The notes under the pieces are model-generated. The model did not search any database. It was given only the letters and a program-made list of their open reading frames with translations, and was not told the origin of the DNA. A stretch of DNA of 64,000 nt, taken from NCBI GenBank assembly GCA_028821475.1, contig JAPPGB010000047.1, positions 1,136-65,135 of the forward strand. Direction: 5' to 3'. Source of the stretch: Spirochaetaceae bacterium. GTDB taxonomy: Bacteria > Spirochaetota > Spirochaetia > SZUA-6 > Bin103. A program made the translations under genes and the position numbers. Positions 1-64,000 of this stretch are shown in pieces (positions within the stretch are counted from its first letter, which is position 1; the number at the start of each line of letters is the position of its first letter).

Positions 1-951
1 GTGAAGGCCCTGCCGCGGCGCCCGCGGGCCGCCCGGCGTCCTTCGGGGATCCGCCACGCGCGCGAGGACCGCCTGTTCTACCTGATCAACGGGACGCTGA
101 TGACGCTGCTGTTCATCATCGTCGTCTACCCCCTGATCTACATCGTCAGCTCCTCCTTCTCCGATGCCAACGAGGTGCTGGCGGGGCGCGTCTGGCTGCT
201 GCCGCGCAAGCCCTCGCTGGAGGGCTACCAGGCGGTGTTCGAGTTCAGGCAGCTCTGGGTGGGCTACGGCAACACCGCCTTCTACACCGTGTTCGGGACC
301 GTCTACAACCTGCTGATGACCATGCTGGTCGCCTACCCGCTGTCGCGCCGCGACTTCGTGGGGCGCAGCCTGCTGATGTTCCTGTTCGCCTTCACCATGT
401 TTTTCCAGGGCGGGCTGATTCCCACCTACCTGCTGATCCGCAGCCTCGGCCTGCTGGACACGCGCGCGGTGATGATCGTGCCGTGGGCGATCGTGGTGAT
501 CAACGTGATCATCACCCGTACCTTCCTGGAGGCCAACGTGCCCAACGAGCTGTACGAGGCGGCGTGGGTGGACGGCGCTTCCAACACCCGCATGCTGTGG
601 GCGATCGTGGTGCCGGTGTCGGGGCCGATCATCGCCGTGATCACCCTGTTCTACGCGGTGATGCACTGGAACCAGTTCTTCAACGCGCTGATCTACCTGC
701 GCGACGAGAAGCTGGTGCCGCTGCAGATCGTGCTGCGCGAAATCCTGATCATGAACTCGTCGGCGGCGATCGACGACCTGATGGCCGACATCACCGAGGA
801 GCAGTTGCTGCAGATGACCAAGCGCGAGTACCTGCAGGCGCTGATCCAGTTCGCGCTGATCGTGGTCGCCACGGTGCCGGTGCTGGTCGCCTACCCGTTC
901 GTGCAGAAGTACTTCGTGCGCGGCGTCATGATCGGGGCGATCAAGGGATGA
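1..951 (+). CDS. Carbohydrate ABC transporter permease (CUT1 family, LplC/YtcP-like inner-membrane component)
   Basis: 316-aa multi-TM protein from a GTG at nt 1. It has the typical N-terminal DRxFY..N and the EAAxxDGA permease signature region (YEAAWVDGAS), and is followed 80 nt later by a solute-binding protein gene. It may be 5'-complete (GTG start) or cut by the window edge. Confidence 0.8.
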   Translation: MKALPRRPRAARRPSGIRHAREDRLFYLINGTLMTLLFIIVVYPLIYIVSSSFSDANEVLAGRVWLLPRKPSLEGYQAVFEFRQLWVGYGNTAFYTVFGTVYNLLMTMLVAYPLSRRDFVGRSLLMFLFAFTMFFQGGLIPTYLLIRSLGLLDTRAVMIVPWAIVVINVIITRTFLEANVPNELYEAAWVDGASNTRMLWAIVVPVSGPIIAVITLFYAVMHWNQFFNALIYLRDEKLVPLQIVLREILIMNSSAAIDDLMADITEEQLLQMTKREYLQALIQFALIVVATVPVLVAYPFVQKYFVRGVMIGAIKG

Positions 952-1030
952 TTCTTTGAGGACTCTTTTGAGAACATTGAGGGTCGGGTGTCACCCGACG
1001 TCGTTATTCAACAACGAAAGGAGCGTATCC

Positions 1031-2752
1031 ATGAGGAAGACGCTTTTGGCAGCGCCGCTGTTGGCGCTGGTAACCATGCTGGCCGTGGCCGGCGGAGAGG
1101 GGGAAGGTGTTGCCGCCGCCGGCCTGGAGCTGAGCGCGCCCGGCGAGTATCCCATCGTGCAGGAGAAGCAGACCATCTCGGTGATCGGCACCTACGATCA
1201 GCGGCTGGCCTCGGGCACGCTGGAAGACGCCAAGTTCACCCTGTGGTTCGAGGAGCTCACCAACATCCACATCGACTGGGTGGAGATGATCGAGTGGGAG
1301 GAGGCGGTCGAGAAGTACAACCTGATCCTCGCCTCCGGCGACCTGCCCGACGTGCTGATTCCGCACTCGCGGATCACCGTGCAGCAGGCGTTCGACCAGG
1401 GCGCCGCCGGGGCCTTCGTCGGCCTCAAGGACCTGATCGCCGAGCACATGCCCGGCCTCAGCGCGCGGCTGGCCGAGGTGCCGGAGGTGCACAAGCGCAT
1501 CACCATGCCGGACGGGGAGAACTACTACTTCCCGATCGTTTCCGCGGGCTGCTTCCACTGCCAGTACTCGACCAAGATGTGGGTCTACAAGCCGTGGGTC
1601 GACCAACTCGGCCTGAAGTGGCCGCCGGAGACCCCGGACGAGTTCGCCGACATGCTGCGCGCGTTCCGCGACCAGGATCCCAACGGCAACGGCAAGCAGG
1701 ACGAGATCCCGTTCCTGTCCGCCACCACCGGCTGGAACGTCGATCCGATCTCGTTCCTGATGAACGCCTGGATCTACACCGTGCACCCCTACGACCTGAA
1801 CTACGGGGCGCTCCTGGAGCGCTCGCCGAGCGACGTGCGCTTCGTGGCCAACACCGAGGAGTGGCGCGACGGGTTGAAGTACCTGCGCATGCTGCATGAC
1901 GAGGATCTGCTGGCCGAGGAGTCGTTCGTGTGGACCGAGAAGGAGGCCAAGCAGACCACCGAGAATCCCGACTATCCCATCGTCGGATCGTTCCAGGGCG
2001 GCTGGTTCGGCCGCTTCACCATCCACGGCGGCGGCACCGGGCGCTTCGCCGACTTCAAGCCGATTCCGCCGCTGCGCGGTCCCAGCGGGCTGCAGCAGAC
2101 GCGCTACCATCCGCCTTCCGTGAACGTGCAGTCGGTGATCACCAGCGCCGCCGAGCACCCGGCGATGATCGCCAAGATGGTCGACTGGTTCTACGAGGAC
2201 CCGATCGCGCACGCGCTGCTGGCGCGCAACTTCCTGCAGGAGGGATCGGAGTGGCGCTACCTCACCGAGGAAGAGAAGACGCTGGGCTGGGTGACGCGCG
2301 ACGGCGGACCGGCCAAGACCATCCGCCTGGAGAGCGCGGTCTACTCGCTGGACCTGGATGACGACGGCTGGTCGCGCACCACGCTCGGGAACTGGGAGTG
2401 GAACGCGCACAGCGCCATGCCGCCGGAGTGGGAAGGCGATCCGACCCGCGTCGAGTGGCGGCTGATGGTGGCGACGCGCGACCTGATGCTGCCCTACCGG
2501 GTGGAGAAGCACATCCCGCCGGACGTGATCTTCCAGGGCATGGATCAGGAAGAGCTGGTCGACTTGACCGAGACCATCACCAGCCGCAACGGCCTGGTGA
2601 TGCAGCGCGCCGCGGAGTTCATCACCGGCAGGCGCGACATCCACGACGACGCCACTTGGGACGCCTACGTGGACGAGCTGGAGCGCGCCGGCGTGGGCCG
2701 CTACGTCGAGCTGTGGCAGGCGGCGCTGCAGGGGTCCGGCTACTTCAACTGA
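1031..2752 (+). CDS. ABC transporter extracellular solute-binding protein (family 1, LplA-like)
   Basis: ATG at 1031 is preceded by AAGGAG (1016-1021). The product has a signal peptide (MRKTLLAAPLLALVTMLAVAGG) and length and composition typical of large CUT1-associated SBPs. It lies immediately downstream of the permease. Confidence 0.8.
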   Translation: MRKTLLAAPLLALVTMLAVAGGEGEGVAAAGLELSAPGEYPIVQEKQTISVIGTYDQRLASGTLEDAKFTLWFEELTNIHIDWVEMIEWEEAVEKYNLILASGDLPDVLIPHSRITVQQAFDQGAAGAFVGLKDLIAEHMPGLSARLAEVPEVHKRITMPDGENYYFPIVSAGCFHCQYSTKMWVYKPWVDQLGLKWPPETPDEFADMLRAFRDQDPNGNGKQDEIPFLSATTGWNVDPISFLMNAWIYTVHPYDLNYGALLERSPSDVRFVANTEEWRDGLKYLRMLHDEDLLAEESFVWTEKEAKQTTENPDYPIVGSFQGGWFGRFTIHGGGTGRFADFKPIPPLRGPSGLQQTRYHPPSVNVQSVITSAAEHPAMIAKMVDWFYEDPIAHALLARNFLQEGSEWRYLTEEEKTLGWVTRDGGPAKTIRLESAVYSLDLDDDGWSRTTLGNWEWNAHSAMPPEWEGDPTRVEWRLMVATRDLMLPYRVEKHIPPDVIFQGMDQEELVDLTETITSRNGLVMQRAAEFITGRRDIHDDATWDAYVDELERAGVGRYVELWQAALQGSGYFN

Positions 2753-2931
2753 GCCGGTAAACCGGTTCCGGCCGCACCGCTTCGGGTACAGGCGGGGCAG
2801 GCGGCGGGCCACGGTCCGCCGCCTGGGTGCCGCCGTGCGCCACGCCTGGCTTGCACGGCGGGCAGGAGCAGGCGGGAGCCGCCTTGACGGGCCATTTCGG
2901 ACACAGTGTATGGTATGCCGCGAGCAGACCA

Positions 2932-5100
2932 ATGGCAACGACCAGCATACTGATCGTCGATCGGAGCCTGGACCGTGCACACCACCTGGAGCAGGGCGTT
3001 CGCGGCCTCGGCTACGCGGTGTGCGGCGTCGCAACCTGCGGCACGGAGGCGGTCGCGCTCGCCGGCGCCGGTGGAGCCGACTTGGTGCTGATCGACGCCG
3101 CGCTCCAGGGGGAGGTGTCCGGGGCGGACGCCGCCGCGCAGATCGGCGCCCGCCTTGCGATCCCGGTCGTGTTCGTCGTCGACTCCGCCGCCGGCGACGA
3201 ATCGGCCGCGCCCGACCTGCACCGGCAGGCGGCAAGCCGGCCGTCCGGGTACGTGCTGCGCCCCGTGCAGTGGCGGCAACTGGACCTGATCATCCGCACG
3301 GCGCTCGCCGCACGCGCCCGCGAGCGGGAGCTGACCGCCGAACGGCGCGCACTGCGGCATCGGCTCGACCGACTGCAGGAGCTCAACCGGCAACTCGAGT
3401 CCGGGTTCGACTGCCTCGACGATGCCGTGATCCTCTTCGATCGCGAGCGCAGGCCGCTGTTCCCCAACGCAGCCGCGCGGCTCCTGTGCGGAGACGCGAT
3501 ACTGAATCCCGACGCCGACCGGTGGCTCGACGAGTACGAACTGTTCGAGGTGGACGGGACGACGCCGGTCGATCTCGAGGAGGGTCCGCTCAGAAAGGCG
3601 CTGCGCAGCACGCAGGCGGTAACCGCCGACATGTTCGTTCGCAGAAGGAACCGCCCCGGGGGTGCCTACGTCAACGTCACGGCCAAGCCGCTCGGCGACC
3701 ATCCGGACGGTCCGCGCGGGGGGATGCTCGTCATCCGCGAGGTAACTCGGCACCGGGAGCGCGACGCGCAACTGCACGACACGCTCGCGGAGTTGCGCGA
3801 GCAGAACGAGTTGATCGACGCCGCGTTCAAGAGCATCAGCGATGGCATCGTGGTGGCCAACGCCGAGGGCATGTTTCTGTACGTAAACCCGGCCGCCGAG
3901 CAGATCGTCGGCATGGGACTCACCGACGCTCCACAGGAGCAGTGGTCGCAGCGGTACGGCGCCTACTATCCCGACCGTGTAACCCCCATGCCTTCCGAGG
4001 ACCTGCCGCTGCTGCGTGCCATCCGGCGCCGCGAGTCGGTGGACGAAGAGGACCTGTTCATCCGCAACCCGGGCCGGCCCGACGGCGTATACGTGCGCGT
4101 GAGCGCCCGTCCGCTGCTCAACGACGTCGGCGGCGTCCGAGGCGGCGTGATCGTGTTCCGCGACGTGACGGTACGCAGATTCGCCGAAGAAGCGCTGACC
4201 AACGCGTTCGCCGAGGGCCGGTCGGAGGTACTCGATACGCTTGTGCACAACATCGGTAATGCGATCACCAGCGTCACCACCGGCGTGGAGACGCTGCGCC
4301 GGACGCTCGCGAACGACCCGCTGCAACGCTCCCTGGCCGGGCTGGCCGCGGTGCTCGACGAGCACCGCGACCACTGGCTGGAGTTCCTCCGCGACGACGC
4401 GCGCGGCCGGCAAGTCCTGCCCTCCATTCTCTCACTCGCGGCACACTACGAGACGCGCGGCCGTGCGCTGATGAAGACCATCCAACGGGTGCGCAACCGG
4501 GCGTGGCGGATTGCCGACGTGATCCGCACCCAGCGCGAGGTCGACAGCGCCGGCATGGACCGCTCGAACGTCGACCTGAAGGGAGCGCTGCGGAACGCGG
4601 TGCGGGTGGTGAGCGAGTCGCTCGACCGGGCTCGGGTCCGCACCACCGTCGACTGCCGAGGGGCGCCGCGCGAGATTCGCATTCGCGAGAGCCGGTTTCA
4701 CCAGGCGCTGGTCAACCTGATCAAGAATGCCGTCGAGGCGATCGACGACCGCGGCGCCACGGACGGGCGCGCCCCGGCCCCCCGCATCCGCATCTGCGCC
4801 TGGTCCGGCGACCGGTACCTGAACCTGGAGGTTGCCGACAACGGCATCGGCATCCCAAGCACGGATTCCAGCTTGCTGTTCGCCCCCGGATACACCACCA
4901 AACGGAACGGCAGCGGGCTCGGTCTGCACTCGGTGGCGAACTTCGTTATCGGTTCGGGTGGCCGCATTCAGGCCCTGAGCGACGGCGCCGGCAAGGGAAC
5001 GACCATGCGCGTCATGCTGCCTCTCTCATCGGTGCTCGTCGCCGCGCCGCCGGCCCCCGCGAGCGCCGGACGGAACGGCCCGGCGCGGGAGCGGTCGTGA
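2932..5100 (+). CDS. Hybrid sensor histidine kinase (degenerate N-terminal receiver, PAS domains, HisKA-like H-box, HATPase_c)
   Basis: The N-terminus is receiver-like (ILIVDRS...LVLIDAAL). The middle is PAS-like. The H-box is LVHNIGNAITSV, and the N/G1/G2 boxes are LIKNAVEAI...DNGIGIP...GSGLGL. The start is placed at the ATG at 2932; the ORF-track frame opens at 2827. Confidence 0.75.
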   Translation: MATTSILIVDRSLDRAHHLEQGVRGLGYAVCGVATCGTEAVALAGAGGADLVLIDAALQGEVSGADAAAQIGARLAIPVVFVVDSAAGDESAAPDLHRQAASRPSGYVLRPVQWRQLDLIIRTALAARARERELTAERRALRHRLDRLQELNRQLESGFDCLDDAVILFDRERRPLFPNAAARLLCGDAILNPDADRWLDEYELFEVDGTTPVDLEEGPLRKALRSTQAVTADMFVRRRNRPGGAYVNVTAKPLGDHPDGPRGGMLVIREVTRHRERDAQLHDTLAELREQNELIDAAFKSISDGIVVANAEGMFLYVNPAAEQIVGMGLTDAPQEQWSQRYGAYYPDRVTPMPSEDLPLLRAIRRRESVDEEDLFIRNPGRPDGVYVRVSARPLLNDVGGVRGGVIVFRDVTVRRFAEEALTNAFAEGRSEVLDTLVHNIGNAITSVTTGVETLRRTLANDPLQRSLAGLAAVLDEHRDHWLEFLRDDARGRQVLPSILSLAAHYETRGRALMKTIQRVRNRAWRIADVIRTQREVDSAGMDRSNVDLKGALRNAVRVVSESLDRARVRTTVDCRGAPREIRIRESRFHQALVNLIKNAVEAIDDRGATDGRAPAPRIRICAWSGDRYLNLEVADNGIGIPSTDSSLLFAPGYTTKRNGSGLGLHSVANFVIGSGGRIQALSDGAGKGTTMRVMLPLSSVLVAAPPAPASAGRNGPARERS

Positions 5101-5987
5101 GCGCCGCGCAGTATCCCAACAGACGGGTTCTGATCGTCGACGACGAGCCGGACATCCACGACGACTTCACCGAGATGCTGTCCACCTCGTACCTGCCGCC
5201 GACCGCCGGCGGCACCGCGGAGCACGGCGTGCAACGGGCGCCGTTTCCGCCCACGTTCGAGTTGCTGCACGCCACCAGCGGCGAGCAGGCCTGCGACATC
5301 ATCCTGAACGCCAGGAGGTGGAGTCAGCCCATTGCCGTGGCGTACGTCGACATCAGGATGCCGGCGGGGATCGACGGCCCCGAGACGATCCGGCGGGTAC
5401 GCACGATGGATCGCGACGTCGAAGTCGTGATGATGACCGCGTACACCGACAAGACGCTTGCCGAGATCATCCAGGACATGGAACTGCTGCACAAGCTGCT
5501 GTACATCAGGAAGCCGTTCGTGCACGAGGAGATTCAGCAGATTACCGTGGCCCTGGTCGGCAAGTGGAACCTGGAGCAGGACCTGGCGGAGAAGCAGCGG
5601 CAGCTCGCCGGAAGCCAGCGCCGCCTGGAGGCCGTGCTCAACGCCACCCGTGACGCCATGGCGATGCGGGATCGCACGGGACGGCTGATGTACGCCAACA
5701 AGGCGTACCTGGCACTGATGGATATGACCCTCGACGAGTTGAAGAACCTCACGCCGGACGAGCTGGCGGCGCGAACCAGGGAACGCTTCAGCGAGCCGCG
5801 GCCGGGCGAGGTGGAGGGCGGGTTCGCGCTCCGCGGCCTCCGGCTGACCACCGCCGCCGGCGCCGGCGACCGCCAACCGGACCAGCGGCTGTACTACCGC
5901 ACCGCCACCGAGGTGCGTGACGGTGCCGAAGTGATCGGCGAGCTGGAAGTGTTCCGGGACGCGTCGCAGGAGATCGAGTCCGAGTAG
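5097..5987 (+). CDS. Response regulator: receiver with inserted loop plus C-terminal PAS-like module
   Basis: GTG at 5097 overlaps the kinase stop (GTGA). The receiver reads RVLIVDDEPD...VDIRMPAGIDG...MMTAY...IRKPF and is followed by a coiled coil and a PAS-like region. The N-terminal about 230 aa are paralogous to the N-terminus of the sigma-54 activator at 13144-15063. Confidence 0.7.
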   Translation: MSAAQYPNRRVLIVDDEPDIHDDFTEMLSTSYLPPTAGGTAEHGVQRAPFPPTFELLHATSGEQACDIILNARRWSQPIAVAYVDIRMPAGIDGPETIRRVRTMDRDVEVVMMTAYTDKTLAEIIQDMELLHKLLYIRKPFVHEEIQQITVALVGKWNLEQDLAEKQRQLAGSQRRLEAVLNATRDAMAMRDRTGRLMYANKAYLALMDMTLDELKNLTPDELAARTRERFSEPRPGEVEGGFALRGLRLTTAAGAGDRQPDQRLYYRTATEVRDGAEVIGELEVFRDASQEIESE

Positions 5988-6085
5988 ACCAAGGCGATGC
6001 CGCGGCCCGGCGCTCGCCGGCCAGCCGCGGTTTGGACGCGCTGGCCCCGGATCGGATCGTCGTCAGCCGATCCCGCCCGTCTGCC

Positions 6086-7543
6086 CTACCGGTCCAGGGG
6101 CAGCCCCAGGGCGCGCGCCACGCCGGCCCCGTAGGCGGGATCGGCCTTGCTGAAGTGGCCGACCTGGCGGCGCTGGATCTCCTCCGGCACGCCGGCCATC
6201 GCGCGGCCGAGGTTCGTGAACAGCCGCTCCTGCTGCTGCCGGGTCATCAGGCGGAACAGGTTGCCCGGCTGAGTGTAGTCGTCGTTGCCCGCGCGCTGGA
6301 TGGAACGGTCCGCCCGGCCCTCGAAGACCGGCGGCAGCCCCGGGTCGCCGTGCTCGTCGGCCGTGGCGCCGCGGCTGTCCGGCTCGTCGGTCGCGGTGCC
6401 GGCGGCGCGCGTGGCGCCGTCCCGGTGCGAGGTGTGCATGCGACCAGCGGCCCGATTCACCGGCAGCGTCTCGTAGTCGACGCCGAGCCGGTGGCGGTGT
6501 GCGTCCGCGTACGCGAAGATCCGGAACTGCAGCACCTTGTCGGGGCTGTAGCCGATGCCCGGTACCTGGTTGGCGGGGGAGAAGACGGCCTGCTCCACAT
6601 CGGCGAAGTAGTTGTCGGGGTTGCGGTTGAGCTCGACGATGCCCACCTCGACCAGCGGGAAGTCGCCCTGCGGCCACACCTTGGTCAGGTCGAACGGGTC
6701 GAAGGCCAACGAGGCGGCCTGGTCGTCGGTCATCACCTGCACGCACATGCGCCAGCGCGGACAGTCACCGTTTTCGATCGCGTGGTACAGGTCGCGCTGG
6801 TGGCTGTCGCGGTCGCGGCCGACCAGTCGCGCACCCTCCTCGTCGGTCAGGGATTCGATGCCCTGCATGGTCTTGAGGTGGAACTTGCACCACACCCGCC
6901 GAGCGTCGGCGTTGACCAGGCTGAAGGTGTGCGAGCCGTAGCCGTTCATGTGCCGGTATGACCTGGGTCGGCCGCGGTCCGAGAACAGGATCGTGACCTG
7001 GTGCAGGCTCTCCGGCGACCGCGACCAGAAGTCCCACATTGCGGCCGTGCTGCGCATGTTGGTGCGCGGATCGCGCTTCTGGGTGCGGAGGAAGTCCGGG
7101 AACTTGTAGGGGTCACGCACGAAGTGCACCGGGGTGTTGTTGCCGACCAGGTCCCAGATGCCCGCGTCGGTGTAGTACTTCATGGCGAAGCCGCGCATGT
7201 CGCGCTCGCCATCGGCGGCGCCGCGCTCGCCGGCCACCGTGGAGAATCGCCAGAAGCACGTGGTCTGCTTGCCCACCTCCGCGAAGGCGCCGGCCCGGCT
7301 GTAGCGCGTGATGTCGTTGGTGATGGTCAGGGTGCCGTAGGCGCCCGAACCCTTGGCGTACACGACGCGCTCGGGAATCCGCTCGCGGTTGAAGTGCGCG
7401 TGCTGCTCGAACAGTTGCCAGTCCTGGACCAGCAACGGCCCGCGAGGTCCGGCGGTGATGCCGCTGTGCCGGTCGCCGATCGCCGCTTCGTTCGCGTCCC
7501 GGCCGACCGGGCCGGTGGCCGCACCATCCATGGAGACACTCAC
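6086..7543 (-). CDS. katA: Monofunctional heme catalase
   Basis: 485 aa with the canonical catalase core: [41 protein letters not shown] and NGYGSHTF. Its start overlaps the stop of the upstream S24 ORF (ATGA). Confidence 0.9.
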
Positions 7544-7860
7544 AGTACGCGGGAGGACCAGCGGACTTCGCCGATGAGCCGAAAGAACGGGTGCAGGGGC
7601 AGGGTTGGGTAGCGCGTGTTGTCACTGACCAGGAACCAGGCGCCGCCGCGGAGATCGAGCCGTTTCACGATGACGCGAGTGGCGGTTCTGAACGCGTAAA
7701 TCCGGCAGCACTCAAGGTGCCGGCGGCTGCGGTCGACCAGGATCTCGCTGCCGTCCGGCAGCGTGGGGTGCATCGAGTCTCCGGCGATCTGCAGCATCTC
7801 GCACTGGTCGAGGTCGATGCTGTGCCGGAGTTGCCACTCCCGCGAGGCGAGCAGCCTCAC
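7540..7860 (-). CDS. S24 (LexA/CI-type) peptidase domain, C-terminal half of a split repressor
   Basis: Has the GDSMHP catalytic-Ser motif and the VKRL catalytic-Lys motif. GTG start sits inside a GTGA overlap with the upstream HTH ORF. The S24 domain actually begins (AAGNP cleavage site) in the upstream ORF, which is a different frame. Confidence 0.6.
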
Positions 7861-8186
7861 CGTCCGTCCTCGGGGCGTGCCGGCGGGCGCCGTGCGTCGC
7901 CCTCTATGGTCATCGGATTGCCGGCGGCGGCGAGGCCCCCGACGGCGATGGTGTTGCGGTCGATCTCCGTCAGCATGCGGCTCATGTCCTCGGCCGGGCG
8001 CGGGTCGTCGGTAAGCCCGGCGAGGTAGTCGAGGGAAGTGCGAAGTACGCGCGCGGCCCGGATGGCACGCGTGAATGACGGCGTGTTCTGACCCGTCTCG
8101 ATCATCGAGATCATCGACTGGTTGACGCCCATCGCCACGGCAAGGTCAGCCTGCTTGATCCCAAGCTGCCTGCGCCGCTCCGACAT
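7857..8186 (-). CDS. HTH XRE-family DNA-binding domain with LexA-type AAG cleavage-site region, N-terminal half of a split repressor
   Basis: MSERRRQLGIKQADLAVAMGVNQSMISMIETGQNTPS is an HTH_XRE. ...VGGLAAAGNPMTIEG matches the LexA VAAGEP cleavage region. The ORF stops 18 codons later, with a -1 shift into the S24 ORF. Confidence 0.6.
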   Translation of the reverse strand: MSERRRQLGIKQADLAVAMGVNQSMISMIETGQNTPSFTRAIRAARVLRTSLDYLAGLTDDPRPAEDMSRMLTEIDRNTIAVGGLAAAGNPMTIEGDARRPPARPEDGR

Positions 8187-8359
8187 ACGACCGCCGACCA
8201 TGCAAACCACTGTAATCGATCGCGGGGAAGAATCCAACACGCACCGGCAGGCACCAGGCAGGCACCACGGCACCACGAGCACGCCGACGTGCCCGGCCAA
8301 CGCCGGACGAGCGCACGCCGCTGGTGCCCGGTGCAAAAAGTCGCAGGAGGGGTTGACGT

Positions 8360-8402
8360 ATCACTATGGCTGATATTACCCATCTATATCAGTATGAGTG
8401 AT
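8360..8402. promoter_or_regulatory. Nested AT-rich palindrome (ATCACT..TGATAT..N9..ATATCA..AGTGAT): candidate operator in the divergent intergenic region
   Basis: Outer inverted repeat ATCACT (8360-8365) / AGTGAT (8397-8402); inner TGATAT (8371-8376) / ATATCA (8386-8391). TTGACG lies at 8353-8358. The palindrome overlaps the start codon of the giant gene and is markedly AT-rich in a 70% GC genome. Confidence 0.45.
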
Positions 8403-11400
8403 ATTCATGAGACGCAGTTCCACCCGGCCGCGCGACTGGCACGGCCACAGGCCTCACCCCGCGGGAGCCGGCGGCGGGCGGCGACGAAGCAGGTCCCGCT
8501 CCTGGTCGCGGTGCTGCTTGCCGCCCTGGCACTGGCGCCGGCGGCGGCGCAGGACACGGAGTCCACGGTCGCCCTCCTGAGCAACGTCGGCCAGCCCCGG
8601 CGATCTTCGGTGAACTTCCAGAGCCCTGAACGGGCGCAGGGGTTCACGACCGGGCCTAACCTCAAGGGCTATGCCCTCGCGAACATCGAGGTCGGCTTCA
8701 ACGCGGTAGAGGGCGGCGGTTCCGTCACGGTGTCGTTGTGGTCCGACAGCGGCGGCAAACCGGGAACCAAGCTGTTCGACCTGACCAACCCCTCCGGGTT
8801 CTCCGGGGCCGGGATGCACCGGTTCGCGGCGCCATCGAACACGGTGCTTGCGCCAAGGACCTCCTACCACCTGCACATGGCTCACGCCGGCAGTGAAGCG
8901 GAGCGATTGGCGACGTCGATCAAGCTCGTCAGCTCTTCGTCGGGGGTAGACGCAGGCGGCGCACCGGGGTGGGGCTTCGACAAGTGGCATTCGAAGCGCT
9001 ATTCCCATTTCAGCTACACCGAGGGGTCAGGCAAGGTCATGATCAACGTCAATGGCAGCACGGTACCGCCGGACCCCGCGATTCAGCTTGTCAGCAACCT
9101 CCAACAGACCCCGCCGTCATCGTCGGTCAACCTCCGGGGGACCCCCGAGCAGGCGCAGGGGTTCACCACCGGTACGGCCGGCGACGGCTACGTCCTGGCG
9201 CACGTGGCGATCGACTTCGACGACGTACGGGGCGGCGACTCCGTGGTCGTGTCCCTGTGGTCCGACAGCGGCGGCAAACCCGGACGCAAGCTGTTCGGCC
9301 TGAGTAACCCCGCCGGGTTCTCGGGCAGAGCGGTGCACCGCTTCACCGCGCCACCGAACACGGTGCTCGCACCAGGCACTACCTACTACGTGCACGTCAC
9401 CCATTCCGGTGACGCTACGGCCGTGGACGGGACTGCCATCGACCGCGCCTCGTCCGGCGGGGAGGATGCCGGCGGCATGGCGGACTGGAGCATTGCGGAC
9501 CGACACCACTATCGAGCCCGTCCCAACTTCCAGTTCAGCAACGGGGCCAGCGTGCTGTTGATCAAGGTGAGTGGGTCGACCGCGCCGGCGGGCAGCCTGC
9601 TGACCCCGACGCTGAAGCTCAGTGCCGGGACCATCGGCGAGGACGGCGGCGAGACGACGGTAACGGCGGTGTTGAGCCGCACCTCCAGCGTCGACACCAC
9701 GATCACCGTAAGCGCAACGCCGGTATCACCGGCAACCGACGACGACTTCACGCAAAGCGGCACGACGCTGACGATCCCGGCGGGGAGTACGACCAGCACC
9801 GGCACGGTAACCATCGCCGCGGTAAACAACGACGTCGACGCGGACGACAAGGAGGTGACGGTGTCGGCCACGGCGAGCGGCGTAGGCGTGGCGGCGCCGG
9901 CGGATCGGACGCTGACGATCACCGACGACGACACCCGTGGCGTGACGGTATCGGAGAGCACGCTGGCGTTCGGGGAAGGCGGCAGCGCGACCTACACGGT
10001 GGTGCTGGACTCGCAGCCGACGGCGGACGTGACGATCGGCGTGGCGTTCGCGCCGGGGACGGACGCGGACCTGACCGTGGACGAGGCGACGCTGACCTTC
10101 ACGGCCGGCGACTGGCGCGACGCGCAGACGGTGGAGGTACGGGCAGCGGAGGACGCGGACGACGTGCAGGACGTGGGGACGGTGCAGCACACGGTAAGCG
10201 GCGGGGACTACGGCGCCAACAGCGTGGCCGCGGCGGACGTTTCGGTCGAGGTTACCGACGACGAATCGCCGTCCACCACGGTGGTGCTGGCGGTGCAGCC
10301 GGAGGCGGTGGCCGAGGACGTGGGCGCCGGCGGCCGGGAGGTGACCGTGACCGCGACGCTGAACGCCGCGCCCCGCGCGACCGCCACCGAGGTGACGGTC
10401 TCCGTCGCTCCGGAGACGGCCACGGCCGCGGACTACGCGGCGGTGGCGGACTTCACGCTGACCATCGACGCGCAAGCGACGAGCGCGACCGGGTCGTTCA
10501 CGCTGCAGCCGGTGGACGACAGGTTGTCGGAGGGTGGCGAGACGGTCGCGGTGAGCGGCACGGCGGACTTGGCGGTGACCGGTACGACGGTGGCGATCAC
10601 CGACGATGAGGCCCCCCCGACGGTGACCCTGACGCTTGGTGCGCCGTCGATCAGCGAGCGCGGCGGCGAGACGACGGTGACGGCAACCCTCGACCACGGC
10701 TCCGCTGCCGAGACCACGGTCACGGTGACCGTGACGCCGGTGGCGCCGGCGGCGGGCGGCGACTACACGCTGAACGGCAGCACCCTGACGATCGCCGCGG
10801 GCAGCACGACCAGCACCGGCACGGTGACCATCGCGGCGGTGGACAACGCCGTGAACGCGGCGGACAAGCAGGTGACGGTGTCGGCGACCGCCACCAACAG
10901 CGTCGGCGTGACGGCCCCGGCGGACCGGACGCTGACGATCGCCGACGACGAAGTGAGCGCAGCCAAAGTGAATCCGGCGGGCGGGACCGAGCGCAATGAC
11001 CCGCCGCCTCCGCCACCCCCACCGCCACCGCCACCGCCGCGGGTGAGCATCGCGGATGCGAGCGCGCGTGAGGGCAGCGGCGTCATGGCGTTCACCGTGC
11101 GGCTCGGCGCGGCGACCGAGCAGCCGGTGACGGTGGCGTGGATGACCGCCGACGGCACGGCGGCGGCGGCCGCCGATTACACCGCGGTTACCGCCGGCAC
11201 CGTGACCTTCGCACCCGGACAGACCCGGCAGACGATCCGGGTAGATGTCCTGGACGACCGGCTGGACGAGTCGGACGAGACCTTCCTGGTACGGCTGAGC
11301 GACCCGGTGCACGCGCGGATAGAGTCCCCCGGCGGCGCCGCCACCGGGACGATCGTCGACGACGACGAGACCCCGGCGCTGACGATCGCCGATGCGCGCG

Positions 11401-13127
11401 CGGTCGAGAGCAGCGGCGAGATCGCGTTTCTGGTAACGCTGGAGGCGGCCAGCGGGCGGCCGGTGAGCGTTGCGTGCAGCACCGCGGACCAAACGGCGAC
11501 GGTGGACGAGGACTACCTCGGCGAGCGCGGCGTGCTGACTTTCGCGCCCGGGGAGACGCAGCGGACGATCCGCATCGTGGTGCTGGACGACAACCGGCAG
11601 GAGAAGGACGAGACATTCATGCTCGACCTGAGCGAACCGACCAACGCACGGATGGCGGCGGATGTGCTACGGGCCACCGGGACCATTGCGGATGACGACC
11701 GGCAGGTGACGGCGGCATGGCTGGCGCGCTTCGGGCGCACGGCAGCCAGTGAGGTGCTGGACTCGATAGTGGCGAGGATGGAAGGCGGCGCCGGCGCCGG
11801 CTCGTACATGACCCTTGCCGGCCAGCGTCTGCACGCCGTGCAGCCAGCGGCGGAGGGGGCGGATCAGCCGGCCCCGGTTGCCGTCGCCCACCGCACCATC
11901 AGCGACCGGGAGCTGCTGGCCGGGAGCGGGTTTCAGTTGGAGATTGCCCGGAGCGCGGCGCCGGAGGTCACCGCCGTGCCGCCGGGCGACGCCGCGGGCG
12001 CCCGCTGGACGGCCTGGGGCCGCGGCGCCACGACCTTCTTCGAGGGCCGGGATGCAGGGCTGTCGATGCAGGGCGAGGTGCTGACCGGCTCGTTCGGAAT
12101 CGACCGCGAGCACGGCGGGGTGCTGGCCGGCCTGGCGGTGGCGCACAGTGGCGGTGCCGGCGGCTACGCGGTGCCGGGCGGCGCCGCGGCGCCGGGCGGC
12201 GACGGTCGCCCGGCACGCGAAGGTGATCTGCGGGCAGCGTTGACCAGCGTGCACCCGTACGGACGACTGTCGCTGAACGAGCGCGTGCAGGTGTGGGGCG
12301 TGCTTGGCTACGGGATCGGCACGCTGGAACTGCGCGAAGCGAACCAGGCTGAGCGGGCCGGCATCGGCATGCTGCTGGGGGCATTCGGGGGGCGTGCGGA
12401 GCTGATGAACGGCGAGTGGAGCGGTGTCCGCCTTGCGCTGAAGACGGATGGCTACCTGTTGCGTATGACCTCGGAAGCGACCGCGGAGCTGCCGGCGGTA
12501 GCGGCGCACGTGAGCCGGCTGCGGTTGTCGGCGGAGGGCTCTACCGCCCTGGACGTCGGAGCGCGCCGCGTGCTGATGCCCTCCCTGGAGATAGGCGTAC
12601 GCCACGACGGTGGTGACGCGGAGACCGGGGCGGGTCTGGAGACGGCCGCCGCGCTGCGCTGGTTCGACCCCGCGTGGGGGCTGACGCTGGCGGCCAGCGG
12701 GCGGGTGCTGCTGACGCACCAGGATCGCGGCTACCGGGAATGGGGAGCCGGTGGTTCGCTGCATCTCGACCCGGGCGCCGCGGGGCGCGGCCCGGCGCTG
12801 ACCGTGAACTCCTCCTACGGCGCGCCCGGCGGCGCGGGAGTGCTCTGGTCGCTGCGCGACGCGACCGGCCTGGCTGCTAGCAACAGCGCCGGGGCGCCGG
12901 CGGGCCGCGTGGCCGCGCAACTGGGATACGGCCTGGAGCTGCCCGGAGGCGGCAGCGTGGTACCCTACGCCGGCGCCGAGTTGACCGAACGCGACCGCCG
13001 CACGTGGCGGCTGGGCAGCCGTTTCAGCCCGGGTGCGTTCGACGTGGCCGCCGAGGTTACCCGCCGGGACGCCGCCGGCACCGCTCCGATGCACAGCCTC
13101 ACCCTCAACGCGTCGGTGCGGCTGTAG
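8394..13127 (+). CDS. Giant secreted multi-repeat surface protein: signal peptide, 2 tandem novel ~140-aa domains, Ig-like repeats, poly-Pro linker, 2 Calx-beta domains, autotransporter-like C-terminal barrel
   Basis: Cleavable signal peptide (VPLLVAVLLAALALAPAAAQ). Two tandem repeats (VNFQSPERAQGFTTG...VSLWSDSGGKPGTKLF...NTVLAP vs VNLRGTPEQAQGFTTG...VSLWSDSGGKPGRKLF...). Repeated TLTIxAGSTTSTGTVTIAAV modules. P13 run at about 10990-11040. Two Calx-beta domains (DY..TFAPGQTRQTIRVDVLDD..DETF...ATGTI(V/A)DDD). The C-terminal about 470 aa have an alternating pattern reminiscent of type Va autotransporter barrels. Confidence 0.75.
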   Translation: MSDIHETQFHPAARLARPQASPRGSRRRAATKQVPLLVAVLLAALALAPAAAQDTESTVALLSNVGQPRRSSVNFQSPERAQGFTTGPNLKGYALANIEVGFNAVEGGGSVTVSLWSDSGGKPGTKLFDLTNPSGFSGAGMHRFAAPSNTVLAPRTSYHLHMAHAGSEAERLATSIKLVSSSSGVDAGGAPGWGFDKWHSKRYSHFSYTEGSGKVMINVNGSTVPPDPAIQLVSNLQQTPPSSSVNLRGTPEQAQGFTTGTAGDGYVLAHVAIDFDDVRGGDSVVVSLWSDSGGKPGRKLFGLSNPAGFSGRAVHRFTAPPNTVLAPGTTYYVHVTHSGDATAVDGTAIDRASSGGEDAGGMADWSIADRHHYRARPNFQFSNGASVLLIKVSGSTAPAGSLLTPTLKLSAGTIGEDGGETTVTAVLSRTSSVDTTITVSATPVSPATDDDFTQSGTTLTIPAGSTTSTGTVTIAAVNNDVDADDKEVTVSATASGVGVAAPADRTLTITDDDTRGVTVSESTLAFGEGGSATYTVVLDSQPTADVTIGVAFAPGTDADLTVDEATLTFTAGDWRDAQTVEVRAAEDADDVQDVGTVQHTVSGGDYGANSVAAADVSVEVTDDESPSTTVVLAVQPEAVAEDVGAGGREVTVTATLNAAPRATATEVTVSVAPETATAADYAAVADFTLTIDAQATSATGSFTLQPVDDRLSEGGETVAVSGTADLAVTGTTVAITDDEAPPTVTLTLGAPSISERGGETTVTATLDHGSAAETTVTVTVTPVAPAAGGDYTLNGSTLTIAAGSTTSTGTVTIAAVDNAVNAADKQVTVSATATNSVGVTAPADRTLTIADDEVSAAKVNPAGGTERNDPPPPPPPPPPPPPRVSIADASAREGSGVMAFTVRLGAATEQPVTVAWMTADGTAAAAADYTAVTAGTVTFAPGQTRQTIRVDVLDDRLDESDETFLVRLSDPVHARIESPGGAATGTIVDDDETPALTIADARAVESSGEIAFLVTLEAASGRPVSVACSTADQTATVDEDYLGERGVLTFAPGETQRTIRIVVLDDNRQEKDETFMLDLSEPTNARMAADVLRATGTIADDDRQVTAAWLARFGRTAASEVLDSIVARMEGGAGAGSYMTLAGQRLHAVQPAAEGADQPAPVAVAHRTISDRELLAGSGFQLEIARSAAPEVTAVPPGDAAGARWTAWGRGATTFFEGRDAGLSMQGEVLTGSFGIDREHGGVLAGLAVAHSGGAGGYAVPGGAAAPGGDGRPAREGDLRAALTSVHPYGRLSLNERVQVWGVLGYGIGTLELREANQAERAGIGMLLGAFGGRAELMNGEWSGVRLALKTDGYLLRMTSEATAELPAVAAHVSRLRLSAEGSTALDVGARRVLMPSLEIGVRHDGGDAETGAGLETAAALRWFDPAWGLTLAASGRVLLTHQDRGYREWGAGGSLHLDPGAAGRGPALTVNSSYGAPGGAGVLWSLRDATGLAASNSAGAPAGRVAAQLGYGLELPGGGSVVPYAGAELTERDRRTWRLGSRFSPGAFDVAAEVTRRDAAGTAPMHSLTLNASVRL

Positions 13128-13143
13128 GGCAACGCAAGTGCAC

Positions 13144-15063
13144 TCACTGCATCACGCCGTGCTTCTTCAACTTTCGGTACAGGGTGGCACGGCTTATGCC
13201 CAACGCTTCCGCCGCCTGCTTCACGTTGTGGCCCGCCGCCTGCAGCGCGTGCGACAGCGCCAGCCGCTCCGCCTCCTCGAGCGCCATGGCGGCGCCCGGC
13301 ACGGCGGCGCCCGGCGCCGCACGCACGTGACCGCCGCCGACAGCGGCGATCGGCGACAGCGGCGGCGGCAGGCTGCCGGCCTGCAGCACCTCGGTCTGCT
13401 CCATCCGCACGGCACGCCCCATGGCGTCCTCCAACTCGCGCACGTTGCCCGGCCAGTCGTACTGCAGCAGCAGACGCATCGCCGAGTAGGAGATGCCGGT
13501 GATCGACTTGCCGGCGCGCGCCGCGTGCCGCTCCAGGAGGTGGCGCGCGAGCACCGGCACGTCCTCCTTCCGCTCGCGCAGCGGCGGGATCACGATCGGG
13601 AACGCGGCCAGGCGGTACAGCAGGTCTTCGCGGAACTCGCCCGCCATGACCGCCCGCTCAAGGTCCTTGCTGGTCGCCGTGATCACCCGGACGTCGACAC
13701 GGATCAAGGCGTCGCCGCCGACCCGCCGGATGGTGCGCTCCAGCAATACCCGCAACAGCTCGCGCTGTACGGTGTACGGCACCGCCTCGATCCGGTCGAG
13801 CAGTACCGTGCCGCCGTCGGCACGCTCGAACGCGCCGACGCGCTGCGCGGTCGCTCCCGCCGGGGTGCCGCGCTCACCCCCGAACAGCTCGCTCTCGATG
13901 AACGCCTCCGGGGTGGCACCGCAGTCCACGACCACGAACGGTCCCTCTTTGCGCAGACTGTTGCGATGAAAAGACCGGGACACCAGCTCCGTTCCGGTAC
14001 CGGGCTCGCCACGCACCAGGACCGTGACGTCGGCCTCGGCCGCCTGCTGCATCAGCGCGTACACCTGCCGCATGCGCGGGCTCGCGCCCGCCATGCCGGC
14101 GAACGAGTGGCCGGTCTCCGGGGTGCCGCGCAGGTGCAACACGTCGGCCTTCCTCCGGTCGGCCTCGATCTCCAGGGCTACGTCCCGGTACACCTCGAGC
14201 CGGCCGATCTCCTCGCCGGCGCCATCGTGCACCGGCACCGAGGAGCGATGGAACAGCCGCTGCTTCGGCACCGGTCCGGGGCCGGTGTCGGCAGCATCCG
14301 CCACGTCGCTGCTGTCGATCAGGAAGCGGGCCTCCACGTCGCTCGGGTCCGGCTCCCGGAGGCGCTCGTCGACGAGTGCCGTGAGCACGTCCGGCGCTAT
14401 CTGTTGCATCTCGGCGTCCCCCAGTCCCAGGATCCTCTTGTAGGCGCGATTGGCGAATACCCGGCGTCCGGCGCCGTCGAGCAGGGCGATGGCGTCGCCG
14501 GTGGCGTCGAGCAGCGCTTCCAGGCGGCGATAGCGGCCGACGAGCTCGCGCTGTTCTTCCGCCAGGTCCCGCTCGGCGTTCCACTTGCCGACCAGGGACA
14601 GGGTGGTCTGCTGGATCTCCTCGTGCACGAACGGCTTTCTGATGTAGAGCAGCTTGTGCAGCGCATCCAGGTCGCGGACGATCTCCGGCAGCGACCGGTC
14701 GGAGTAGGCAGTCATCACCACGATTTCGACGTCGCGATCGATCTTGCGCACGCGGCGGATTGTCTCTACCCCGTCGATGCCGGGCGGCATGCGAACGTCG
14801 ATGTAGGCCACGGCGATGGGACGGTTCGCTTCCTTGCTCCCGCTGACGATCGAGCACGCTTGCTCCCCAGTGTTCGCGTGCAGCAGTTCCAGCTTGGGCA
14901 GGAACGGCGCCTCCGCTTCCATGTCCGCGTTCGTGTCTGCCACCACGTCGAAGTCCGGCGTGACCGACGCGGGCTGCAACATCTCCGCGAAGTCCTCGTG
15001 GATCGTGTCCTGATCGTCGACGATCAGGACGCGGGTGTTATAGTGCGGCAACCCCGGCGTCAT
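13144..15063 (-). CDS. Sigma-54-dependent Fis-family transcriptional activator (receiver-PAS-AAA+-HTH)
   Basis: ATG at 15063 is preceded by AAGGAGG. The receiver is RVLIVDDQD...IDVRMPPGIDG. The AAA+ sigma-54 interaction domain has GEPGTGTE and a GAFERADGGTVLLD-type motif. HTH_8 lies at the C-terminus. Confidence 0.8.
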   Translation of the reverse strand: MTPGLPHYNTRVLIVDDQDTIHEDFAEMLQPASVTPDFDVVADTNADMEAEAPFLPKLELLHANTGEQACSIVSGSKEANRPIAVAYIDVRMPPGIDGVETIRRVRKIDRDVEIVVMTAYSDRSLPEIVRDLDALHKLLYIRKPFVHEEIQQTTLSLVGKWNAERDLAEEQRELVGRYRRLEALLDATGDAIALLDGAGRRVFANRAYKRILGLGDAEMQQIAPDVLTALVDERLREPDPSDVEARFLIDSSDVADAADTGPGPVPKQRLFHRSSVPVHDGAGEEIGRLEVYRDVALEIEADRRKADVLHLRGTPETGHSFAGMAGASPRMRQVYALMQQAAEADVTVLVRGEPGTGTELVSRSFHRNSLRKEGPFVVVDCGATPEAFIESELFGGERGTPAGATAQRVGAFERADGGTVLLDRIEAVPYTVQRELLRVLLERTIRRVGGDALIRVDVRVITATSKDLERAVMAGEFREDLLYRLAAFPIVIPPLRERKEDVPVLARHLLERHAARAGKSITGISYSAMRLLLQYDWPGNVRELEDAMGRAVRMEQTEVLQAGSLPPPLSPIAAVGGGHVRAAPGAAVPGAAMALEEAERLALSHALQAAGHNVKQAAEALGISRATLYRKLKKHGVMQ

Positions 15064-15234
15064 GCGAGTCCGCCTCCTTGCCTGCTGCGCCAAAACAGTG
15101 CTCTTCCGGACATATCATCCAAAATGAACGGCACGTCTCGAACGGGAGTTGAGCGCGTGTGCGGCAATCACCGGCGGATCGGAGGGCGCCCACGGCCCGC
15201 CCCGCCATATGGGGCGCCGCCACCCGCCGAGCGG

Positions 15235-16359
15235 TTACTCCTGCGCCAGCCAGGTGGCGTAGGGGTTGTCGCGGTTGGCGAGCGGGAAGGGCACGCGGGT
15301 GCCGAGGCGGTTGGACTCGTGCACGGCCATGATCATCTCCAGCGCGGCGCGCGAGTCGGCGCCGGAGGACACCTCGCGGACGTCGCGGTCCTCGTCGATG
15401 GCGGCCAGGAGCTCGTTCACGATCATCAGGTTGCTCGCCAGGCCGCTGTTCTGCCGCTCCCACTCGGGAATGCGGATGCGTTCCCACGGGCGGGTGTCGG
15501 TGTCCGGGATCCACAGGTCGTGACGGTGCAGGTACAGCTCGCCGCCCGGCGAATTGCGCACCGAGACGATGCCCCTGGTGCCGTACACTTCGAAGCCGAG
15601 GTGGCGGTTGTGGTCGTGGGCGTCGTCCGGGAAGCCCTGGAACGACTCGTAGTGGGCGGTGATGCCGTTCTCGAACACGTAGTAGGCGGCCACCCGGTTG
15701 CCGGCCAGCAGGCCGACGCCCTCGTCGCCTTCCTTGATGTCGTCGGTGGTGACCGGGCGCCCGTCCTGGGTCACGTGGCCGTGCGCCCAGGCGACGTCGC
15801 TGCCGGCCACGTAGCGGATGCCGTCCAGGATGTGGGTGCCGAGGATCATCAGGTCCAGCGATCCGGCGCGGTGGTCGCCCTTGCCGTGGCCGCGCATCAC
15901 CTGGATGTCGCCGATCTCGCCCGAGTCGACGATCTGCTTGAGGCGCTGCTCGTGGGCCGCGGCGCGCCGGTGCGCCACCACCACCCGCACGCCGTTCCGG
16001 TCGCACGCCTCCATCATGGCGTCGGCGTCGGCGAGGGTGGCCGCGAACGGCTTCTCGCAGAAGATGCCCTTGACGCCAGCCTCCGCGGCCGCGACCACCA
16101 TGTCGCGGCGCTGGTCGGTCCAGCGCGGGCTCACCGCCACCACGTCGAGTTGCTCGCGGGCGAACATGTCGCGGTAGTCGCGGTAATGGTTGTCGGTGCC
16201 GAACCGGCTCGCCGCCTCGGCGCCGCCGGCCCGGTCCGCGTCCGCGACCGCCACCACCGGGGTGCGGTCCAGGGCGGCGAAGGCGTCTCCGAGGCCATGG
16301 CCGTAGTTGCCGCGGCCGGTGGCGCCGATCACCCCGGCGCGCAGCGTTGCATCACTCAT
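15235..16359 (-). CDS. Gfo/Idh/MocA family NAD(P)-dependent oxidoreductase
   Basis: Rossmann N-terminus LRAGVIGATGRGNYGHG and the EKP motif (IFCEKPFA). Start placed at the ATG at 16359; the ORF track extends upstream, probably spuriously. Confidence 0.8.
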   Translation of the reverse strand: MSDATLRAGVIGATGRGNYGHGLGDAFAALDRTPVVAVADADRAGGAEAASRFGTDNHYRDYRDMFAREQLDVVAVSPRWTDQRRDMVVAAAEAGVKGIFCEKPFAATLADADAMMEACDRNGVRVVVAHRRAAAHEQRLKQIVDSGEIGDIQVMRGHGKGDHRAGSLDLMILGTHILDGIRYVAGSDVAWAHGHVTQDGRPVTTDDIKEGDEGVGLLAGNRVAAYYVFENGITAHYESFQGFPDDAHDHNRHLGFEVYGTRGIVSVRNSPGGELYLHRHDLWIPDTDTRPWERIRIPEWERQNSGLASNLMIVNELLAAIDEDRDVREVSSGADSRAALEMIMAVHESNRLGTRVPFPLANRDNPYATWLAQE

Positions 16360-16496
16360 GTCGCGGCAGAGGGTAGCCGGCCCGCGTGCGTGTGTACACG
16401 CCTCCACCGATACGGCAGGCCGGTCGCCTTCGGGTTGGGCCAGTGGCTGCCATCCCTGGCGGGCGCCCGAGCCTGATGAGCCTGATGCGGAACCGT

Positions 16497-16526
16497 TGAC
16501 CGGGAGTGGGCGCCGACCTATGCTCG
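16497..16526 (+). promoter_or_regulatory. Candidate sigma-70 promoter (TTGACC-N17-TATGCT) upstream of the PhyH gene
   Basis: Hexamers read directly in the divergent intergenic region between the oxidoreductase and the PhyH gene. Confidence 0.3.
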
Positions 16527-16663
16527 TGGGGCAAGATCCGCGGGCCCGGTACCCCCGGGACGCCCGAGGCGGCGAAACCGATGCGCACGGGGCGCGTCGG
16601 CTGACCACCGTGGCCGTCCGGCGGGATTCGATAGCAGGGCGCCGCGGACGGGAGATTCCGGGT

Positions 16664-17869
16664 ATGAGTGCAGCCTTCACCCCATCCTTGAGCCGGCAGC
16701 AGCTTGCCGACTTTCACGACGACGGCTACCTGATCGTGCGCGACGCCCTGTCCGCCAAGGAGGCCGCCGACCTGCGCGGCGTGGTCCGGGAACAGGTGCA
16801 GCGTGAGGCCTATCCGCCGCGTCGTTCCTACCCGGAACCGGCCAAGTACACCGTCAGCGGCAACCGGATGGCGGAACCGGGATTGGCGGCGATTGCCGAG
16901 CATCCAACGGTGGTCGGGGCCGTGGAGTCGGCGCTCGGCGGCCCGGCGCACCTGACCGCGTCGGTCGCCTACCTGCGCACGCCGGGCGACAAGGGCGGCG
17001 GCGCCCACTCCGACTACAAGCGCTGGCGCCCGGTCGGCTCGTCCATGAACTGGGTGTTTGCCATCGTGCCGCTGAACGACTTCGATCCTTCGTTCGGTCC
17101 GTTCATGGTGTCGCCGGGGTCGCACAAGCTGCCGCGGGTCATCGACCCACGGGCGCACGTCCTGGACCTGACCGCTCCCGACCGGGAGCAACTGCCGCCG
17201 TTCATCGATCCGGAGTTGAAGGCCGGCGACCTGCTGGTGGTCAACGAGCATGTCTGGCACCAGGCTCCCGCCGGCACCACCAGTGAGGACCGCTGCGGCA
17301 TCTTCAACAAGTACTGCGCCGCCGACGCGCCGCCCGCGGCGGGCTACTACCCGTACAACCGGGCCGCCTTGGAGGCCCTGAGCGACGCCGGCAAGCGCCT
17401 GCTGCCGGTCTGTTTCGACCGCCCGCTCACCACCACCCGGCTGCTGATCGAGTGCCCCACCGGTTTCGACTCCAGATTCCTGTTGTGCCGCGAGGCAGAT
17501 TCGGATGCGTGGGAACTGCCCGGCGGCGAAGGCTGGGAAGAGAAATCGTCCGGCTGGGACGTCGGCTCACGGATCGGCTCGCTGCAAGCGCTGGTGCACG
17601 CCCAGCTTGGGTTGGACGTGCCCTGGATGTCCTACATCGAAGACTGGGTCGAGGAGGACGGCGTGTGCCGGGTATACGGTTATGCCGCCGACAAGGTGAA
17701 AGTCGATGCACTGGCGAACGGCACCTGCGACTGGTTTACGCCCGGCGAAATGCGCTACAATTTGGGCGACGCTCACCCGATATGCTGCGCGCTCGATGCC
17801 TGGGAGCGGACCGACATCGTCCGCGGCAAGGGCAAGGCGTGCAGCCAGAGCAAGCATCAATTCGAATAG
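16664..17869 (+). CDS. Phytanoyl-CoA dioxygenase (PhyH) family Fe(II)/2OG oxygenase fused to a C-terminal Nudix-like domain with degenerate Nudix box
   Basis: PhyH-like core: HSDYKRW...NWVFAIVPL...FMVSPGSHKL...HVWHQA. The C-terminal 150 aa (RFLLCREADSDAWELPGGEGWEE...) have Nudix-fold architecture but lack REx2EE. Confidence 0.7.
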   Translation: MSAAFTPSLSRQQLADFHDDGYLIVRDALSAKEAADLRGVVREQVQREAYPPRRSYPEPAKYTVSGNRMAEPGLAAIAEHPTVVGAVESALGGPAHLTASVAYLRTPGDKGGGAHSDYKRWRPVGSSMNWVFAIVPLNDFDPSFGPFMVSPGSHKLPRVIDPRAHVLDLTAPDREQLPPFIDPELKAGDLLVVNEHVWHQAPAGTTSEDRCGIFNKYCAADAPPAAGYYPYNRAALEALSDAGKRLLPVCFDRPLTTTRLLIECPTGFDSRFLLCREADSDAWELPGGEGWEEKSSGWDVGSRIGSLQALVHAQLGLDVPWMSYIEDWVEEDGVCRVYGYAADKVKVDALANGTCDWFTPGEMRYNLGDAHPICCALDAWERTDIVRGKGKACSQSKHQFE

Positions 17870-18052
17870 CGCCTGGTCGAATGATATCCTCATCGGCGTG
17901 GCCGGCCACCTGCGGGACCAGTGTCGCGAACCCCGTGCCCAGCGTCATGCGCTATGAGCGTCCGGACCGCCCGGCAAGGGTCGAGTGGCCGCATCACGGC
18001 TGATGGTGGCAAGTGGCGATGACCGTCATTGGTCGGTATATTGTGGTGGCAC

Positions 18053-18394
18053 ATGGACTCGACGACGCTTTCGAAAGTCAGGGATTTCGTGCAGGAGGCC
18101 CTTGCTGAGGGCCATCCGCGCGGTGGAGTAGCATTCGGTCCGATCGAGGTGCGGCGTACCTATGACGCTGACGATGGCTCTCCGTATCTCCGCATCGTGA
18201 TCGTCTTCGACGGCTCCAAGGATGACCTTGATGTCGCGTGGTTGGGTGGCATGCCAAGGCGACTGCTAGCGAGGCTCTCGGATGTGGGGATAGAAGACTA
18301 TCCCAACCTTTCCTACGTGTCTAGCGAAGAATGGGGCAGTGGTGTGGAGAAATGGCTGAGCACGTATCCCGAAGTCAACATTGAATCCTGCTGA
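18053..18394 (+). CDS. Hypothetical protein (first gene of a low-GC two-gene islet)
   Basis: 113 aa from the ATG at 18053. Local GC is about 52-55% versus about 70% in the flanks. It overlaps the next ORF by 14 nt. It has a GS-KDDLD segment faintly reminiscent of a minimal nucleotidyltransferase motif but is not canonical. Confidence 0.4.
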   Translation: MDSTTLSKVRDFVQEALAEGHPRGGVAFGPIEVRRTYDADDGSPYLRIVIVFDGSKDDLDVAWLGGMPRRLLARLSDVGIEDYPNLSYVSSEEWGSGVEKWLSTYPEVNIESC

Positions 18395-18863
18395 TCTGCT
18401 GACCGCCGCCAGAAACTCGATCTTGGGTCTCGGGGCGGGTCGCCCTTTGCAAGCTACGCTTCGGCGGGCAGTCAGCACGATTTACTATGCAGCATTCACT
18501 TGTCTGGCCAATGTCTGTGCCGACAAGGTGGTCGGTCAGTATCGCAGTCTCGACGACAGCGGGAAACGAGCGTGGGTCCAAGTCTACCGCGCCGTGGATC
18601 ATGGGAAGGCAAAGAACCGTTGCAAGAACAACCAAATCATGGGCCAGTTTCCCTCGGCAATCCGTGACTTTGCTGCGCCGTTCGTAGACCTGCAGTACGA
18701 CCGTACGATTGCGGATTATGTTCCCTACGAGAACTTCTTCAAGGCTGAGGTTGACATACTCGCCGATACCGCTGAAGGAATAATTCACCGCTTCATGGGT
18801 CTTCCATCCGGCGTGCTTCGCGCCTTCGCGGTGTACGTACTGTTCGACTCACGGAAGAACTAA
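18381..18863 (+). CDS. HEPN-like domain protein (second gene of the low-GC islet)
   Basis: 160 aa. The pattern AADLLTAARNS...RRAVSTIYYAAFTCLANV...KRAWVQVY...YDRTIADY resembles PF05168-type HEPN helices with an R-x4-DY motif. The call is made by eye and is uncertain. Confidence 0.45.
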   Translation: MNPADLLTAARNSILGLGAGRPLQATLRRAVSTIYYAAFTCLANVCADKVVGQYRSLDDSGKRAWVQVYRAVDHGKAKNRCKNNQIMGQFPSAIRDFAAPFVDLQYDRTIADYVPYENFFKAEVDILADTAEGIIHRFMGLPSGVLRAFAVYVLFDSRKN

Positions 18864-18969
18864 TCGTGCGTTTCGGTTGTTCGTGGCGGCTGCTCCGTCT
18901 CACGTTGGCGGCGGAATCGCGGCGCGGTGCAGGTGATGGAATTGTTTCCGACTTCCTTGGCGGACGATT

Positions 18970-19743
18970 GTGAAGCTCGGCATTCTGGACACGTTTCGGC
19001 TGGACGGGCGGGTGGCGCTGGTGACCGGGGCCAGCCGCGGCTTCGGCGAGGTGATCGCCAGCGCGCTGGCGGAGGCGGGGGCGTCGCTGGCACTGCTGGC
19101 GCGCGGCGAGCGCGTGCAGGAAGTCGCGCGCGAGCTGAGCGCCGAGCACGGGGTGGCGTGCCGCGCCTACCGGTGCGACGTGAGCGACCCGGCCGCGGTG
19201 GAGCAGGCGGTGGCAGGTGTGATCGCGGACTGCGGCGGGCTTCACATCGTGGTGAACAACGCAGGCATCAACATCCGCGGGCCGATCGAGGAGCTGAGCC
19301 TGGAGCAGTTCCGGCAGGTGCAGGACACCAACCTCACCTCGATGTGGCTGGTGTGCCGTGCCGCCGCCGGCCACCTGAAGGAGCAGGGCTACGGACGGGT
19401 GATCAACATCGGCTCGCTGCTGTCGGTGCTCGGCATGGCCGAGCGCACCCCCTACGCGGTCAGCAAGGGCGGCGTGCTGCAACTCACCCGCGTGCTGGCG
19501 CTGGAGTGGGCGCAGGCCGGCATCACCGTCAACTGCATCATCCCCGGCATGTTCGCCACCGAGCTGAACCTCCCGTTGCTCGGCGTTCCCGAGATCGCCG
19601 CCCGCGTGGTGGCGAAGGTGCCGATGGGGCGCTGGGGCGAGCCGCGCGAGATTGCGGGGCTGGCCCTTTACCTGGCCGGCGATGCCGCGAGCTACGTCAC
19701 CGGCGCCGCGCTGACCATCGACGGCGGCTGGAGCGTGCACTGA
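18970..19743 (+). CDS. SDR family oxidoreductase (classical short-chain dehydrogenase)
   Basis: TGASRGFG cofactor motif, NNAG, and a YAVSK active-site motif. GTG start. Its stop overlaps the next gene's start (TGAGTG). Confidence 0.85.
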   Translation: MKLGILDTFRLDGRVALVTGASRGFGEVIASALAEAGASLALLARGERVQEVARELSAEHGVACRAYRCDVSDPAAVEQAVAGVIADCGGLHIVVNNAGINIRGPIEELSLEQFRQVQDTNLTSMWLVCRAAAGHLKEQGYGRVINIGSLLSVLGMAERTPYAVSKGGVLQLTRVLALEWAQAGITVNCIIPGMFATELNLPLLGVPEIAARVVAKVPMGRWGEPREIAGLALYLAGDAASYVTGAALTIDGGWSVH

Positions 19744-21036
19744 GTGAGCACCCTGGACATCCTGTTCCTGGAGCCGTTCTACGGCGGCTCGCACCGCGAG
19801 TTCGCCGACGGCCTGGTGCAGCACTCCCGCCACCGGATCGATCTGCACACGCTGCCGGCGCGCTTCTGGCGCTGGCGGATGCGCGGCGCCGCGCTCCACT
19901 TTGCCCGCGCGGTGGCGCGCCCGGCGGACTACGACCTGCTGCTGGTCACCGACCTGATGAACGTGGCCGACCTGAAAGCCCTGTGGGGAGCGGAGTGTCC
20001 GCCGATCCTCCTGTACGTGCACGAGAATCAACTCAGCTATCCGAAACCGGAGGGCGAGCAGCGCGACTTTCAGTTCGCCTTTACCGACATCGCCTCGGCA
20101 CTGGCCGCCGACGTGGTGGTGTTCAACTCCCGCTACCATCGCGACGCCTACTTCGCGGTGCTGCCGGAGGTGTTGCGGCGCATGCCGGAATACGAGCCGG
20201 CGTGGATTCCGGACGCGCTGGCGGCCAAGGCGCGCGTGCTGTACCCCGGCTGCCGATTGCCGGCGCCGTCCGTGGAACCGGCGCCGGGCGGCGCGACCGC
20301 GGTGCCGACTGTCGACCGCGGCCGTGCAGCCGAGCCTTGGTCGGCGCCGTCCTCGGAGAGCATGGGTCCGCCGGCGGCGTCCCCGCCGCCCGAGTCCCGC
20401 GCCGGCGGGGACGCCGGAGCAGCGGGACGGCAACCCGGCGCTGCCGACATCGCGTCAACGGTTGCGGGACCGGCACGTTGCGCGGTGAGGCCTGGAACAC
20501 CCCTGATGATATGGAACCATCGCTGGGAGTTCGACAAGCAGCCGGCGGCGTTCTTCGCCGCCCTGCGCAGGGTGCAGCGGGCAGGGGTGGCGTTCGAGGT
20601 GGCGTTGCTCGGCGAGAACGCCCAGTACGTGCCGCAGGAGTTCATCGCCGCGCGCAAATGGCTCGGAGAAAGGGTGGTACAGTACGGCTATCTGCCGAGC
20701 CGGGCGGCATACCTGGAGTGGCTTGGCCGCGGCTCGGTGGTGGTGTCGACCGCCATCCAGGAGAACTTCGGCATCTCGGTGGTGGAGGCGGTGGCGGCGG
20801 GCTGCCATCCGTTGCTGCCCAACCGGCTCGCCTACCCGGAAGTGATCCCGGCGGCCTTCCACGAAGAATGCCTGTACGACGGCGACGAGGCCCTGGCCGA
20901 CCGGTTGATCGCCCTGCTGTCGAGCCCGCCGGTGAAGTCGCCGCCGGGACTGGCCGCGGCCATGCGGCGCTACTCGTGGGCCTGCCTCGCTGAGGAATAC
21001 GACAACCTGTTCGACGCATGGCGGCGAATGGGCTGA
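19744..21036 (+). CDS. DUF3524/GTDC1-like glycosyltransferase (homolog of eukaryotic tRNA-queuosine mannosyltransferase) with internal low-complexity insert
   Basis: The N-terminus ILFLEPFYGGSHREF...LLYVHENQLSYP...QRDFQFAF...ADVVVFNS matches the GTDC1 N-domain. The C-terminus is GT1-like. An Ala/Pro/Gly-rich insert of about 80 aa sits between the two domains. Confidence 0.7.
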   Translation: MSTLDILFLEPFYGGSHREFADGLVQHSRHRIDLHTLPARFWRWRMRGAALHFARAVARPADYDLLLVTDLMNVADLKALWGAECPPILLYVHENQLSYPKPEGEQRDFQFAFTDIASALAADVVVFNSRYHRDAYFAVLPEVLRRMPEYEPAWIPDALAAKARVLYPGCRLPAPSVEPAPGGATAVPTVDRGRAAEPWSAPSSESMGPPAASPPPESRAGGDAGAAGRQPGAADIASTVAGPARCAVRPGTPLMIWNHRWEFDKQPAAFFAALRRVQRAGVAFEVALLGENAQYVPQEFIAARKWLGERVVQYGYLPSRAAYLEWLGRGSVVVSTAIQENFGISVVEAVAAGCHPLLPNRLAYPEVIPAAFHEECLYDGDEALADRLIALLSSPPVKSPPGLAAAMRRYSWACLAEEYDNLFDAWRRMG

Positions 21037-21243
21037 CCGGCAACGCGCGGTCGCCGCTGCCGAGGGGCGCCGCGGACGGGGTGCGGTGGCTGCGAATGTG
21101 TTCGCGGACCCGCTGGCGTGCCCAGCGAGCAGCGCGCGGAGCGGCGCGGCGACTGGCGCTGGTGCAGCCGCGAGCGACGGCGGCGGGATAGCGCGGCGGG
21201 CGCTCGTGAGGGGGCGCTCGAGTGCCGAGGGTGGGGGTTGCGT

Positions 21244-22011
21244 TCAGTCCCGGTAGGATGGGTCTTCGCGGTCCAGAATCGCTTGCAGTTCGCGGAAGTG
21301 GTCGTCGCTCAGATCCGGATAGTCGAGCCACTGCCGGCGTGTCGTCGCGGCCACCTGGTCGCAGGGGATCTTCAGTTCGCGCCCGGTTTGCAGCGCCGTG
21401 ATGTAGGTCTCGCAGGCGCGCTCGAAGTAGTACAGGTCGTCGAACGCCTGCGCAACCGTTGCGCCGATCACCATCACCCCGTGGTTGCGCATCAGCAGAA
21501 TCGGGTTGTCGCCGGCCATCGACGCCACCCGCTCCGCCTCGTCGTCCAGGCCCATGCCCTCGAACTGCTCGTCCACGGTCACGCGGCCCCAGAAGCGCAT
21601 CGCGTTCTGGTCGATCGGCGGCAGCGCCGGGTCGGCGAGGCAGGCGAGCACCGTGGCGTAGCGCGAGTGCACGTGCAGCAGGCAGCGCGCGTGCGGCACC
21701 CGGCGGTGGATGGCACCGTGCAGCCCCCAGGCGGTGGGGTCGGGGGCGTCCGGGCGCTGCATCGTGGAGTCGTCCTCGGCATCGAGCAGGAGCAGCTCGC
21801 CGGCCCGGATCAGCGAGAAATGGCGCCCGCGCGGGTTCATCAGGAAGCGCGTGCCGGCGTCGTTCACGGCCAGACTGAAGTGGTTGGCCACCGATTCGTG
21901 CAGGTCGTAGCGTGCCGCCCACCGAAACGCGCAGGCCAGCGCGATCCGCTCCTCGGCGTATTCCATTTCGGGATGACCGTGAGCTGCAAGTGCGAGTCGG
22001 TCGGCCGCCAT
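21244..22011 (-). CDS. Class II aldolase/adducin family protein
   Basis: The N-terminus is ERIALACAFRWAARYDL...NHFSLAV. His-rich metal site (HVHS, HGAIH). Start uncertain (M at 22011 or 21969; ORF open to 22113). Confidence 0.7.
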   Translation of the reverse strand: MAADRLALAAHGHPEMEYAEERIALACAFRWAARYDLHESVANHFSLAVNDAGTRFLMNPRGRHFSLIRAGELLLLDAEDDSTMQRPDAPDPTAWGLHGAIHRRVPHARCLLHVHSRYATVLACLADPALPPIDQNAMRFWGRVTVDEQFEGMGLDDEAERVASMAGDNPILLMRNHGVMVIGATVAQAFDDLYYFERACETYITALQTGRELKIPCDQVAATTRRQWLDYPDLSDDHFRELQAILDREDPSYRD

Positions 22012-22247
22012 GATCTCGACACGGTAGCCCCGTCGTCGGTGCATGTCCACACCCGAGCTCATGGTGTGGTTTGCTCCGCCGGCAGGCGGAGGGTCGTCGG
22101 CGTGCTCCTCCAACGCGAGTCGCGCCGTACCAACAGCGGACTGGCGCTCTTTCGCCTGGAACCTGTACCGCTTCGTAGGCCACGAGTTGCCCGCTGCCCG
22201 GTCGACGCCCTTCCGATGCTCGGCCCAACGGTGCTACGCTGAGTGCT

Positions 22248-22475
22248 ATGGACTATCGAGAGATCATCACTATTGAGCCGGGGAAGCGTGGGGGCAAGCC
22301 ATGTATTCGGGGGCTCCGCATCACCGTCTACGATGTTCTCGAATACTTGGCGTCAGACATGACTCGGGAAGAGATACTCGCCGATTTACCAGATCTTACA
22401 CCGGATGACATCAAGGCATGTCTATCTTTCGCGGCTGACCGAGAGCGCCGATTCGTCTCGGTACCGGCCGAGTGA
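22248..22475 (+). CDS. DUF433 domain protein (putative antitoxin)
   Basis: 75 aa, ...RGGKPCIRGLRITVYDVL..., with its stop overlapping the DUF5615 start. Local GC is lower than the flanks. Confidence 0.8.
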   Translation: MDYREIITIEPGKRGGKPCIRGLRITVYDVLEYLASDMTREEILADLPDLTPDDIKACLSFAADRERRFVSVPAE

Positions 22476-22804
22476 AGCTGCTCTTCGACCAGAATCTGTC
22501 GCCGCGATTGATCGACCGCCTTGCGAGTATGTATCCCGAATCCGCACATGTTCGGGATCTTGGTCTACACCGAGCCGTGGACCGGCAGGTGTGGAAACAC
22601 GCAGGTGAGAACGGTTACGCCATTGTCTCGAAGGACTCCGACTTCCATCAGCTGAGCTTTCTGTACGGACACCCGCCGAAGGTGGTTTGGATCCGGAGGG
22701 GTAACTGCACCACTAATGAAATCGAGGCGATACTGCGCGAGTTCTCCACACGGTTGGCTGAGTTCGACGCGGACGAGGCCGCATCGTACTTGGCAATCTC
22801 GTAG
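22472..22804 (+). CDS. DUF5615 (PIN-like/Mut7-C) protein, putative toxin partner of DUF433
   Basis: 110 aa, MKLLFDQNLSPRL...VSKDSDF. This is the canonical DUF433-DUF5615 pair arrangement. Confidence 0.75.
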   Translation: MKLLFDQNLSPRLIDRLASMYPESAHVRDLGLHRAVDRQVWKHAGENGYAIVSKDSDFHQLSFLYGHPPKVVWIRRGNCTTNEIEAILREFSTRLAEFDADEAASYLAIS

Positions 22805-22881
22805 TAGCTCGCAATCGAATCTGCGTGCCTTGGCCATCTGCCACGGCCATCGGCCGGAGCCGGGCGATTCGCGACGATGTA

Positions 22882-25098
22882 CTACCGGCTGCCAGCCGGC
22901 GAACCGGTTGCGGTCACGAACAGGGTGGCGACGCGCCAGTCGAGCACGGCGCCGAGGCGGTTTTCGAGTCCGCGGCGCAGGGCCGCGACTGCCGCGGCGG
23001 AGACGCCGGCGGTCAGCAGCACGTGGGCGTAGGAAGTGGCGGGAACCTGCGCGCCGTTCGGGAACCAGCGTTCCAGGAGGGTGCGCGTCACTGCCAGCCG
23101 GCCCGGCTGTTCCACGATCTCGGCGGTCAGGCCGGTGACGTGCGGCGCCAGGGCGGCCTCGACTTCGGCGCCGGTGAGTGCCGGGCGGGCGCCGTAGTGC
23201 GCTTCCTCGGCGGCGGCGACGGCGGCGCGGTCGGTCTCGTCCAGCCCGTCGAGGTCCAGCACCTCGTGCAGCCGCGGAGCCCGTTCCGGCAGCGGCTCGG
23301 CCAGCACCAGGCGTCCGCCCTCGGTCAGGGCGCCGGCGGCGGCCAGCACCAGCGCTTGCCCACCGTCCGCCCGCCACACGCCGCGGCCCACCACGGCGTC
23401 GAAGCACACCGCCGGGTCGATCTGCGCCGGCTCCGCCACCAGGGTGGGCTGCATGGCGGCGGGCAGGGCGGCCAGTTGCTCGCGCACGCCCTTGGCCTCC
23501 GGCGGCGCCAGCGCCCACACGCCGCCCTCCGGGCAGCGGCGCAGCAGTTCGAAGGTGAGCAGGCCGCTGCCGAGCGCCAGGTCCAGTACCACGCCGTGGC
23601 GCTGCAGGCCGGCCGCCGCCACGATGCGGTCGCGCTCATCGGCCAGCCGCCCGGCGGCGTCGGACAGCGCCCGCTCCAGCCAGCGGTCCAGGTCGCGCTG
23701 CACGTCCTTGCCGGCGTTGGTCAGGATCTCGCCGCCTTGCTCGGTGCCCTCCCAGGCGGCCGCCAGGTTGGCTTCGCGGCGGCGCGCCACCTGGTCGCGG
23801 ATGGCGCGCTCGTGGCCGGTGTCGCCGGGCTGGTAGAACACCCGCCCCTGCAACTCCGACGGCAGGTACTGCTGCGCCACCCAGTGGTCGGTGAAGGCGT
23901 GCGGATACTGGTAGCCGGCGCCGTGGCCGAACCCCTCGGCATCGCGGCTCCCGTCGCGCAACGACGACGGCACCTGCGCCTCGCGCTCCGCCTCCACCGC
24001 GCGCAGCGCGTCGAAGAAGCCCAGGGTGCTGTTGCTCTTCGGCGCCGTGGACAGGTACAGCGCCGCCTCGGCCAGGTGGAAGCGCCCCTCCGGCAGGCCC
24101 ACGTAGTCGAACGCGGCGGCGCAGGCGGTCACCACGCCGATCGCCGCCGGGTCCGCCATGCCGATGTCCTCGGACGCCAGGATCAGCATGCGCCGGAACA
24201 GGTAGCGCGGATCCTCGCCCGCGTACACCATGCGCGCCATCCAGTACAGCGCCGCGTCGGGATCGGAGCCGCGCACGCTCTTGATGAACGCGCTGATGGT
24301 GTCGTAGTGGGCGTCGCCCTCCTTGTCGTACAGCACCGCGCGGCGCTGGATCGACTCCTCCGCCACCAGACGGTCGACGCGCACCACGCCGTCCGCGCCG
24401 GCCGGCGTGGTGGTGACCGCCAGTTCCAGGGCGTTGAGCAGGCTGCGCGCGTCGCCGTTGGCCACGTTCAGCAGGTGCTCCATCGCCTCCTCGCTTACCT
24501 CGGAGCGGTAGCCTCCCAAACCGCGCTCGGTGTCGGCCAGCGCCATCCGGGCCACCCGCTCCAGCTCCTCGCGCCCGAGCCCCTGGAGCTGGAAGATGCG
24601 GCTGCGGCTCACCAGCGGCTTGATCACCTCGAAGTAGGGGTTCTCGGTGGTGGCGCCGATCAGCACGATGGTGCCGTTCTCGACACTCGGCAGCAGCGCG
24701 TCCTGCTGCGCCTTGTTCCAGCGGTGCACCTCGTCGATGAACAGGATGGTGTGCTGGCCGTGCAGGTCGCGCGCCTCGCGCGCCGCGGCGATCGCCTCGC
24801 GGAGCTGCTTCACCCCGGCGAGCACCGCGTTCAGCGCCGTGAAGCGGGCGCGGGTGGTGCCGGCGATCACCTGCGCGAGGGTGGTCTTGCCGGTGCCGGG
24901 CGGCCCGTAGAAGATCAGCGACGAGAGCTGGTCTGCCTGGATCGCGCGCCGCAGCAGCCGCCCCGGCCCGACGATGTGGTCCTGGCCGACGAATTCGTCC
25001 AGCGTGCGCGGCCGCATGCGCGCCGCGAGCGGCGCGCCGCTCGCCTGCTCGGCCGCGCCGCGGGCCTGAAACAGGTCGCGATCTTCAGCTCTCGCCAT
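22882..25098 (-). CDS. rarA: Replication-associated recombination protein A (RarA/MgsA AAA+ ATPase) fused to a C-terminal class I SAM-methyltransferase-like domain
   Basis: Walker A GPPGTGKTT, Walker B LFIDEVHR, and the RarA C-terminal GYQYPHAF...QQYLP. A further about 290 aa follow with the VLDLALGSG motif I and motifs II/III of Rossmann methyltransferases. Confidence 0.8.
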   Translation of the reverse strand: MARAEDRDLFQARGAAEQASGAPLAARMRPRTLDEFVGQDHIVGPGRLLRRAIQADQLSSLIFYGPPGTGKTTLAQVIAGTTRARFTALNAVLAGVKQLREAIAAAREARDLHGQHTILFIDEVHRWNKAQQDALLPSVENGTIVLIGATTENPYFEVIKPLVSRSRIFQLQGLGREELERVARMALADTERGLGGYRSEVSEEAMEHLLNVANGDARSLLNALELAVTTTPAGADGVVRVDRLVAEESIQRRAVLYDKEGDAHYDTISAFIKSVRGSDPDAALYWMARMVYAGEDPRYLFRRMLILASEDIGMADPAAIGVVTACAAAFDYVGLPEGRFHLAEAALYLSTAPKSNSTLGFFDALRAVEAEREAQVPSSLRDGSRDAEGFGHGAGYQYPHAFTDHWVAQQYLPSELQGRVFYQPGDTGHERAIRDQVARRREANLAAAWEGTEQGGEILTNAGKDVQRDLDRWLERALSDAAGRLADERDRIVAAAGLQRHGVVLDLALGSGLLTFELLRRCPEGGVWALAPPEAKGVREQLAALPAAMQPTLVAEPAQIDPAVCFDAVVGRGVWRADGGQALVLAAAGALTEGGRLVLAEPLPERAPRLHEVLDLDGLDETDRAAVAAAEEAHYGARPALTGAEVEAALAPHVTGLTAEIVEQPGRLAVTRTLLERWFPNGAQVPATSYAHVLLTAGVSAAAVAALRRGLENRLGAVLDWRVATLFVTATGSPAGSR

Positions 25099-25109
25099 GA
25101 CCGATGTAG

Positions 25110-25412
25110 TCAGTTGTCGCCTGGTTCGGACGGATCAAGAAGACGAGCACTGTGGTGGATCGTCAGGAGCTGGACTTCATCGCCAATCAGCCGATAGACG
25201 ATTCGGTAGTTGCCGTGAAGCATTTCCCGAATGTCGTCCCGATTTGACTCGGGTACAACTCTGCCAACCTGCGGAAACGATTCCAATGCTGATGCCTTAT
25301 CGACTATCTGGGTCGCGAAAACCTGGGGATAATTTCGGGAGTCGCGCGCGATCTAGGCACATATTGCTGCTACGTCTGCAAGCGCTTGCGGAGTCCATCT
25401 CAATCGAGCCAC
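25110..25412 (-). pseudogene. parE: ParE/RelE-family toxin with in-frame amber codon after codon 19
   Basis: GTG at 25412-25410 overlaps the antitoxin stop. The N-terminus ARLRWTPQALADVAAICA is followed by TAG (25353-25355), then IARDS...VFATQIVDKASALESFPQVGRVVPE...YRIVYRLIGDEVQLLTIHHSAR (ParE core). There is no alternative start downstream of the amber. Confidence 0.55.
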
Positions 25413-25597
25413 CTACGTAACCGCTGTCGTGCCTCGTCATGTGACACGGTAAGGCCGGCATCTGCTTGTTCTATGCCCTTTTCGATTTTGTGGAGCAGGA
25501 AGAGCCTCTCTATCGCATCCTCGATACTTGCATTCTCCGGCAGATTGCGAATCAAGCTTTCCATTTTCGATTTCATTGTTTTCATTGTTGATGGCAT
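25400..25597 (-). CDS. parD: ParD-like antitoxin (RK2 ParD-type)
   Basis: ...ESLIRNLPENASIEDAIERLF...ADAGLTVSHDEARQRLRRWLD resembles RK2 ParD (QYALERLF...GLAGKVST...). Start uncertain (candidates 25597, 25585, 25576, 25564). Confidence 0.5.
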   Translation of the reverse strand: MPSTMKTMKSKMESLIRNLPENASIEDAIERLFLLHKIEKGIEQADAGLTVSHDEARQRLRRWLD

Positions 25598-25683
25598 AGG
25601 ATTGAACCGGATCAGGAGTATAGCGGGGTCATCATCCGCCGTCCACTTGCGCCCGGGCGGCCAAGGCCGGTACCATCCGCGGC

Positions 25684-26436
25684 GTGACATCATCGACGAC
25701 CGACAGGATCGCCGTGCAGAGCTACTGCTTCCGCGGCTTTGCCAGCAACGAAGAGGTCGCCGCCAAGGCCGGGGAGATCGGGCTGGCGGCGGTCGAGCCG
25801 TGTGGCGTGCACGTCGACTTCGCCGACGAGGCCGCGCAGGACGCGGCCATCGCCGCGTACCGCGACGCCGGCGTGCGGCTGGTGAGCTGCGGAGTCAACT
25901 CGATCCGCGGCGACGGCAGCGGCGCCGAGTGCTACTTCCAGTTCGCCCGCAAGGCCGGCCTGCCGGTGATCAGCGCCGACGTCACCCCGCCGGCGTCGTG
26001 GGACACGTTCGCCGCCGCCGAGCGCCTGGCCGAGCAGTACGACGTGAACGTGGCGCTGCACAACCACGGCGGCGCGCACTGGCTCGGCAACGCGCAGATG
26101 CTGGAGGAGGTGTTCCGGCGCACCGGCCCGCGCATCGGGCTGATGTTGGACACCGCCTGGGCGATCGACTCGCGCGAGGACCCGGTCAAGATGGTGCGCC
26201 GCTTCGGCAACCGGCTGATGGGCGTGCACCTCAAGGACTTCGTCTACTCCCGCAACCGCGAACCGGTGGACGTGGTGATCGGCACCGGCATCCTCGACCT
26301 GCCCGCCCTGGTCACGGCACTGGGCGACGTCGGCTTCGACGGCGTGCCGATCATCGAGTACGAGGGCGACGTCAACAACCCGGTCCCGGCGCTCACCGAG
26401 TGCGTAAAGGAAATCGCCGCCGCCTGGAACCTGTAG
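25684..26436 (+). CDS. Sugar phosphate isomerase/epimerase (xylose-isomerase-like TIM barrel)
   Basis: 250 aa with conserved H/D/E metal ligands in TIM-barrel spacing (ALHNHGGAHW, MLDTAWA, EYEGD). Confidence 0.75.
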   Translation: MTSSTTDRIAVQSYCFRGFASNEEVAAKAGEIGLAAVEPCGVHVDFADEAAQDAAIAAYRDAGVRLVSCGVNSIRGDGSGAECYFQFARKAGLPVISADVTPPASWDTFAAAERLAEQYDVNVALHNHGGAHWLGNAQMLEEVFRRTGPRIGLMLDTAWAIDSREDPVKMVRRFGNRLMGVHLKDFVYSRNREPVDVVIGTGILDLPALVTALGDVGFDGVPIIEYEGDVNNPVPALTECVKEIAAAWNL

Positions 26437-26482
26437 ACTCGTACACTCTCCGGTTCCGCGCAGCGGCGTCCAAGTACGAGGA

Positions 26483-26914
26483 TCAGCTCGGAGCAGCGAG
26501 GGAGTTCAGAAACGCCGCGGGGGTCAGGATTGGAATCCCGCGAAACGGAGTCATGTCCAGAAGGTGGCGATCCCCAGTGATCAGGCAGTCTGCCTCGCCA
26601 ACCATCGCCGTCTCCAGGAACTGGTCGTCCTTCGGGTCCAGGCATCCGAGCTTGGCCCCGGTGATCGAAACGCGTTCGGAAACGCCCAGGAGCTGGACAA
26701 GGAACGGTGTCCTTATTGTCCGACTCACGTAGCGGTCGAACTTCGGGCGAAAGAGGCGGCTGTGCAGCTCCTTGATGGTCTCGTTGGCGAACAGGAGCAC
26801 GCCGCCCGCTTGCCGTATCGTGTCCACAACGGCGCGCGGCGTTCCCGGAGGTCTCAGTGCTGAGCTGATCAGGACGTTGGTGTCGACAACGACTCGCTCA
26901 ACTGTCATCCGCAA
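26483..26914 (-). CDS. PIN-domain toxin (TIGR00305-like)
   Basis: VVDTNVLISS...CLITGDRHLL. It overlaps the upstream Phd/YefM-type antitoxin gene. Confidence 0.75.
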   Translation of the reverse strand: MRMTVERVVVDTNVLISSALRPPGTPRAVVDTIRQAGGVLLFANETIKELHSRLFRPKFDRYVSRTIRTPFLVQLLGVSERVSITGAKLGCLDPKDDQFLETAMVGEADCLITGDRHLLDMTPFRGIPILTPAAFLNSLAAPS

Positions 26915-27149
26915 GAAGGGCGTCGAGCTTGGCGTCGGTCAGGCCCTTTGCGGTTGCCTCCGCTCCCATCGTGTCCATGGTCGCGGTGAGCCGTTCCCAC
27001 GCCGCGCCGCGGAGCTGGTCATAGAGCTCGGTCGACAGCATCACCGTGACGGCGCGGCCGTTCTTGGTCACGCTGACCGGACTCCGCTGCGCGGCATCGA
27101 GCAACTGGCCGAAGCGGTTCTTGGCCTCTCGCGCGGCTATTGCCTTCAT
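26898..27149 (-). CDS. Phd/YefM-family antitoxin
   Basis: 83 aa, MKAIAAREAKNRFGQLLDAAQRSPVSVTKNGRAVTVMLS. Confidence 0.75.
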   Translation of the reverse strand: MKAIAAREAKNRFGQLLDAAQRSPVSVTKNGRAVTVMLSTELYDQLRGAAWERLTATMDTMGAEATAKGLTDAKLDALLADDS

Positions 27150-27215
27150 AAGAGCTATAGTAGCTACTTCAGCTTGTTTGAGTCAATGGACTTTCAACTG
27201 CGTGCCCGGCGTGGC

Positions 27216-28871
27216 CTACTGTGAGGCGTGGCGCCAGGCGGCGGATTCCACCGTTTCGGCGAGCGCTCGGTAGCGCTGGTAGCCTTCGGTGTACTGCGCG
27301 GCACGCGCCGGGTCCGGTTCGTAAGTGGTCTTGAAGCCGGGCGCCATGGCGGCCTGCGCCTCCTGCACGGTGGCGTAGTGGCCGGCGGCGGTGGCGGCGC
27401 ACATCGTGGCGCCGAGAGCGGGGCCCTCCTCGGTGGCCGACACCTTGATCGGCATGCCGAGCACGTCGGCGGCCACCTGTACGGCGAAGTCGGAGCGCTG
27501 CGAGATGCCGCCGAGGGCGATGATCTCGTCTACCGGGATGCCGGCGGCGGCCAGGTGCTCGTTGATGGCGCGGCTGCCGTAGGCGGTGGCTTCGACCAGG
27601 GAGCGGTACACCGCCGGGGCGTCGGCGCCGAGGGTGAGGCCGGTGATCGCCGCCTTCAGGCCGGCGTCGGCGTTCGGGGTGCGCCGGCCGTTGAACCAGT
27701 CCAGGCTCAGGATGCCGGCCGGGTCGGGCGGCAACGCGGCGGCGGCGTCGGCGAGGTCGTCGAGCAGGCGGTCGGCGATTCCCGCGCGCTGCCCGGCGGC
27801 CAGTGAGCGCAGCGGCCAGCACAACAGGTCGCGGAACCAGGCGTACACGTCGCCGTAGGCCGACTGGCCCGCCTCCAGGCCGGTCAGGCCGGGCACGATG
27901 GAGCCGTCCACCTGGCCGCAGATGCCGGCGATGGTGCGGTCGCCGATGGCGCCGGGGTCGGCGACGATCATGTCGCAGGTGGAGGTGCCCAGGATCTTGG
28001 CCACGGTGCCGGGGCGCACGCCGCCGCCCACGGCTCCGAAGTGCGCGTCGCAGCCGCCGACCGCGACCGTGATGCCGGCCGGCAGCGCGAGCCGCCGCGC
28101 CCACTCGCCGGACAGCGTGCCGGCGCTCTGGTCGGAGGTGGACGAGTCGTCGTACAGCCGCTCGCGCAGGGTGGCCAGCCGTGGATCGAGGCGGCCCAGG
28201 AAGTCGGCGCCCGGCAGGCCGCCCCAGGACGCGTGCCACATCGCCTTGTGGCCGGCGGCGGCGCGCCCGCGGCGCAGCTCGCCGGGCGCGGTGGTGCCGG
28301 TCAGCAGGCCGGGGATCCAGTCGCAGTGCTCGGTCCACGACCAGGCCGCCGCCGCCACCTCGGCGTCGGCGCGCAGCACGTGCAGCGCCTTGGCCCAGAA
28401 CCATTCCGAGGAATAGACGCCGCCCGAGTAGCAGGTGTAGTCGATGCCGCCCCAGGTGTGGGCCAGGGTGTTGATCTCGTCCGCCTCGCGCACCGCGGTG
28501 TGATCCTTCCACAGCACGAACATGGCGTTGGGGTTGTCGGCGAACCGCTCGCCGAGCGCCAGCGGGGTGCCCGCCTCGTCCACGGCGGCCAGCGTGGAGG
28601 CGGTGGTATCGATGCCGATGCAGATGATGCTGTCCCGCTGCGCCCCGTTCAGTTGGGCGGAAGCCGCCCGGCAGGCGCGTTCCAGGCTCTCGATGTAGTC
28701 GAGCGGATGCTGGCGGAACCGGTTGGCCGCGGCGTCGCAGTAGCGGCCTTCGCTCCAGCGCGGGTAGGCCTCCACGACGCGCGTTTCCTGCGCCCCGGTG
28801 TCGGCGCGGATCACCACCACGCGCACCGAGTCGGTGCCGAAGTCAATGCCAATACAACGCGGTTCGCTCAT
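27216..28871 (-). CDS. araB: L-ribulokinase (FGGY family)
   Basis: The product is collinear with E. coli AraB along its full length (CIGIDFGTDSVR...YPRW..G.YCDA..N.FRQHP.DYIES...NPNAMFVLWKDHTAV...). Start at the ATG at 28871. Confidence 0.85.
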   Translation of the reverse strand: MSEPRCIGIDFGTDSVRVVVIRADTGAQETRVVEAYPRWSEGRYCDAAANRFRQHPLDYIESLERACRAASAQLNGAQRDSIICIGIDTTASTLAAVDEAGTPLALGERFADNPNAMFVLWKDHTAVREADEINTLAHTWGGIDYTCYSGGVYSSEWFWAKALHVLRADAEVAAAAWSWTEHCDWIPGLLTGTTAPGELRRGRAAAGHKAMWHASWGGLPGADFLGRLDPRLATLRERLYDDSSTSDQSAGTLSGEWARRLALPAGITVAVGGCDAHFGAVGGGVRPGTVAKILGTSTCDMIVADPGAIGDRTIAGICGQVDGSIVPGLTGLEAGQSAYGDVYAWFRDLLCWPLRSLAAGQRAGIADRLLDDLADAAAALPPDPAGILSLDWFNGRRTPNADAGLKAAITGLTLGADAPAVYRSLVEATAYGSRAINEHLAAAGIPVDEIIALGGISQRSDFAVQVAADVLGMPIKVSATEEGPALGATMCAATAAGHYATVQEAQAAMAPGFKTTYEPDPARAAQYTEGYQRYRALAETVESAAWRHASQ

Positions 28872-29136
28872 CTGCCTCCGTTCCCCGCCGCCAGTGTAGG
28901 CGCCCGCACGCGCTGACGTCCACCATGGCAGGCCCGCACCCCGCCCGTGCCCATGCCGGTGCAAGCGCGGCACGCGCGTGCGGGGAGCCGCCCGGAGTTG
29001 ACCGATGCCGACCGAAAAGGAGACTGCCGGCGCCGCGTGCGAAGCCAGAGAAATACGTCAATGGTCGCTTCTCCGGTGAAGGGGGCATGCTCGTGGACGA
29101 GGCGACATTCCTGGCCCCGGGTTCGGAGATCACCGG

Positions 29137-29637
29137 TTAGACGGTGCGGGCTTCGAGCCAGTCGAGGGTGGCTTCGATGCCGAAGCCGGGGGCGTCGCTG
29201 GGGACCAGGTAGCCGTCGCGGATTGCCGGCGAGCCGGGCACGTAGACCATCTCCTGCAGCGGCACGCCGGGCGGCGACACGCCCTCGGAGCGCTCGCCCC
29301 ACTGCACCGCGGGCATGGCGAAGGAAAGGTGCTGGCCGAACGGGGTGTTCATGCCGCCGTGGGCGATCACGGTAAGGCCGGCGGCGTCGGCCAGGTGGCA
29401 GATGCGCACCGCGTTGCTGAGGCCGCCGCACCACTGCAGGTCGGGTTGCAGGATGTCGACCAGCCGGCGCTGCACGGCGCTCGCGAAACTGCCGATGCCG
29501 TACCAGTGCTCGCCGGAGGCCAGCGTGATGCCCGGCAAGCCGTTGACTATCCACACGAACAACACGGTACCGAGAACGGCTATTCCTCCGGCGGTCCGGC
29601 GGTAGTAAATGCTTCCAGAAAACCATTTACCATCCAC
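29137..29637 (-). pseudogene. C-terminal fragment of an enolase-superfamily (MR/MLE) enzyme gene
   Basis: Only the distal barrel is present (PGITLASGEHWYG...VDILQPDLQWCGGL...). The first codons (LLFVWIVNG) duplicate the DUF4340 C-terminus (LLFVWMVNG), flanked by the 17-bp direct repeat ATCCACACGAACAACA (29551 and 29630). Confidence 0.6.
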
Positions 29638-30506
29638 ACGAACAACAGGAAGGGGTAGTCGGAGCCCGTCGAGGTGGCCGGGTAGCTGTTGCCGGAACGG
29701 GCGTACACGGTCAGCGTGTGGGTGGCGCCCACCTCGGTCCTGAGGGTGACCTCAAGCACCTCGCCGCCGGGCTCCGGCGGCCCCTCGGCGAACCGGAACG
29801 TGCTCAGGTTGGCGAGCCGCTGCAGCGACTCGGCCACCTTCGCGGAGTTCCACTCGCCGCCGCCGGCGGTGACCCACTCCGGGGCGCCGCCCTCCTCCAG
29901 CGGCGGGCGCTTGCGCAGCACCAACTCCTCACCCGGGCTGCGGGCGACGATCTCGCCCACGGTTTCGATGTCCACCTGCAGCACCAGCTTGTCGCGCAGC
30001 ACGTCGCCGACCACCGGGAAGTAGTTGCCCAGGTCGCCCTCCGCCTGGTAGACGCGCCGGTCGCCCTCCACCTTGACGTAGGTGTGCTGGTAGGTGCGCG
30101 CCTCCTTGCCGAGTTCGACGGTGCGCAGCACGGTGTCGCCCCGGAACGCGGTGACCCGCATTGCGGACTCGGGGTCGAGCTCGAAGCGGCTGTAGGCGGC
30201 GTGCTCCGACACCAGGTCGGTGATCTGCAGGGTGGCCAGCGCGCGTACCATGGTGTCCACCTGGGCGGTGGCGGCCGGAAAGTCCCCCGGCTCCAGCAGC
30301 CAGCCGTCGCCCTGCTTGCGTACCGCAACGCGCTTGTCGCCCTTGGCGATCTCGAACCGGTCCACGTCCGCCACTGCCATCTCGGGTAACTGCGGCAGGT
30401 CGTATAACAGGCGGTCGCGGTTGCGCAGCCCCAGGTAGAGCGCCAGCGACACGATGATCAGCGCCGGCAGCGCGTACCGGAGCAGTACTCGGTCCAAGCT
30501 CATCAC
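29580..30506 (-). CDS. DUF4340 domain protein (GldG-associated)
   Basis: N-terminal TM helix then a periplasmic domain. Last gene of a four-gene ABC-2 operon with 4-nt overlaps. Confidence 0.65.
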   Translation of the reverse strand: MMSLDRVLLRYALPALIIVSLALYLGLRNRDRLLYDLPQLPEMAVADVDRFEIAKGDKRVAVRKQGDGWLLEPGDFPAATAQVDTMVRALATLQITDLVSEHAAYSRFELDPESAMRVTAFRGDTVLRTVELGKEARTYQHTYVKVEGDRRVYQAEGDLGNYFPVVGDVLRDKLVLQVDIETVGEIVARSPGEELVLRKRPPLEEGGAPEWVTAGGGEWNSAKVAESLQRLANLSTFRFAEGPPEPGGEVLEVTLRTEVGATHTLTVYARSGNSYPATSTGSDYPFLLFVWMVNGFLEAFTTAGPPEE

Positions 30507-32863
30507 GACGCACCCCCCGATGGGCGCTTCGACTTCGCCGCCCCGGCCTCGCCGGTACCGGCGCCATCACGTGCACCGCGGCCTCGTGTGGCGCGCCTCG
30601 CGGATGCCTGCGGTTCCGCGCCGGCACCGCTGCCACCTCCGCCTCTGCCACCGGCTCGGCCGCCGCCGGTACTTGGCGTACCGCTCGTGGAACCGCCTCC
30701 GGAGGCGGGATTGCCGTATTCCGCGCGGATGCGGTTGCGATGCAGGCCGCCGAGGATCCACACCAGGATGCCCACCACGATCACCAGCGCCGGCAGGCCG
30801 GCCACCGCGAACGTCTTGATGGCGGTGCGCGCCGGCGGCTCGATCTCGCGCAGCGGCCGCACCCGGCGCCCCTTGCTGCGCATCTCGGCGCGTTCGTCGC
30901 GCCCGTTCATGGCGTCGATCAGGTTGAGCAGGAACAGCGAGTTGGGGTTGCGGCCCTGCACGTCGATGAAGCCGCTGCCCAGGATGGCCGAGGTGCCGAC
31001 CACGAACAGCCTGCCCTCGCCCTCGGCCGTGAAGCTTGCCTCGGCTTGCAGTTCCTCGGCGGAGATCAGCGGCGCCGCCTCCTCCTCGTCGTCGTCCTGC
31101 GAGCCCGGCTCGTCGCGCGGGCGCTCGGGAATCTCGCGATCGGCGAAGTAGCTGGTGAAGGTGCCCTCGGCCAGGACCGCGAGCGGGAACGACGTGCGTA
31201 CGTCCTCGCCCGGCGGCTCGGCGCCCATCAGGTCGATCTGCCCGGCCATCTCCCAGGCGGTCGGCGAGGTGCGCAGCGCCACGGTGTAGTCCACGCCCGG
31301 CTGGCCGGCGCCGACCACCGTCAGCGGCGACACGTTGAGCATCACCAGCTCCTCCAGGCCGGACAGGAACGGCACCGAACGGTCGATCTCGTCCTCCTTC
31401 AGCAGCGGCGCGAAGTAGATCTCGCTCTCCACGTAGCCGCCGCGCTGCGACGCCTGGCGCTGCACGAACGACTGCTCGTCCAGGACGTAGGACTGCTCCA
31501 GGCGGACACCGTAGTGCTCCAGCATCGCCTCCAGGCCGGTCTCGCGCGGCAGGTGGAAGGCGCCGCCGCCCCCGAAGCCGCTGCCCTGGCTGATCCAGAT
31601 GTGGTGCGAGTCCAGGAACAGCATCAGCGAGCCGCCGCGCAGCAGGAACTGGTCGATCTGGAACAGCGCCCACTCGTTGAGCGGCTCCTGCGGCCCCACC
31701 ACCAGCATGCTGCGCACCCCCTCCGGTACGAAGCGGTCCTCCAGCAGCAGGCCGCGGAAGGTGTACTCCTGCGACACCAGTTGGAACAGGTTGGACAGCT
31801 CCGCCTCCACCACGTCGGTGGGGGTGGTGGCATTGGCGCGCCCGCGGTAGGGCGGCGTCTCGAAGTCGGCCAGGTAGCCCATCTCCTCCTGGGTGCCGAG
31901 GATGTTCTTGAGGGTGTCGTCCAGGGAGCGGCGGATCGTATCCAGGTCGGCGAGCTGGTAGCCCATGACGCTGCTCTGCAGCAGGTTCATGGTGATGGTG
32001 GTGCCCTCCGAGGTCACCGACAGGCCCGCGTACGCCAACTCGGCGCTGCCGTCCGGCGCCTGCAACTGCAGCGGCGCCAGCCGCAGCCGGCGGCCCTCGT
32101 CGATCGGCACGGTGTCCTCGTTGGCGTCGACAAGCTCGAACTGCAGGCGGTCGAAGTAGCTGGCGTTGAGCTCCTTGACCAGCGCCTCGACCTCGCCGGG
32201 CACCTGGTCCACGCCCGGCGCCAGCGCCGCCAGCGGCGACGAGAAGTAGAGCGTGACCTGGATGTCCTCTTCCAGGGCGATCAGCCGGCTGACCCGCTCG
32301 GTGAGCTTGCTGATCGCCTCCGTGATGGTCAGCTCCAACTGGCTGGTGTCGGTGATCGACGAGATGGTCTCGATCAGATCGCCGTGGATCAGCGCCATGC
32401 CGAGGTAGGCGGTACTCAGGGTCACCTCGTCGCGGTCGAGCTGCTCGATCTGGATCGGGTAAATCAGGTACTGGCGCGCCAGCTCCTCGTTGGCGATCGC
32501 CTCCTCCTGGCCCACCTCCTCTGCGCCCATGGAGACGAACTGGAAGTTGAACAGGTCGCCGCCGTGCACGGCGTACTCGTCGAGCAGGTCGCGCACCGCC
32601 TGCTCCACGGTGTTGTAGGGGGCGGGCAGGTTGGGCGTGAAGAAGGCGCGGATGGTGAGCGGCTCACGCAGCGCGCTGACCGCATCGATGCTCGGCGGGG
32701 ACAGTTTGTACAACCCCGACTCGGTGACGTCGAAGCGCTCGAACAGCCCCGACGCCGACGACACGTTGATCATCACCAGGGCGCCCGCGAACAGCACGAT
32801 CTCGACCACGCGCAGGCCGGTGCGCAGCGGTTTGCGCCCGGTCATCCCGGTCGTCCCGGTCAT
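30503..32863 (-). CDS. GldG-like ABC-type transport system accessory protein
   Basis: About 786 aa from MTGTTGMTGRKP..., with TM helices at both ends and a large periplasmic domain. It overlaps the permease stop (ATGA). The ORF-track extension to 33541 is an out-of-frame read-through of the permease. Coordinates near 32860 may be off by 1 nt relative to the ORF track. Confidence 0.7.
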   Translation of the reverse strand: MTGTTGMTGRKPLRTGLRVVEIVLFAGALVMINVSSASGLFERFDVTESGLYKLSPPSIDAVSALREPLTIRAFFTPNLPAPYNTVEQAVRDLLDEYAVHGGDLFNFQFVSMGAEEVGQEEAIANEELARQYLIYPIQIEQLDRDEVTLSTAYLGMALIHGDLIETISSITDTSQLELTITEAISKLTERVSRLIALEEDIQVTLYFSSPLAALAPGVDQVPGEVEALVKELNASYFDRLQFELVDANEDTVPIDEGRRLRLAPLQLQAPDGSAELAYAGLSVTSEGTTITMNLLQSSVMGYQLADLDTIRRSLDDTLKNILGTQEEMGYLADFETPPYRGRANATTPTDVVEAELSNLFQLVSQEYTFRGLLLEDRFVPEGVRSMLVVGPQEPLNEWALFQIDQFLLRGGSLMLFLDSHHIWISQGSGFGGGGAFHLPRETGLEAMLEHYGVRLEQSYVLDEQSFVQRQASQRGGYVESEIYFAPLLKEDEIDRSVPFLSGLEELVMLNVSPLTVVGAGQPGVDYTVALRTSPTAWEMAGQIDLMGAEPPGEDVRTSFPLAVLAEGTFTSYFADREIPERPRDEPGSQDDDEEEAAPLISAEELQAEASFTAEGEGRLFVVGTSAILGSGFIDVQGRNPNSLFLLNLIDAMNGRDERAEMRSKGRRVRPLREIEPPARTAIKTFAVAGLPALVIVVGILVWILGGLHRNRIRAEYGNPASGGGSTSGTPSTGGGRAGGRGGGGSGAGAEPQASARRATRGRGARDGAGTGEAGAAKSKRPSGGAS

Positions 32864-33563
32864 ATGCGCCGCTCCACCACCAGGTTGGTGGCGTACAGCC
32901 CGACGAAGGTGGCGCTCAGGAAGTACACCACGTCGCGCGAGTCGATCACGCCCTTGGCCACGTTGCCGAAGTGGTAGTCGGCGCCCAGGTACTGCAGCAC
33001 GCCGGTGAGGCCGGCCGGGATGAAGAACAGCACCTTGTCGATCAGCACCAGGAAGGCGCACAGCGTCAGGCCGATGATGAACGCCACGATCTGGTTCTTG
33101 GTCAGCGCCGAGGCGAACAGCCCCACCGAGCAGTACAGCGCCGCCAGCAGGACGGTGCCCAGGTAGCCGCCCGCCACCGGTCCCGGATCCAGGTCGCCGA
33201 GCGTGGCCACGATGATCGGGTAGGCCAGCGTCGGCACCAGCATCAGGAGGATGAACAGCAGGCTGCCGGTGAACTTGCCGAGCAGCACGTCGAAGCGGGT
33301 CATCGGCAGCGTGCTGAGCACCTCGTAGGAGCCGGTGCTGAACTCCTCGGCGAACACGCGCATGGTCACCGCCGGCACCACCAGCCCCAGGGTCATCGGC
33401 AGCAGGCGGAAGAACTCGCGCAGGTCGGCGCGCCCATTGAGGAAGAACGGGGTGAAGAAGAACCAGCCGGTCACGGTGAGGAAGATCACCGTGACGATGT
33501 AGGCCACCGGCGAGCCGAACGCCGCCCGCAGCTCGCGCCACACCACGCGGAAGAAGGCGCCGC

Positions 33564-33567
<4 letters not shown>
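32860..33567 (-). CDS. ABC-2 family permease (GldF-like)
   Basis: 235 aa with six TM segments. GTG start overlaps the ATPase stop. Confidence 0.75.
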
Positions 33568-34562
<995 letters not shown>

Positions 34563-34736
34563 GGGAGTCGCGGGCTGCCGCGGCGGCGGCCGCCGTCTCC
34601 CCATAGATGTACTACAAATCCTCCGCCAAAGTGAAGATCCGTCAGCGGGCCACGGCAGCCACCGGGCCGCGGGTGCACCGGCGGAGTTGTGGGAGATGCC
34701 GGCGGCGGCGAGGCGAGGGGACCGGTGCGTCAGCGG

Positions 34737-34838
34737 ATCCAATCCTCCACGTCGAGCCCGCCGATGTTCGCGAAGTGCTCCCGGTTGCCGGTTACCAGGA
34801 TGCAGCCGCTGGCCACGGCGATCGCCGAGATCTACAGC
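34737..34838 (-). pseudogene. VapC/PIN toxin C-terminal remnant preceded by in-frame TAG
   Basis: ISAIAVASGCILVTGNREHFANIGGLDVEDWIR* matches the VapC C-terminal consensus (IAAtA...LvTrN..dF). An amber lies immediately upstream and there is no intact N-terminus. Confidence 0.4.
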
Positions 34839-35096
34839 AGCGGTCGGCCCGGCGGTTCAGATAGGCCTGCTCGATGCCCTCCTGGATCTCGTGAAAGTCC
34901 GGCCAGGCCCCGCCAGCGCCGCCAGACCGGACGGTGAATCCACGGTTCCCACCTCGCCCATCACGGGAGTGATCACCGCTATCGGTCCCGCGCTGCAGGA
35001 CGTCACCGGCAGTGTCATCCTGTTGTCCGACAGGCTACTCCGGCTGGATCGTGGTATTCAGACCGGCTCTCGATCCCTGGGGTTGAAGTGACCATG

Positions 35097-35113
35097 TGAT
35101 GTCCATATGATAG
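35097..35113. promoter_or_regulatory. Perfect inverted repeat CATATGA-N3-TCATATG overlapping the phd start codon (candidate TA autoregulatory operator)
   Basis: Read directly. The ATG of the Phd gene (35118) lies just 3' of the right half-site. Confidence 0.35.
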
Positions 35114-35117
35114 TCAT

Positions 35118-35360
35118 ATGCGTTCGATCACCATTGCCAAGCTGAAGGCGACACTGAGTGCCGAGTTGCGGCGAGTCCGCGCGGGGGAGCGGGTCACGGT
35201 CCTCGATCGCACCACTCCGGTGGCGCTCCTCGCGCCGGTTCCGGCGGCGATCCGCGTGGTGCGGGCAGCGAAGGCGCCCTACGCCCACCGGACGCTGACG
35301 CCTCTGATGGCGCGCGATCCGTTGCCCTATCTGGACGAGGAGCGCGGCGAAGCTTGGTAG
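35118..35360 (+). CDS. Phd/prevent-host-death family antitoxin
   Basis: MRSITIAKLKATLSAELRRVRAGERVTVLDRTTPVALLAP. It overlaps the vapC start by 7 nt. Confidence 0.75.
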   Translation: MRSITIAKLKATLSAELRRVRAGERVTVLDRTTPVALLAPVPAAIRVVRAAKAPYAHRTLTPLMARDPLPYLDEERGEAW

Positions 35361-35782
35361 CCTATCTGGACTCCTCGGTTGTGCTGCGTCACATCCTGCT
35401 GGGCGAGGCATCCATCAGGCATGCGCTGGCGTTCCCACGCGTGGTGTCGAGTGAGCTGATCGAGATCGAGTGCCGAAGGGTACTGCATCGCTGCCGCCTC
35501 GCCGGCGAACTCGACGACGAGACCCTGGCGGCGGCGCACCAACGTCTGGATGCCGTGCTGGCCGGAATCGACCTCCTGGAGATGTCGACGCAGATCAAAC
35601 GGCGAGCAGCGGAACCGTTCCCGGTGCACGTGCGCACCCTCGACGCGCTGCATGTCGCGACCGCGCTCGCGGTCGGCGAGGATGTCGGTGGGCAGGATGT
35701 CGGTGGGACTGTACTGTTCTCGCACGACAAGGGCATGAACCTCTGCGCCGGATGCCTCGGGCTCACGGCAGCCTTGGTATAG
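35354..35782 (+). CDS. vapC: VapC family PIN-domain toxin
   Basis: MVAYLDSSVVLRHILLGE...DALHVATAL. Confidence 0.8.
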   Translation: MVAYLDSSVVLRHILLGEASIRHALAFPRVVSSELIEIECRRVLHRCRLAGELDDETLAAAHQRLDAVLAGIDLLEMSTQIKRRAAEPFPVHVRTLDALHVATALAVGEDVGGQDVGGTVLFSHDKGMNLCAGCLGLTAALV

Positions 35783-35920
35783 GCCCGGCCGCGACACGAT
35801 CCATGCGTACCCTCGCCAGGAACCGATGCAGTTCGTTGGACTCGGCGGGGTCGAGCGGGCGCGCCAACACCTCGTCTCGAACTTGCTGCGGCACGACGAC
35901 ATCGCCTCCCAGGACGCGGT
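35764..35920 (-). pseudogene. Internal fragment of a DUF3368 PIN-domain gene (paralog of 50259-50750)
   Basis: Encodes RVLGGDVVVPQQVRDEVLARPLDPAESNELHRFLARVRMDRV, about 80% identical to residues 25-66 of the intact copy. It lacks both ends and abuts the dppC 3' end at the junction ...caggacgcggt|cagacgctgccgc. Confidence 0.5.
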
Positions 35921-36792
35921 CAGACGCTGCCGCGCAGGCGGGGGTCGAGCAGGTCGCGCAGCGCGTCGCCGAACATGTTCAGACTGAACACGGTGATCGT
36001 CAGGCAAAGTCCCGGCCAGGCGGCCAGCCACGGCGCCCGCTCCATGTACTCACGTCCTTCCCGGCTGAGCAAGCCTCCCCAGCTCGGAACGGTGGGCGGC
36101 AGTCCAAACCCGAGGAAGCTCAGAGACGCCTCGGATATCATCACCCCGCCGATATTGATGCTGAACACGATGATTGCGACAGGCATGATATTGGGCAGGA
36201 CATGGCGCACGAACGCTCGCCACTTCGAGGCGCCAAGCGCCTCCGCGGCCTGAAAATAGAGATTCTCCTTGATGCCGACGACCGCGCCTCGCACCACCCG
36301 CGAGCCGCCGATGCCGCCGGCTATGCCCAGGACGACTATTATCTGCGTTACGCCGCGCCCGACCAGCGACATTATCGTCAACAGGATCAACAATCCCGGG
36401 AACGCCATCCAGGCATCGACGAATCTCTGCACGGCCAGGTCGAACTTGCCGCCGAGGAATCCGGACGTGCCCCCGATCAGGAGCGCCACCACGACATTGA
36501 TACTGGTGGCCGCCAGACCGACCGCTATCGACAGCCGGGCTCCGTAGATGACCCGGCTCAACAAGTCGCGCCCCAACTGGTCGGTGCCCAGCGGATGCCG
36601 GGCCGATGAGCCCTGCAGTCTGTCCCTGAGGTGCACTTCAAGGAAGCCGTAAGGGGCCAGAACATCGGCGAATACAGCCACGAGAATCAATAGCAATACG
36701 ACAATACCGCAACCGACACCGAGTGGCTGTTCCCTGACCATCCTGGCAACGAAATCAGCCAGCGCGGTACGCCTCCTGGTCGCTTCACGCAT
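35920..36792 (-). CDS. ABC transporter permease (DppC/OppC-like)
   Basis: Binding-protein-dependent permease fold with the EAAxxxGA region and the C-terminal MFGDALRDLLDPRLRGSV. Start overlaps the dppB stop (ATGCGTGA). Confidence 0.85.
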   Translation of the reverse strand: MREATRRRTALADFVARMVREQPLGVGCGIVVLLLILVAVFADVLAPYGFLEVHLRDRLQGSSARHPLGTDQLGRDLLSRVIYGARLSIAVGLAATSINVVVALLIGGTSGFLGGKFDLAVQRFVDAWMAFPGLLILLTIMSLVGRGVTQIIVVLGIAGGIGGSRVVRGAVVGIKENLYFQAAEALGASKWRAFVRHVLPNIMPVAIIVFSINIGGVMISEASLSFLGFGLPPTVPSWGGLLSREGREYMERAPWLAAWPGLCLTITVFSLNMFGDALRDLLDPRLRGSV

Positions 36793-37744
36793 AGCGGACC
36801 CGGGGGTCGAAAAGAGGATAAACCAGGTCTATCATCAAATTGAAGCACACCACCGCGGTTGCGAAAAACAGGTTCACCCCGGAGACCACCGGGTAGTCTC
36901 TTTCTTCGAGCGCCAACACCATGAGGCGACCCAATCCGGGCAGGTTGAAGATGTTCTCCATGATAACGGAGCCACCAACCAGGATAGGCAACTGCAGGCC
37001 GATCAGGGTAACCACCGGGATCAGGGCGTTCTTGATTGCGTGTCTCATGATGACGAATCGCTCCTTGAGGCCCTTGGACCACGCCGTCCTGATATAGTCC
37101 TGCCTCAGCACCTCCAGCATCATGGTACGCGTCAGCCGCATGGTGCCGGCAGCAAGAGCCGTGCCCAGAATCAGGCTCGGAACGATGAACACCGCGAGAT
37201 TGCCCAGCGGGTCTTGGGTGAAAGAGACCAGCCGCATCGGCGGCGACCAGCCCCACCAGAGTGCCGGGTAAATAATCACCATCAGGGCCAGCCAGAAGTT
37301 GGGCGTTGCCAGGCCGATGACGGCGGCGGCGCGCCCCACGTAGTCGGCGGCCGAATTACGGCGCACCGCCGAGTAGATGCCGACCGGCACGGCGATCACC
37401 AACCCGATCAGGATTGCCAGAACACCCAGCTCGATGGTCACCGGAAGTCTAGCCGATATTCTCTGCTCTATCGAAACATCGGTTCCCCACAGTGAATTTC
37501 CAAGCGTGCCGCGCAACAGGATACCTCCGATCCAGCGTCCATACTGCACGTGGAACGGCACGTCCAATCCAAGCTGTTTCTCGAGAGCTTCACGATCCGG
37601 CACAAACCCCATCATTTCCAGTTGAACCGTCATTGCGTCTATTGCATCGCCGGGGATGAAGCGCACCGAGAGAAACGTCACGACGGTGACGATGAACAGG
37701 GTGGGAATCATCAGCAGGAGCCGGCGGATGATGTAGGCTCTCAT
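36785..37744 (-). CDS. ABC transporter permease (DppB/OppB-like)
   Basis: 319 aa. The N-terminal MRAYIIRRLLLMIPTLFIVTVVTF is typical of DppB. Confidence 0.85.
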   Translation of the reverse strand: MRAYIIRRLLLMIPTLFIVTVVTFLSVRFIPGDAIDAMTVQLEMMGFVPDREALEKQLGLDVPFHVQYGRWIGGILLRGTLGNSLWGTDVSIEQRISARLPVTIELGVLAILIGLVIAVPVGIYSAVRRNSAADYVGRAAAVIGLATPNFWLALMVIIYPALWWGWSPPMRLVSFTQDPLGNLAVFIVPSLILGTALAAGTMRLTRTMMLEVLRQDYIRTAWSKGLKERFVIMRHAIKNALIPVVTLIGLQLPILVGGSVIMENIFNLPGLGRLMVLALEERDYPVVSGVNLFFATAVVCFNLMIDLVYPLFDPRVRYA

Positions 37745-37827
37745 GTCACATCACGTCAGTTCCGACGGGTAGAGGAAAACCGGGGGGCCTGAGCCCCCCA
37801 GTCTCAGCGGGCACTAGTTTACCAGTA

Positions 37828-39636
37828 CTAATTTAGCAGTTCTGCCTTCAGCTCCTGGTCAATCCAGACACGGGCGTACAGGTCGCTCATTTGCCAATTC
37901 CCCATGGTCGCTTCGCCGTTATACCCCTTCAACCACGGCTGGCTGACATGATACATCGGGGAAACGGGACCCCAGATATTCCAATGTTGCTCCAGCGCGT
38001 ACATGTCTATCTCGCGGAACCACCCGTGGTACTCGTCGAGACTCGTGCTCGCCTTCAGGGCATCAATCATGGCGTCCATGTGAGGATCGCTGACGACCGC
38101 GGCGTTACCTGAAGTGCCTGAATGCCACCCCGTTGCATGAGCCTCATTGAAGTAGTTGGCGCCCGATATCGAGCCTATGAGATCCTCGAATGTGCCTTCA
38201 CGCAGGACCGCGCCGAACTCGGCCCCTGTAGACAGCACCTGAATCTCCAGATCAATGCCAAGCTCGCTCCAGTATGCAGCCGCCAATTCAAAGTAGCTGA
38301 GAACAGAATTTGCGTGAAGGACAACGGAGGTCTTGAATCTCGTGCCGTCGGCGCCGCGCGGGTAGCCGGCCTCATCGAGGAGCTTCTCGGCACCTTCGGG
38401 ATCGTACCTGTGGCCCCTCTTCACCTCGTCCGGCCACTCCTCGAACGGGACGAAGAGCCCCTTCTGAGCTGTTCCGACCTTCCCATGAGGCGTGATATCT
38501 CCCCTCCCTCCGAGGTAGGTTTCGTTGATCGTCTCCATGTCCAGCGCCATCTGCAGTGCCTTGCGCACCCTGATGTCGTCGTACGGCGGGTTGCTGGTGT
38601 TGAACCCGAAAGCGAACTCGGACCGTACATAGTACGGCCACTGCGTAATTTCGGGGTTGCTCTTGGCGAGACTCTCCGCCAAGTCTATGGTCCGCAATTG
38701 GGCTTCACCTGCATACCCCCTGTAGTCGAGCTTGCCGGAGCGCAGTGCCGCCGTACGGGTAGCCTCTTCTCGCATGATCAGCGCCACCAGCTCGTCAATG
38801 TAGGGCAGGCGGTTGTCCGGGTACTTTTCGTCGAAGCCCCAGTAGTTGGGATTCTTGAGCCAGGTGACGGACGATCCTTCGACATAGTCGGTCAGCATGA
38901 ACGGCCCCGTGCCGACCAGGTTCCTCCAGTCGTTGATGTTGCCGTGTTCCTCGATCACCTCCGGTGGATGGATGTCGAACGTGTACCACTGGAGGAGCGT
39001 AAACAGCGCAACAGGGTTGGGCTGCGCCAGCTCGATAACGACCGTCCATTGGTCGGTGGCCGTTACCGATTCGACTCCCACTGCGCCCAGCGGGCCCGCT
39101 CCCGGGGCAACCTCCGTAAAGCCGCTGCCCAGGCCGAGATAGCGGTGATAGTTGTATGCGATGTCATCGGCAGTCAGCTCGCGACCGTTCATCGGCGGCT
39201 TGTCATGCCAGTGAACGCCCTGGCGGATGTTGAGAACGATGGTCGTGTCGTCGGGTGTTTCCCAGCTCTCCGCCAGCGATCCCGTGAGACTCCAGAGCGG
39301 CGTGTCGGAGCTGACCATGCTCCGGCCCCATTCGTCTGCCGGCAGAGCCCAGTTCGCTATCGATGGTTTCTCAAGCACGCCTTGGACGAGCAAGAGACCG
39401 GAGCGACCGTTCAACGCTTCGTCGGCGGCGCCCGTCTCGGGCATGACGGTGGCATAGGTCAATGTCCCGCCGTATCGTGGCGCCTCCACCATCTCCCCGG
39501 TTCTGGGGTCGAGCACCATTTCCTTCTCGGCCGCCGCGGCCGGCTGGTCGCTCTCGCCGCTGGCCCAGACGCCGGTCGCGGCCAGGACGAACACGAGCAC
39601 AACCACGAAAGGGTGTGCAATTCCTGGAAGATTCAT
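37828..39636 (-). CDS. ABC transporter substrate-binding protein (family 5, peptide/nickel type)
   Basis: Signal peptide MNLPGIAHPFVVVLVFVLAATGVWA and a GGGAG RBS. About 600 aa, typical SBP_bac_5 size. No ATPase genes in the operon. Confidence 0.8.
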   Translation of the reverse strand: MNLPGIAHPFVVVLVFVLAATGVWASGESDQPAAAAEKEMVLDPRTGEMVEAPRYGGTLTYATVMPETGAADEALNGRSGLLLVQGVLEKPSIANWALPADEWGRSMVSSDTPLWSLTGSLAESWETPDDTTIVLNIRQGVHWHDKPPMNGRELTADDIAYNYHRYLGLGSGFTEVAPGAGPLGAVGVESVTATDQWTVVIELAQPNPVALFTLLQWYTFDIHPPEVIEEHGNINDWRNLVGTGPFMLTDYVEGSSVTWLKNPNYWGFDEKYPDNRLPYIDELVALIMREEATRTAALRSGKLDYRGYAGEAQLRTIDLAESLAKSNPEITQWPYYVRSEFAFGFNTSNPPYDDIRVRKALQMALDMETINETYLGGRGDITPHGKVGTAQKGLFVPFEEWPDEVKRGHRYDPEGAEKLLDEAGYPRGADGTRFKTSVVLHANSVLSYFELAAAYWSELGIDLEIQVLSTGAEFGAVLREGTFEDLIGSISGANYFNEAHATGWHSGTSGNAAVVSDPHMDAMIDALKASTSLDEYHGWFREIDMYALEQHWNIWGPVSPMYHVSQPWLKGYNGEATMGNWQMSDLYARVWIDQELKAELLN

Positions 39637-39861
39637 ACTGATCTCTCCCACATGTGAGATTGTGAGAGTGCTTCCGGTGCGAGTTGCCGTTCCCTGCCCA
39701 CTCTCGCGCCCGCAACGCAGGCGGCCAAAGCCGAGACGGCAATCTCAGGTGGTCACGCGCGCGGCATGAGTGTGACTCACTCTAGCAGCTAGGCCGCGCG
39801 CATGCTGCGATTAGTGTTGCAGACGCGCGACTACCCGTCAACTCCGTCAGTTGTGCGGCTA

Positions 39862-39901
39862 TTGACCGAAGACCACATATGACACTATATGCGGTGTCAT
39901 G
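39862..39901 (+). promoter_or_regulatory. hicAB promoter/operator copy 1: TTGACC-N17-CTATAT with inverted repeat ATGACAC-N8-GTGTCAT overlapping -10 and start codon
   Basis: Read directly. An identical arrangement is present at 44974-45013 upstream of the second hicAB copy. Confidence 0.45.
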
Positions 39902-40306
39902 CCGGGGGTTGGACCGGGTGTCAACGCTGCCATCGTCTGGCTCAACGCGTATGCGTACAACATCACGGTGCGGGAGTGCGTCTTCGAAGGCGAACCACTG
40001 TTCGAGGCTCGCGTCAAGGAGCTGCCGGACGTTCGGGAATATGCGGAGTCCGCACAGGAAGCCTACGATCTGGCCATCGACACCATCGAGACGGCAGCCG
40101 GGATGTTTGCCGAGACCGGCCGGCCGTTCCCGCCCCCGACCAGCCCGCAGGATGAATTCAGCGGCCGCGTTACGCTGCGCATTCCCAGAAGCCTGCATCG
40201 TGCGCTGGCGAGCGCGGCCGAAGACGAGGGCGTGAGCCTCAACCAACACCTCGTCACGGCCCTGACCCGCCTACACGCGAGTGCCGGCGCCAAGCGGCAC
40301 GGATAG
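39899..40306 (+). CDS. hicB: HicB-family antitoxin fused in frame to the first 12 codons of hicA (hicA deleted)
   Basis: MPGVGPGVNAAI (hicA N-terminus) is joined to LNAYAYNITV...RIPRSLHRALASAAEDEGVSLNQHLVTAL (HicB C-terminal RHH-like). Apart from the deleted hicA segment and the altered junction (IVW here, M+MKR there), the HicB-coding part is identical to 45303-45680. Confidence 0.7.
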   Translation: MPGVGPGVNAAIVWLNAYAYNITVRECVFEGEPLFEARVKELPDVREYAESAQEAYDLAIDTIETAAGMFAETGRPFPPPTSPQDEFSGRVTLRIPRSLHRALASAAEDEGVSLNQHLVTALTRLHASAGAKRHG

Positions 40307-40406
40307 GGAGCCGGCACGCCGGATTGGCCGCGGCGCCGTCTCCCGTATCGCCCACGCCGGAGACGCCGCTTGACTTTGGCGCTGACCCAAGGCACACCAT
40401 CCACCC

Positions 40407-41525
40407 ATGCCACCTGTCACGGGACCCACGGACGGGCCGGTCGCCGTTACCGGCGCCTCCGGCTACATCGGATCGCACGTCGTCAAGAACCTGGTCGAGG
40501 CGGGCTACGCGGTGCGCGCCAGCGTGCGCGACGCCAGCCGCCGGGACAAGACAGAGTTCCTCCTGGCCATGAACGACCTTGGCGCGGGCAGCGTCGAGAT
40601 CTTCGCGGCCGACCTGCTGCAGGCCACCGGCGGCGCCTACGACGAGGTGTGTGCCGGCTGCTCGGCGGTGTTTCACGTCGCCGCCGACCTGGGCACCGAC
40701 GCCGCGTACGGAGAAGGCAGCGCGCAACGCACCTACAACGCCATCATGGACGGCACCAGGGGCGTGCTGGAGTCGTGTCGCAGGGCCGGCACCGTCAAGC
40801 GGGTGGTGTACACCTCGTCGTGCGCGGCGGTATGGAGTGGCTGGCGGGGTGGAGCCGACCCCAGCGGCTACGAGTTCACCGAGCGGGACTGGGGCGGCCA
40901 CGGCACCGCCGAGCACCTGTGGAACGTCGAGACGGCCTCCTACGCCAAGGGCAAGGTGGATGCCGAGAAGTATGGCTATGCCTGGGGCGAGGAGACCGGC
41001 ATCGACGTGGTCTCCAACATGCCCAGCCACGTGCTCGGTCCGGTGCTCAACAGGACACAGAACAATGTGTGGCAGAAGAAGATCGGCCAGGCGCTGTCCG
41101 GGCAAAGCGGGCTGGACGCCGCCGGGAACTGGATCGGCCTCGGCTTCGGGCCGGCCATCGCGACGCTGGAGGGCGCGTCGCCCGGCTTCCTGTGGAACGT
41201 GATCGACGTGCGCGACATCGGCCAGGCGCAGCGCCTGATGGCAACCAGCAGCGTCGCCACCAACGGATCCCGATACATCCTGGGCGCCACCGACGAGTCC
41301 GGCGAGCTCACCGCGCGGCAGATGCGCGCTGCGCTCAGCGAGCTGTATCCCGATGTCGCGGTGGGCGGCGACTGGCAGACGCCGGACACGCCGGACTTCT
41401 GGCACGCCAAGTGCACCAGGGCCATTCGCGAATTGGGGCTGGAGACCCACCCCGTGCTGGACACGCTCCGGGCCACCGGTGACTCGCTGCTGGAGTGCGG
41501 CGCCATCGAGCTGGCCAGGAAATAG
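40407..41525 (+). CDS. NAD-dependent epimerase/dehydratase family protein (extended SDR, reductase-like)
   Basis: N-terminal VAVTGASGYIGSHVV, and YAKGK (YxxxK) active site. Confidence 0.8.
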   Translation: MPPVTGPTDGPVAVTGASGYIGSHVVKNLVEAGYAVRASVRDASRRDKTEFLLAMNDLGAGSVEIFAADLLQATGGAYDEVCAGCSAVFHVAADLGTDAAYGEGSAQRTYNAIMDGTRGVLESCRRAGTVKRVVYTSSCAAVWSGWRGGADPSGYEFTERDWGGHGTAEHLWNVETASYAKGKVDAEKYGYAWGEETGIDVVSNMPSHVLGPVLNRTQNNVWQKKIGQALSGQSGLDAAGNWIGLGFGPAIATLEGASPGFLWNVIDVRDIGQAQRLMATSSVATNGSRYILGATDESGELTARQMRAALSELYPDVAVGGDWQTPDTPDFWHAKCTRAIRELGLETHPVLDTLRATGDSLLECGAIELARK

Positions 41526-41527
41526 CG

Positions 41528-41622
41528 CGCACTTCCCGGACCTGGAAACCGCGGACATTCGGGCCTGCCTGCAGTTCGCTGCGGATCGTGAGCGCAGGTT
41601 GGTATCGATACCGCTGGAGTGA
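41528..41622 (+). pseudogene. 3' remnant of a DUF433 antitoxin gene
   Basis: AHFPDLETADIRACLQFAADRERRLVSIPLE* versus the intact copy ...LPDLTPDDIKACLSFAADRERRFVSVPAE* at 22248-22475. It begins 1 nt after the epimerase stop and continues 7 nt into the DUF5615 start (GTGAAGCT) before diverging. Confidence 0.55.
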
Positions 41623-41632
41623 AGCTTAGAAG

Positions 41633-42106
41633 CTAATCGGCTGCGCCGGCGGACGGCTCCCGGTCACCGCCGGCCTGCTCCTGCCGTGCGGCAGCCGCCC
41701 GTTCGATATCCGCGGCGATGCGGGCGCACAGGCGCTGGATGCGGCGCGCGTCGGCCGCCGCCCCGCGAGCGCCGGCCGGCTCTTCGTCGTACTCGAAGTA
41801 GAACGCCGGCGCGCGTCGCTCGGCCAATCGCGCGGAGACGGCGTGCACGTCGGCCGCTTCCACCTCGCTCAGGGGCATCTGCCGGGCGGCAAGCGTAGCC
41901 ACGAACAGTTCGGCGGCGTCGTGCACCTTCGGATAGTCGATGCACAGGTAGGTGAGCACCGCCTTCAGTGCCAGCTCCACGACTTCCTGCGCGCGGCGCA
42001 CCGCGATGTTCCACGAACCGCGGCGCAGCGCGCCCTCCATCTCCGCGAGGTGCTCGCGCGACGCCGCCAGCAGTTTGCGGCCGCGCTCGCCGTTGCTCAT
42101 CGCCAA
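41633..42106 (-). CDS. HEPN domain protein (toxin of HEPN/MNT pair)
   Basis: 157 aa, AVRRAQEVVELALKAVL...DYPKVHDAAELF (KTHDL-type HEPN motif). Downstream of the MNT gene. Confidence 0.7.
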   Translation of the reverse strand: MAMSNGERGRKLLAASREHLAEMEGALRRGSWNIAVRRAQEVVELALKAVLTYLCIDYPKVHDAAELFVATLAARQMPLSEVEAADVHAVSARLAERRAPAFYFEYDEEPAGARGAAADARRIQRLCARIAADIERAAAARQEQAGGDREPSAGAAD

Positions 42107-42116
42107 ACCCGCATGA

Positions 42117-42656
42117 TCACAACTCGATCATCTCTCCGGGGCGCAGGTCGGGCTTGAGATCCCAGTACCACGAGCCGTCGGCCAACTCGATGCGCCGCGA
42201 CCCCAACTCGGCGAGCCGCCTCCGGAGCGCCGCCAGCTTGGCGTGCAGCACTTGACGCGGATCGAACAGAACGATGCCGTGGTGAGAGACGTCCAGCAGC
42301 AGCCACGGGGTGTCGACCAGCGCTGCTTCCGACCGGAACACCGGCATCGGGTTGGTGGGCACGCCACGCGCCTGCAACTCCGCCGTGAGCGGCGCAGCAC
42401 GCAGCGCCAACTCCACTTCGACGAAGCTGTCCGCGACGCGCTCGCCGTCGCCCCGATACACCAGGAACAGGTCGATGTCGCTCTCCGCTCGCGCCTCACC
42501 GCGAGCCACCGACCCGTAGAGCGCGACCGCGACCAGTCGCTCATCCAGCTCGGCGCCCAACCTGGCGAGCAAACAGTCGGTGAGCGGCTTGACCTCAGCA
42601 TAGCCGGACCTGCGCCCCGTGCCGCATCTCTCTGAAGATGCTTCCATTGCTGCCAT
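42117..42656 (-). CDS. Minimal nucleotidyltransferase (MNT) domain protein
   Basis: LYGSVARGEARAESDIDLFLV is the canonical GSxxRG...DIDL. Start uncertain (42656 or 42647; ORF open to 42770). Confidence 0.75.
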   Translation of the reverse strand: MAAMEASSERCGTGRRSGYAEVKPLTDCLLARLGAELDERLVAVALYGSVARGEARAESDIDLFLVYRGDGERVADSFVEVELALRAAPLTAELQARGVPTNPMPVFRSEAALVDTPWLLLDVSHHGIVLFDPRQVLHAKLAALRRRLAELGSRRIELADGSWYWDLKPDLRPGEMIEL

Positions 42657-42708
42657 GATAGCACATGCCACTACCCGGGAAGCCGGTCGGATGCGGCCAA
42701 CGTCCTGA

Positions 42709-42891
42709 TCAAACTCCGCGGTGGAGAGGCTTGGGCCGCTCGGCACGGCGGGCCAGGAAGTACTCGGCAACCACTGAGAGCTGCTCGATCACGAGCAGTT
42801 TGTCGCGCAACGGGAGTGCGCGGAACTCCTCCCGTTGGCGGCGGCGGTTGCCGGCAAACGTGACCACCCGCCAATCGTTCTCGTCAGCCAT
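42709..42891 (-). CDS. Small hypothetical protein
   Basis: 60 aa (MADENDWRVVTFAGNRRRQREEF...). Its ATG overlaps the stop of the upstream fragment (ATGGCTGA). No recognizable family. Confidence 0.3.
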   Translation of the reverse strand: MADENDWRVVTFAGNRRRQREEFRALPLRDKLLVIEQLSVVAEYFLARRAERPKPLHRGV

Positions 42892-42906
42892 TTCCTTCCC
42901 TCCGAT

Positions 42907-43120
42907 CAAGCCGAGTCAGCTCCGCGATATCCGCCAGGTCTTGGGGCCTGCCCGCCGCGCGCTTCAGCCGCAGCAGGACTTCCAGCCGCACGATCCGTAT
43001 CGGCACTCCGGGCGACACCTCCTCGACCAGCGCCGCCGCGTACTCGGCAGCGAAGTCGAACGGTTCCGCGGCGAACAGGTCGACCGACGTCTCGCGGTGC
43101 CGGTCGCTGTGGAAGCCCAG
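42907..43120 (-). pseudogene. Start-less 3' gene fragment (...IVRLEVLLRLKRAAGRPQDLADIAELTRL)
   Basis: This reading frame opens immediately after the TAG of the PIN fragment, with no start codon. The C-terminal motif KRAAGRPQDLADIAEL is reminiscent of nucleotidyltransferase-like Abi/TA proteins, but the family is not identified. Confidence 0.3.
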
Positions 43121-43318
43121 CTACGACCGGTCGATTTCGCGAATCACCGCGGCATACAGCTCCACCCCGATGCGGAAGCCATGGGAGCGCACGAGGTCGT
43201 CCACGAGCCGGCGCACCTCGGCCCGGTCGACCAGTCCCCGCCGCAACGCGAGCAGCAATACGCCGAGCGTGCCGAGCGGTCGAATGCCTTCGACTGCGGC
43301 GACCGGTGAGCGGATCCC
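43121..43318 (-). pseudogene. 3' fragment of a DUF3368 PIN-domain gene
   Basis: The last about 65 codons (VEGIRPLGTLGVLLLALRRGLVDRAEVRRLVDDLVRSHGFRIGVELYAAVIREIDRS) are about 92% identical to the C-terminus of 50259-50750. Upstream sequence is unrelated GC-rich filler. Confidence 0.55.
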
Positions 43319-43708
43319 GATAGCGGCAGCGTCCCCCGTCGCGCAGCCAGACGTGACGCCGGACCGCCGCCGGAATGGGGCGCCGCAGCCGCTTGCGGCG
43401 CGCCCGATGCCCCGGCCCGGCGGGCGCCGCCCACCGCCACAGCGGATGCGGTCAGGCGCGCAGCACCGGACGCCGCTGCAGCGGCAGCCGGTGGAGTTGG
43501 CGGCACCCGAGTCCAATCGCACCGGCTGCGCACCCGCCGCTGCCGGGCCGGCAACGACCGCCGCCGACTCGTCAGGATACCCTCCGCGGCGGCTGCTCCC
43601 GGTGCATCGGTCTTCGCGGCCTCCGGCGTCAAAACATCGTGGATACCAGCTATGGGGTTTATCGAGCCCGAGCCGCTTCTTCAGGGCCTCCTCATCAGGT
43701 CAGCCCGG

Positions 43709-44740
43709 TCAGCCAAGCGGCGCCTCGGCCGCCGCCTTCCGCGCGCGTATTCGCGTCTGCGCGCGGGCGCGCATCTTGGCGTGCGCCTCGGCCGTGCCGT
43801 CGTGCATGCTGCCGAACAGCTTGTCCAGGAACATGTCCTCGTCGGAGGCGTAGTTGCACTCGAAGTAGCGGTGGTGCAGGTAGTGAAAGTAGCTGCCGTG
43901 GGCCAGCGCGGCCTTCTCGTGACCGAGCTCCATCTTCGAAAAGCCGGTGTGTCCCAGCGCCGGCGTCAGGCCGGCGTACTGCAGGTGGAAGATCGCATGC
44001 AGCGGATGCGACGGGACGATCAAGTGCACGAACATGTAGCTGAAGTAGATCAGGCTCTCGATGGGGTGCATCGAGATGCCCGACCACGGGCCCACGTTGA
44101 CGTTGCGGTGGTGGACGTAGTGGGCGGCCTTGTACAACGGCTTCCAGTGCATCAGCCGGTGGACTACGTAGAAATGGGCGGCGCGGAAGAACGGGATCGC
44201 AAGGAACAGCAGCACGAATGCGACCGGGCTGGTACGGAACGCCATGAAGGGAAGCAGGCCGTTGGCGTACGCCCACAGGGTAACCACCTCATACGCCGTC
44301 CAGATCCCGCCGCCGCTGACGATGCTGTAGAAGACGTTGTCGGCCGTCTGGCCGCCGAGGAAGAAGGCCCGGCTTTTCTCGGCGAGCCAACGGTTGTTGA
44401 ACTTGTAGCGCAGTCCCTGGGCGCGCTGGACGTGCAGGCGCACGTGAAAGATGCTGTACCACACGGCAATCAGGGCGACATTCCGTAGCAGGATCAGCGC
44501 GATCCAGCCCGGCCGCAGCGTCGCCATCGTCTCCAGGGGCGGCGTCAGGAAGAACCAGGTCACCGCGGTCAGGCCGAAGATCACCGCCTTGTAGGGCCAC
44601 AAGAAGCCGGGAAACCCGAACAGCCACGTGAGGAAGGGGGCGAGCCTGAACGGCCAGCGTGGGAACGCGGGCAACTCGATGCGCGCTACCGGCTTCCAGT
44701 TGCCCCGGGCGTCCCTACCCGGGAGGTCTGCGTACTCCAT
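43709..44740 (-). CDS. Fatty acid hydroxylase superfamily / sterol desaturase-like membrane protein
   Basis: Multi-TM protein with histidine boxes HRLMHW, HYVHH and HYLHH. Confidence 0.75.
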   Translation of the reverse strand: MEYADLPGRDARGNWKPVARIELPAFPRWPFRLAPFLTWLFGFPGFLWPYKAVIFGLTAVTWFFLTPPLETMATLRPGWIALILLRNVALIAVWYSIFHVRLHVQRAQGLRYKFNNRWLAEKSRAFFLGGQTADNVFYSIVSGGGIWTAYEVVTLWAYANGLLPFMAFRTSPVAFVLLFLAIPFFRAAHFYVVHRLMHWKPLYKAAHYVHHRNVNVGPWSGISMHPIESLIYFSYMFVHLIVPSHPLHAIFHLQYAGLTPALGHTGFSKMELGHEKAALAHGSYFHYLHHRYFECNYASDEDMFLDKLFGSMHDGTAEAHAKMRARAQTRIRARKAAAEAPLG

Positions 44741-44769
44741 TCGCCGACCGTACCTCCCCCGTCTCCCAA

Positions 44770-44820
44770 GGTCAACCGGGCCGCCGGTTGACCCCCTGAC
44801 CGGGCCGCGCGGTCAACCGG
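44770..44820. repeat. Three copies of the self-complementary 10-mer unit GGTCAACCGG/CCGGTTGACC (perfect 10-bp stem hairpin plus a third copy)
   Basis: GGTCAACCGG at 44770-44779, its reverse complement at 44784-44793 (4-nt loop), and GGTCAACCGG again at 44811-44820. It lies 30 nt upstream of the desaturase start and upstream of the hicAB promoter. Confidence 0.5.
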
Positions 44821-44973
44821 CACACGGCGCCGTACTCGGCACCTGTAGCCCAGCGCCAGGCGGTGAACGCGGGCCCACCGGGTAGCGGATGTGCGGGCGA
44901 AACAGGCGCCTGAGCGTACCAGGGCTCTGGAGTCGGCAATGCGCGAGATGCGCGAAAATGCCCGATGCGGCCA

Positions 44974-45013
44974 TTGACCGAAGACCACGTATGACACTAT
45001 ATACGGTGTCATG
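44974..45013 (+). promoter_or_regulatory. hicAB promoter/operator copy 2 (TTGACC...ATGACAC-N8-GTGTCAT)
   Basis: ATGACAC at 44991-44997 and GTGTCAT at 45006-45012 overlap the ATG at 45011. About 95% identical to 39862-39901. Confidence 0.45.
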
Positions 45014-45306
45014 CCGGGGGTTGGGCCGGGTGTCAACGCTGCCATCGCCTATCTGTCTACCGGCGCGCGTATTCGATGCGACGCGATGATCCGGTTGCTG
45101 ACCGGTCTCGGCTTTTCCGTCCGCGATGGCCGAAAGCAGGGCCACAAGGTCATCACCCACCGGGGCCTGGATGCCTTTACGTCGGCCGCCTTTCTTGCGG
45201 CCATGGCAAGAACCCGCAGGTCAAGCCGGTGTACGTGGCGAGTATCCGCTCGTTGCTCGCGTCCCATGCGGATGACTTGCAGAAACTGCCGGGAGGTCAG
45301 GAGTGA
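45011..45306 (+). pseudogene. hicA: HicA-family toxin gene requiring a frameshift
   Basis: Frame A reads MIRLLTGLGFSVRDGRKQGHKVITH (the HicA fold through the SHH-type motif). The C-terminal part (...GHGKNPQVKPVYVASIRSLLASH...QE*) is in a second frame ending in TGA, which overlaps the hicB start. Confidence 0.5.
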
Positions 45307-45680
45307 TGAAGAGGCTCAACGCGTATGCGTACAACATCACGGTGCGGGAGTGCGTGTTCGAAGGCGAACCACTGTTCGAGGCTCGCGTCAAGGAGCTGCC
45401 GGACGTTCGGGAATATGCGGAGTCCGCACAGGAAGCCTACGATCTGGCCATCGACACCATCGAGACGGCAGCCGGGATGTTTGCCGAGACCGGCCGGCCG
45501 TTCCCGCCCCCGACCAGCCCGCAGGATGAATTCAGCGGCCGCGTTACGCTGCGCATTCCCAGAAGCCTGCATCGTGCGCTGGCGAGCGCGGCCGAAGACG
45601 AGGGCGTGAGCCTCAACCAACACCTCGTCACGGCCCTGACCCGCCTACACGCGAGTGCGGGCGCCAAGCGGCACGGATAG
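45303..45680 (+). CDS. hicB: HicB-family antitoxin
   Basis: Identical protein to the hicB part of 39899-40306. C-terminal RIPRSLHRALASAAEDEGVSLNQHLVTALTR. Confidence 0.75.
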   Translation: MMKRLNAYAYNITVRECVFEGEPLFEARVKELPDVREYAESAQEAYDLAIDTIETAAGMFAETGRPFPPPTSPQDEFSGRVTLRIPRSLHRALASAAEDEGVSLNQHLVTALTRLHASAGAKRHG

Positions 45681-45735
45681 GGAGCCGGCACGCCGGATTG
45701 GCCGCGATTGGTCATTGTATCAACTCTGCGGGGTA

Positions 45736-46689
45736 TCAACTCTGCGGGGCCGCGGCGTCGGCGCCGTAGCGGCCGAGGCGGCCGCGCAGGCGGGGGTCGA
45801 GCAGGTCGCGCACCGCGTCGCCGAACATGTTGAGGCTGTAGACGACCACGGTCAGGCACAGTCCCGGCCACAGCGCCAGGTGCGGCGCCATCTCCATGTA
45901 CTGCCGACCCTCGCGGCTCAGCATGCCGCCCCAGCTCGGTATGTCCGGCGGCAGTCCGAAGCCCAGGAAGCTCAGCGCCGCCTCCGACATGATCACCCCG
46001 CCGACGTTGATGCTGAAGATGATGATGATCGGCGCCGCGATGTTGGGCAGCACGTGGCGCAGCAGCGAGCGCCGGCGCGAGCTGCCGATCGCCTGCGCCG
46101 CCTGGAAGTAGACGTTCTCCTTGACCCCCAGCACCGCGCCGCGCACCACCCGCGAGGCGGGGATGCCGCCCGACACCCCGAGCACGATGATGATCTGCAG
46201 CATGCCACGGCCGGCAATCGACATGATGGTGAGCAGCAGCAGCAGCCCCGGGAACGCCATCCAGGCGTCGACGAAGCGCTGCGTCACCAGGTCCAGCCGG
46301 CCGCCGATGAAGCCGGTGGTACCGCCGATCAGCACCGCCACCACGACGGTGAGGGCGGTGGCGGCCAGCCCCACCGACAGCGACAGCCGCGCCCCGTGGA
46401 TGAGGCGGCTCAGCAGGTCGCGCCCGACGTGGTCGGTGCCCAGCAGGTACGCGGCCGAGGGGGCCTGCAGGCGGTCGCGCAGGTGGATCTCCTCGAAGCG
46501 GTAGGGCGCCAGCGAATCGGCGAAGATGCTCACCAGCACCAGGAGCAGGATGACGATGCCGCCGGCGGTGCCCAACGGCTGTTCACGGAGCAGCCGGGCG
46601 AAGAAACGCCGCGCTCCCGCGTGCCCGGGCGCAGCCGCCCCGGTGGCCGGCTCGGCGCCGGCCGGAGTGATCTGTGATACGTCACCCAC
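45736..46689 (-). CDS. DppC/OppC-like ABC permease, paralog copy 2
   Basis: 317 aa, about 75% identical to 35920-36792. GTG start with an AGGAGAG RBS. The C-terminus is altered (DPRLRGRLGRYGADAAAPQS), with a 14-nt tandem duplication (TATCAACTCTGCGGGG x2) just 3' of it. Confidence 0.75.
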   Translation of the reverse strand: MGDVSQITPAGAEPATGAAAPGHAGARRFFARLLREQPLGTAGGIVILLLVLVSIFADSLAPYRFEEIHLRDRLQAPSAAYLLGTDHVGRDLLSRLIHGARLSLSVGLAATALTVVVAVLIGGTTGFIGGRLDLVTQRFVDAWMAFPGLLLLLTIMSIAGRGMLQIIIVLGVSGGIPASRVVRGAVLGVKENVYFQAAQAIGSSRRRSLLRHVLPNIAAPIIIIFSINVGGVIMSEAALSFLGFGLPPDIPSWGGMLSREGRQYMEMAPHLALWPGLCLTVVVYSLNMFGDAVRDLLDPRLRGRLGRYGADAAAPQS

Positions 46690-46710
46690 GGGCTCTCCTC
46701 ATTGCACTCG

Positions 46711-46800
46711 CCTGGTCCGAAGAAGCCGGCCGGCAGCCGATGCTTCGGCATCGGTATTCATCGTCTTCGATGTCACGGAGTGACCGTACAGACTCATTCG
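46711..46800 (-). promoter_or_regulatory. Conserved ~90-nt two-hairpin leader element, copy A (5' of the dppC paralog)
   Basis: In transcript sense: GGUCAC-ucc-GUGAC hairpin, then gacgaugaaua, then CCGAUGC-cgaa-GCAUCGG hairpin, then GCCGGCCGGC, then the RBS. About 85% identical to 61432-61520. Confidence 0.4.
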
Positions 46801-46949
46801 TAGCGGATCCGCGGGTCCAGCGACGCGTACAGCAGGTCGGTCAGCAGGTTGACCGCCGCCACCACCGTGGCGAAGAACAGGTTCACCGCCGACACCACCG
46901 GGTAGTCGCGCTCGTTGAGCGCGTCCAGCATCAGCCCTCCGAGCCCCGG
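46794..46949 (-). pseudogene. 3' fragment of a DppB-like permease gene
   Basis: Encodes only ...ENIFNLPGLGGLMLDALNERDYPVVSAVNLFFATVVAAVNLLTDLLYASLDPRIRYE*. Sequence upstream is an out-of-frame dppC 3' end. Confidence 0.6.
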
Positions 46950-46965
46950 CAGGTTGAAGATGTTC

Positions 46966-47688
46966 TCAGACCTGCCTGGCGGCATCGGCATCGAGGCGTC
47001 CGCCGCCGCCGCGCAGCCGCGGGTCGAGCAGGTCGCGCACCGCGTCGCCGAACATGTTCGAACAGTACACGACAATCGTCAGGCACAGGCCCGGCCAGAC
47101 CGCCAGCATGGGCGCCACCTCCATGAACTTGCGCCCTTCCCGGCTGAGCAGACCTCCCCAGCTCGGCACGCCGATCGGCAGCCCGAACCCCAGGAAGCTC
47201 AAGCTGGCCTCACTCATGATCACCCCGCCGATGCTGATGCTGAATATGATGATCATGACCGGCATGATATTGGGCACGACGTGGCGCACCAGTGTCGCGG
47301 CGCCGCCGCTGCCGATCGCGGGGGCGGCCAGAAAGTAGTCATTCTCCTTGATGCCGATGACCGCCGCCCTGACTACTCTCGAGGTGCCGATTCCTCCCGC
47401 TATCCCCAGGACCAGTATTATCTGCAACACACCGCGTCCCGCTATCGACATCACGGTCAACAACATCAGCAGCCCCGGGAAAGCCATCCAGGCATCGACG
47501 AATCTCTGCACAGCCAGGTCCAGTCTCCCACCAAGGAATCCTGAAATGCCGCCGATCAGGGCAGCGACCACGACCGTGAGAGCGCTCGCCGCCAGGCCGA
47601 CAACTATGGAAAGACGAGCCCCTACGATGAGGCGGCTCAAGAAGTCCCGCCCTGCAGCCGGTCTGCCAGGTGCATTTCGGAGAGACAA
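46966..47688 (-). pseudogene. DppC-like permease paralog copy 3, N-terminally truncated with altered C-terminus
   Basis: Lacks the first about 50 codons including TM1. The C-terminus reads DPRLRGGGGRLDADAARQV instead of DPRLRGSV. Confidence 0.6.
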
Positions 47689-47689
47689 C

Positions 47690-47804
47690 GGAGGCGATCG
47701 TTCACGGCTACCACGTCGAGGAGATCGACATACAGGCAGCGCTCCAGTATGCGGCGGACCTGGGCCGCGATCGCGTCGTTGTTGTTCCTGCGCGTGATGC
47801 GTGA
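47690..47804 (+). pseudogene. 3' fragment of a DUF433-family gene (paralog)
   Basis: ...VEEIDIQAALQYAADLGRDRVVVVPARDA* aligns with the DUF433 C-terminus (DIKACLSFAADRERRFVSVPAE). Confidence 0.45.
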
Positions 47805-47807
47805 CGA

Positions 47808-47960
47808 GTGGAGTTCAAGATAGATGAGAACCTGCACTCTGACGCGGCCGCCCTATTGCGGCGCCATGGTCACGACGCCGTAACGGTCTACGAGCAGCGC
47901 CTGCGCGGAGGAAGTGACGAGGAAGTCATTGGCGTCTGCCGACGTGAAGGACGTGCACTT
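47808..47960 (+). pseudogene. 5' fragment of a DUF5615 (PIN-like) gene
   Basis: GTG start. MEFKIDENLHSDAAALLRRHGHDAVTVYEQRLRGGSDEEVIGVCRREGRAL aligns with the DUF5615 N-terminus (MKLLFDQNLSPRL...), after which the frame decays. Confidence 0.45.
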
Positions 47961-48311
47961 CGGCGCCGGTCATCCTCGACGAGGAGCAGTAAGCGCCCGA
48001 CCTGCTGCCCTATATCAAGGAGAAGATCGACGCCAACCGCGCCACGAGGTAAAGCTGTCCGCGACGCGGCGCCCGGCCATGGCCGCCGCCATCAAGACGT
48101 TGCACGGCGATTTGTGCCGCGCGGCACTGCCTGGATACGTGGTTCATCACGGCGCAGCGCCGCCACGGCATCGATTCGCCCGGTTGGCCACAGATCGAGC
48201 TGCGTCGGCTGCGGGACGAGCGCCAGCTCCTCGCCGAAGACGCTGCTGCGGCTGCTGCGACCCGGCGGTTGGCGCTGATGGGTTGGATTGATATACGTTA
48301 CGTTGGTCGAC

Positions 48312-49481
48312 ATGAAGACAACGGAGCAGCGCTTGTTCACTCCCGGCGACGGCGCAACGCCGCCAGCCCTCACCGGACGCGAGCGGGAGGAGGCGGTGCT
48401 GACGCGGTGCCTGGGCGACCTGCTCAGTGGCCGGGCACCACCGCACAACGTTGTCCTGACCGGGCCGCGCGGTACCGGCAAGACGGTGCTGCTCAACTGG
48501 TTCGAGCGCACCTGCCGCGACCACGTATCGGACGTCGACGTGCTGAAACTGACCCCGGACGATATTCCGACCCGGGACGCGCTGATCGAGGTTCTGGCGC
48601 CGACGCCCAAGTTAGCGAAGCTGCTGCCCCGCAAGCTGGGCGTGGCAACGGTGGGCTCGGTCGAGTGGGCGCCGCCCGCCGGGGGCATGCGCAACCTGCG
48701 GGATGAGTTGACCGCCCGGTGCCGCAGGAAGCCGCTGGCGACGCTGGTCGATGAGGCGCACACACTCGACCTGGTGGTGGGAAGAGCGCTGCTCAACGCC
48801 AGTCAAAAGGTGCGTGCCGACGCGCCGTTTCTGCTGGTGCTGGCGGGCACGCCAGGGTTGGCTGCGCATCTCGGCGCCATGAATGCGTCCTTCTGGAGCC
48901 GCTTGGGAGAGGGGCGCCTGGGCATCGGCCTGCTGAGCGACGCGGCCGCCCGCGCCGCCCTGGTCGAGCCGCTGGCCGCCCACGACGAGGGCATCGACGC
49001 CGACGCCCTCGCCACGGTGGTCGACGACAGCCAGTGCTATCCCTACTTTATCCAACTCTGGGGCGAGGCCCTGTGGGAGCGGCATCTGACTACCGGCGCG
49101 ACCCAACTCACCATCGCCCACGCAACTGCCGCGCGGCCCGGCGTGACCGCCAGGATCACCGACTACTACGAGGATCGATACCTGGAGTTGGATCGATCCG
49201 GCTGGCTGGCCGTTGCCGAGCGCGTGGCCGACCGCTTTCACTCCACGCCGACGCTGACCTACGAGCAGTTGAAGTCCGCGGTCGCCGCCGGTCTCGCTGC
49301 GAACGCGGACCCGCAGCAGGTGCATGCAGCCCTGACCGCCCTGCAACGCCTGGGTTTCGTCTGGCGCCCGCCCGGCCAGCTTCCGCCGGTCCGCTACGAG
49401 CCCGGCATTCCCTCGCTCATGGCCTACGTACTCGACCATGCCGCACCGACGCATGGAGAAGCACTTCCCGGAACCAGATAG
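48312..49481 (+). CDS. AAA+ ATPase domain protein (AAA_16/archaeal-ATPase-like)
   Basis: Walker A LTGPRGTGKTVLL, preceded by a (F)TGREREEAVL motif. Start at the ATG at 48312 (ORF track opens at a TTG at 48288). Its 5' end is repeated at 50192 and 52935. Confidence 0.7.
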   Translation: MKTTEQRLFTPGDGATPPALTGREREEAVLTRCLGDLLSGRAPPHNVVLTGPRGTGKTVLLNWFERTCRDHVSDVDVLKLTPDDIPTRDALIEVLAPTPKLAKLLPRKLGVATVGSVEWAPPAGGMRNLRDELTARCRRKPLATLVDEAHTLDLVVGRALLNASQKVRADAPFLLVLAGTPGLAAHLGAMNASFWSRLGEGRLGIGLLSDAAARAALVEPLAAHDEGIDADALATVVDDSQCYPYFIQLWGEALWERHLTTGATQLTIAHATAARPGVTARITDYYEDRYLELDRSGWLAVAERVADRFHSTPTLTYEQLKSAVAAGLAANADPQQVHAALTALQRLGFVWRPPGQLPPVRYEPGIPSLMAYVLDHAAPTHGEALPGTR

Positions 49482-49629
49482 CTCTGCACTTCGGCCGCGT
49501 TCGGATCAGATCGCGAACCAGGGTCTGACGTCGATGCCGTGGCGGCGCTGGTGGCCGGCGCTGATCGGCGCGCCACTCACCCCGGGACGGCGGCGGCGTG
49601 CGCCGTAATCACGGAGCGACGGTGCCGAC

Positions 49630-49878
49630 TCACTCGTAGTGCGTCCACATTCGGAGCACCTTGACGACGCGCTCGCGTTCAAGGACCTGGTACACGAGGC
49701 GGTGCTGGATGTTGATCCGACGCGAACACGCTCCGGTCAGATCGCCAATCAGTTTCTCGAACGGTGGCGGGCTGCGCCAGGGATCCTCACGGAGCACCTG
49801 AAGGAGGCGCTCCACGTTCGTACGGAGCCCGGACGCAGCCACCTTCCGTGCGTCCTTTCGGGCTTGCCTGGTGAACAC
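49630..49878 (-). CDS. yoeB: YoeB/Txe family toxin
   Basis: ...LIGDLTGACSRRINIQHRLVYQVLERERVVKVLRMWTHYE. Confidence 0.8.
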   Translation of the reverse strand: MFTRQARKDARKVAASGLRTNVERLLQVLREDPWRSPPPFEKLIGDLTGACSRRINIQHRLVYQVLERERVVKVLRMWTHYE

Positions 49879-49888
49879 CAGTCGGTAG

Positions 49889-50131
49889 TCACCACCCAGG
49901 CTCTGCGTCGCACTCCTCCACGGGAGTTTCGAGTCCCTTCCGTATCGAATCGGTCATGCCGGGGATGGCGGACAGGTACAGCGTCTCCTGTATTGCATTC
50001 CAGTCTTCTTCGCTCACCAGGACCGCCGACCGCTCTTTTCCCGTTATCGTGACCGGAACATGCGATTCATTCACTTCATCGATGAGCCGGTACAGGTTCT
50101 TCCGTGCATTGGTGACATTCAAGGTCGCCAT
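49889..50131 (-). CDS. yefM: YefM/Phd family antitoxin
   Basis: MATLNVTNARKNLYRLIDEVNESHVPVTITGKERSAVLVSEEDWNAIQETLYL. Confidence 0.8.
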   Translation of the reverse strand: MATLNVTNARKNLYRLIDEVNESHVPVTITGKERSAVLVSEEDWNAIQETLYLSAIPGMTDSIRKGLETPVEECDAEPGW

Positions 50132-50191
50132 GGGCTGCCTCCCGTACGTCATACCGTACGCTACGGACTGCTCAGGGTCAAGTCGTCACAC

Positions 50192-50250
50192 TGTCGATAT
50201 GAAGACGACGGAGCACGCCTGTTCACTCCCGGCGACGGCGCCGCGCCGTG
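50192..50250 (+). pseudogene. 5' fragment of the AAA ATPase gene (copy 2, about 17 codons)
   Basis: GTCGATATGAAGACGACGGAGCACGCCTGTTCACTCCCGGCGACGGCGCC matches the start of 48312-49481 and then runs into the 3' end of the opposite-strand PIN gene. Confidence 0.5.
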
Positions 50251-50258
50251 CGCGCCAG

Positions 50259-50750
50259 CTACGGCCTGTCGATCTCGCGCATCACCGCCGCATACAGTTC
50301 TACCCCGATGCGAAAGCCATGGGAGCGCACGAGGTCGTCGACCAGCCGGCGCACCTCGGCCCGGTCGACCAGTCTCCGCCGCAGCGCCAGCAGCAATACG
50401 CCAACGGTGCCGAGCGGTCGAATTCCTTCCACCGTGGCCAGGCGGCGAACGGTCCGGTCGTCGGCGAGCAGCAGGTCCGCTTCGAGTCGGACGGCCAGCG
50501 TCATGGCCGCATTGTCGGCGCGGCTCATGCCGACGGCAAAGCCGCGCGGGCTGTCGACGCGTTCCATGCGTACCGCCGCCAGAAACCGATGCAGTTCATC
50601 GGACTCGGCCCGGTCGAGCGGACCCGCCAACACCTCGTCTCGAACCTGTTGCGGCACCGCGACATCGTCTCCCAGGACGCGGTGAATCAGGTCAAGGCGC
50701 CGGATCTTGCCCAGAAATATCAGCGGACTTGCATCGGCGACGACGGTCAA
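50259..50750 (-). CDS. DUF3368 PIN-domain protein (toxin)
   Basis: 163 aa, VVADASPLIFLGKIRRLDLI...LLLADDRTVRRLA...GIRPLGTVGVLL. Confidence 0.75.
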   Translation of the reverse strand: MTVVADASPLIFLGKIRRLDLIHRVLGDDVAVPQQVRDEVLAGPLDRAESDELHRFLAAVRMERVDSPRGFAVGMSRADNAAMTLAVRLEADLLLADDRTVRRLATVEGIRPLGTVGVLLLALRRRLVDRAEVRRLVDDLVRSHGFRIGVELYAAVMREIDRP

Positions 50751-51073
50751 AGCGGCTGCAGGTCCGCCGCCAAGTCCTCCGGACCGTAGTTCAACACCAA
50801 GTCCTGATCGCGCAAACGGAGAATCAGGTCACGGAGGCTCAGGCCGGCAATCTCGGCGGCACGCGAGAGGGTTACTTCCCCGCGCCGGTACTCGTGGCAA
50901 GCACGTTCGAGCAGGAGCGCGCTGGTACCTCGTCGAACCGCCCACCGCAACAGGGTGGAGCGGTCGACACCCATAGCCTGCGCGGTGCTCTCCAGGCGAG
51001 ACACCTCGGACTCCGGCAGTCGCAGCGATACGGTTACCGTTTGCACGTATACAACTCCGCACCATGTATACAC
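50747..51073 (-). CDS. UPF0175 family protein (antitoxin partner of DUF3368)
   Basis: ...ACHEYRRGEVTLSRAAEIAGLSLRDLILRLRDQDLVLNYGPEDLAADL matches UPF0175 (YRrGelSlgkAAelAGms..eF). Start uncertain. Confidence 0.7.
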   Translation of the reverse strand: MYTWCGVVYVQTVTVSLRLPESEVSRLESTAQAMGVDRSTLLRWAVRRGTSALLLERACHEYRRGEVTLSRAAEIAGLSLRDLILRLRDQDLVLNYGPEDLAADLQPL

Positions 51074-51134
51074 GGTGCGGTGCCCACCGTCAACTACGAT
51101 GTCGATGTCCGGGTTGGTCAGCTTGAAGCGGCGG

Positions 51135-52076
51135 TCAGACGCTGCCGCGCAGGCGGGGGTCGAGCAGGTCGCGCAGCGCGTCGCCGAACATGTTGATGCT
51201 GTACACGACGATGGTCAGGCACAGGCCCGGCCAGATCGCCAGCCGCGGCGCCATCTCCATGTACTGGCGGCCCTCCCGGCTCAGCATCCCGCCCCAGCTC
51301 GGCACCCCGGGCGGCAGCCCGAACCCCAGGAAGCTCAACGACGCCTCCGCCACGATGATGCCGCCGATGGTGATCGAGAAGATCACGATGATCGGCGCCA
51401 TGATGTTGGGCAGCACGTGCCGCAGCAGGGTCGCGAAGGTGCGCTCGCCAATGGCCTGCGCGGCCTGGAAGTAGTCGTTCTCCTTGATGCCGATCACCGC
51501 GCCGCGCACCACCCGCGAGTTGGTGATGCCGGACGATACCCCCAGAATCACTATGATCTGCAGCAGCCCCTGCCCGGCGATCGACATGATGGTGAGCAAC
51601 AGCAGCAGGCCCGGGAACGACATCCAGGCGTCCACGAACCGCTGCACCAGGAGGTCCAGCTTGCCACCGATGAACCCCGCGGTGCCGCCGATCAGCACCG
51701 CGACCACCACGTGCAACGTGGTCGCCGCCAGGCCGACGAACAGCGAGATGCGCGCCCCGTAGATCAGGCGGCTCAGAAAGTCGCGCCCGAGCTGGTCGGT
51801 GCCGAGCGGATACTCGCCCGACGGGCCTTGCAGCCGGTCGGCCAGCGTCATCTGGTTGGGATCGTGCCCTGCCAGGTACGGTGCGAAGATGCTGACCAGG
51901 ACCAGCGCCAGCAGCACCACGCCCCCGAACGCACCCAGGGGCTGCTCCTTGATGAATCGTCGCGGCAACCCGCCCAGGAACAACCGGCGCTCCACTCGCT
52001 TTGTCGCCGAACCGGCGGCTGCCCGTTCGGCTCCTCGTTCGTCCGGCGCTCGCCCGGACGGCACTCGCCCGGCCAT
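51135..52076 (-). CDS. DppC/OppC-like ABC permease, paralog copy 4
   Basis: Full length from MAGRVPSG... Its ATG overlaps the stop of the truncated dppB upstream. Its 3' 65 bp are 100% identical to the 3' end of copy 1 (35915-35975). Confidence 0.75.
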   Translation of the reverse strand: MAGRVPSGRAPDERGAERAAAGSATKRVERRLFLGGLPRRFIKEQPLGAFGGVVLLALVLVSIFAPYLAGHDPNQMTLADRLQGPSGEYPLGTDQLGRDFLSRLIYGARISLFVGLAATTLHVVVAVLIGGTAGFIGGKLDLLVQRFVDAWMSFPGLLLLLTIMSIAGQGLLQIIVILGVSSGITNSRVVRGAVIGIKENDYFQAAQAIGERTFATLLRHVLPNIMAPIIVIFSITIGGIIVAEASLSFLGFGLPPGVPSWGGMLSREGRQYMEMAPRLAIWPGLCLTIVVYSINMFGDALRDLLDPRLRGSV

Positions 52077-52912
52077 CAGCGGTACCCGACCCGCGGATCC
52101 AGAACGGCGTAGATCAGGTCGACCACCAGGTTGATTGCCATCACCGAGGCCGCGAACGTCAAGTTTACGCCGGAGACCACCGGGTAGTCGCGGTCGTTGA
52201 GCGCGTCCAGCATGAGGCGGCCGAGCCCCGGCAGACTGAAGATGCTCTCCATGATCACCGAGCCGCCGATCAGGATCGGCATCTGCAGGCCGATCAGCGT
52301 CACCACCGGGATCAGGGCGTTCTTGATCGCGTGTCTGACGATCACGACCTGCTCCTGCAGACCCTTGGACCAGGCGGTCCTGACGTAGTCCTGCCGGAGT
52401 ACCTCCAGCATCATGGTGCGCGTCATCCGCATCGTGGCCGCGGCCAGGTAGGTGCCCAGAATCAGGCTCGGCACGATGAACACGCCGATGCTGCCCAGCG
52501 GATCGTCGCGGAACGGCACCAGCGTCAACGGTGGCGACCACGCCCACCAGATGGCAGGGAAGGTCAGAATCAGGGTCGCCAGCCAGAAGTTGGGGGTGGC
52601 CAGGCCGATGATGGCGACCGACCGACCGACGTAGTCGGCGGCCGTATTGCGGCGCATCGCGGAGTAGATGCCGACCGGCAGCCCGATCAGCAACCCGATC
52701 ACGATCGCCATCACTCCCAGTTGGACGGTTGCCGGTAACCTGGCGAGTATCTTCTCCTCGACCCGCCAGTCGCCCAGGAGGGAATTGCCCAGCGTGCCGT
52801 GCAGGAAGATATCCCCCAGCCAGCGTCCATACTGCACGTAGATCGGCCGGTCCAGTCCCAACATCCGCTCCAGCTTTTCACGGTCTATATCGGGATCCAT
52901 GAAACTCGCCAT
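52076..52912 (-). pseudogene. DppB-like permease paralog, N-terminally truncated (lacks first ~43 codons)
   Basis: Begins MASFMDPDIDREKLERMLGLDRPIYVQYGRWLG, corresponding to residue about 43 onward of the intact DppB. TM1 is missing. The 5' end abuts AAA-ATPase fragment copy 3. Confidence 0.6.
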
Positions 52913-52934
52913 TTGCGCCGCCAACGCCTGGTCG

Positions 52935-53152
52935 ACATGAAGACAACAGAGCAGCGCCTGTTCACTCCCGGCGACGGCGCCACGCCGCCAGCCCTCACCG
53001 GACGCGAGCGGGAGGAGGCGGTGCTGACGCGGTGCCTGGGCGAACTGCTCGGCGGCCGGGCGCCACCGCACAACGTCGTCCTGACCGGGCCGCGCGGTAC
53101 CGGCAAGACGGTGCTGCTCAACTGGTCGAGCGCGCCTGCCGCGATTACGTAG
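52935..53152 (+). pseudogene. 5' fragment of the AAA ATPase gene (copy 3, about 70 codons, 1-nt deletion then divergence)
   Basis: About 93% identical to 48309-48520 up to AACTGGT-CGAGCGC (a single T is missing relative to copy 1). A stop follows after ...LLNWSSAPAAIT*. Confidence 0.6.
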
Positions 53153-53182
53153 CGGACTGGTTCGTGGTATTCTGATTGCAAC

Positions 53183-53704
53183 GTGTCGTCTCCCAACCAG
53201 CAGCATCGGGGTCATGGATACCCCGAACTGAAGCCACTTCTGGATCTGTACCTGGGCAGGGTGCGCGACGGACTCGGGGAACGCGTGTCGGCGGTAGCCC
53301 TCTATGGCTCGGTGGCACGCGGACAGGCGCAGGCGGGGAGCGACGTGGATCTGTTCGTGGTCCATCGCGGCCCGCGTGCTGCCGTGTTCGAGGTATTCCT
53401 GCAGGTCGCGCTGCAGTTGCGCGACCATCCGCTCGTTCGTGAGTTGCAGGCGCGCAAGGTTCCGACCGAGCCGTACGCGGTGTTCCGTACCGAGACGGAG
53501 CTGGCCGATACCCCCTGGCTGCTGCTGGACATCACTGACCACGGCATCATTCTGTTCGATCCGCGCCACGTGCTGGCGCGCAAGCTGGCGAGCCTGCGGC
53601 TGCGGCTGCGCGAACTTGGCTCGCGCCGCGTGGAGCTGGCCGATGGCTCGTGGTATTGGGACCTGAAGCCCGATATGCGTCCCGGCGAGGTCATCGCCCT
53701 GTAG
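53183..53704 (+). CDS. Minimal nucleotidyltransferase (MNT) domain protein, paralog of 42117-42656
   Basis: LYGSVARGQAQAGSDVDLFVV, about 70% identical to the other MNT. Start uncertain (GTG at 53183). Confidence 0.7.
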   Translation: MSSPNQQHRGHGYPELKPLLDLYLGRVRDGLGERVSAVALYGSVARGQAQAGSDVDLFVVHRGPRAAVFEVFLQVALQLRDHPLVRELQARKVPTEPYAVFRTETELADTPWLLLDITDHGIILFDPRHVLARKLASLRLRLRELGSRRVELADGSWYWDLKPDMRPGEVIAL

Positions 53705-53720
53705 CGACGCAGCGGTTGCC

Positions 53721-53858
53721 ATGGACAACGGGGAGCGCGGCCGCAGGCTGATGGCGATGGCCGCCGAGTACTTGCAGGATATGGACGCCGCCGCCGGCCG
53801 CGGCTGCTGCGACTACGGCGGTGGCGAAAGAATCACCGAGCCGACACGGCCGATGTAG
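53721..53858 (+). pseudogene. Truncated HEPN gene remnant (45 codons)
   Basis: MDNGERGRRLMAMAAEYLQDMDAAAG... resembles the HEPN N-terminus (MSNGERGRKLLAASREHLAEMEGAL...) and then terminates. It is overlapped by the opposite-strand vapC. Confidence 0.5.
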
Positions 53859-54214
53859 GCGAAGTGGCGGTCGGTGGTGAGCACGGTGGCGCCCTCGCGC
53901 GCCGCGAGGGCGGCAATCCAGATGTCGTTCGTGGGAATCGGCATTCCGTGACGGCGCAACTCGACCACGATGTCGGCGTAGTGCGATGCCGCTTCGTCGT
54001 CCACGGACAGGATGGCAACCACCGATTCCTCGATGAACTGCCGGAGCCGCTCCTCGTTCTCGGCGCGGCGCGTGCCGCGGCGGAACCCCACCCTGAGTTC
54101 GCCCAGGACGATGGCCGGCAGCAACACCGTCCGCGCCCGGGTCACGGTTCGCACCGCCTCCGGCATGCCTCGCCTGAAGTGGCTGTAGCCGGAGGTGTCC
54201 AGACAGATGCGCAT
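53813..54214 (-). CDS. vapC: VapC family PIN-domain toxin
   Basis: MRICLDTSGYSHFRRG...LAAREGATVLTTDRHF. Confidence 0.8.
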   Translation of the reverse strand: MRICLDTSGYSHFRRGMPEAVRTVTRARTVLLPAIVLGELRVGFRRGTRRAENEERLRQFIEESVVAILSVDDEAASHYADIVVELRRHGMPIPTNDIWIAALAAREGATVLTTDRHFAYIGRVGSVILSPPP

Positions 54215-54465
54215 CAGCGCCAGAGTTCCTCGTCGACCTGCTCGAACATCCTGGTGTTGGCCTCGAATTCCTGCAGGTCGGCCTTGCTCCAGTCGCCTGC
54301 ATGGCGGCCGAGCCCGTTGTCATACGATGCATCCGGAGCGACTCCGAGTGCGCGGCGCAGCAGATCGATCACGGTCGCGTTCAGGGAGCCGCCGCGGCGC
54401 GTTTTCTCCGCCATGAGAGCCTCCGCCAGTTCGGCCGGTACATTGCGAACGGTGAGATGTGTCAT
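54214..54465 (-). CDS. vapB: VapB/FitA-like ribbon-helix-helix antitoxin
   Basis: MTHLTVRNVPAELAEALMAEKTRRGGSLNATVIDLLRRALGV. Its stop overlaps the vapC start. Confidence 0.7.
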   Translation of the reverse strand: MTHLTVRNVPAELAEALMAEKTRRGGSLNATVIDLLRRALGVAPDASYDNGLGRHAGDWSKADLQEFEANTRMFEQVDEELWR

Positions 54466-54570
54466 GCGCCCTTCCTTATGTGCATTCACTGAATACACTA
54501 TTTGAACGCATTACTCGCGTCAACCACGGGCGCGCCGCCTCCACGCCGCCTCCTCATCGATTCTGGCCGT

Positions 54571-54954
54571 TCAGGCGCGCGCAGGCAGGACGTTCACCGC
54601 GTATTCGTGGATCATCGCGTCGGTCGTGACCAGCGTCAGCCCAAGCGTCTGCGCCTGCGCAATCAGGAGCCGGTCGAAGGGATCGCGATGCAGCATCGGG
54701 AGTGCTTCGACCAACTCGGCGTGCTGCCAGCGGACCGGCAGTTCCAGGAACCCCTGCTCGGCGATTTCGGTGACGTAGTCGTCGCCGATTTCGAGCTTGC
54801 CGAGCGCCCGCTTGATGGCGATCTCCCAGATGGCGGCAGCGCTCACGTAGACGACGTTGTCGGTGTCCTGAACGGCCGCGCGAGCCTCGTCAGGCAACTC
54901 GGGCGTGTCGCCGAGCCACCACAGCACGATCTGCGTGTCAAGGAGCAGATTCAC
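54571..54954 (-). CDS. vapC: VapC family PIN-domain toxin
   Basis: GTG start inside a GTGA overlap with the antitoxin stop. LLLDTQIVLWWLGD...DPFDRLLIAQAQTLGLTLVTTDAMI. Confidence 0.75.
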   Translation of the reverse strand: MNLLLDTQIVLWWLGDTPELPDEARAAVQDTDNVVYVSAAAIWEIAIKRALGKLEIGDDYVTEIAEQGFLELPVRWQHAELVEALPMLHRDPFDRLLIAQAQTLGLTLVTTDAMIHEYAVNVLPARA

Positions 54955-55184
54955 CGTGCGCCAAACGCCTCCGCCAGGTCCTCCGGTAGATCGTCGAAAT
55001 CGGGTGCGATGCGTATCTTGCCGCGCATGGTTCCCGGCCGTCGTTGCGGCGAGGAACTCTGGTAGGAGCGGAGCACGGCAGCCGGCTTGCCCGCCTTGCC
55101 GATGATCACTTCCTCGCCGGCCTGCACCCGCGCGATGAGTTCGGACAGCCGCGCCTTCGCCTCGGTAACGGTGTTCACGACCAT
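54951..55184 (-). CDS. Phd/prevent-host-death family antitoxin
   Basis: MVVNTVTEAKARLSELIARVQAGEEVIIGKAGKPAAVL. Confidence 0.7.
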   Translation of the reverse strand: MVVNTVTEAKARLSELIARVQAGEEVIIGKAGKPAAVLRSYQSSSPQRRPGTMRGKIRIAPDFDDLPEDLAEAFGAR

Positions 55185-55281
55185 GACGGATCGTACCACA
55201 CTCTCCCGGGGCAGGACCAGACCAGACCAGATCAGACCGCCTTGCCGAAGTCACCGGTGGTTGCGGCCGGCGCCCTTGGGT

Positions 55282-55773
55282 ATGCTCCCGGTGATGGCAG
55301 TGGCGATCGATGCGAGTTGGTATGAGCGGCCGCCCGGCACGCCGGAGCGGCTGACCGCCGGGGGATTGGTGTGCGCGCTGCGCGGAGGTGCGGTGGTCGT
55401 GGCGCTGGTGCGCGAGGGCGACTGGCCGGCCTGGCTCCTTCCCAAGGGCGGCGTGGAGGCCGGCGAGGCGATCGAGGCGGCGGCGCGGCGCGAGATCGCG
55501 GAGGAGGCGGGGTTCACCCGGCTCACCCTGCTCGGCAAGATCGGGGTGCTGGAACGCCTCAACTTCGACCGCGTGCAGTGGACCGTGACCCACCTGTTCG
55601 CCTACGCCACCGGCGAGCGCGACGCGGTGCCGCTCGACCGCGGCGCCCATCCCCAGCCGCCGCGCTGGTTCCGCATCGACGCGCTGCCGGACATGCTGTG
55701 GCCGGACCAGCGGCGGCTGATCGAACGCAGCCACGACCGACTGCGCCGCTGGCTGGCCGGCTCGAACGCCTGA
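55282..55773 (+). CDS. NUDIX hydrolase
   Basis: Canonical Nudix box GGVEAGEAIEAAARREIAEEAG. Start at 55282 or 55294. Confidence 0.8.
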   Translation: MLPVMAVAIDASWYERPPGTPERLTAGGLVCALRGGAVVVALVREGDWPAWLLPKGGVEAGEAIEAAARREIAEEAGFTRLTLLGKIGVLERLNFDRVQWTVTHLFAYATGERDAVPLDRGAHPQPPRWFRIDALPDMLWPDQRRLIERSHDRLRRWLAGSNA

Positions 55774-55856
55774 ACCGACGGCCGCCGCTCCCAGTGAACG
55801 GCACTCCCGGTGTCCGGCGCTCCCGGTGATCGGCGCCGCACCGTGGTGCCGGGCTG

Positions 55857-56807
55857 CTAATACTTCAGCGACTTGTCCACCACGTTCTCCAGCGGCTCGC
55901 CGGCCAGGTAGCGCTGCAGGTTGCGGCGTATCATGGTGCCGACCAGCTCGCCGGTGCGCGCCGAGGTGGGCGACGAGTGCGGGCTGATCAGGATGTTCGG
56001 TGCGTCCCACAGTTCGCTGTCGGCGGGCAGCGGCTCGACCGCGGTCACGTCCAGTCCGGCCCCGGCCAGGGCGCCTTCGCGCAGCATGCGCACCAGCGCC
56101 GCCTCATCGATGATCCCGCCGCGTGACATGCCCAGCAGGTAGGCGGTCGGCTTGAGCAGGGCCAGCCGCTCGGCGCTCAGCATGCCGCGCGTGGCGTCGG
56201 TGATCGGGGTCGCCACCGCCACCACGTCGGCGCGCCGCAGCAGGTCGTCCAGACCGTCGAGCAGGCCCAGCTCCGCCACGTGGTCGGGCCGCGCCACCGG
56301 GTGCGCGTCGACGGCGATAACCGGCATCTCGAACGCGTGCGCCCGCACCGCGATCGCGCGTCCGATGTTGCCCAGTCCGATCACGCCCATGGTCAGGCCG
56401 GCCAGCCCCACGGTGGGTTGCGGCGCCGGCCGCAGCCACACCTTGTCGCGCTGCGCCTGGCGCAGGTCATCGAAGCGCCGCGCCAGCGCGATCAGCATGC
56501 CGAAGGCGTGCTCGGCGATGGTTGCCGCGTGCGCGCCGCGGGTGTTGGTCACCACGATGTCGGTAGCGGCCAGCTCCGGCGGGATCCACTCCACGCCGGC
56601 GCTCCCCGACTGCACCCACTTCAGGCGCGGCGCGGCGGCCAGCAGCTCGGCGGTCACGCTGCCCAGCGCCACCTCGGCATCGGCGGCCGCGGCGAGCTTC
56701 TGCTCCTCGGTGTCCGGAACGATGAACTCCACCGCCGGCAACTCGCGCCGCAGCGCATCGACGAAGCCGACAATCCACTCATTGGTCACCAGAACCTTCA
56801 AACTCAT
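55857..56807 (-). CDS. D-isomer-specific 2-hydroxyacid dehydrogenase family protein
   Basis: 316 aa. NAD-binding GVIGLGNIGRAIA, and the catalytic region ...MSRGG..D..AL...L..G...GA.LDV...EP. Start at the ATG at 56807. Confidence 0.85.
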   Translation of the reverse strand: MSLKVLVTNEWIVGFVDALRRELPAVEFIVPDTEEQKLAAAADAEVALGSVTAELLAAAPRLKWVQSGSAGVEWIPPELAATDIVVTNTRGAHAATIAEHAFGMLIALARRFDDLRQAQRDKVWLRPAPQPTVGLAGLTMGVIGLGNIGRAIAVRAHAFEMPVIAVDAHPVARPDHVAELGLLDGLDDLLRRADVVAVATPITDATRGMLSAERLALLKPTAYLLGMSRGGIIDEAALVRMLREGALAGAGLDVTAVEPLPADSELWDAPNILISPHSSPTSARTGELVGTMIRRNLQRYLAGEPLENVVDKSLKY

Positions 56808-56821
56808 ATCTTGGACTCTCC

Positions 56822-58018
56822 TCAATCGGCGGTCCGCGGGAACACCTCGGACGCTTCGTAAGCATGGCTCGCCGCGACCTGTTCGTTCAACTCGACCCCC
56901 AGGCCGGGGCCGTCCGGCGGGATGATGTAGCCGTCCTGCCACCGGATCGGCCGGCTCAGGAGCTCCGCGTAGAACCCGCCGAAGGTCTCGATGCTCTCCT
57001 GGATGAGGAAGTTGGGACTGCAGGTGGCCAACTGGATGTTGGCGGCCGCCTCGATCGGACCGGCGTACAGGTGCGGCGCCACGTGCACGTAGTGCGCCTC
57101 CGCCATGCCGGCGATCTTCTTCGCCTCCAGGATGCCGCCGACGCGGGCGAGCGCGGGTTGCAGGATCGCGGCCGCCTGCCGGTTCAGCAGCTCGGCGTAC
57201 TCGTACTTGGTCGCCAGCCGCTCGCCGGTGGCCACCGGGATGCTGGTGCCGCGCGCCACCAGCGCCATCTCGGCGCGGTTCTCCGGCGGCACCGGCTCCT
57301 CGAACCACAGCGGATCGAACGGCTCCAGGCGCTTGGCCAAGCGGATCGCCGCGGCGGCGGTCATCTGTCCGTGGGTGCCGATCAGCAGGTCGCAGCGGCG
57401 CCCGACCGCCTCGCGCACGTTGCGTACCACCAGCTCCGTGTTGTCCAGCTCGTGCAGGCTGAGCTGGTGCGGGTCGAGCACCGACATGTGGTGGACCGGG
57501 TCGAGCTTGACCGCCGTGAAGCCCTGGTCCGCGTACGCCGCGGCCCGCGCGGGCGCCGCCACCGGGTCCATCTGGACCGACGTTGCGCGGCCGGACGGCG
57601 GCGCTCCGGCAACCGGGCCCGGGTACAGGTAGGTGTAGGAGCGCAGCCGCTCGTGCACCTTGCCGCCGAGCAGGTTGTAGATCGGCTGCTCCAGCGCCTT
57701 GCCGACGATGTCCCAGCAGGCGATCTCGATGCCGCTGAGCACGCCGATCACGGTGAAGTCGGGGTGCTGGTTGTAGCCGCTGGCGTACACGGTGCGCCAC
57801 AGGCGCTCGATCCGGAACGGGTCCCAGCCGGCGACGTGGCGCTCGAACACGTCCTCGATGAGCCCGGCCACCCGCTGCGGACCGAACGGCACGCCGTACA
57901 CCTCTCCGTAGCCGGCGATACCGGTGTCGGTGGTCAGCTTCAGGAACACCCAGCAGGGGCCGCCCTTGTGGGGCGGCGGGTTGGCCACCACCCAGGTGGC
58001 AAGATCGGTGATTTTCAT
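56822..58018 (-). CDS. Enolase-superfamily enzyme (mandelate racemase/muconate lactonizing enzyme family dehydratase)
   Basis: N-terminal capping domain MKITDLATWVVANPP, then barrel metal-ligand motifs. About 399 aa. Confidence 0.85.
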   Translation of the reverse strand: MKITDLATWVVANPPPHKGGPCWVFLKLTTDTGIAGYGEVYGVPFGPQRVAGLIEDVFERHVAGWDPFRIERLWRTVYASGYNQHPDFTVIGVLSGIEIACWDIVGKALEQPIYNLLGGKVHERLRSYTYLYPGPVAGAPPSGRATSVQMDPVAAPARAAAYADQGFTAVKLDPVHHMSVLDPHQLSLHELDNTELVVRNVREAVGRRCDLLIGTHGQMTAAAAIRLAKRLEPFDPLWFEEPVPPENRAEMALVARGTSIPVATGERLATKYEYAELLNRQAAAILQPALARVGGILEAKKIAGMAEAHYVHVAPHLYAGPIEAAANIQLATCSPNFLIQESIETFGGFYAELLSRPIRWQDGYIIPPDGPGLGVELNEQVAASHAYEASEVFPRTAD

Positions 58019-58171
58019 CGGTGGCACTCCGGGACCCACAGGGTCGTATGCGGCTTATGCGGGGACTGCGCTTTGCACGGTCCGCCCGTGGCATCGTATC
58101 ATGGACGCAGCCACGATTGCCGAACTACTCGACTGCCGAACGACTCGTTGCCCAAACGAAAGGAGATCACG

Positions 58172-58570
58172 ATGCCAATCGAACCGATTCTCTCGAGCGC
58201 CCTGAACACCATCAACCTGGAGGAGATCAAGCGCGAGATGGGGCCGCCGCCGTGGTTCCGCGCCGTGGCGCTGTCCGAGTACGTGATGGGCGCCGTGATC
58301 TGCCAGACCGCGGCCGTCATCACCGACAACCACGTGCACGACTACGACGAGTGGTGGCTGGTGCTCGAAGGCGAGATCCACTGGCAGATCGAGGGCCGCG
58401 CCGAGCCGGTCCGCGCCCGGGCGGGCGACTTCGTCTTCGTGCCCGCGCTCACCTTCCATCACATCTTCCCGCAGGGCGACACCCCCTCGATCCGGCTCGC
58501 GGTGTCGATGCCCGGCCACCCGCACCTGCACACCCGCCCCGAACGCAAGGCCCAGGTCACCATCACCTGA
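58172..58570 (+). CDS. Cupin domain protein
   Basis: AGGAG RBS at 58161-58165. Cupin motifs HVHDYDEWWLVLEGE and GDFVFVPALTFHH. Confidence 0.7.
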   Translation: MPIEPILSSALNTINLEEIKREMGPPPWFRAVALSEYVMGAVICQTAAVITDNHVHDYDEWWLVLEGEIHWQIEGRAEPVRARAGDFVFVPALTFHHIFPQGDTPSIRLAVSMPGHPHLHTRPERKAQVTIT

Positions 58571-58600
58571 CCGGGGCGTCGGCCGGGCGCCGAGGAACGG

Positions 58601-59218
58601 TTACCGGTCGAGAAATGCCACGGTCTGCCGTACGGCCTCGGCGGTGTTTTCCTCCAAGGTGCGACCGGAGCGCTTGCGCGGCCGGAAACCGTGGTCGCCG
58701 TCCGCGATCCAGTGCACGGTGATTGCCGGCGACAGGTCGTAGCCGGCCACCTCGTCGCGGTTGCCCATCGCATCGCGCTCGCCCTGCAGGATCAGGGTGG
58801 GGGTTCGCAGCGTCGCCAGGTGCGCGGTGCGCAGCCTGTCAGGCCGCCCGAGAGGGTGAAACGGGTAGGCGTAGCAGATCAGCGCCTGCGCGGCGCACTC
58901 GTCGGCCACCAGGCTGGCGATGCGCCCGCCCATGGAGCGTCCGCCGATCGCCACGTCACCGCCGACCGCGGTCCGGACGCGTGCGATCACGTCGCGCCAG
59001 GTCTGCTCCAGCACCGGCTGGCGGTCGGGAGCACCGCCCCGGCCGTTTACCCGGCGGCGGTGCATGTACGGGAACTCGAACCGCGCCACCCGCAGCCCGG
59101 CGTCGTTGAGTCCGTCGGCGAGCGCGTTCATCGCCGGATGGTCCATCGCCTGGCCGGCGCCATGGGCCAGGATCACGGTATGCCGGGCATCGATCGGCCC
59201 GGTGATCAGCGCCTGCAT
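58601..59218 (-). CDS. Alpha/beta hydrolase (COG3571/KANL3-Tex30-like)
   Basis: VILAHGAG...GGRSMGG nucleophile elbow ...DGDHG. Its ATG overlaps the GGT stop (ATGA). Confidence 0.7.
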   Translation of the reverse strand: MQALITGPIDARHTVILAHGAGQAMDHPAMNALADGLNDAGLRVARFEFPYMHRRRVNGRGGAPDRQPVLEQTWRDVIARVRTAVGGDVAIGGRSMGGRIASLVADECAAQALICYAYPFHPLGRPDRLRTAHLATLRTPTLILQGERDAMGNRDEVAGYDLSPAITVHWIADGDHGFRPRKRSGRTLEENTAEAVRQTVAFLDR

Positions 59219-60924
59219 CACAGCCCCGCCGCGTGCGCGCTGTGGAAGGTATCGGCGCCGCCGCGCAGGCCGCCGGCGGCGCGCGCGGCGGCGACCGGGC
59301 TGGCGAACGGGCTGAGGCCCTCGGTGACGTAGCGCGAATCGATGGCGCCGACATGGTGGCGGCGCGCGCGCAACTCGTCGATCACCGCGGGGTCGACGCG
59401 GCCGTCGACGGCGGTCAGCGGCGTGCTGCAGTCGAGCCGCGGCGCGTCGATGGCGGCCTGCGGGCCGAGCCCGAAGTCGAGCATCTTCACCACCAGGCTG
59501 GTAACGCAGTTGGTGATCCGGCGCCCGCCGGAAGCCCCCACCGCCAGCCGTGCCCCCCCGCCGTCGAGCACCAACAGCGGCGACATGTTGTTGAGCGGCA
59601 GCCTGCGCGGCGCGACCGAGTTGACGTGGCCGGGCACGGGATCGAACCACATCATGCCGTTGTTGAGCACCACGCCGGTGCCGGGCGCCACCACGCCGGA
59701 GCCGAAGCCGGCCATCAGCGTGTTGGTGAGCGACACCGCGTTGCCGTCGCCGTCGAGCACGCACAGGTGGGTGGTGCCGTCCTGGTAGCCGGGCGCGCTG
59801 CCGGGTGGACGCCGCGGCGCGCGCCTGCCCTCCTCCCGCCACGGGTCGCCGGCCTTGAAGTGGTGCGGCGCCTTGCGTCCGACCGCCGCCCAGCGGCGCG
59901 CGGCGTAGGCGGGCGATGTGAGGCCGCGCCACGGTACGTCGGCGCTTTCCGGGTCAGCCAGAAAGGCGAACCGGTCGGCGTAGGCGAGGCGGGCGGCGCA
60001 GATGTAGCGGTGCAGCGCCTCGGCGCTGTTGTGCCCGCAGGCGGCCAGGTCGGCGTTGGCAAGCATCTGCAGGGTCATGGCGCTGGTGATGCCGCCGCTC
60101 GCGAACGGAGCCACGCGCACGCGCAGGTCGCGGTAACGCACCTCCAGGGGGCCGTCCCCGGACACGCCCGCCTGCCAATGCAACGGGCGGTAGGTCTCCA
60201 GGTCGGCGCGGCTCAGCACGCCGCCGCCGGCGCGCACGGCGTCCACGATGCGGCCCGCCACGCCGCCGCGGTAGAAGCCGGCGGCGCCGCCGCGGGCAAT
60301 TCCCTCGAGCGTATCGGCCAGTTCCGGCTGGCGGATCTTGGCCGGTTCCGCGCGCACCGGATCGCCGCGCCGGTAGCCGGGGCCGGGAATCTGTATGCCG
60401 TGCGGCAGGTCTCCGTTCGGCAGAAACACGCGCCGCAGCTCCGCATGGCGGGTCAGCTTGCCGGCCTGCTGGCCGAACGCCATCAGGTCGTGGAACTCCA
60501 GCGCGAAGCCGCCGCGCGCCAGCTCGATGGCGGGGGCGAGCACGTCCTCCAGCGGCAGGCGGCCAAGTTCCCGCTGCGCCGCGGTCAGGCCGGCCACCGC
60601 GCCGGGGGTGGCCACCGAACGCGGCCCCTCCAGGTTGGCGTCGTCCTCGACCCCCGGCCAGCCGAACGCGCCGACCGCGGGGGTACCCGTGAGTCGGTAC
60701 ATGCCGGGGGTCACCCCCAGCGGCGCGCGCATCGGGAACCCGAACACGCCGCCGCGCCCGCCCACCTGGTACACCAGGTAGCCGCCGCCGCCGATGCCGC
60801 TGCTCCACGGCTCCACCACGCCGACCGCGAACGCCGCCGCCACCGCCGCGTCCACCACGTTGCCGCCGCCGCGCAGCATGTCCAGCGCCGCCTTGGTCGC
60901 CAGCCGGTGCTTGGTGGCCACCAT
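59218..60924 (-). CDS. ggt: Gamma-glutamyltransferase
   Basis: About 568 aa from MVATKHRLATKAALDMLRGGGNVVDAAVAA. Contains the GGT family TTH autoprocessing region (GTTHLCV). The upstream ORF-track extension is spurious. Confidence 0.85.
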   Translation of the reverse strand: MVATKHRLATKAALDMLRGGGNVVDAAVAAAFAVGVVEPWSSGIGGGGYLVYQVGGRGGVFGFPMRAPLGVTPGMYRLTGTPAVGAFGWPGVEDDANLEGPRSVATPGAVAGLTAAQRELGRLPLEDVLAPAIELARGGFALEFHDLMAFGQQAGKLTRHAELRRVFLPNGDLPHGIQIPGPGYRRGDPVRAEPAKIRQPELADTLEGIARGGAAGFYRGGVAGRIVDAVRAGGGVLSRADLETYRPLHWQAGVSGDGPLEVRYRDLRVRVAPFASGGITSAMTLQMLANADLAACGHNSAEALHRYICAARLAYADRFAFLADPESADVPWRGLTSPAYAARRWAAVGRKAPHHFKAGDPWREEGRRAPRRPPGSAPGYQDGTTHLCVLDGDGNAVSLTNTLMAGFGSGVVAPGTGVVLNNGMMWFDPVPGHVNSVAPRRLPLNNMSPLLVLDGGGARLAVGASGGRRITNCVTSLVVKMLDFGLGPQAAIDAPRLDCSTPLTAVDGRVDPAVIDELRARRHHVGAIDSRYVTEGLSPFASPVAAARAAGGLRGGADTFHSAHAAGL

Positions 60925-60989
60925 CGCCCGCTCGCCGCGCGCCGCCTGCTTGCCACTGCTGAACGCGCTCTCGCGCACGGCCGCCTCGC

Positions 60990-61418
60990 TCACGACGCGT
61001 TTCCGCCCGCAGACGTGTCCAGAGGCGCGGGCGCCAGTGCGCTCTCGAATTGGCCTGTTGCCAGCAGCACGAGCGTGCATGCCTCCAGGTACGGAATGCC
61101 GTGCTCGTCGAGCGCCCGCTCCAACTGCTCCGACTCGGTGCCGGGGTTGAGGATGACCCGCCGCGGGCGGGCGGCGACGATGCCGTCGATCAACGGGACG
61201 ACGTGGCGCGGCCCGACGTACACGGTGAGGGTGTGCACCCGGCGCTGCAGCGCGCCCAGGCCGGGCACCACGGGCAATCCCTCTATTTCCTCGTGCGCAG
61301 GGTTGATCGGCACCACGCCGTAGCCGTGCTGCTGCAGGGCACGCACGGCGCGGTTGGCGTAGCGCTGCCGGTTGCGGCTGGCCCCGAGAACGGCGACCTG
61401 GTGATTGCTGGCTGCCAT
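60990..61418 (-). CDS. CoA-binding domain protein (COG1832)
   Basis: 142 aa, VAVLGASRN..RYANRAVRALQQHGYGVVPINP. Confidence 0.7.
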   Translation of the reverse strand: MAASNHQVAVLGASRNRQRYANRAVRALQQHGYGVVPINPAHEEIEGLPVVPGLGALQRRVHTLTVYVGPRHVVPLIDGIVAARPRRVILNPGTESEQLERALDEHGIPYLEACTLVLLATGQFESALAPAPLDTSAGGNAS

Positions 61419-61431
61419 GACTGCTTCCTAT

Positions 61432-61520
61432 GCCTGGTCCGGAAAAGCCGGCCGGCGGGCGATGCCTGAGCATCGGATTTCATCGTCTCCAAGTCACGGA
61501 GTGACCGTTCAGACTCGTTC
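61432..61520 (-). promoter_or_regulatory. Conserved ~90-nt two-hairpin leader element, copy B (5' of the CoA-binding/ggt operon)
   Basis: Same hairpin pair (GUCAC-ucc-GUGAC; CGAUGC-ucag-GCAUCG), GCCGGCCGGC palindrome and spacing as 46711-46800, ending about 15 nt before the AGGAAG RBS and ATG. Confidence 0.4.
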
Positions 61521-61705
61521 TCAATTGTACGCCGCCGGCCCCGCCCTGACCATGCCGACTGCGGTGTGAGCGTAACGAGCGTTTTCGTCCATGCTGCACC
61601 GTTGCACCGGTTCGGTCTCAGTGTACGGAGAGCAGGCTCCCGTGACCCGGGGCACGTCGCAGTGGACGATGGGGTGATCCGCATGGGGAGCCGCCTGCCG
61701 AGCCG

Positions 61706-63001
61706 TCAGCCGAAGTACTCGTTCCCGCGGCGGTCGGCCACCCGAGGATAGCGGATCAGGAAGCGGGTGATCTCGGCGAGCAGCTCTTGCTGCCGGGCGC
61801 GGTAGGCGGGATCGTCGTAACGGTTCGTCGCTTCCTCCGGGTCGTCGGCCAGGTCGTACAGTTCACACCTGTCATCGGCGTAGAAGTTCAGCTTCAGGCG
61901 CTCGGTGCGCGCCATCTGACCCTCCAGCAGCATCGCGTGCACGATCCGCCGATGCACGGAGTCGGCGTGCGCCACCACCGGGACAAGACTGCGCCCGGCC
62001 GGCGCCTGCAGGCCCTCGGGATGCGGCACGCCGAGGAGGTCGCAGATGGTCGGGAACAGGTCCACCATCTCGACAAGCTGCTGCCGGTCGGCGCCGGCGT
62101 GGGCGGCGCCCGGCAGGCGGATCACCAGCGGCACGCGGACCGACGCCTCGTACAGGTTGCCCATCTTGCCCGCCATGCCGTGCTCGCCGAGCTGGTCGCC
62201 ATGATCGGAGACCAGCACCACGAGAGTGTCGTCGAGCGTTGCCGTTGCGCGCAGCGTGGCGAGGATGCGACCGACGCAGTCGTCGAGCAGCGTGATCAGC
62301 GCCAGGTAGGTGGCGATCACCTGGCGGCGCGTCGCGTCGGGATAGGAGTCCCAGCGCCGGCGCGGGACGCCCTGGATCGACGGGCGCGCGGCGTCGTGGC
62401 GCACCGACGGCCGCGGCGGCAGCGTGATCCGGTCCGCGGAGTAGAGGCCGGCGTACTCGAGCGGCGGGTACAACGGAGGGTGGGGCGCGTAGATGCCCAC
62501 GAATGCCGCGAACGGTGCGCCGGCGGCGCGGCCGCGCAGGTAGTCGTCGAACTGCCGGCAGGCCACGAAGTCGCAATACTCCTCCGCCGGCCGGTCGAAC
62601 ACGCCGGTGATCCGCTCGGGATCTTCCAGGTAGCCGTGGTTCTCGAATCCCATGGTGGCCACCTTGTCGTAGGTGACCGACCGGAAGCCGCGGTTGACGC
62701 CGTGCGTCTTGCCGAACGCCACGCAGTCGAAGCCGTGCGCGGATAGGTGGTGGCCCAGATCGCGCTCGCCGGCCGGCAGGCGGTGGGTGTTGTGCAGCAC
62801 GCCGACCTGGTGCGGGTAGCGCCCGGTGATCAACGACGCTCGCGACGGCACGCACACCGGGTAGTTGGCGAAGCAGTTGCCGAACGACACCGCTTCGGCG
62901 CGCAGCGCGTCGATGTTCGGGGTGCGTGCGAACGGATAGTGTTCATGGAACAGCACGTCCTTGCGCGCTTCGTCGGACATGATCAGCACCAGGTTGGGCA
63001 T
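61706..63001 (-). CDS. Sulfatase (formylglycine-dependent arylsulfatase family)
   Basis: CVPSRASLITGRY signature (C-x-P-x-R). Start at M 63001 or 63022. Confidence 0.8.
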   Translation of the reverse strand: MPNLVLIMSDEARKDVLFHEHYPFARTPNIDALRAEAVSFGNCFANYPVCVPSRASLITGRYPHQVGVLHNTHRLPAGERDLGHHLSAHGFDCVAFGKTHGVNRGFRSVTYDKVATMGFENHGYLEDPERITGVFDRPAEEYCDFVACRQFDDYLRGRAAGAPFAAFVGIYAPHPPLYPPLEYAGLYSADRITLPPRPSVRHDAARPSIQGVPRRRWDSYPDATRRQVIATYLALITLLDDCVGRILATLRATATLDDTLVVLVSDHGDQLGEHGMAGKMGNLYEASVRVPLVIRLPGAAHAGADRQQLVEMVDLFPTICDLLGVPHPEGLQAPAGRSLVPVVAHADSVHRRIVHAMLLEGQMARTERLKLNFYADDRCELYDLADDPEEATNRYDDPAYRARQQELLAEITRFLIRYPRVADRRGNEYFG

Positions 63002-63183
63002 CGCCGCCTCCGCGCCCATCATACCCGTGCCGGCGGCGCCCGCACCTGCCCGGTAGCGTGGAGCGGACGATGGTCGTGTTGCGCGGCGTCACCGGCGCAA
63101 AGTCCGGCGGAGCCGGTCGGGGTTGACCGTCGGTCCGGTCCATGAAACGGTGAGGCGGGCAGTCGGCCCGCGAGGAGTACCAC

Positions 63184-64000
63184 ATGAAGTTCGGAATCCA
63201 GGTCAACGTCTACGGTGTCACCTGGGACGAGATTGCGCGTTCGATCAACGCCATGGAGGCGGGGCCATGGCACAGCCTCTGGTTCGCCGACCATTTCTTC
63301 CCGCCGTGGGGCGGGCCCAAGGGCCAGCGCTCGAGCGAGCACCGGCCGGCGTTCGAGGGCTACACGATGGCCGCGGTCGCCGCCGGCATGACCAGCAAGC
63401 TGCGGCTCGGGCACCTGGTGCTGGGCAACACCTACCGCAACCCGGCGCTGCTCGCCAAGATGGCCACCTCGCTCGACCAGGCATCCAAGGGCCGGTTTAC
63501 CCTGTCGCTGGGCGCCGCCTGGTGCGAGCGCGAGCACTACGGCTTCGGGTGGAAGTTCCCGACCATGCGCGAACGCTCGGACCGCTTCGAGGAGGCGTGC
63601 AAGCTGATCCGCACGCTGTTCACCACCGAGGGGCCGATCGACTTCCGCGGCCGCTACTACTGGGCCGACCAGTTGCAGATGTCTCCGGGCTGCTACCAGA
63701 AGCCGCACATTCCGATCCTGGTGGGCGGTACCGGCGAGCGGCGCACCCTGCGCACCCTGGCCAAGTACGGCGACATGCTCAACCTGGACGGCTGGGCCGG
63801 GCAGGGCGTGTCGCTGGATATGTTCCGCCACAAGGTGTCGGTGCTGGAGCGCCATTGCGAGCGCGTCGGGCGCGACCCGGCCGAGATCCGGCGCACCATC
63901 CTGATGCCGATCGTGGTCGGCGACGACGCCGCGGCAGAGAAGGCGGGCGCTGCCCTGACCAAGTCGTTGGGCGAGGGCACGATGGTGGGCAGCCGCCAGC
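63184..64000 (+). CDS. LLM-class (luciferase-like) flavin/F420-dependent oxidoreductase, 3'-partial at window edge
   Basis: MKFGIQVNVYGVTWDE...WFADHFFP...LGHLVLGNTYRNPALLAKMATSLD is typical of the LLM family. It continues past 64000. Confidence 0.75.
   Translation, partial: MKFGIQVNVYGVTWDEIARSINAMEAGPWHSLWFADHFFPPWGGPKGQRSSEHRPAFEGYTMAAVAAGMTSKLRLGHLVLGNTYRNPALLAKMATSLDQASKGRFTLSLGAAWCEREHYGFGWKFPTMRERSDRFEEACKLIRTLFTTEGPIDFRGRYYWADQLQMSPGCYQKPHIPILVGGTGERRTLRTLAKYGDMLNLDGWAGQGVSLDMFRHKVSVLERHCERVGRDPAEIRRTILMPIVVGDDAAAEKAGAALTKSLGEGTMVGSRQ

Follow-up and report, generated by a model that had tools for sequence, protein, structure and literature searches.

Results

The window, i.e., the whole stretch of 64,000 nt that was analyzed, comes from a high-GC Spirochaetia metagenome scaffold. 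Between ~35.8 and 55.2 kb it contains a hypervariable island densely filled with type II toxin-antitoxin (TA) modules, dpp/opp permease operons that are paralogues of one another, and several paralogues of a single ORC/Cdc6-like AAA_16 ATPase gene. The features of the island are as follows:

35792-35920 and 43117-43300: DUF3368 fragments
39938/39939: hicA deletion
46794-47511: dppB and dppC fragments
48155..48174, + strand: left arm of a perfect 20-nt inverted repeat, CAGCGCCGCCACGGCATCGA; right arm at 49531-49550
48268..48311, + strand: native upstream leader of copy 1, GTTGGCGCTGATGGGTTGGATTGATATACGTTACGTTGGTCGAC
48304..48533, + strand: part of copy 1 that recurs at other positions, -10 to +222 of the gene
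48312..49481, + strand: copy 1, the intact ATPase gene, encoding a 389-aa P-loop NTPase of AAA_16/AAA_22 type
49626-50185, - strand: YoeB-Phd cassette including its promoter region
49630-49842, - strand: YoeB toxin (Pfam)
49889-50131, - strand: Phd/YefM antitoxin (Pfam)
50193..50248, + strand: ATPase relic 2 (copy 2), 56 nt, -6 to +50; a 1-nt deletion gives a frameshift at codon 8
50259-50750, - strand: DUF3368 (PIN-like) toxin (Pfam)
50747-51046, - strand: UPF0175 antitoxin (Pfam)
51135-52076, - strand: dppC/OppC permease (gene call)
52076 to 52912/52927, - strand: 5'-truncated dppB permease (gene call)
52927..52929: scar of a ~2.54-kb deletion found only in this contig, dppB ...GCCAACGC / C / TGGTCGACATG
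52929..53169, + strand: ATPase relic 3 (copy 3), -10 to ~+221 (or +233); 1-nt deletion at 53126
53159..53169: microhomology junction at which the ATPase body is deleted and relic 3 is fused to the MNT upstream region, GGTTCGTGGTA
53183-53704, + strand: MNT nucleotidyltransferase (Pfam NTP_transf_2)
53721 to ~53793, + strand: truncated HEPN gene, cut at 53793/53794, where homology to contig L004 resumes

The intact ATPase, which is included in the gene calling of the source scaffold, has a P-loop domain with the motifs GPRGTGKT ... LVDEAH. In Pfam it matched AAA_16 (40.4 bits; cutoff, 32.6) and AAA_22 (36.5 bits; cutoff, 27), and a match to AAA_30 fell under the cutoff of that family. The top fold match was a weak one to archaeal ORC2 (1w5t_A), the match to TIGR02928 was weak as well, and the AlphaFold model of the ATPase domain was poor (pLDDT below 50). 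More than 2000 homologues were found, the best 120 of which were 67-99% identical and mostly about 375-400 aa long. Related genomes carry the gene more than once: one 7.1-Mb contig contains four clusters, several GTDB genomes have 2-3 matches, and L010 carries a pair of copies separated by 3.1 kb, one of them with a 132-bp internal deletion. The leader is kept 5' of ATPase copies in L002, L004, L009, L010, L015, and L017/18, and homology between the window and L004 begins at 48268, i.e., at the leader start. The perfect 20-nt inverted repeat around copy 1 (chance expectation of 0.09 even with 3 mismatches allowed) does not extend past 20 nt; only its right arm occurs in L004/L005, and neither arm is present at the other ATPase copies.

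An earlier note on this DNA held that the 5' end of the ATPase gene occurs three times. Self-BLASTN of the window and global alignments bore this out, with coordinates that differ from those first given by 1-2 nt at most. All three copies lie on the + strand. Copy 1 (48304-48533) and copy 3 (52929-53157) were 94.3% identical over 230 columns (E 2e-97), with a single 1-nt gap at AACTGG-TCGAG. Copy 2 (50193-50248) was 89.5% identical over 57 columns to 48306-48362 of copy 1 (E 3e-13) and 91.2% identical over 57 to copy 3 (E 3e-14), giving an identity of 89-91% for copy 2. A degenerate 50-mer taken from the earlier note matched 48306-48355 and 52931-52980 with 0 mismatches, while shuffled controls (100 shuffles) predicted no matches; the middle copy was missed only because of the 1-nt deletion there. 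With the ATPase as query, tblastn found no additional relics in the window. Gene calls and Pfam also agreed with the flanking genes described previously: copy 1 has a DUF433/DUF5615 remnant on its left and YoeB-Phd on its right, copy 2 lies between YoeB-Phd and DUF3368-UPF0175, and copy 3 is bordered by the 5'-truncated dppB and by MNT-HEPN'.

Relic 3 contains an ORF of 71 aa (52937-53152), which is identical, with its frameshift, in 5 contigs. Its right limit is 53157 when compared with copy 1 (229 nt) and 53169 when compared with the ATPase of L016, and the MNT gene starts 25 nt past copy 3. In L016, a full-length ATPase (93.5% nt identity) is followed by a 29-nt DUF3368 scrap and then by MNT-HEPN (88% to window positions 53159-53799), with MNT complete and HEPN matched as far as 53799. 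At the junction, the L016 ATPase reads GTTGACGTGGTA, the L016 MNT upstream region reads GGTTCGTGGTA and the window reads TGGTTCGTGGTA, and the crossover falls inside GTT..CGTGGTA, common to both parental sites. When aligned with these parents, the right edge of relic 3 can be identified as a deletion at 7-11 nt of microhomology.

The left edge of copy 3 is the exact end of dppB homology at 52927 (versus L004/L005). The dppC-dppB stretch (51135..52927) shares 94.5-95.9% identity with L004 and L024 and 99.5% with L028, and in all of these dppB runs another 108 nt beyond the truncation in the window. Past the deletion endpoint, L028 contains an intact dppB 5' end, dppA, the leader, and relic 3, the last being 100% identical to 52929-53208 of the window. 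L028 positions 2823 to 281 are missing from the window and the flanks match at 99.5-100%, which defines a single 2543-bp deletion. Lost with it were the 5' end of dppB, dppA, the intergenic sequence and the part of the ATPase leader upstream of -10. Both endpoints, each with the 4-nt AACG, are also shown in L024. The deletion itself is seen in this one short-read scaffold. Since the full native leader stands in front of relic 3 in four sister contigs (L022, L024, L025, and L028), the -10 edge in the window is a late, contig-specific deletion and not an original block edge. Judged from these sister sequences, the left boundary common to the two relics is, for copy 3, a late coincidence.

Relic 2 is flanked by two TA cassettes, YoeB-Phd and DUF3368, each of which recurs independently of the other. 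The former shows 92.9% homology to L018 4512-5070, where its context differs from that in the window; this match sets the cassette limits, with its end at 50185. Comparison with window position 43117 and L015 places the start of the latter at 50255. Both joints of relic 2 contain filler bases: a 7-nt TCACACT on the left, and on the right a 6-7 nt TGCGCG that parts the relic from the DUF3368 stop codon at 50259 on the minus strand. L015 has, in order, an intact ATPase (86.6%), a DUF3368 scrap, and DUF3368-UPF0175 (91% to 50256-50871). No progenitor was found for the joint on the left of relic 2, where the YoeB-Phd promoter is followed by the 7-nt filler and then by position -6. A Logan contig (L032) is 100% identical to 49373-50373, spanning relic 2 and both joints. 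In addition, relic 2 falls inside a 5250-bp stretch (47678-52927) that is collinear with, and 99.54% identical to, L028 and L026, long-read contigs from other samples labelled 12x and 19x, in that order. The two fragments are pseudogenes, remnants of additional ATPase paralogues whose intact forms occur in related Spirochaetia (L016 and L015). Each bears a 1-nt deletion as a mark of decay, and identity to copy 1 is 89-94%.

Discussion

We consider it likely that extra copies of the ATPase gene decayed by short-homology deletions within a hypervariable island, and that the repeats are scars of rearrangement rather than its cause. Three same-orientation copies would once have been present: A1 with a converging YoeB-Phd, A2 with a converging DUF3368-UPF0175, and A3 with MNT-HEPN. 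A1 is still intact, and A2 and A3, being redundant, would have been whittled down by short-homology (illegitimate) deletions. By analogy, a deletion of ~1.1-1.4 kb may have joined +57 of A2 to the end of the DUF3368 cassette, at 4-5 nt of CCAGC microhomology with a 6-nt filler. In A3, as the L016 parents show, a ~1 kb deletion joined ATPase codon ~75 to the MNT upstream region at the 7-11 nt microhomology. In this contig only, the further deletion of ~2.54 kb seen against L028 ran from dppB codon ~36 through dppA to -10 of relic 3. Similar scraps and deletions abound in the surroundings, namely the DUF3368, dppB/dppC and HEPN fragments and the hicA deletion listed above, and they favor this view. 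The three-copy pattern would then be a product of common genome decay, with no special site of recombination behind it.

The left edges of the relics (-6 and -10) are only 2-4 nt apart, which is improbable for two random endpoints, and three of the four joints have just 4-5 nt of microhomology together with filler bases; both observations count against decay by short-homology deletion.

According to the earlier note, the copies mark rearrangement breakpoints. The fragments do sit on junctions, but neither of the causes proposed for this was supported. The first was that the gene start coincides with a recombination-prone site. Were the ~25 nt 5' of the start codon, which contain TATAC, tandem ACGTT units and a GTCGAC palindrome, a genuine hot spot of breakage or recombination at which block edges form time and again, the common left edge would be no coincidence; we regard this as unlikely. 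Besides the relic edges at -6 and -10, three to four other copies have limits within the last 25 nt before the ATG (L011, -24; L016, -17; L012, -16; L003, about -2 to -18), a 12-nt tandem duplication, GACATGAAGACA, is found at the start codon in L017 and L018, and L002 has three ACGTT units where others have two. However, the copy 3 edge is a secondary deletion of this contig, the leader being present in the four sister contigs. Moreover, across ~16 ATPase copies the homology limits spread over ~55 nt rather than falling at one position (-56 to -2 upstream), and those at the stop codon are equally tight (+3 to +55 downstream), so that the spread is symmetrical about the coding sequence. Since the limits scatter on both sides, a one-site model does not fit; tight limits at both gene ends are expected from selection on the coding sequence and rapid turnover of the flanks. 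Inverted repeats, which the earlier note had suggested seeking, included the perfect 20-nt pair around copy 1, but neither a repeat nor an inverted repeat was found at the relic edges. The first 45 codons showed no extra synonymous conservation, and in exact-pattern scans of GTDB and JGI no further genome proved to have relics of the 5' end alone.

Less probable still is an origin of relic 2 by Campbell-type homologous integration or unequal crossing-over, in which a segment with the ATPase and YoeB-Phd entered a short ATPase stub beside DUF3368. The -6 edge would then mark where a circular or tandem intermediate closed and would not result from a simple deletion of full A2. The order of full gene with leader, YoeB-Phd, and leaderless 5' stub, all in one orientation, is exactly what one crossover within the first 56 nt would be reasoned to yield. 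The gene orders of relatives also look circularly permuted, with a DUF5615 fragment 5' of the ATPase here and 3' of it in L002. On the other hand, a circular or tandem intermediate was not seen, the fillers at both joints of relic 2 (7 nt and 6 nt) speak for illegitimate joining rather than homologous exchange, and homologous recombination works poorly on a target of just 56 nt that is 90% identical.

The second cause proposed was that the ATPase belongs to the element that moves these blocks. It would be a helper NTPase in the manner of TniB, IstB or TnsC, carrying TA and dpp blocks in a transposon-like element of which the gene start is one end. The Pfam match to AAA_22, a family that we take to group with TniB/TnsC-type ATPases, the several copies per genome in varied contexts, and the perfect 20-nt inverted repeat flanking copy 1 would fit such a role, which we nevertheless judge very improbable. 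No match to TniB (PF05621) or IstB_IS21 (PF01695) was obtained at E <= 0.01, Pfam giving only generic AAA families; in hhalign, a genuine IstB of a sister strain aligned over just 89 columns of the Walker region (47% probability); profile and fold searches of the PDB yielded no TniB, TnsC, MuB or IstB; and matches in NCBIfam, PADLOC and PDB were only generic or weak and ORC/Cdc6-like. No transposase adjoined the ATPase in the more than 10 contexts examined, and the gene calls for the annotated part of the window (12.9-59.5 kb) include neither a transposase nor an integrase. The IS elements of sister strains are separate insertions, and the inverted repeat is missing from all other copies.

Finally, there is hardly any likelihood that the three copies are a metagenome assembly artefact made by chimeric joins or, as the earlier note had cautioned, by collapsed repeats: the window is a short-read metagenome scaffold and relic 2 is about as long as a k-mer, but the copies differ mutually by 6-11% plus indels and thus could not be joined through identical k-mers, contigs from other samples exclude collapse, the joints being reproduced by two independent long-read contigs, the Logan contig, an NCBI MAG contig and a sister-sample contig, and the one joint peculiar to the scaffold is that of the 2.54-kb deletion, with no repeat there to mislead an assembler.

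The ATPase resembles ORC/Cdc6-type and other AAA+ proteins of the initiator/clamp-loader clade in its N-terminal Walker A/B P-loop domain and helical C-terminal domain. However, it scores far under the family cutoffs (25 bits versus 181), and it is multi-copy and found within TA islands rather than at an origin of replication. As in the gene-end direct repeats of the attL/attR kind that border genomic islands at their integration sites, partial copies of one gene end occur in the same orientation with accessory blocks between them. Here, however, the relics are 56 and 229 nt and therefore have no single common core, the intact gene lies upstream of its 5' relics and not downstream, an integrase is absent, and sister strains show that the edges arise from deletions. 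TA loci have been described as mobile cassettes, and the island is like other TA islands in that YoeB-Phd, DUF3368-UPF0175, MNT-HEPN, PIN-RHH, HicAB and DUF433-DUF5615 are reordered among related genomes, with tight module limits (stop +3 to +8 and a ~50 nt promoter). It differs in that the repeated element is the accompanying ATPase and not a TA gene, and in that no mobilization mechanism is visible in the window. From pseudogene relics formed by microhomology-mediated (illegitimate) deletion nothing essential is different, the sole oddity being two independent left edges within 4 nt: the fragments are likewise truncated and frameshifted, with intact progenitors in relatives, the joints have 4-11 nt of microhomology and short fillers, and presence or absence varies between strains that are 99.5% identical.

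Three copies of the ATPase gene start

The start of one ATPase gene is indeed present three times in the window, as the earlier note had reported: the pattern given there matches exactly at 48306 and 52931, with no match expected by chance, and the middle copy escapes it solely through its 1-nt deletion. Copy 1 is an intact gene encoding 389 aa, and copies 2 and 3 are 5' fragments, called here relic 2 (56 nt) and relic 3 (229 nt), each with a single nucleotide deleted. Self-BLASTN and global alignment showed copies 1 and 3 (48304-48533 and 52929-53157, both +) to be 94.3% identical over 230 columns with one gap, copies 1 and 2 (48306-48362 and 50193-50248, both +) 89.5% identical over 57, and copies 2 and 3 (50193-50248 and 52931-52987, both +) 91.2% identical over 57. 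No relic beyond these two was returned by tblastn of the window with the ATPase. No single parent copy of the relics is picked out, identity to every full ATPase copy over the first 230 nt being 89-95%.

Table. Features around the three copies (window coordinates, strand, description)
From about 47678: DUF433/DUF5615 remnant
48268-48311: leader, the native upstream segment of copy 1
48312-49481, +: ATPase copy 1
49630-49842 and 49889-50131, -: YoeB and Phd
50193-50248, +: relic 2
50259-50750 and 50747-51046, -: DUF3368 and UPF0175
51135-52076 and 52076-52912, -: dppC and 5'-truncated dppB
52929-53157, +: relic 3, 71-aa ORF
53183-53704 and 53721-53793, +: MNT and truncated HEPN
Beyond HEPN: PIN-RHH, PIN-Phd, NUDIX, and onward

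In Pfam, copy 1 matched AAA_16 (40.4 bits, cutoff 32.6) and AAA_22 (36.5 bits, cutoff 27), both above the gathering threshold, with AAA_30, DUF815, and ORC-CDC6-like also listed. The intact protein is on record for a single contig, ENA ERZ23495471 (ROBB21-1_SAMN13943213_METAG-scaffold_951, 66,771 bp), on which positions equal those of the window plus 1142. Among relatives that bear a name, the closest are Spirochaetaceae and Spirochaetia MAGs. The family is large (>2000 matches), uncharacterised, and highly conserved (67-99% identity among the best 120 matches), with several copies per genome, e.g., four clusters on one 7.1-Mb contig. In many MAGs of Spirochaetia it recurs as a neighbour of MNT-HEPN, DUF3368-UPF0175, and dpp operons, and it could justify later work. 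PADLOC, PHROGs, and PDB sequence searches with the ATPase returned nothing specific. A role as an ORC1/Cdc6 replication initiator was not supported, as the N-terminal match to NCBIfam TIGR02928 was weak (25.2 bits, cutoff 181) and no confident AAA+/winged-helix fold was obtained. The AlphaFold2 model, built on a 32-sequence alignment, was poor (mean pLDDT 55, <50 in the ATPase domain), and the best Foldseek match, 1w5t_A (E 2.3e-3, TM 0.25), is accordingly a weak lead only; the top matches, to archaeal ORC2, RFC, and RuvB, all fell short of E <= 1e-3.

Origin of the relics

The fragments do sit on rearrangement breakpoints, as had been proposed, but the causes put forward for this, a recombination-prone gene start or an ATPase belonging to a mobilising element, were not supported; the relics are scars of a highly fluid island. 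In two related contigs, L004 and L005, an ATPase gene 97% identical to that of the window is followed 92 nt later by dppC-dppB-dppA and then PIN-RHH. Compared with these, the window has an extra 1572-bp block at 49558-51129 (YoeB-Phd, relic 2, and DUF3368-UPF0175), and 52928-53793 (relic 3, MNT, and truncated HEPN) replaces the dppB 5' end and dppA. In the related contig L016 the counterpart of the relic 3 block is undeleted, with a full ATPase gene followed by MNT-HEPN, and in another, L015, a full ATPase gene precedes the converging DUF3368-UPF0175 pair. The relic 3/MNT joint falls within GTT..CGTGGTA, found both in the L016 ATPase (codon ~75) and upstream of the L016 MNT, and is a deletion with 7-11 nt of microhomology. 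The remaining joints have 4-5 nt of microhomology plus fillers; that between relic 2 and DUF3368 reads ...GCGCCG/TGCGCG/CCAGCTACGG, with CCAGC present at both parental sites.

Sister strains allowed the left edge of relic 3 to be placed in time. The exact 71-aa ORF is present on five contigs, in four of which (L022, L024, L025, and L028) it is preceded by the complete leader, GTGTTGGCGCTGATGGGGTGGTCYGATATACGTAACGTTGGTCGAC. Long-read contigs L026 and L028 match window positions 47678-52927 at 99.54% over 5250 bp, and 49373-50373 recur at 100% identity in a Logan contig (L032); together with the five-contig ORF, these matches exclude an assembly artefact. Past 52927, L028 has the dppB 5' end that the window lacks, followed by an intact dppA, a further 579 bp, the leader, and relic 3 at 100% identity to 52929-53208. 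The window has therefore undergone one extra deletion, of 2543 bp, whose joint reads ...GCCAACGC/C/TGGTCGAC with AACG at both ends, and the edge of copy 3 at -10 relative to the ATPase coding sequence is thus a late one, peculiar to this contig.

A possible hot spot at the gene start

One reading of low probability is that the short stretch just upstream of the ATG is a fragile or recombinogenic spot, determined by its sequence, at which TA and transporter blocks have had their boundaries fixed time and again. Within that stretch lie a TATAC box, tandem ACGTT units, and a GTCGAC palindrome, homology limits cluster to some extent in -25 to -6, and the left edges of the two relics coincide within 2-4 nt. 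However, among ~16 independent ATPase copies the limits of homology scatter on both sides of the coding sequence, from about -56 to -2 upstream and from +3 to +55 downstream, and one of the coinciding edges is the late deletion described for copy 3. We therefore consider such a spot improbable, and the suggestion that the gene start is prone to recombination was not supported. A symmetrical hugging of the coding sequence would be expected from selection on the gene plus fast turnover of its flanks. Were the spot real, turnover of the island in these Spirochaetia, which may be sponge-associated, would repeatedly use the ATPase gene as a docking point. The mild clustering of breakpoints just upstream of the start codon could justify later work.

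A nucleotide-level site within the 5' coding sequence was rejected, as synonymous conservation is not raised there: in codon alignments of 16 copies, synonymous identity over the first 30 codons was 0.82 and then 0.79, the former value being biased by the search pattern, vs. ~0.74 gene-wide. Exact-pattern scans gave 13 matches in GTDB genomes and three stretches in JGI metagenomes, nearly all of them full-length genes; beyond this strain group they gave no more relics of the 5'-only kind. A retro-copy or transcription-start origin of the left edges was dropped. From a TGnTATACG motif at -23 to -15, transcription would be expected to begin near -8; a promoter scan of 47.6-53.3 kb gave 0 sites, and sister strains show the copy 3 edge to be a deletion. 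In related contigs L017 (~1758-1735, -) and L018 (1893-1916), a 12-nt tandem duplication, GACATGAAGACA, lies exactly at the ATPase start codon, and the protein begins MKTDMKTMEQ.

The relic edges carry no repeats, nor any of the inverted repeats that the earlier note had thought worth seeking. Terminal inverted repeats were likewise rejected, the sole pair being a 20-nt one around copy 1 that does not extend and is absent from the other copies. This perfect repeat, CAGCGCCGCCACGGCATCGA, lies at 48155-48174 (+) and 49531-49550 (-), with a chance expectation of 0.09 when three mismatches are allowed. The encoded peptide would be QRRHGID for either arm. L004, L005, and L024 share the right arm, and the left one occurs only in this strain group.

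Mobile-element readings

The idea that the ATPase is a TniB/IstB-like transposition helper found no family match and no adjoining transposase. Pfam searches of the protein returned neither PF05621 (TniB) nor PF01695 (IstB_IS21), PDB profile and Foldseek searches returned no TniB/IstB/TnsC-type protein, and hhalign against a real IstB from the sister-strain contig L022 aligned 89 Walker-region columns only, at 47% probability. Neither the window nor any of seven related contigs (L002, L003, L004, L005, L024, L026, and L028) has a transposase beside the ATPase. A helper of this type in an element with conserved ends was also rejected on the inverted repeat, which flanks copy 1 only. No transposase or integrase was called in 12.9-59.5 kb, and there were no tRNA genes. 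An integron gene-cassette array was dismissed on that absence of an integrase, on the mixed orientations of the modules, and on module limits 3-8 nt past stop codons, which, judged by spacing, are too tight to accommodate an attC of 55-140 nt. In sister strains 99.5-100% identical to the window, the islands (L022, L026, L028, and L029) hold IS110, IS21 (a Mu-transposase-like IstA plus IstB), IS66, and rve-type transposases at differing points, as well as DruA and an integrase of phage type; the window has none of these elements.

The surrounding island

Repeats abound at 35.8-55.2 kb: there are four dppC paralogues and two HicB loci, dppB is represented by three copies or fragments, and MNT-HEPN occurs as a second, inverted pair. 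Four paralogous dpp/opp operons or fragments (35916-37747, 45736-46689, 46794-47652, and 51130-52927) share 72-83% nucleotide identity, and the near-identity of 32 nt where dppC ends (35917-35948 and 51132-51163) suggests local gene conversion. DUF3368 scraps at 35792-35920 and 43117-43300 are 88-89% identical to 50255-50683, one of them lying directly against a further dppC paralogue at the 3' end of the latter, and scraps of 29 and 96 nt lie beside the ATPase copies of L016 and L015, respectively. The HicB loci (39854-40332 and 44966-45706) are 94-99.5% identical; the second keeps 262 bp (45051-45312) that appear by eye to be a putative degenerate hicA toxin gene, and exactly that stretch has been lost from the first, so that here too a TA module has undergone a clean deletion. 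At 47652-47678, an internal dppC fragment (46966-47652, 97.7% identical to contig L009) is fused illegitimately into the interior of DUF433, where long-read L026 and L028 have a full antitoxin gene.

Gene order also varies among relatives. The DUF433/DUF5615 fragment lies upstream of the ATPase in the window (47678-47959) and downstream in L002 (7473-7754; 94% identical), and gene orders look circularly permuted. Modules of the ATPase, epimerase, and YoeB-Phd lie 13 kb away in L017 and L018, between window positions 34820 and 35142. A contig from a different Spirochaetia species (L010, 252-4573) has two ATPase copies in the same orientation 3.1 kb apart, one with a 132-bp internal deletion, with an MNT fragment and a dppC scrap between them, an architecture resembling that of the window. 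Elsewhere in the window, 5118-5983 and 14159-15039 form an inverted paralogue pair (70%), and 8580-11699 contains tandem-like repeats internal to a 1612-aa ORF (8289-13127).

Comparison with known systems

In the attL/attR duplication left by an integrative element, the repeats are of equal extent and end at a common core, and the intervening block holds a site-specific recombinase. The repeats here differ from this in being 56 and 229 nt long and in enclosing blocks without a recombinase, and on the right each of them stops at a deletion joint with an unrelated cassette. This reading was rejected. The significance of the locus beyond itself is small: it is a clean, fully reconstructed case of redundant paralogues eroded by small deletions in a TA-rich island, and it shows how much gene order varies between 99.5%-identical strains. 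The observation is of an already known kind, the deletion-derived pseudogene relic (a probable origin in the case of relic 2), with undeleted arrangements in relatives (L016, L015, and L028), microhomology at the joints, and inactivating mutations in the remnants.
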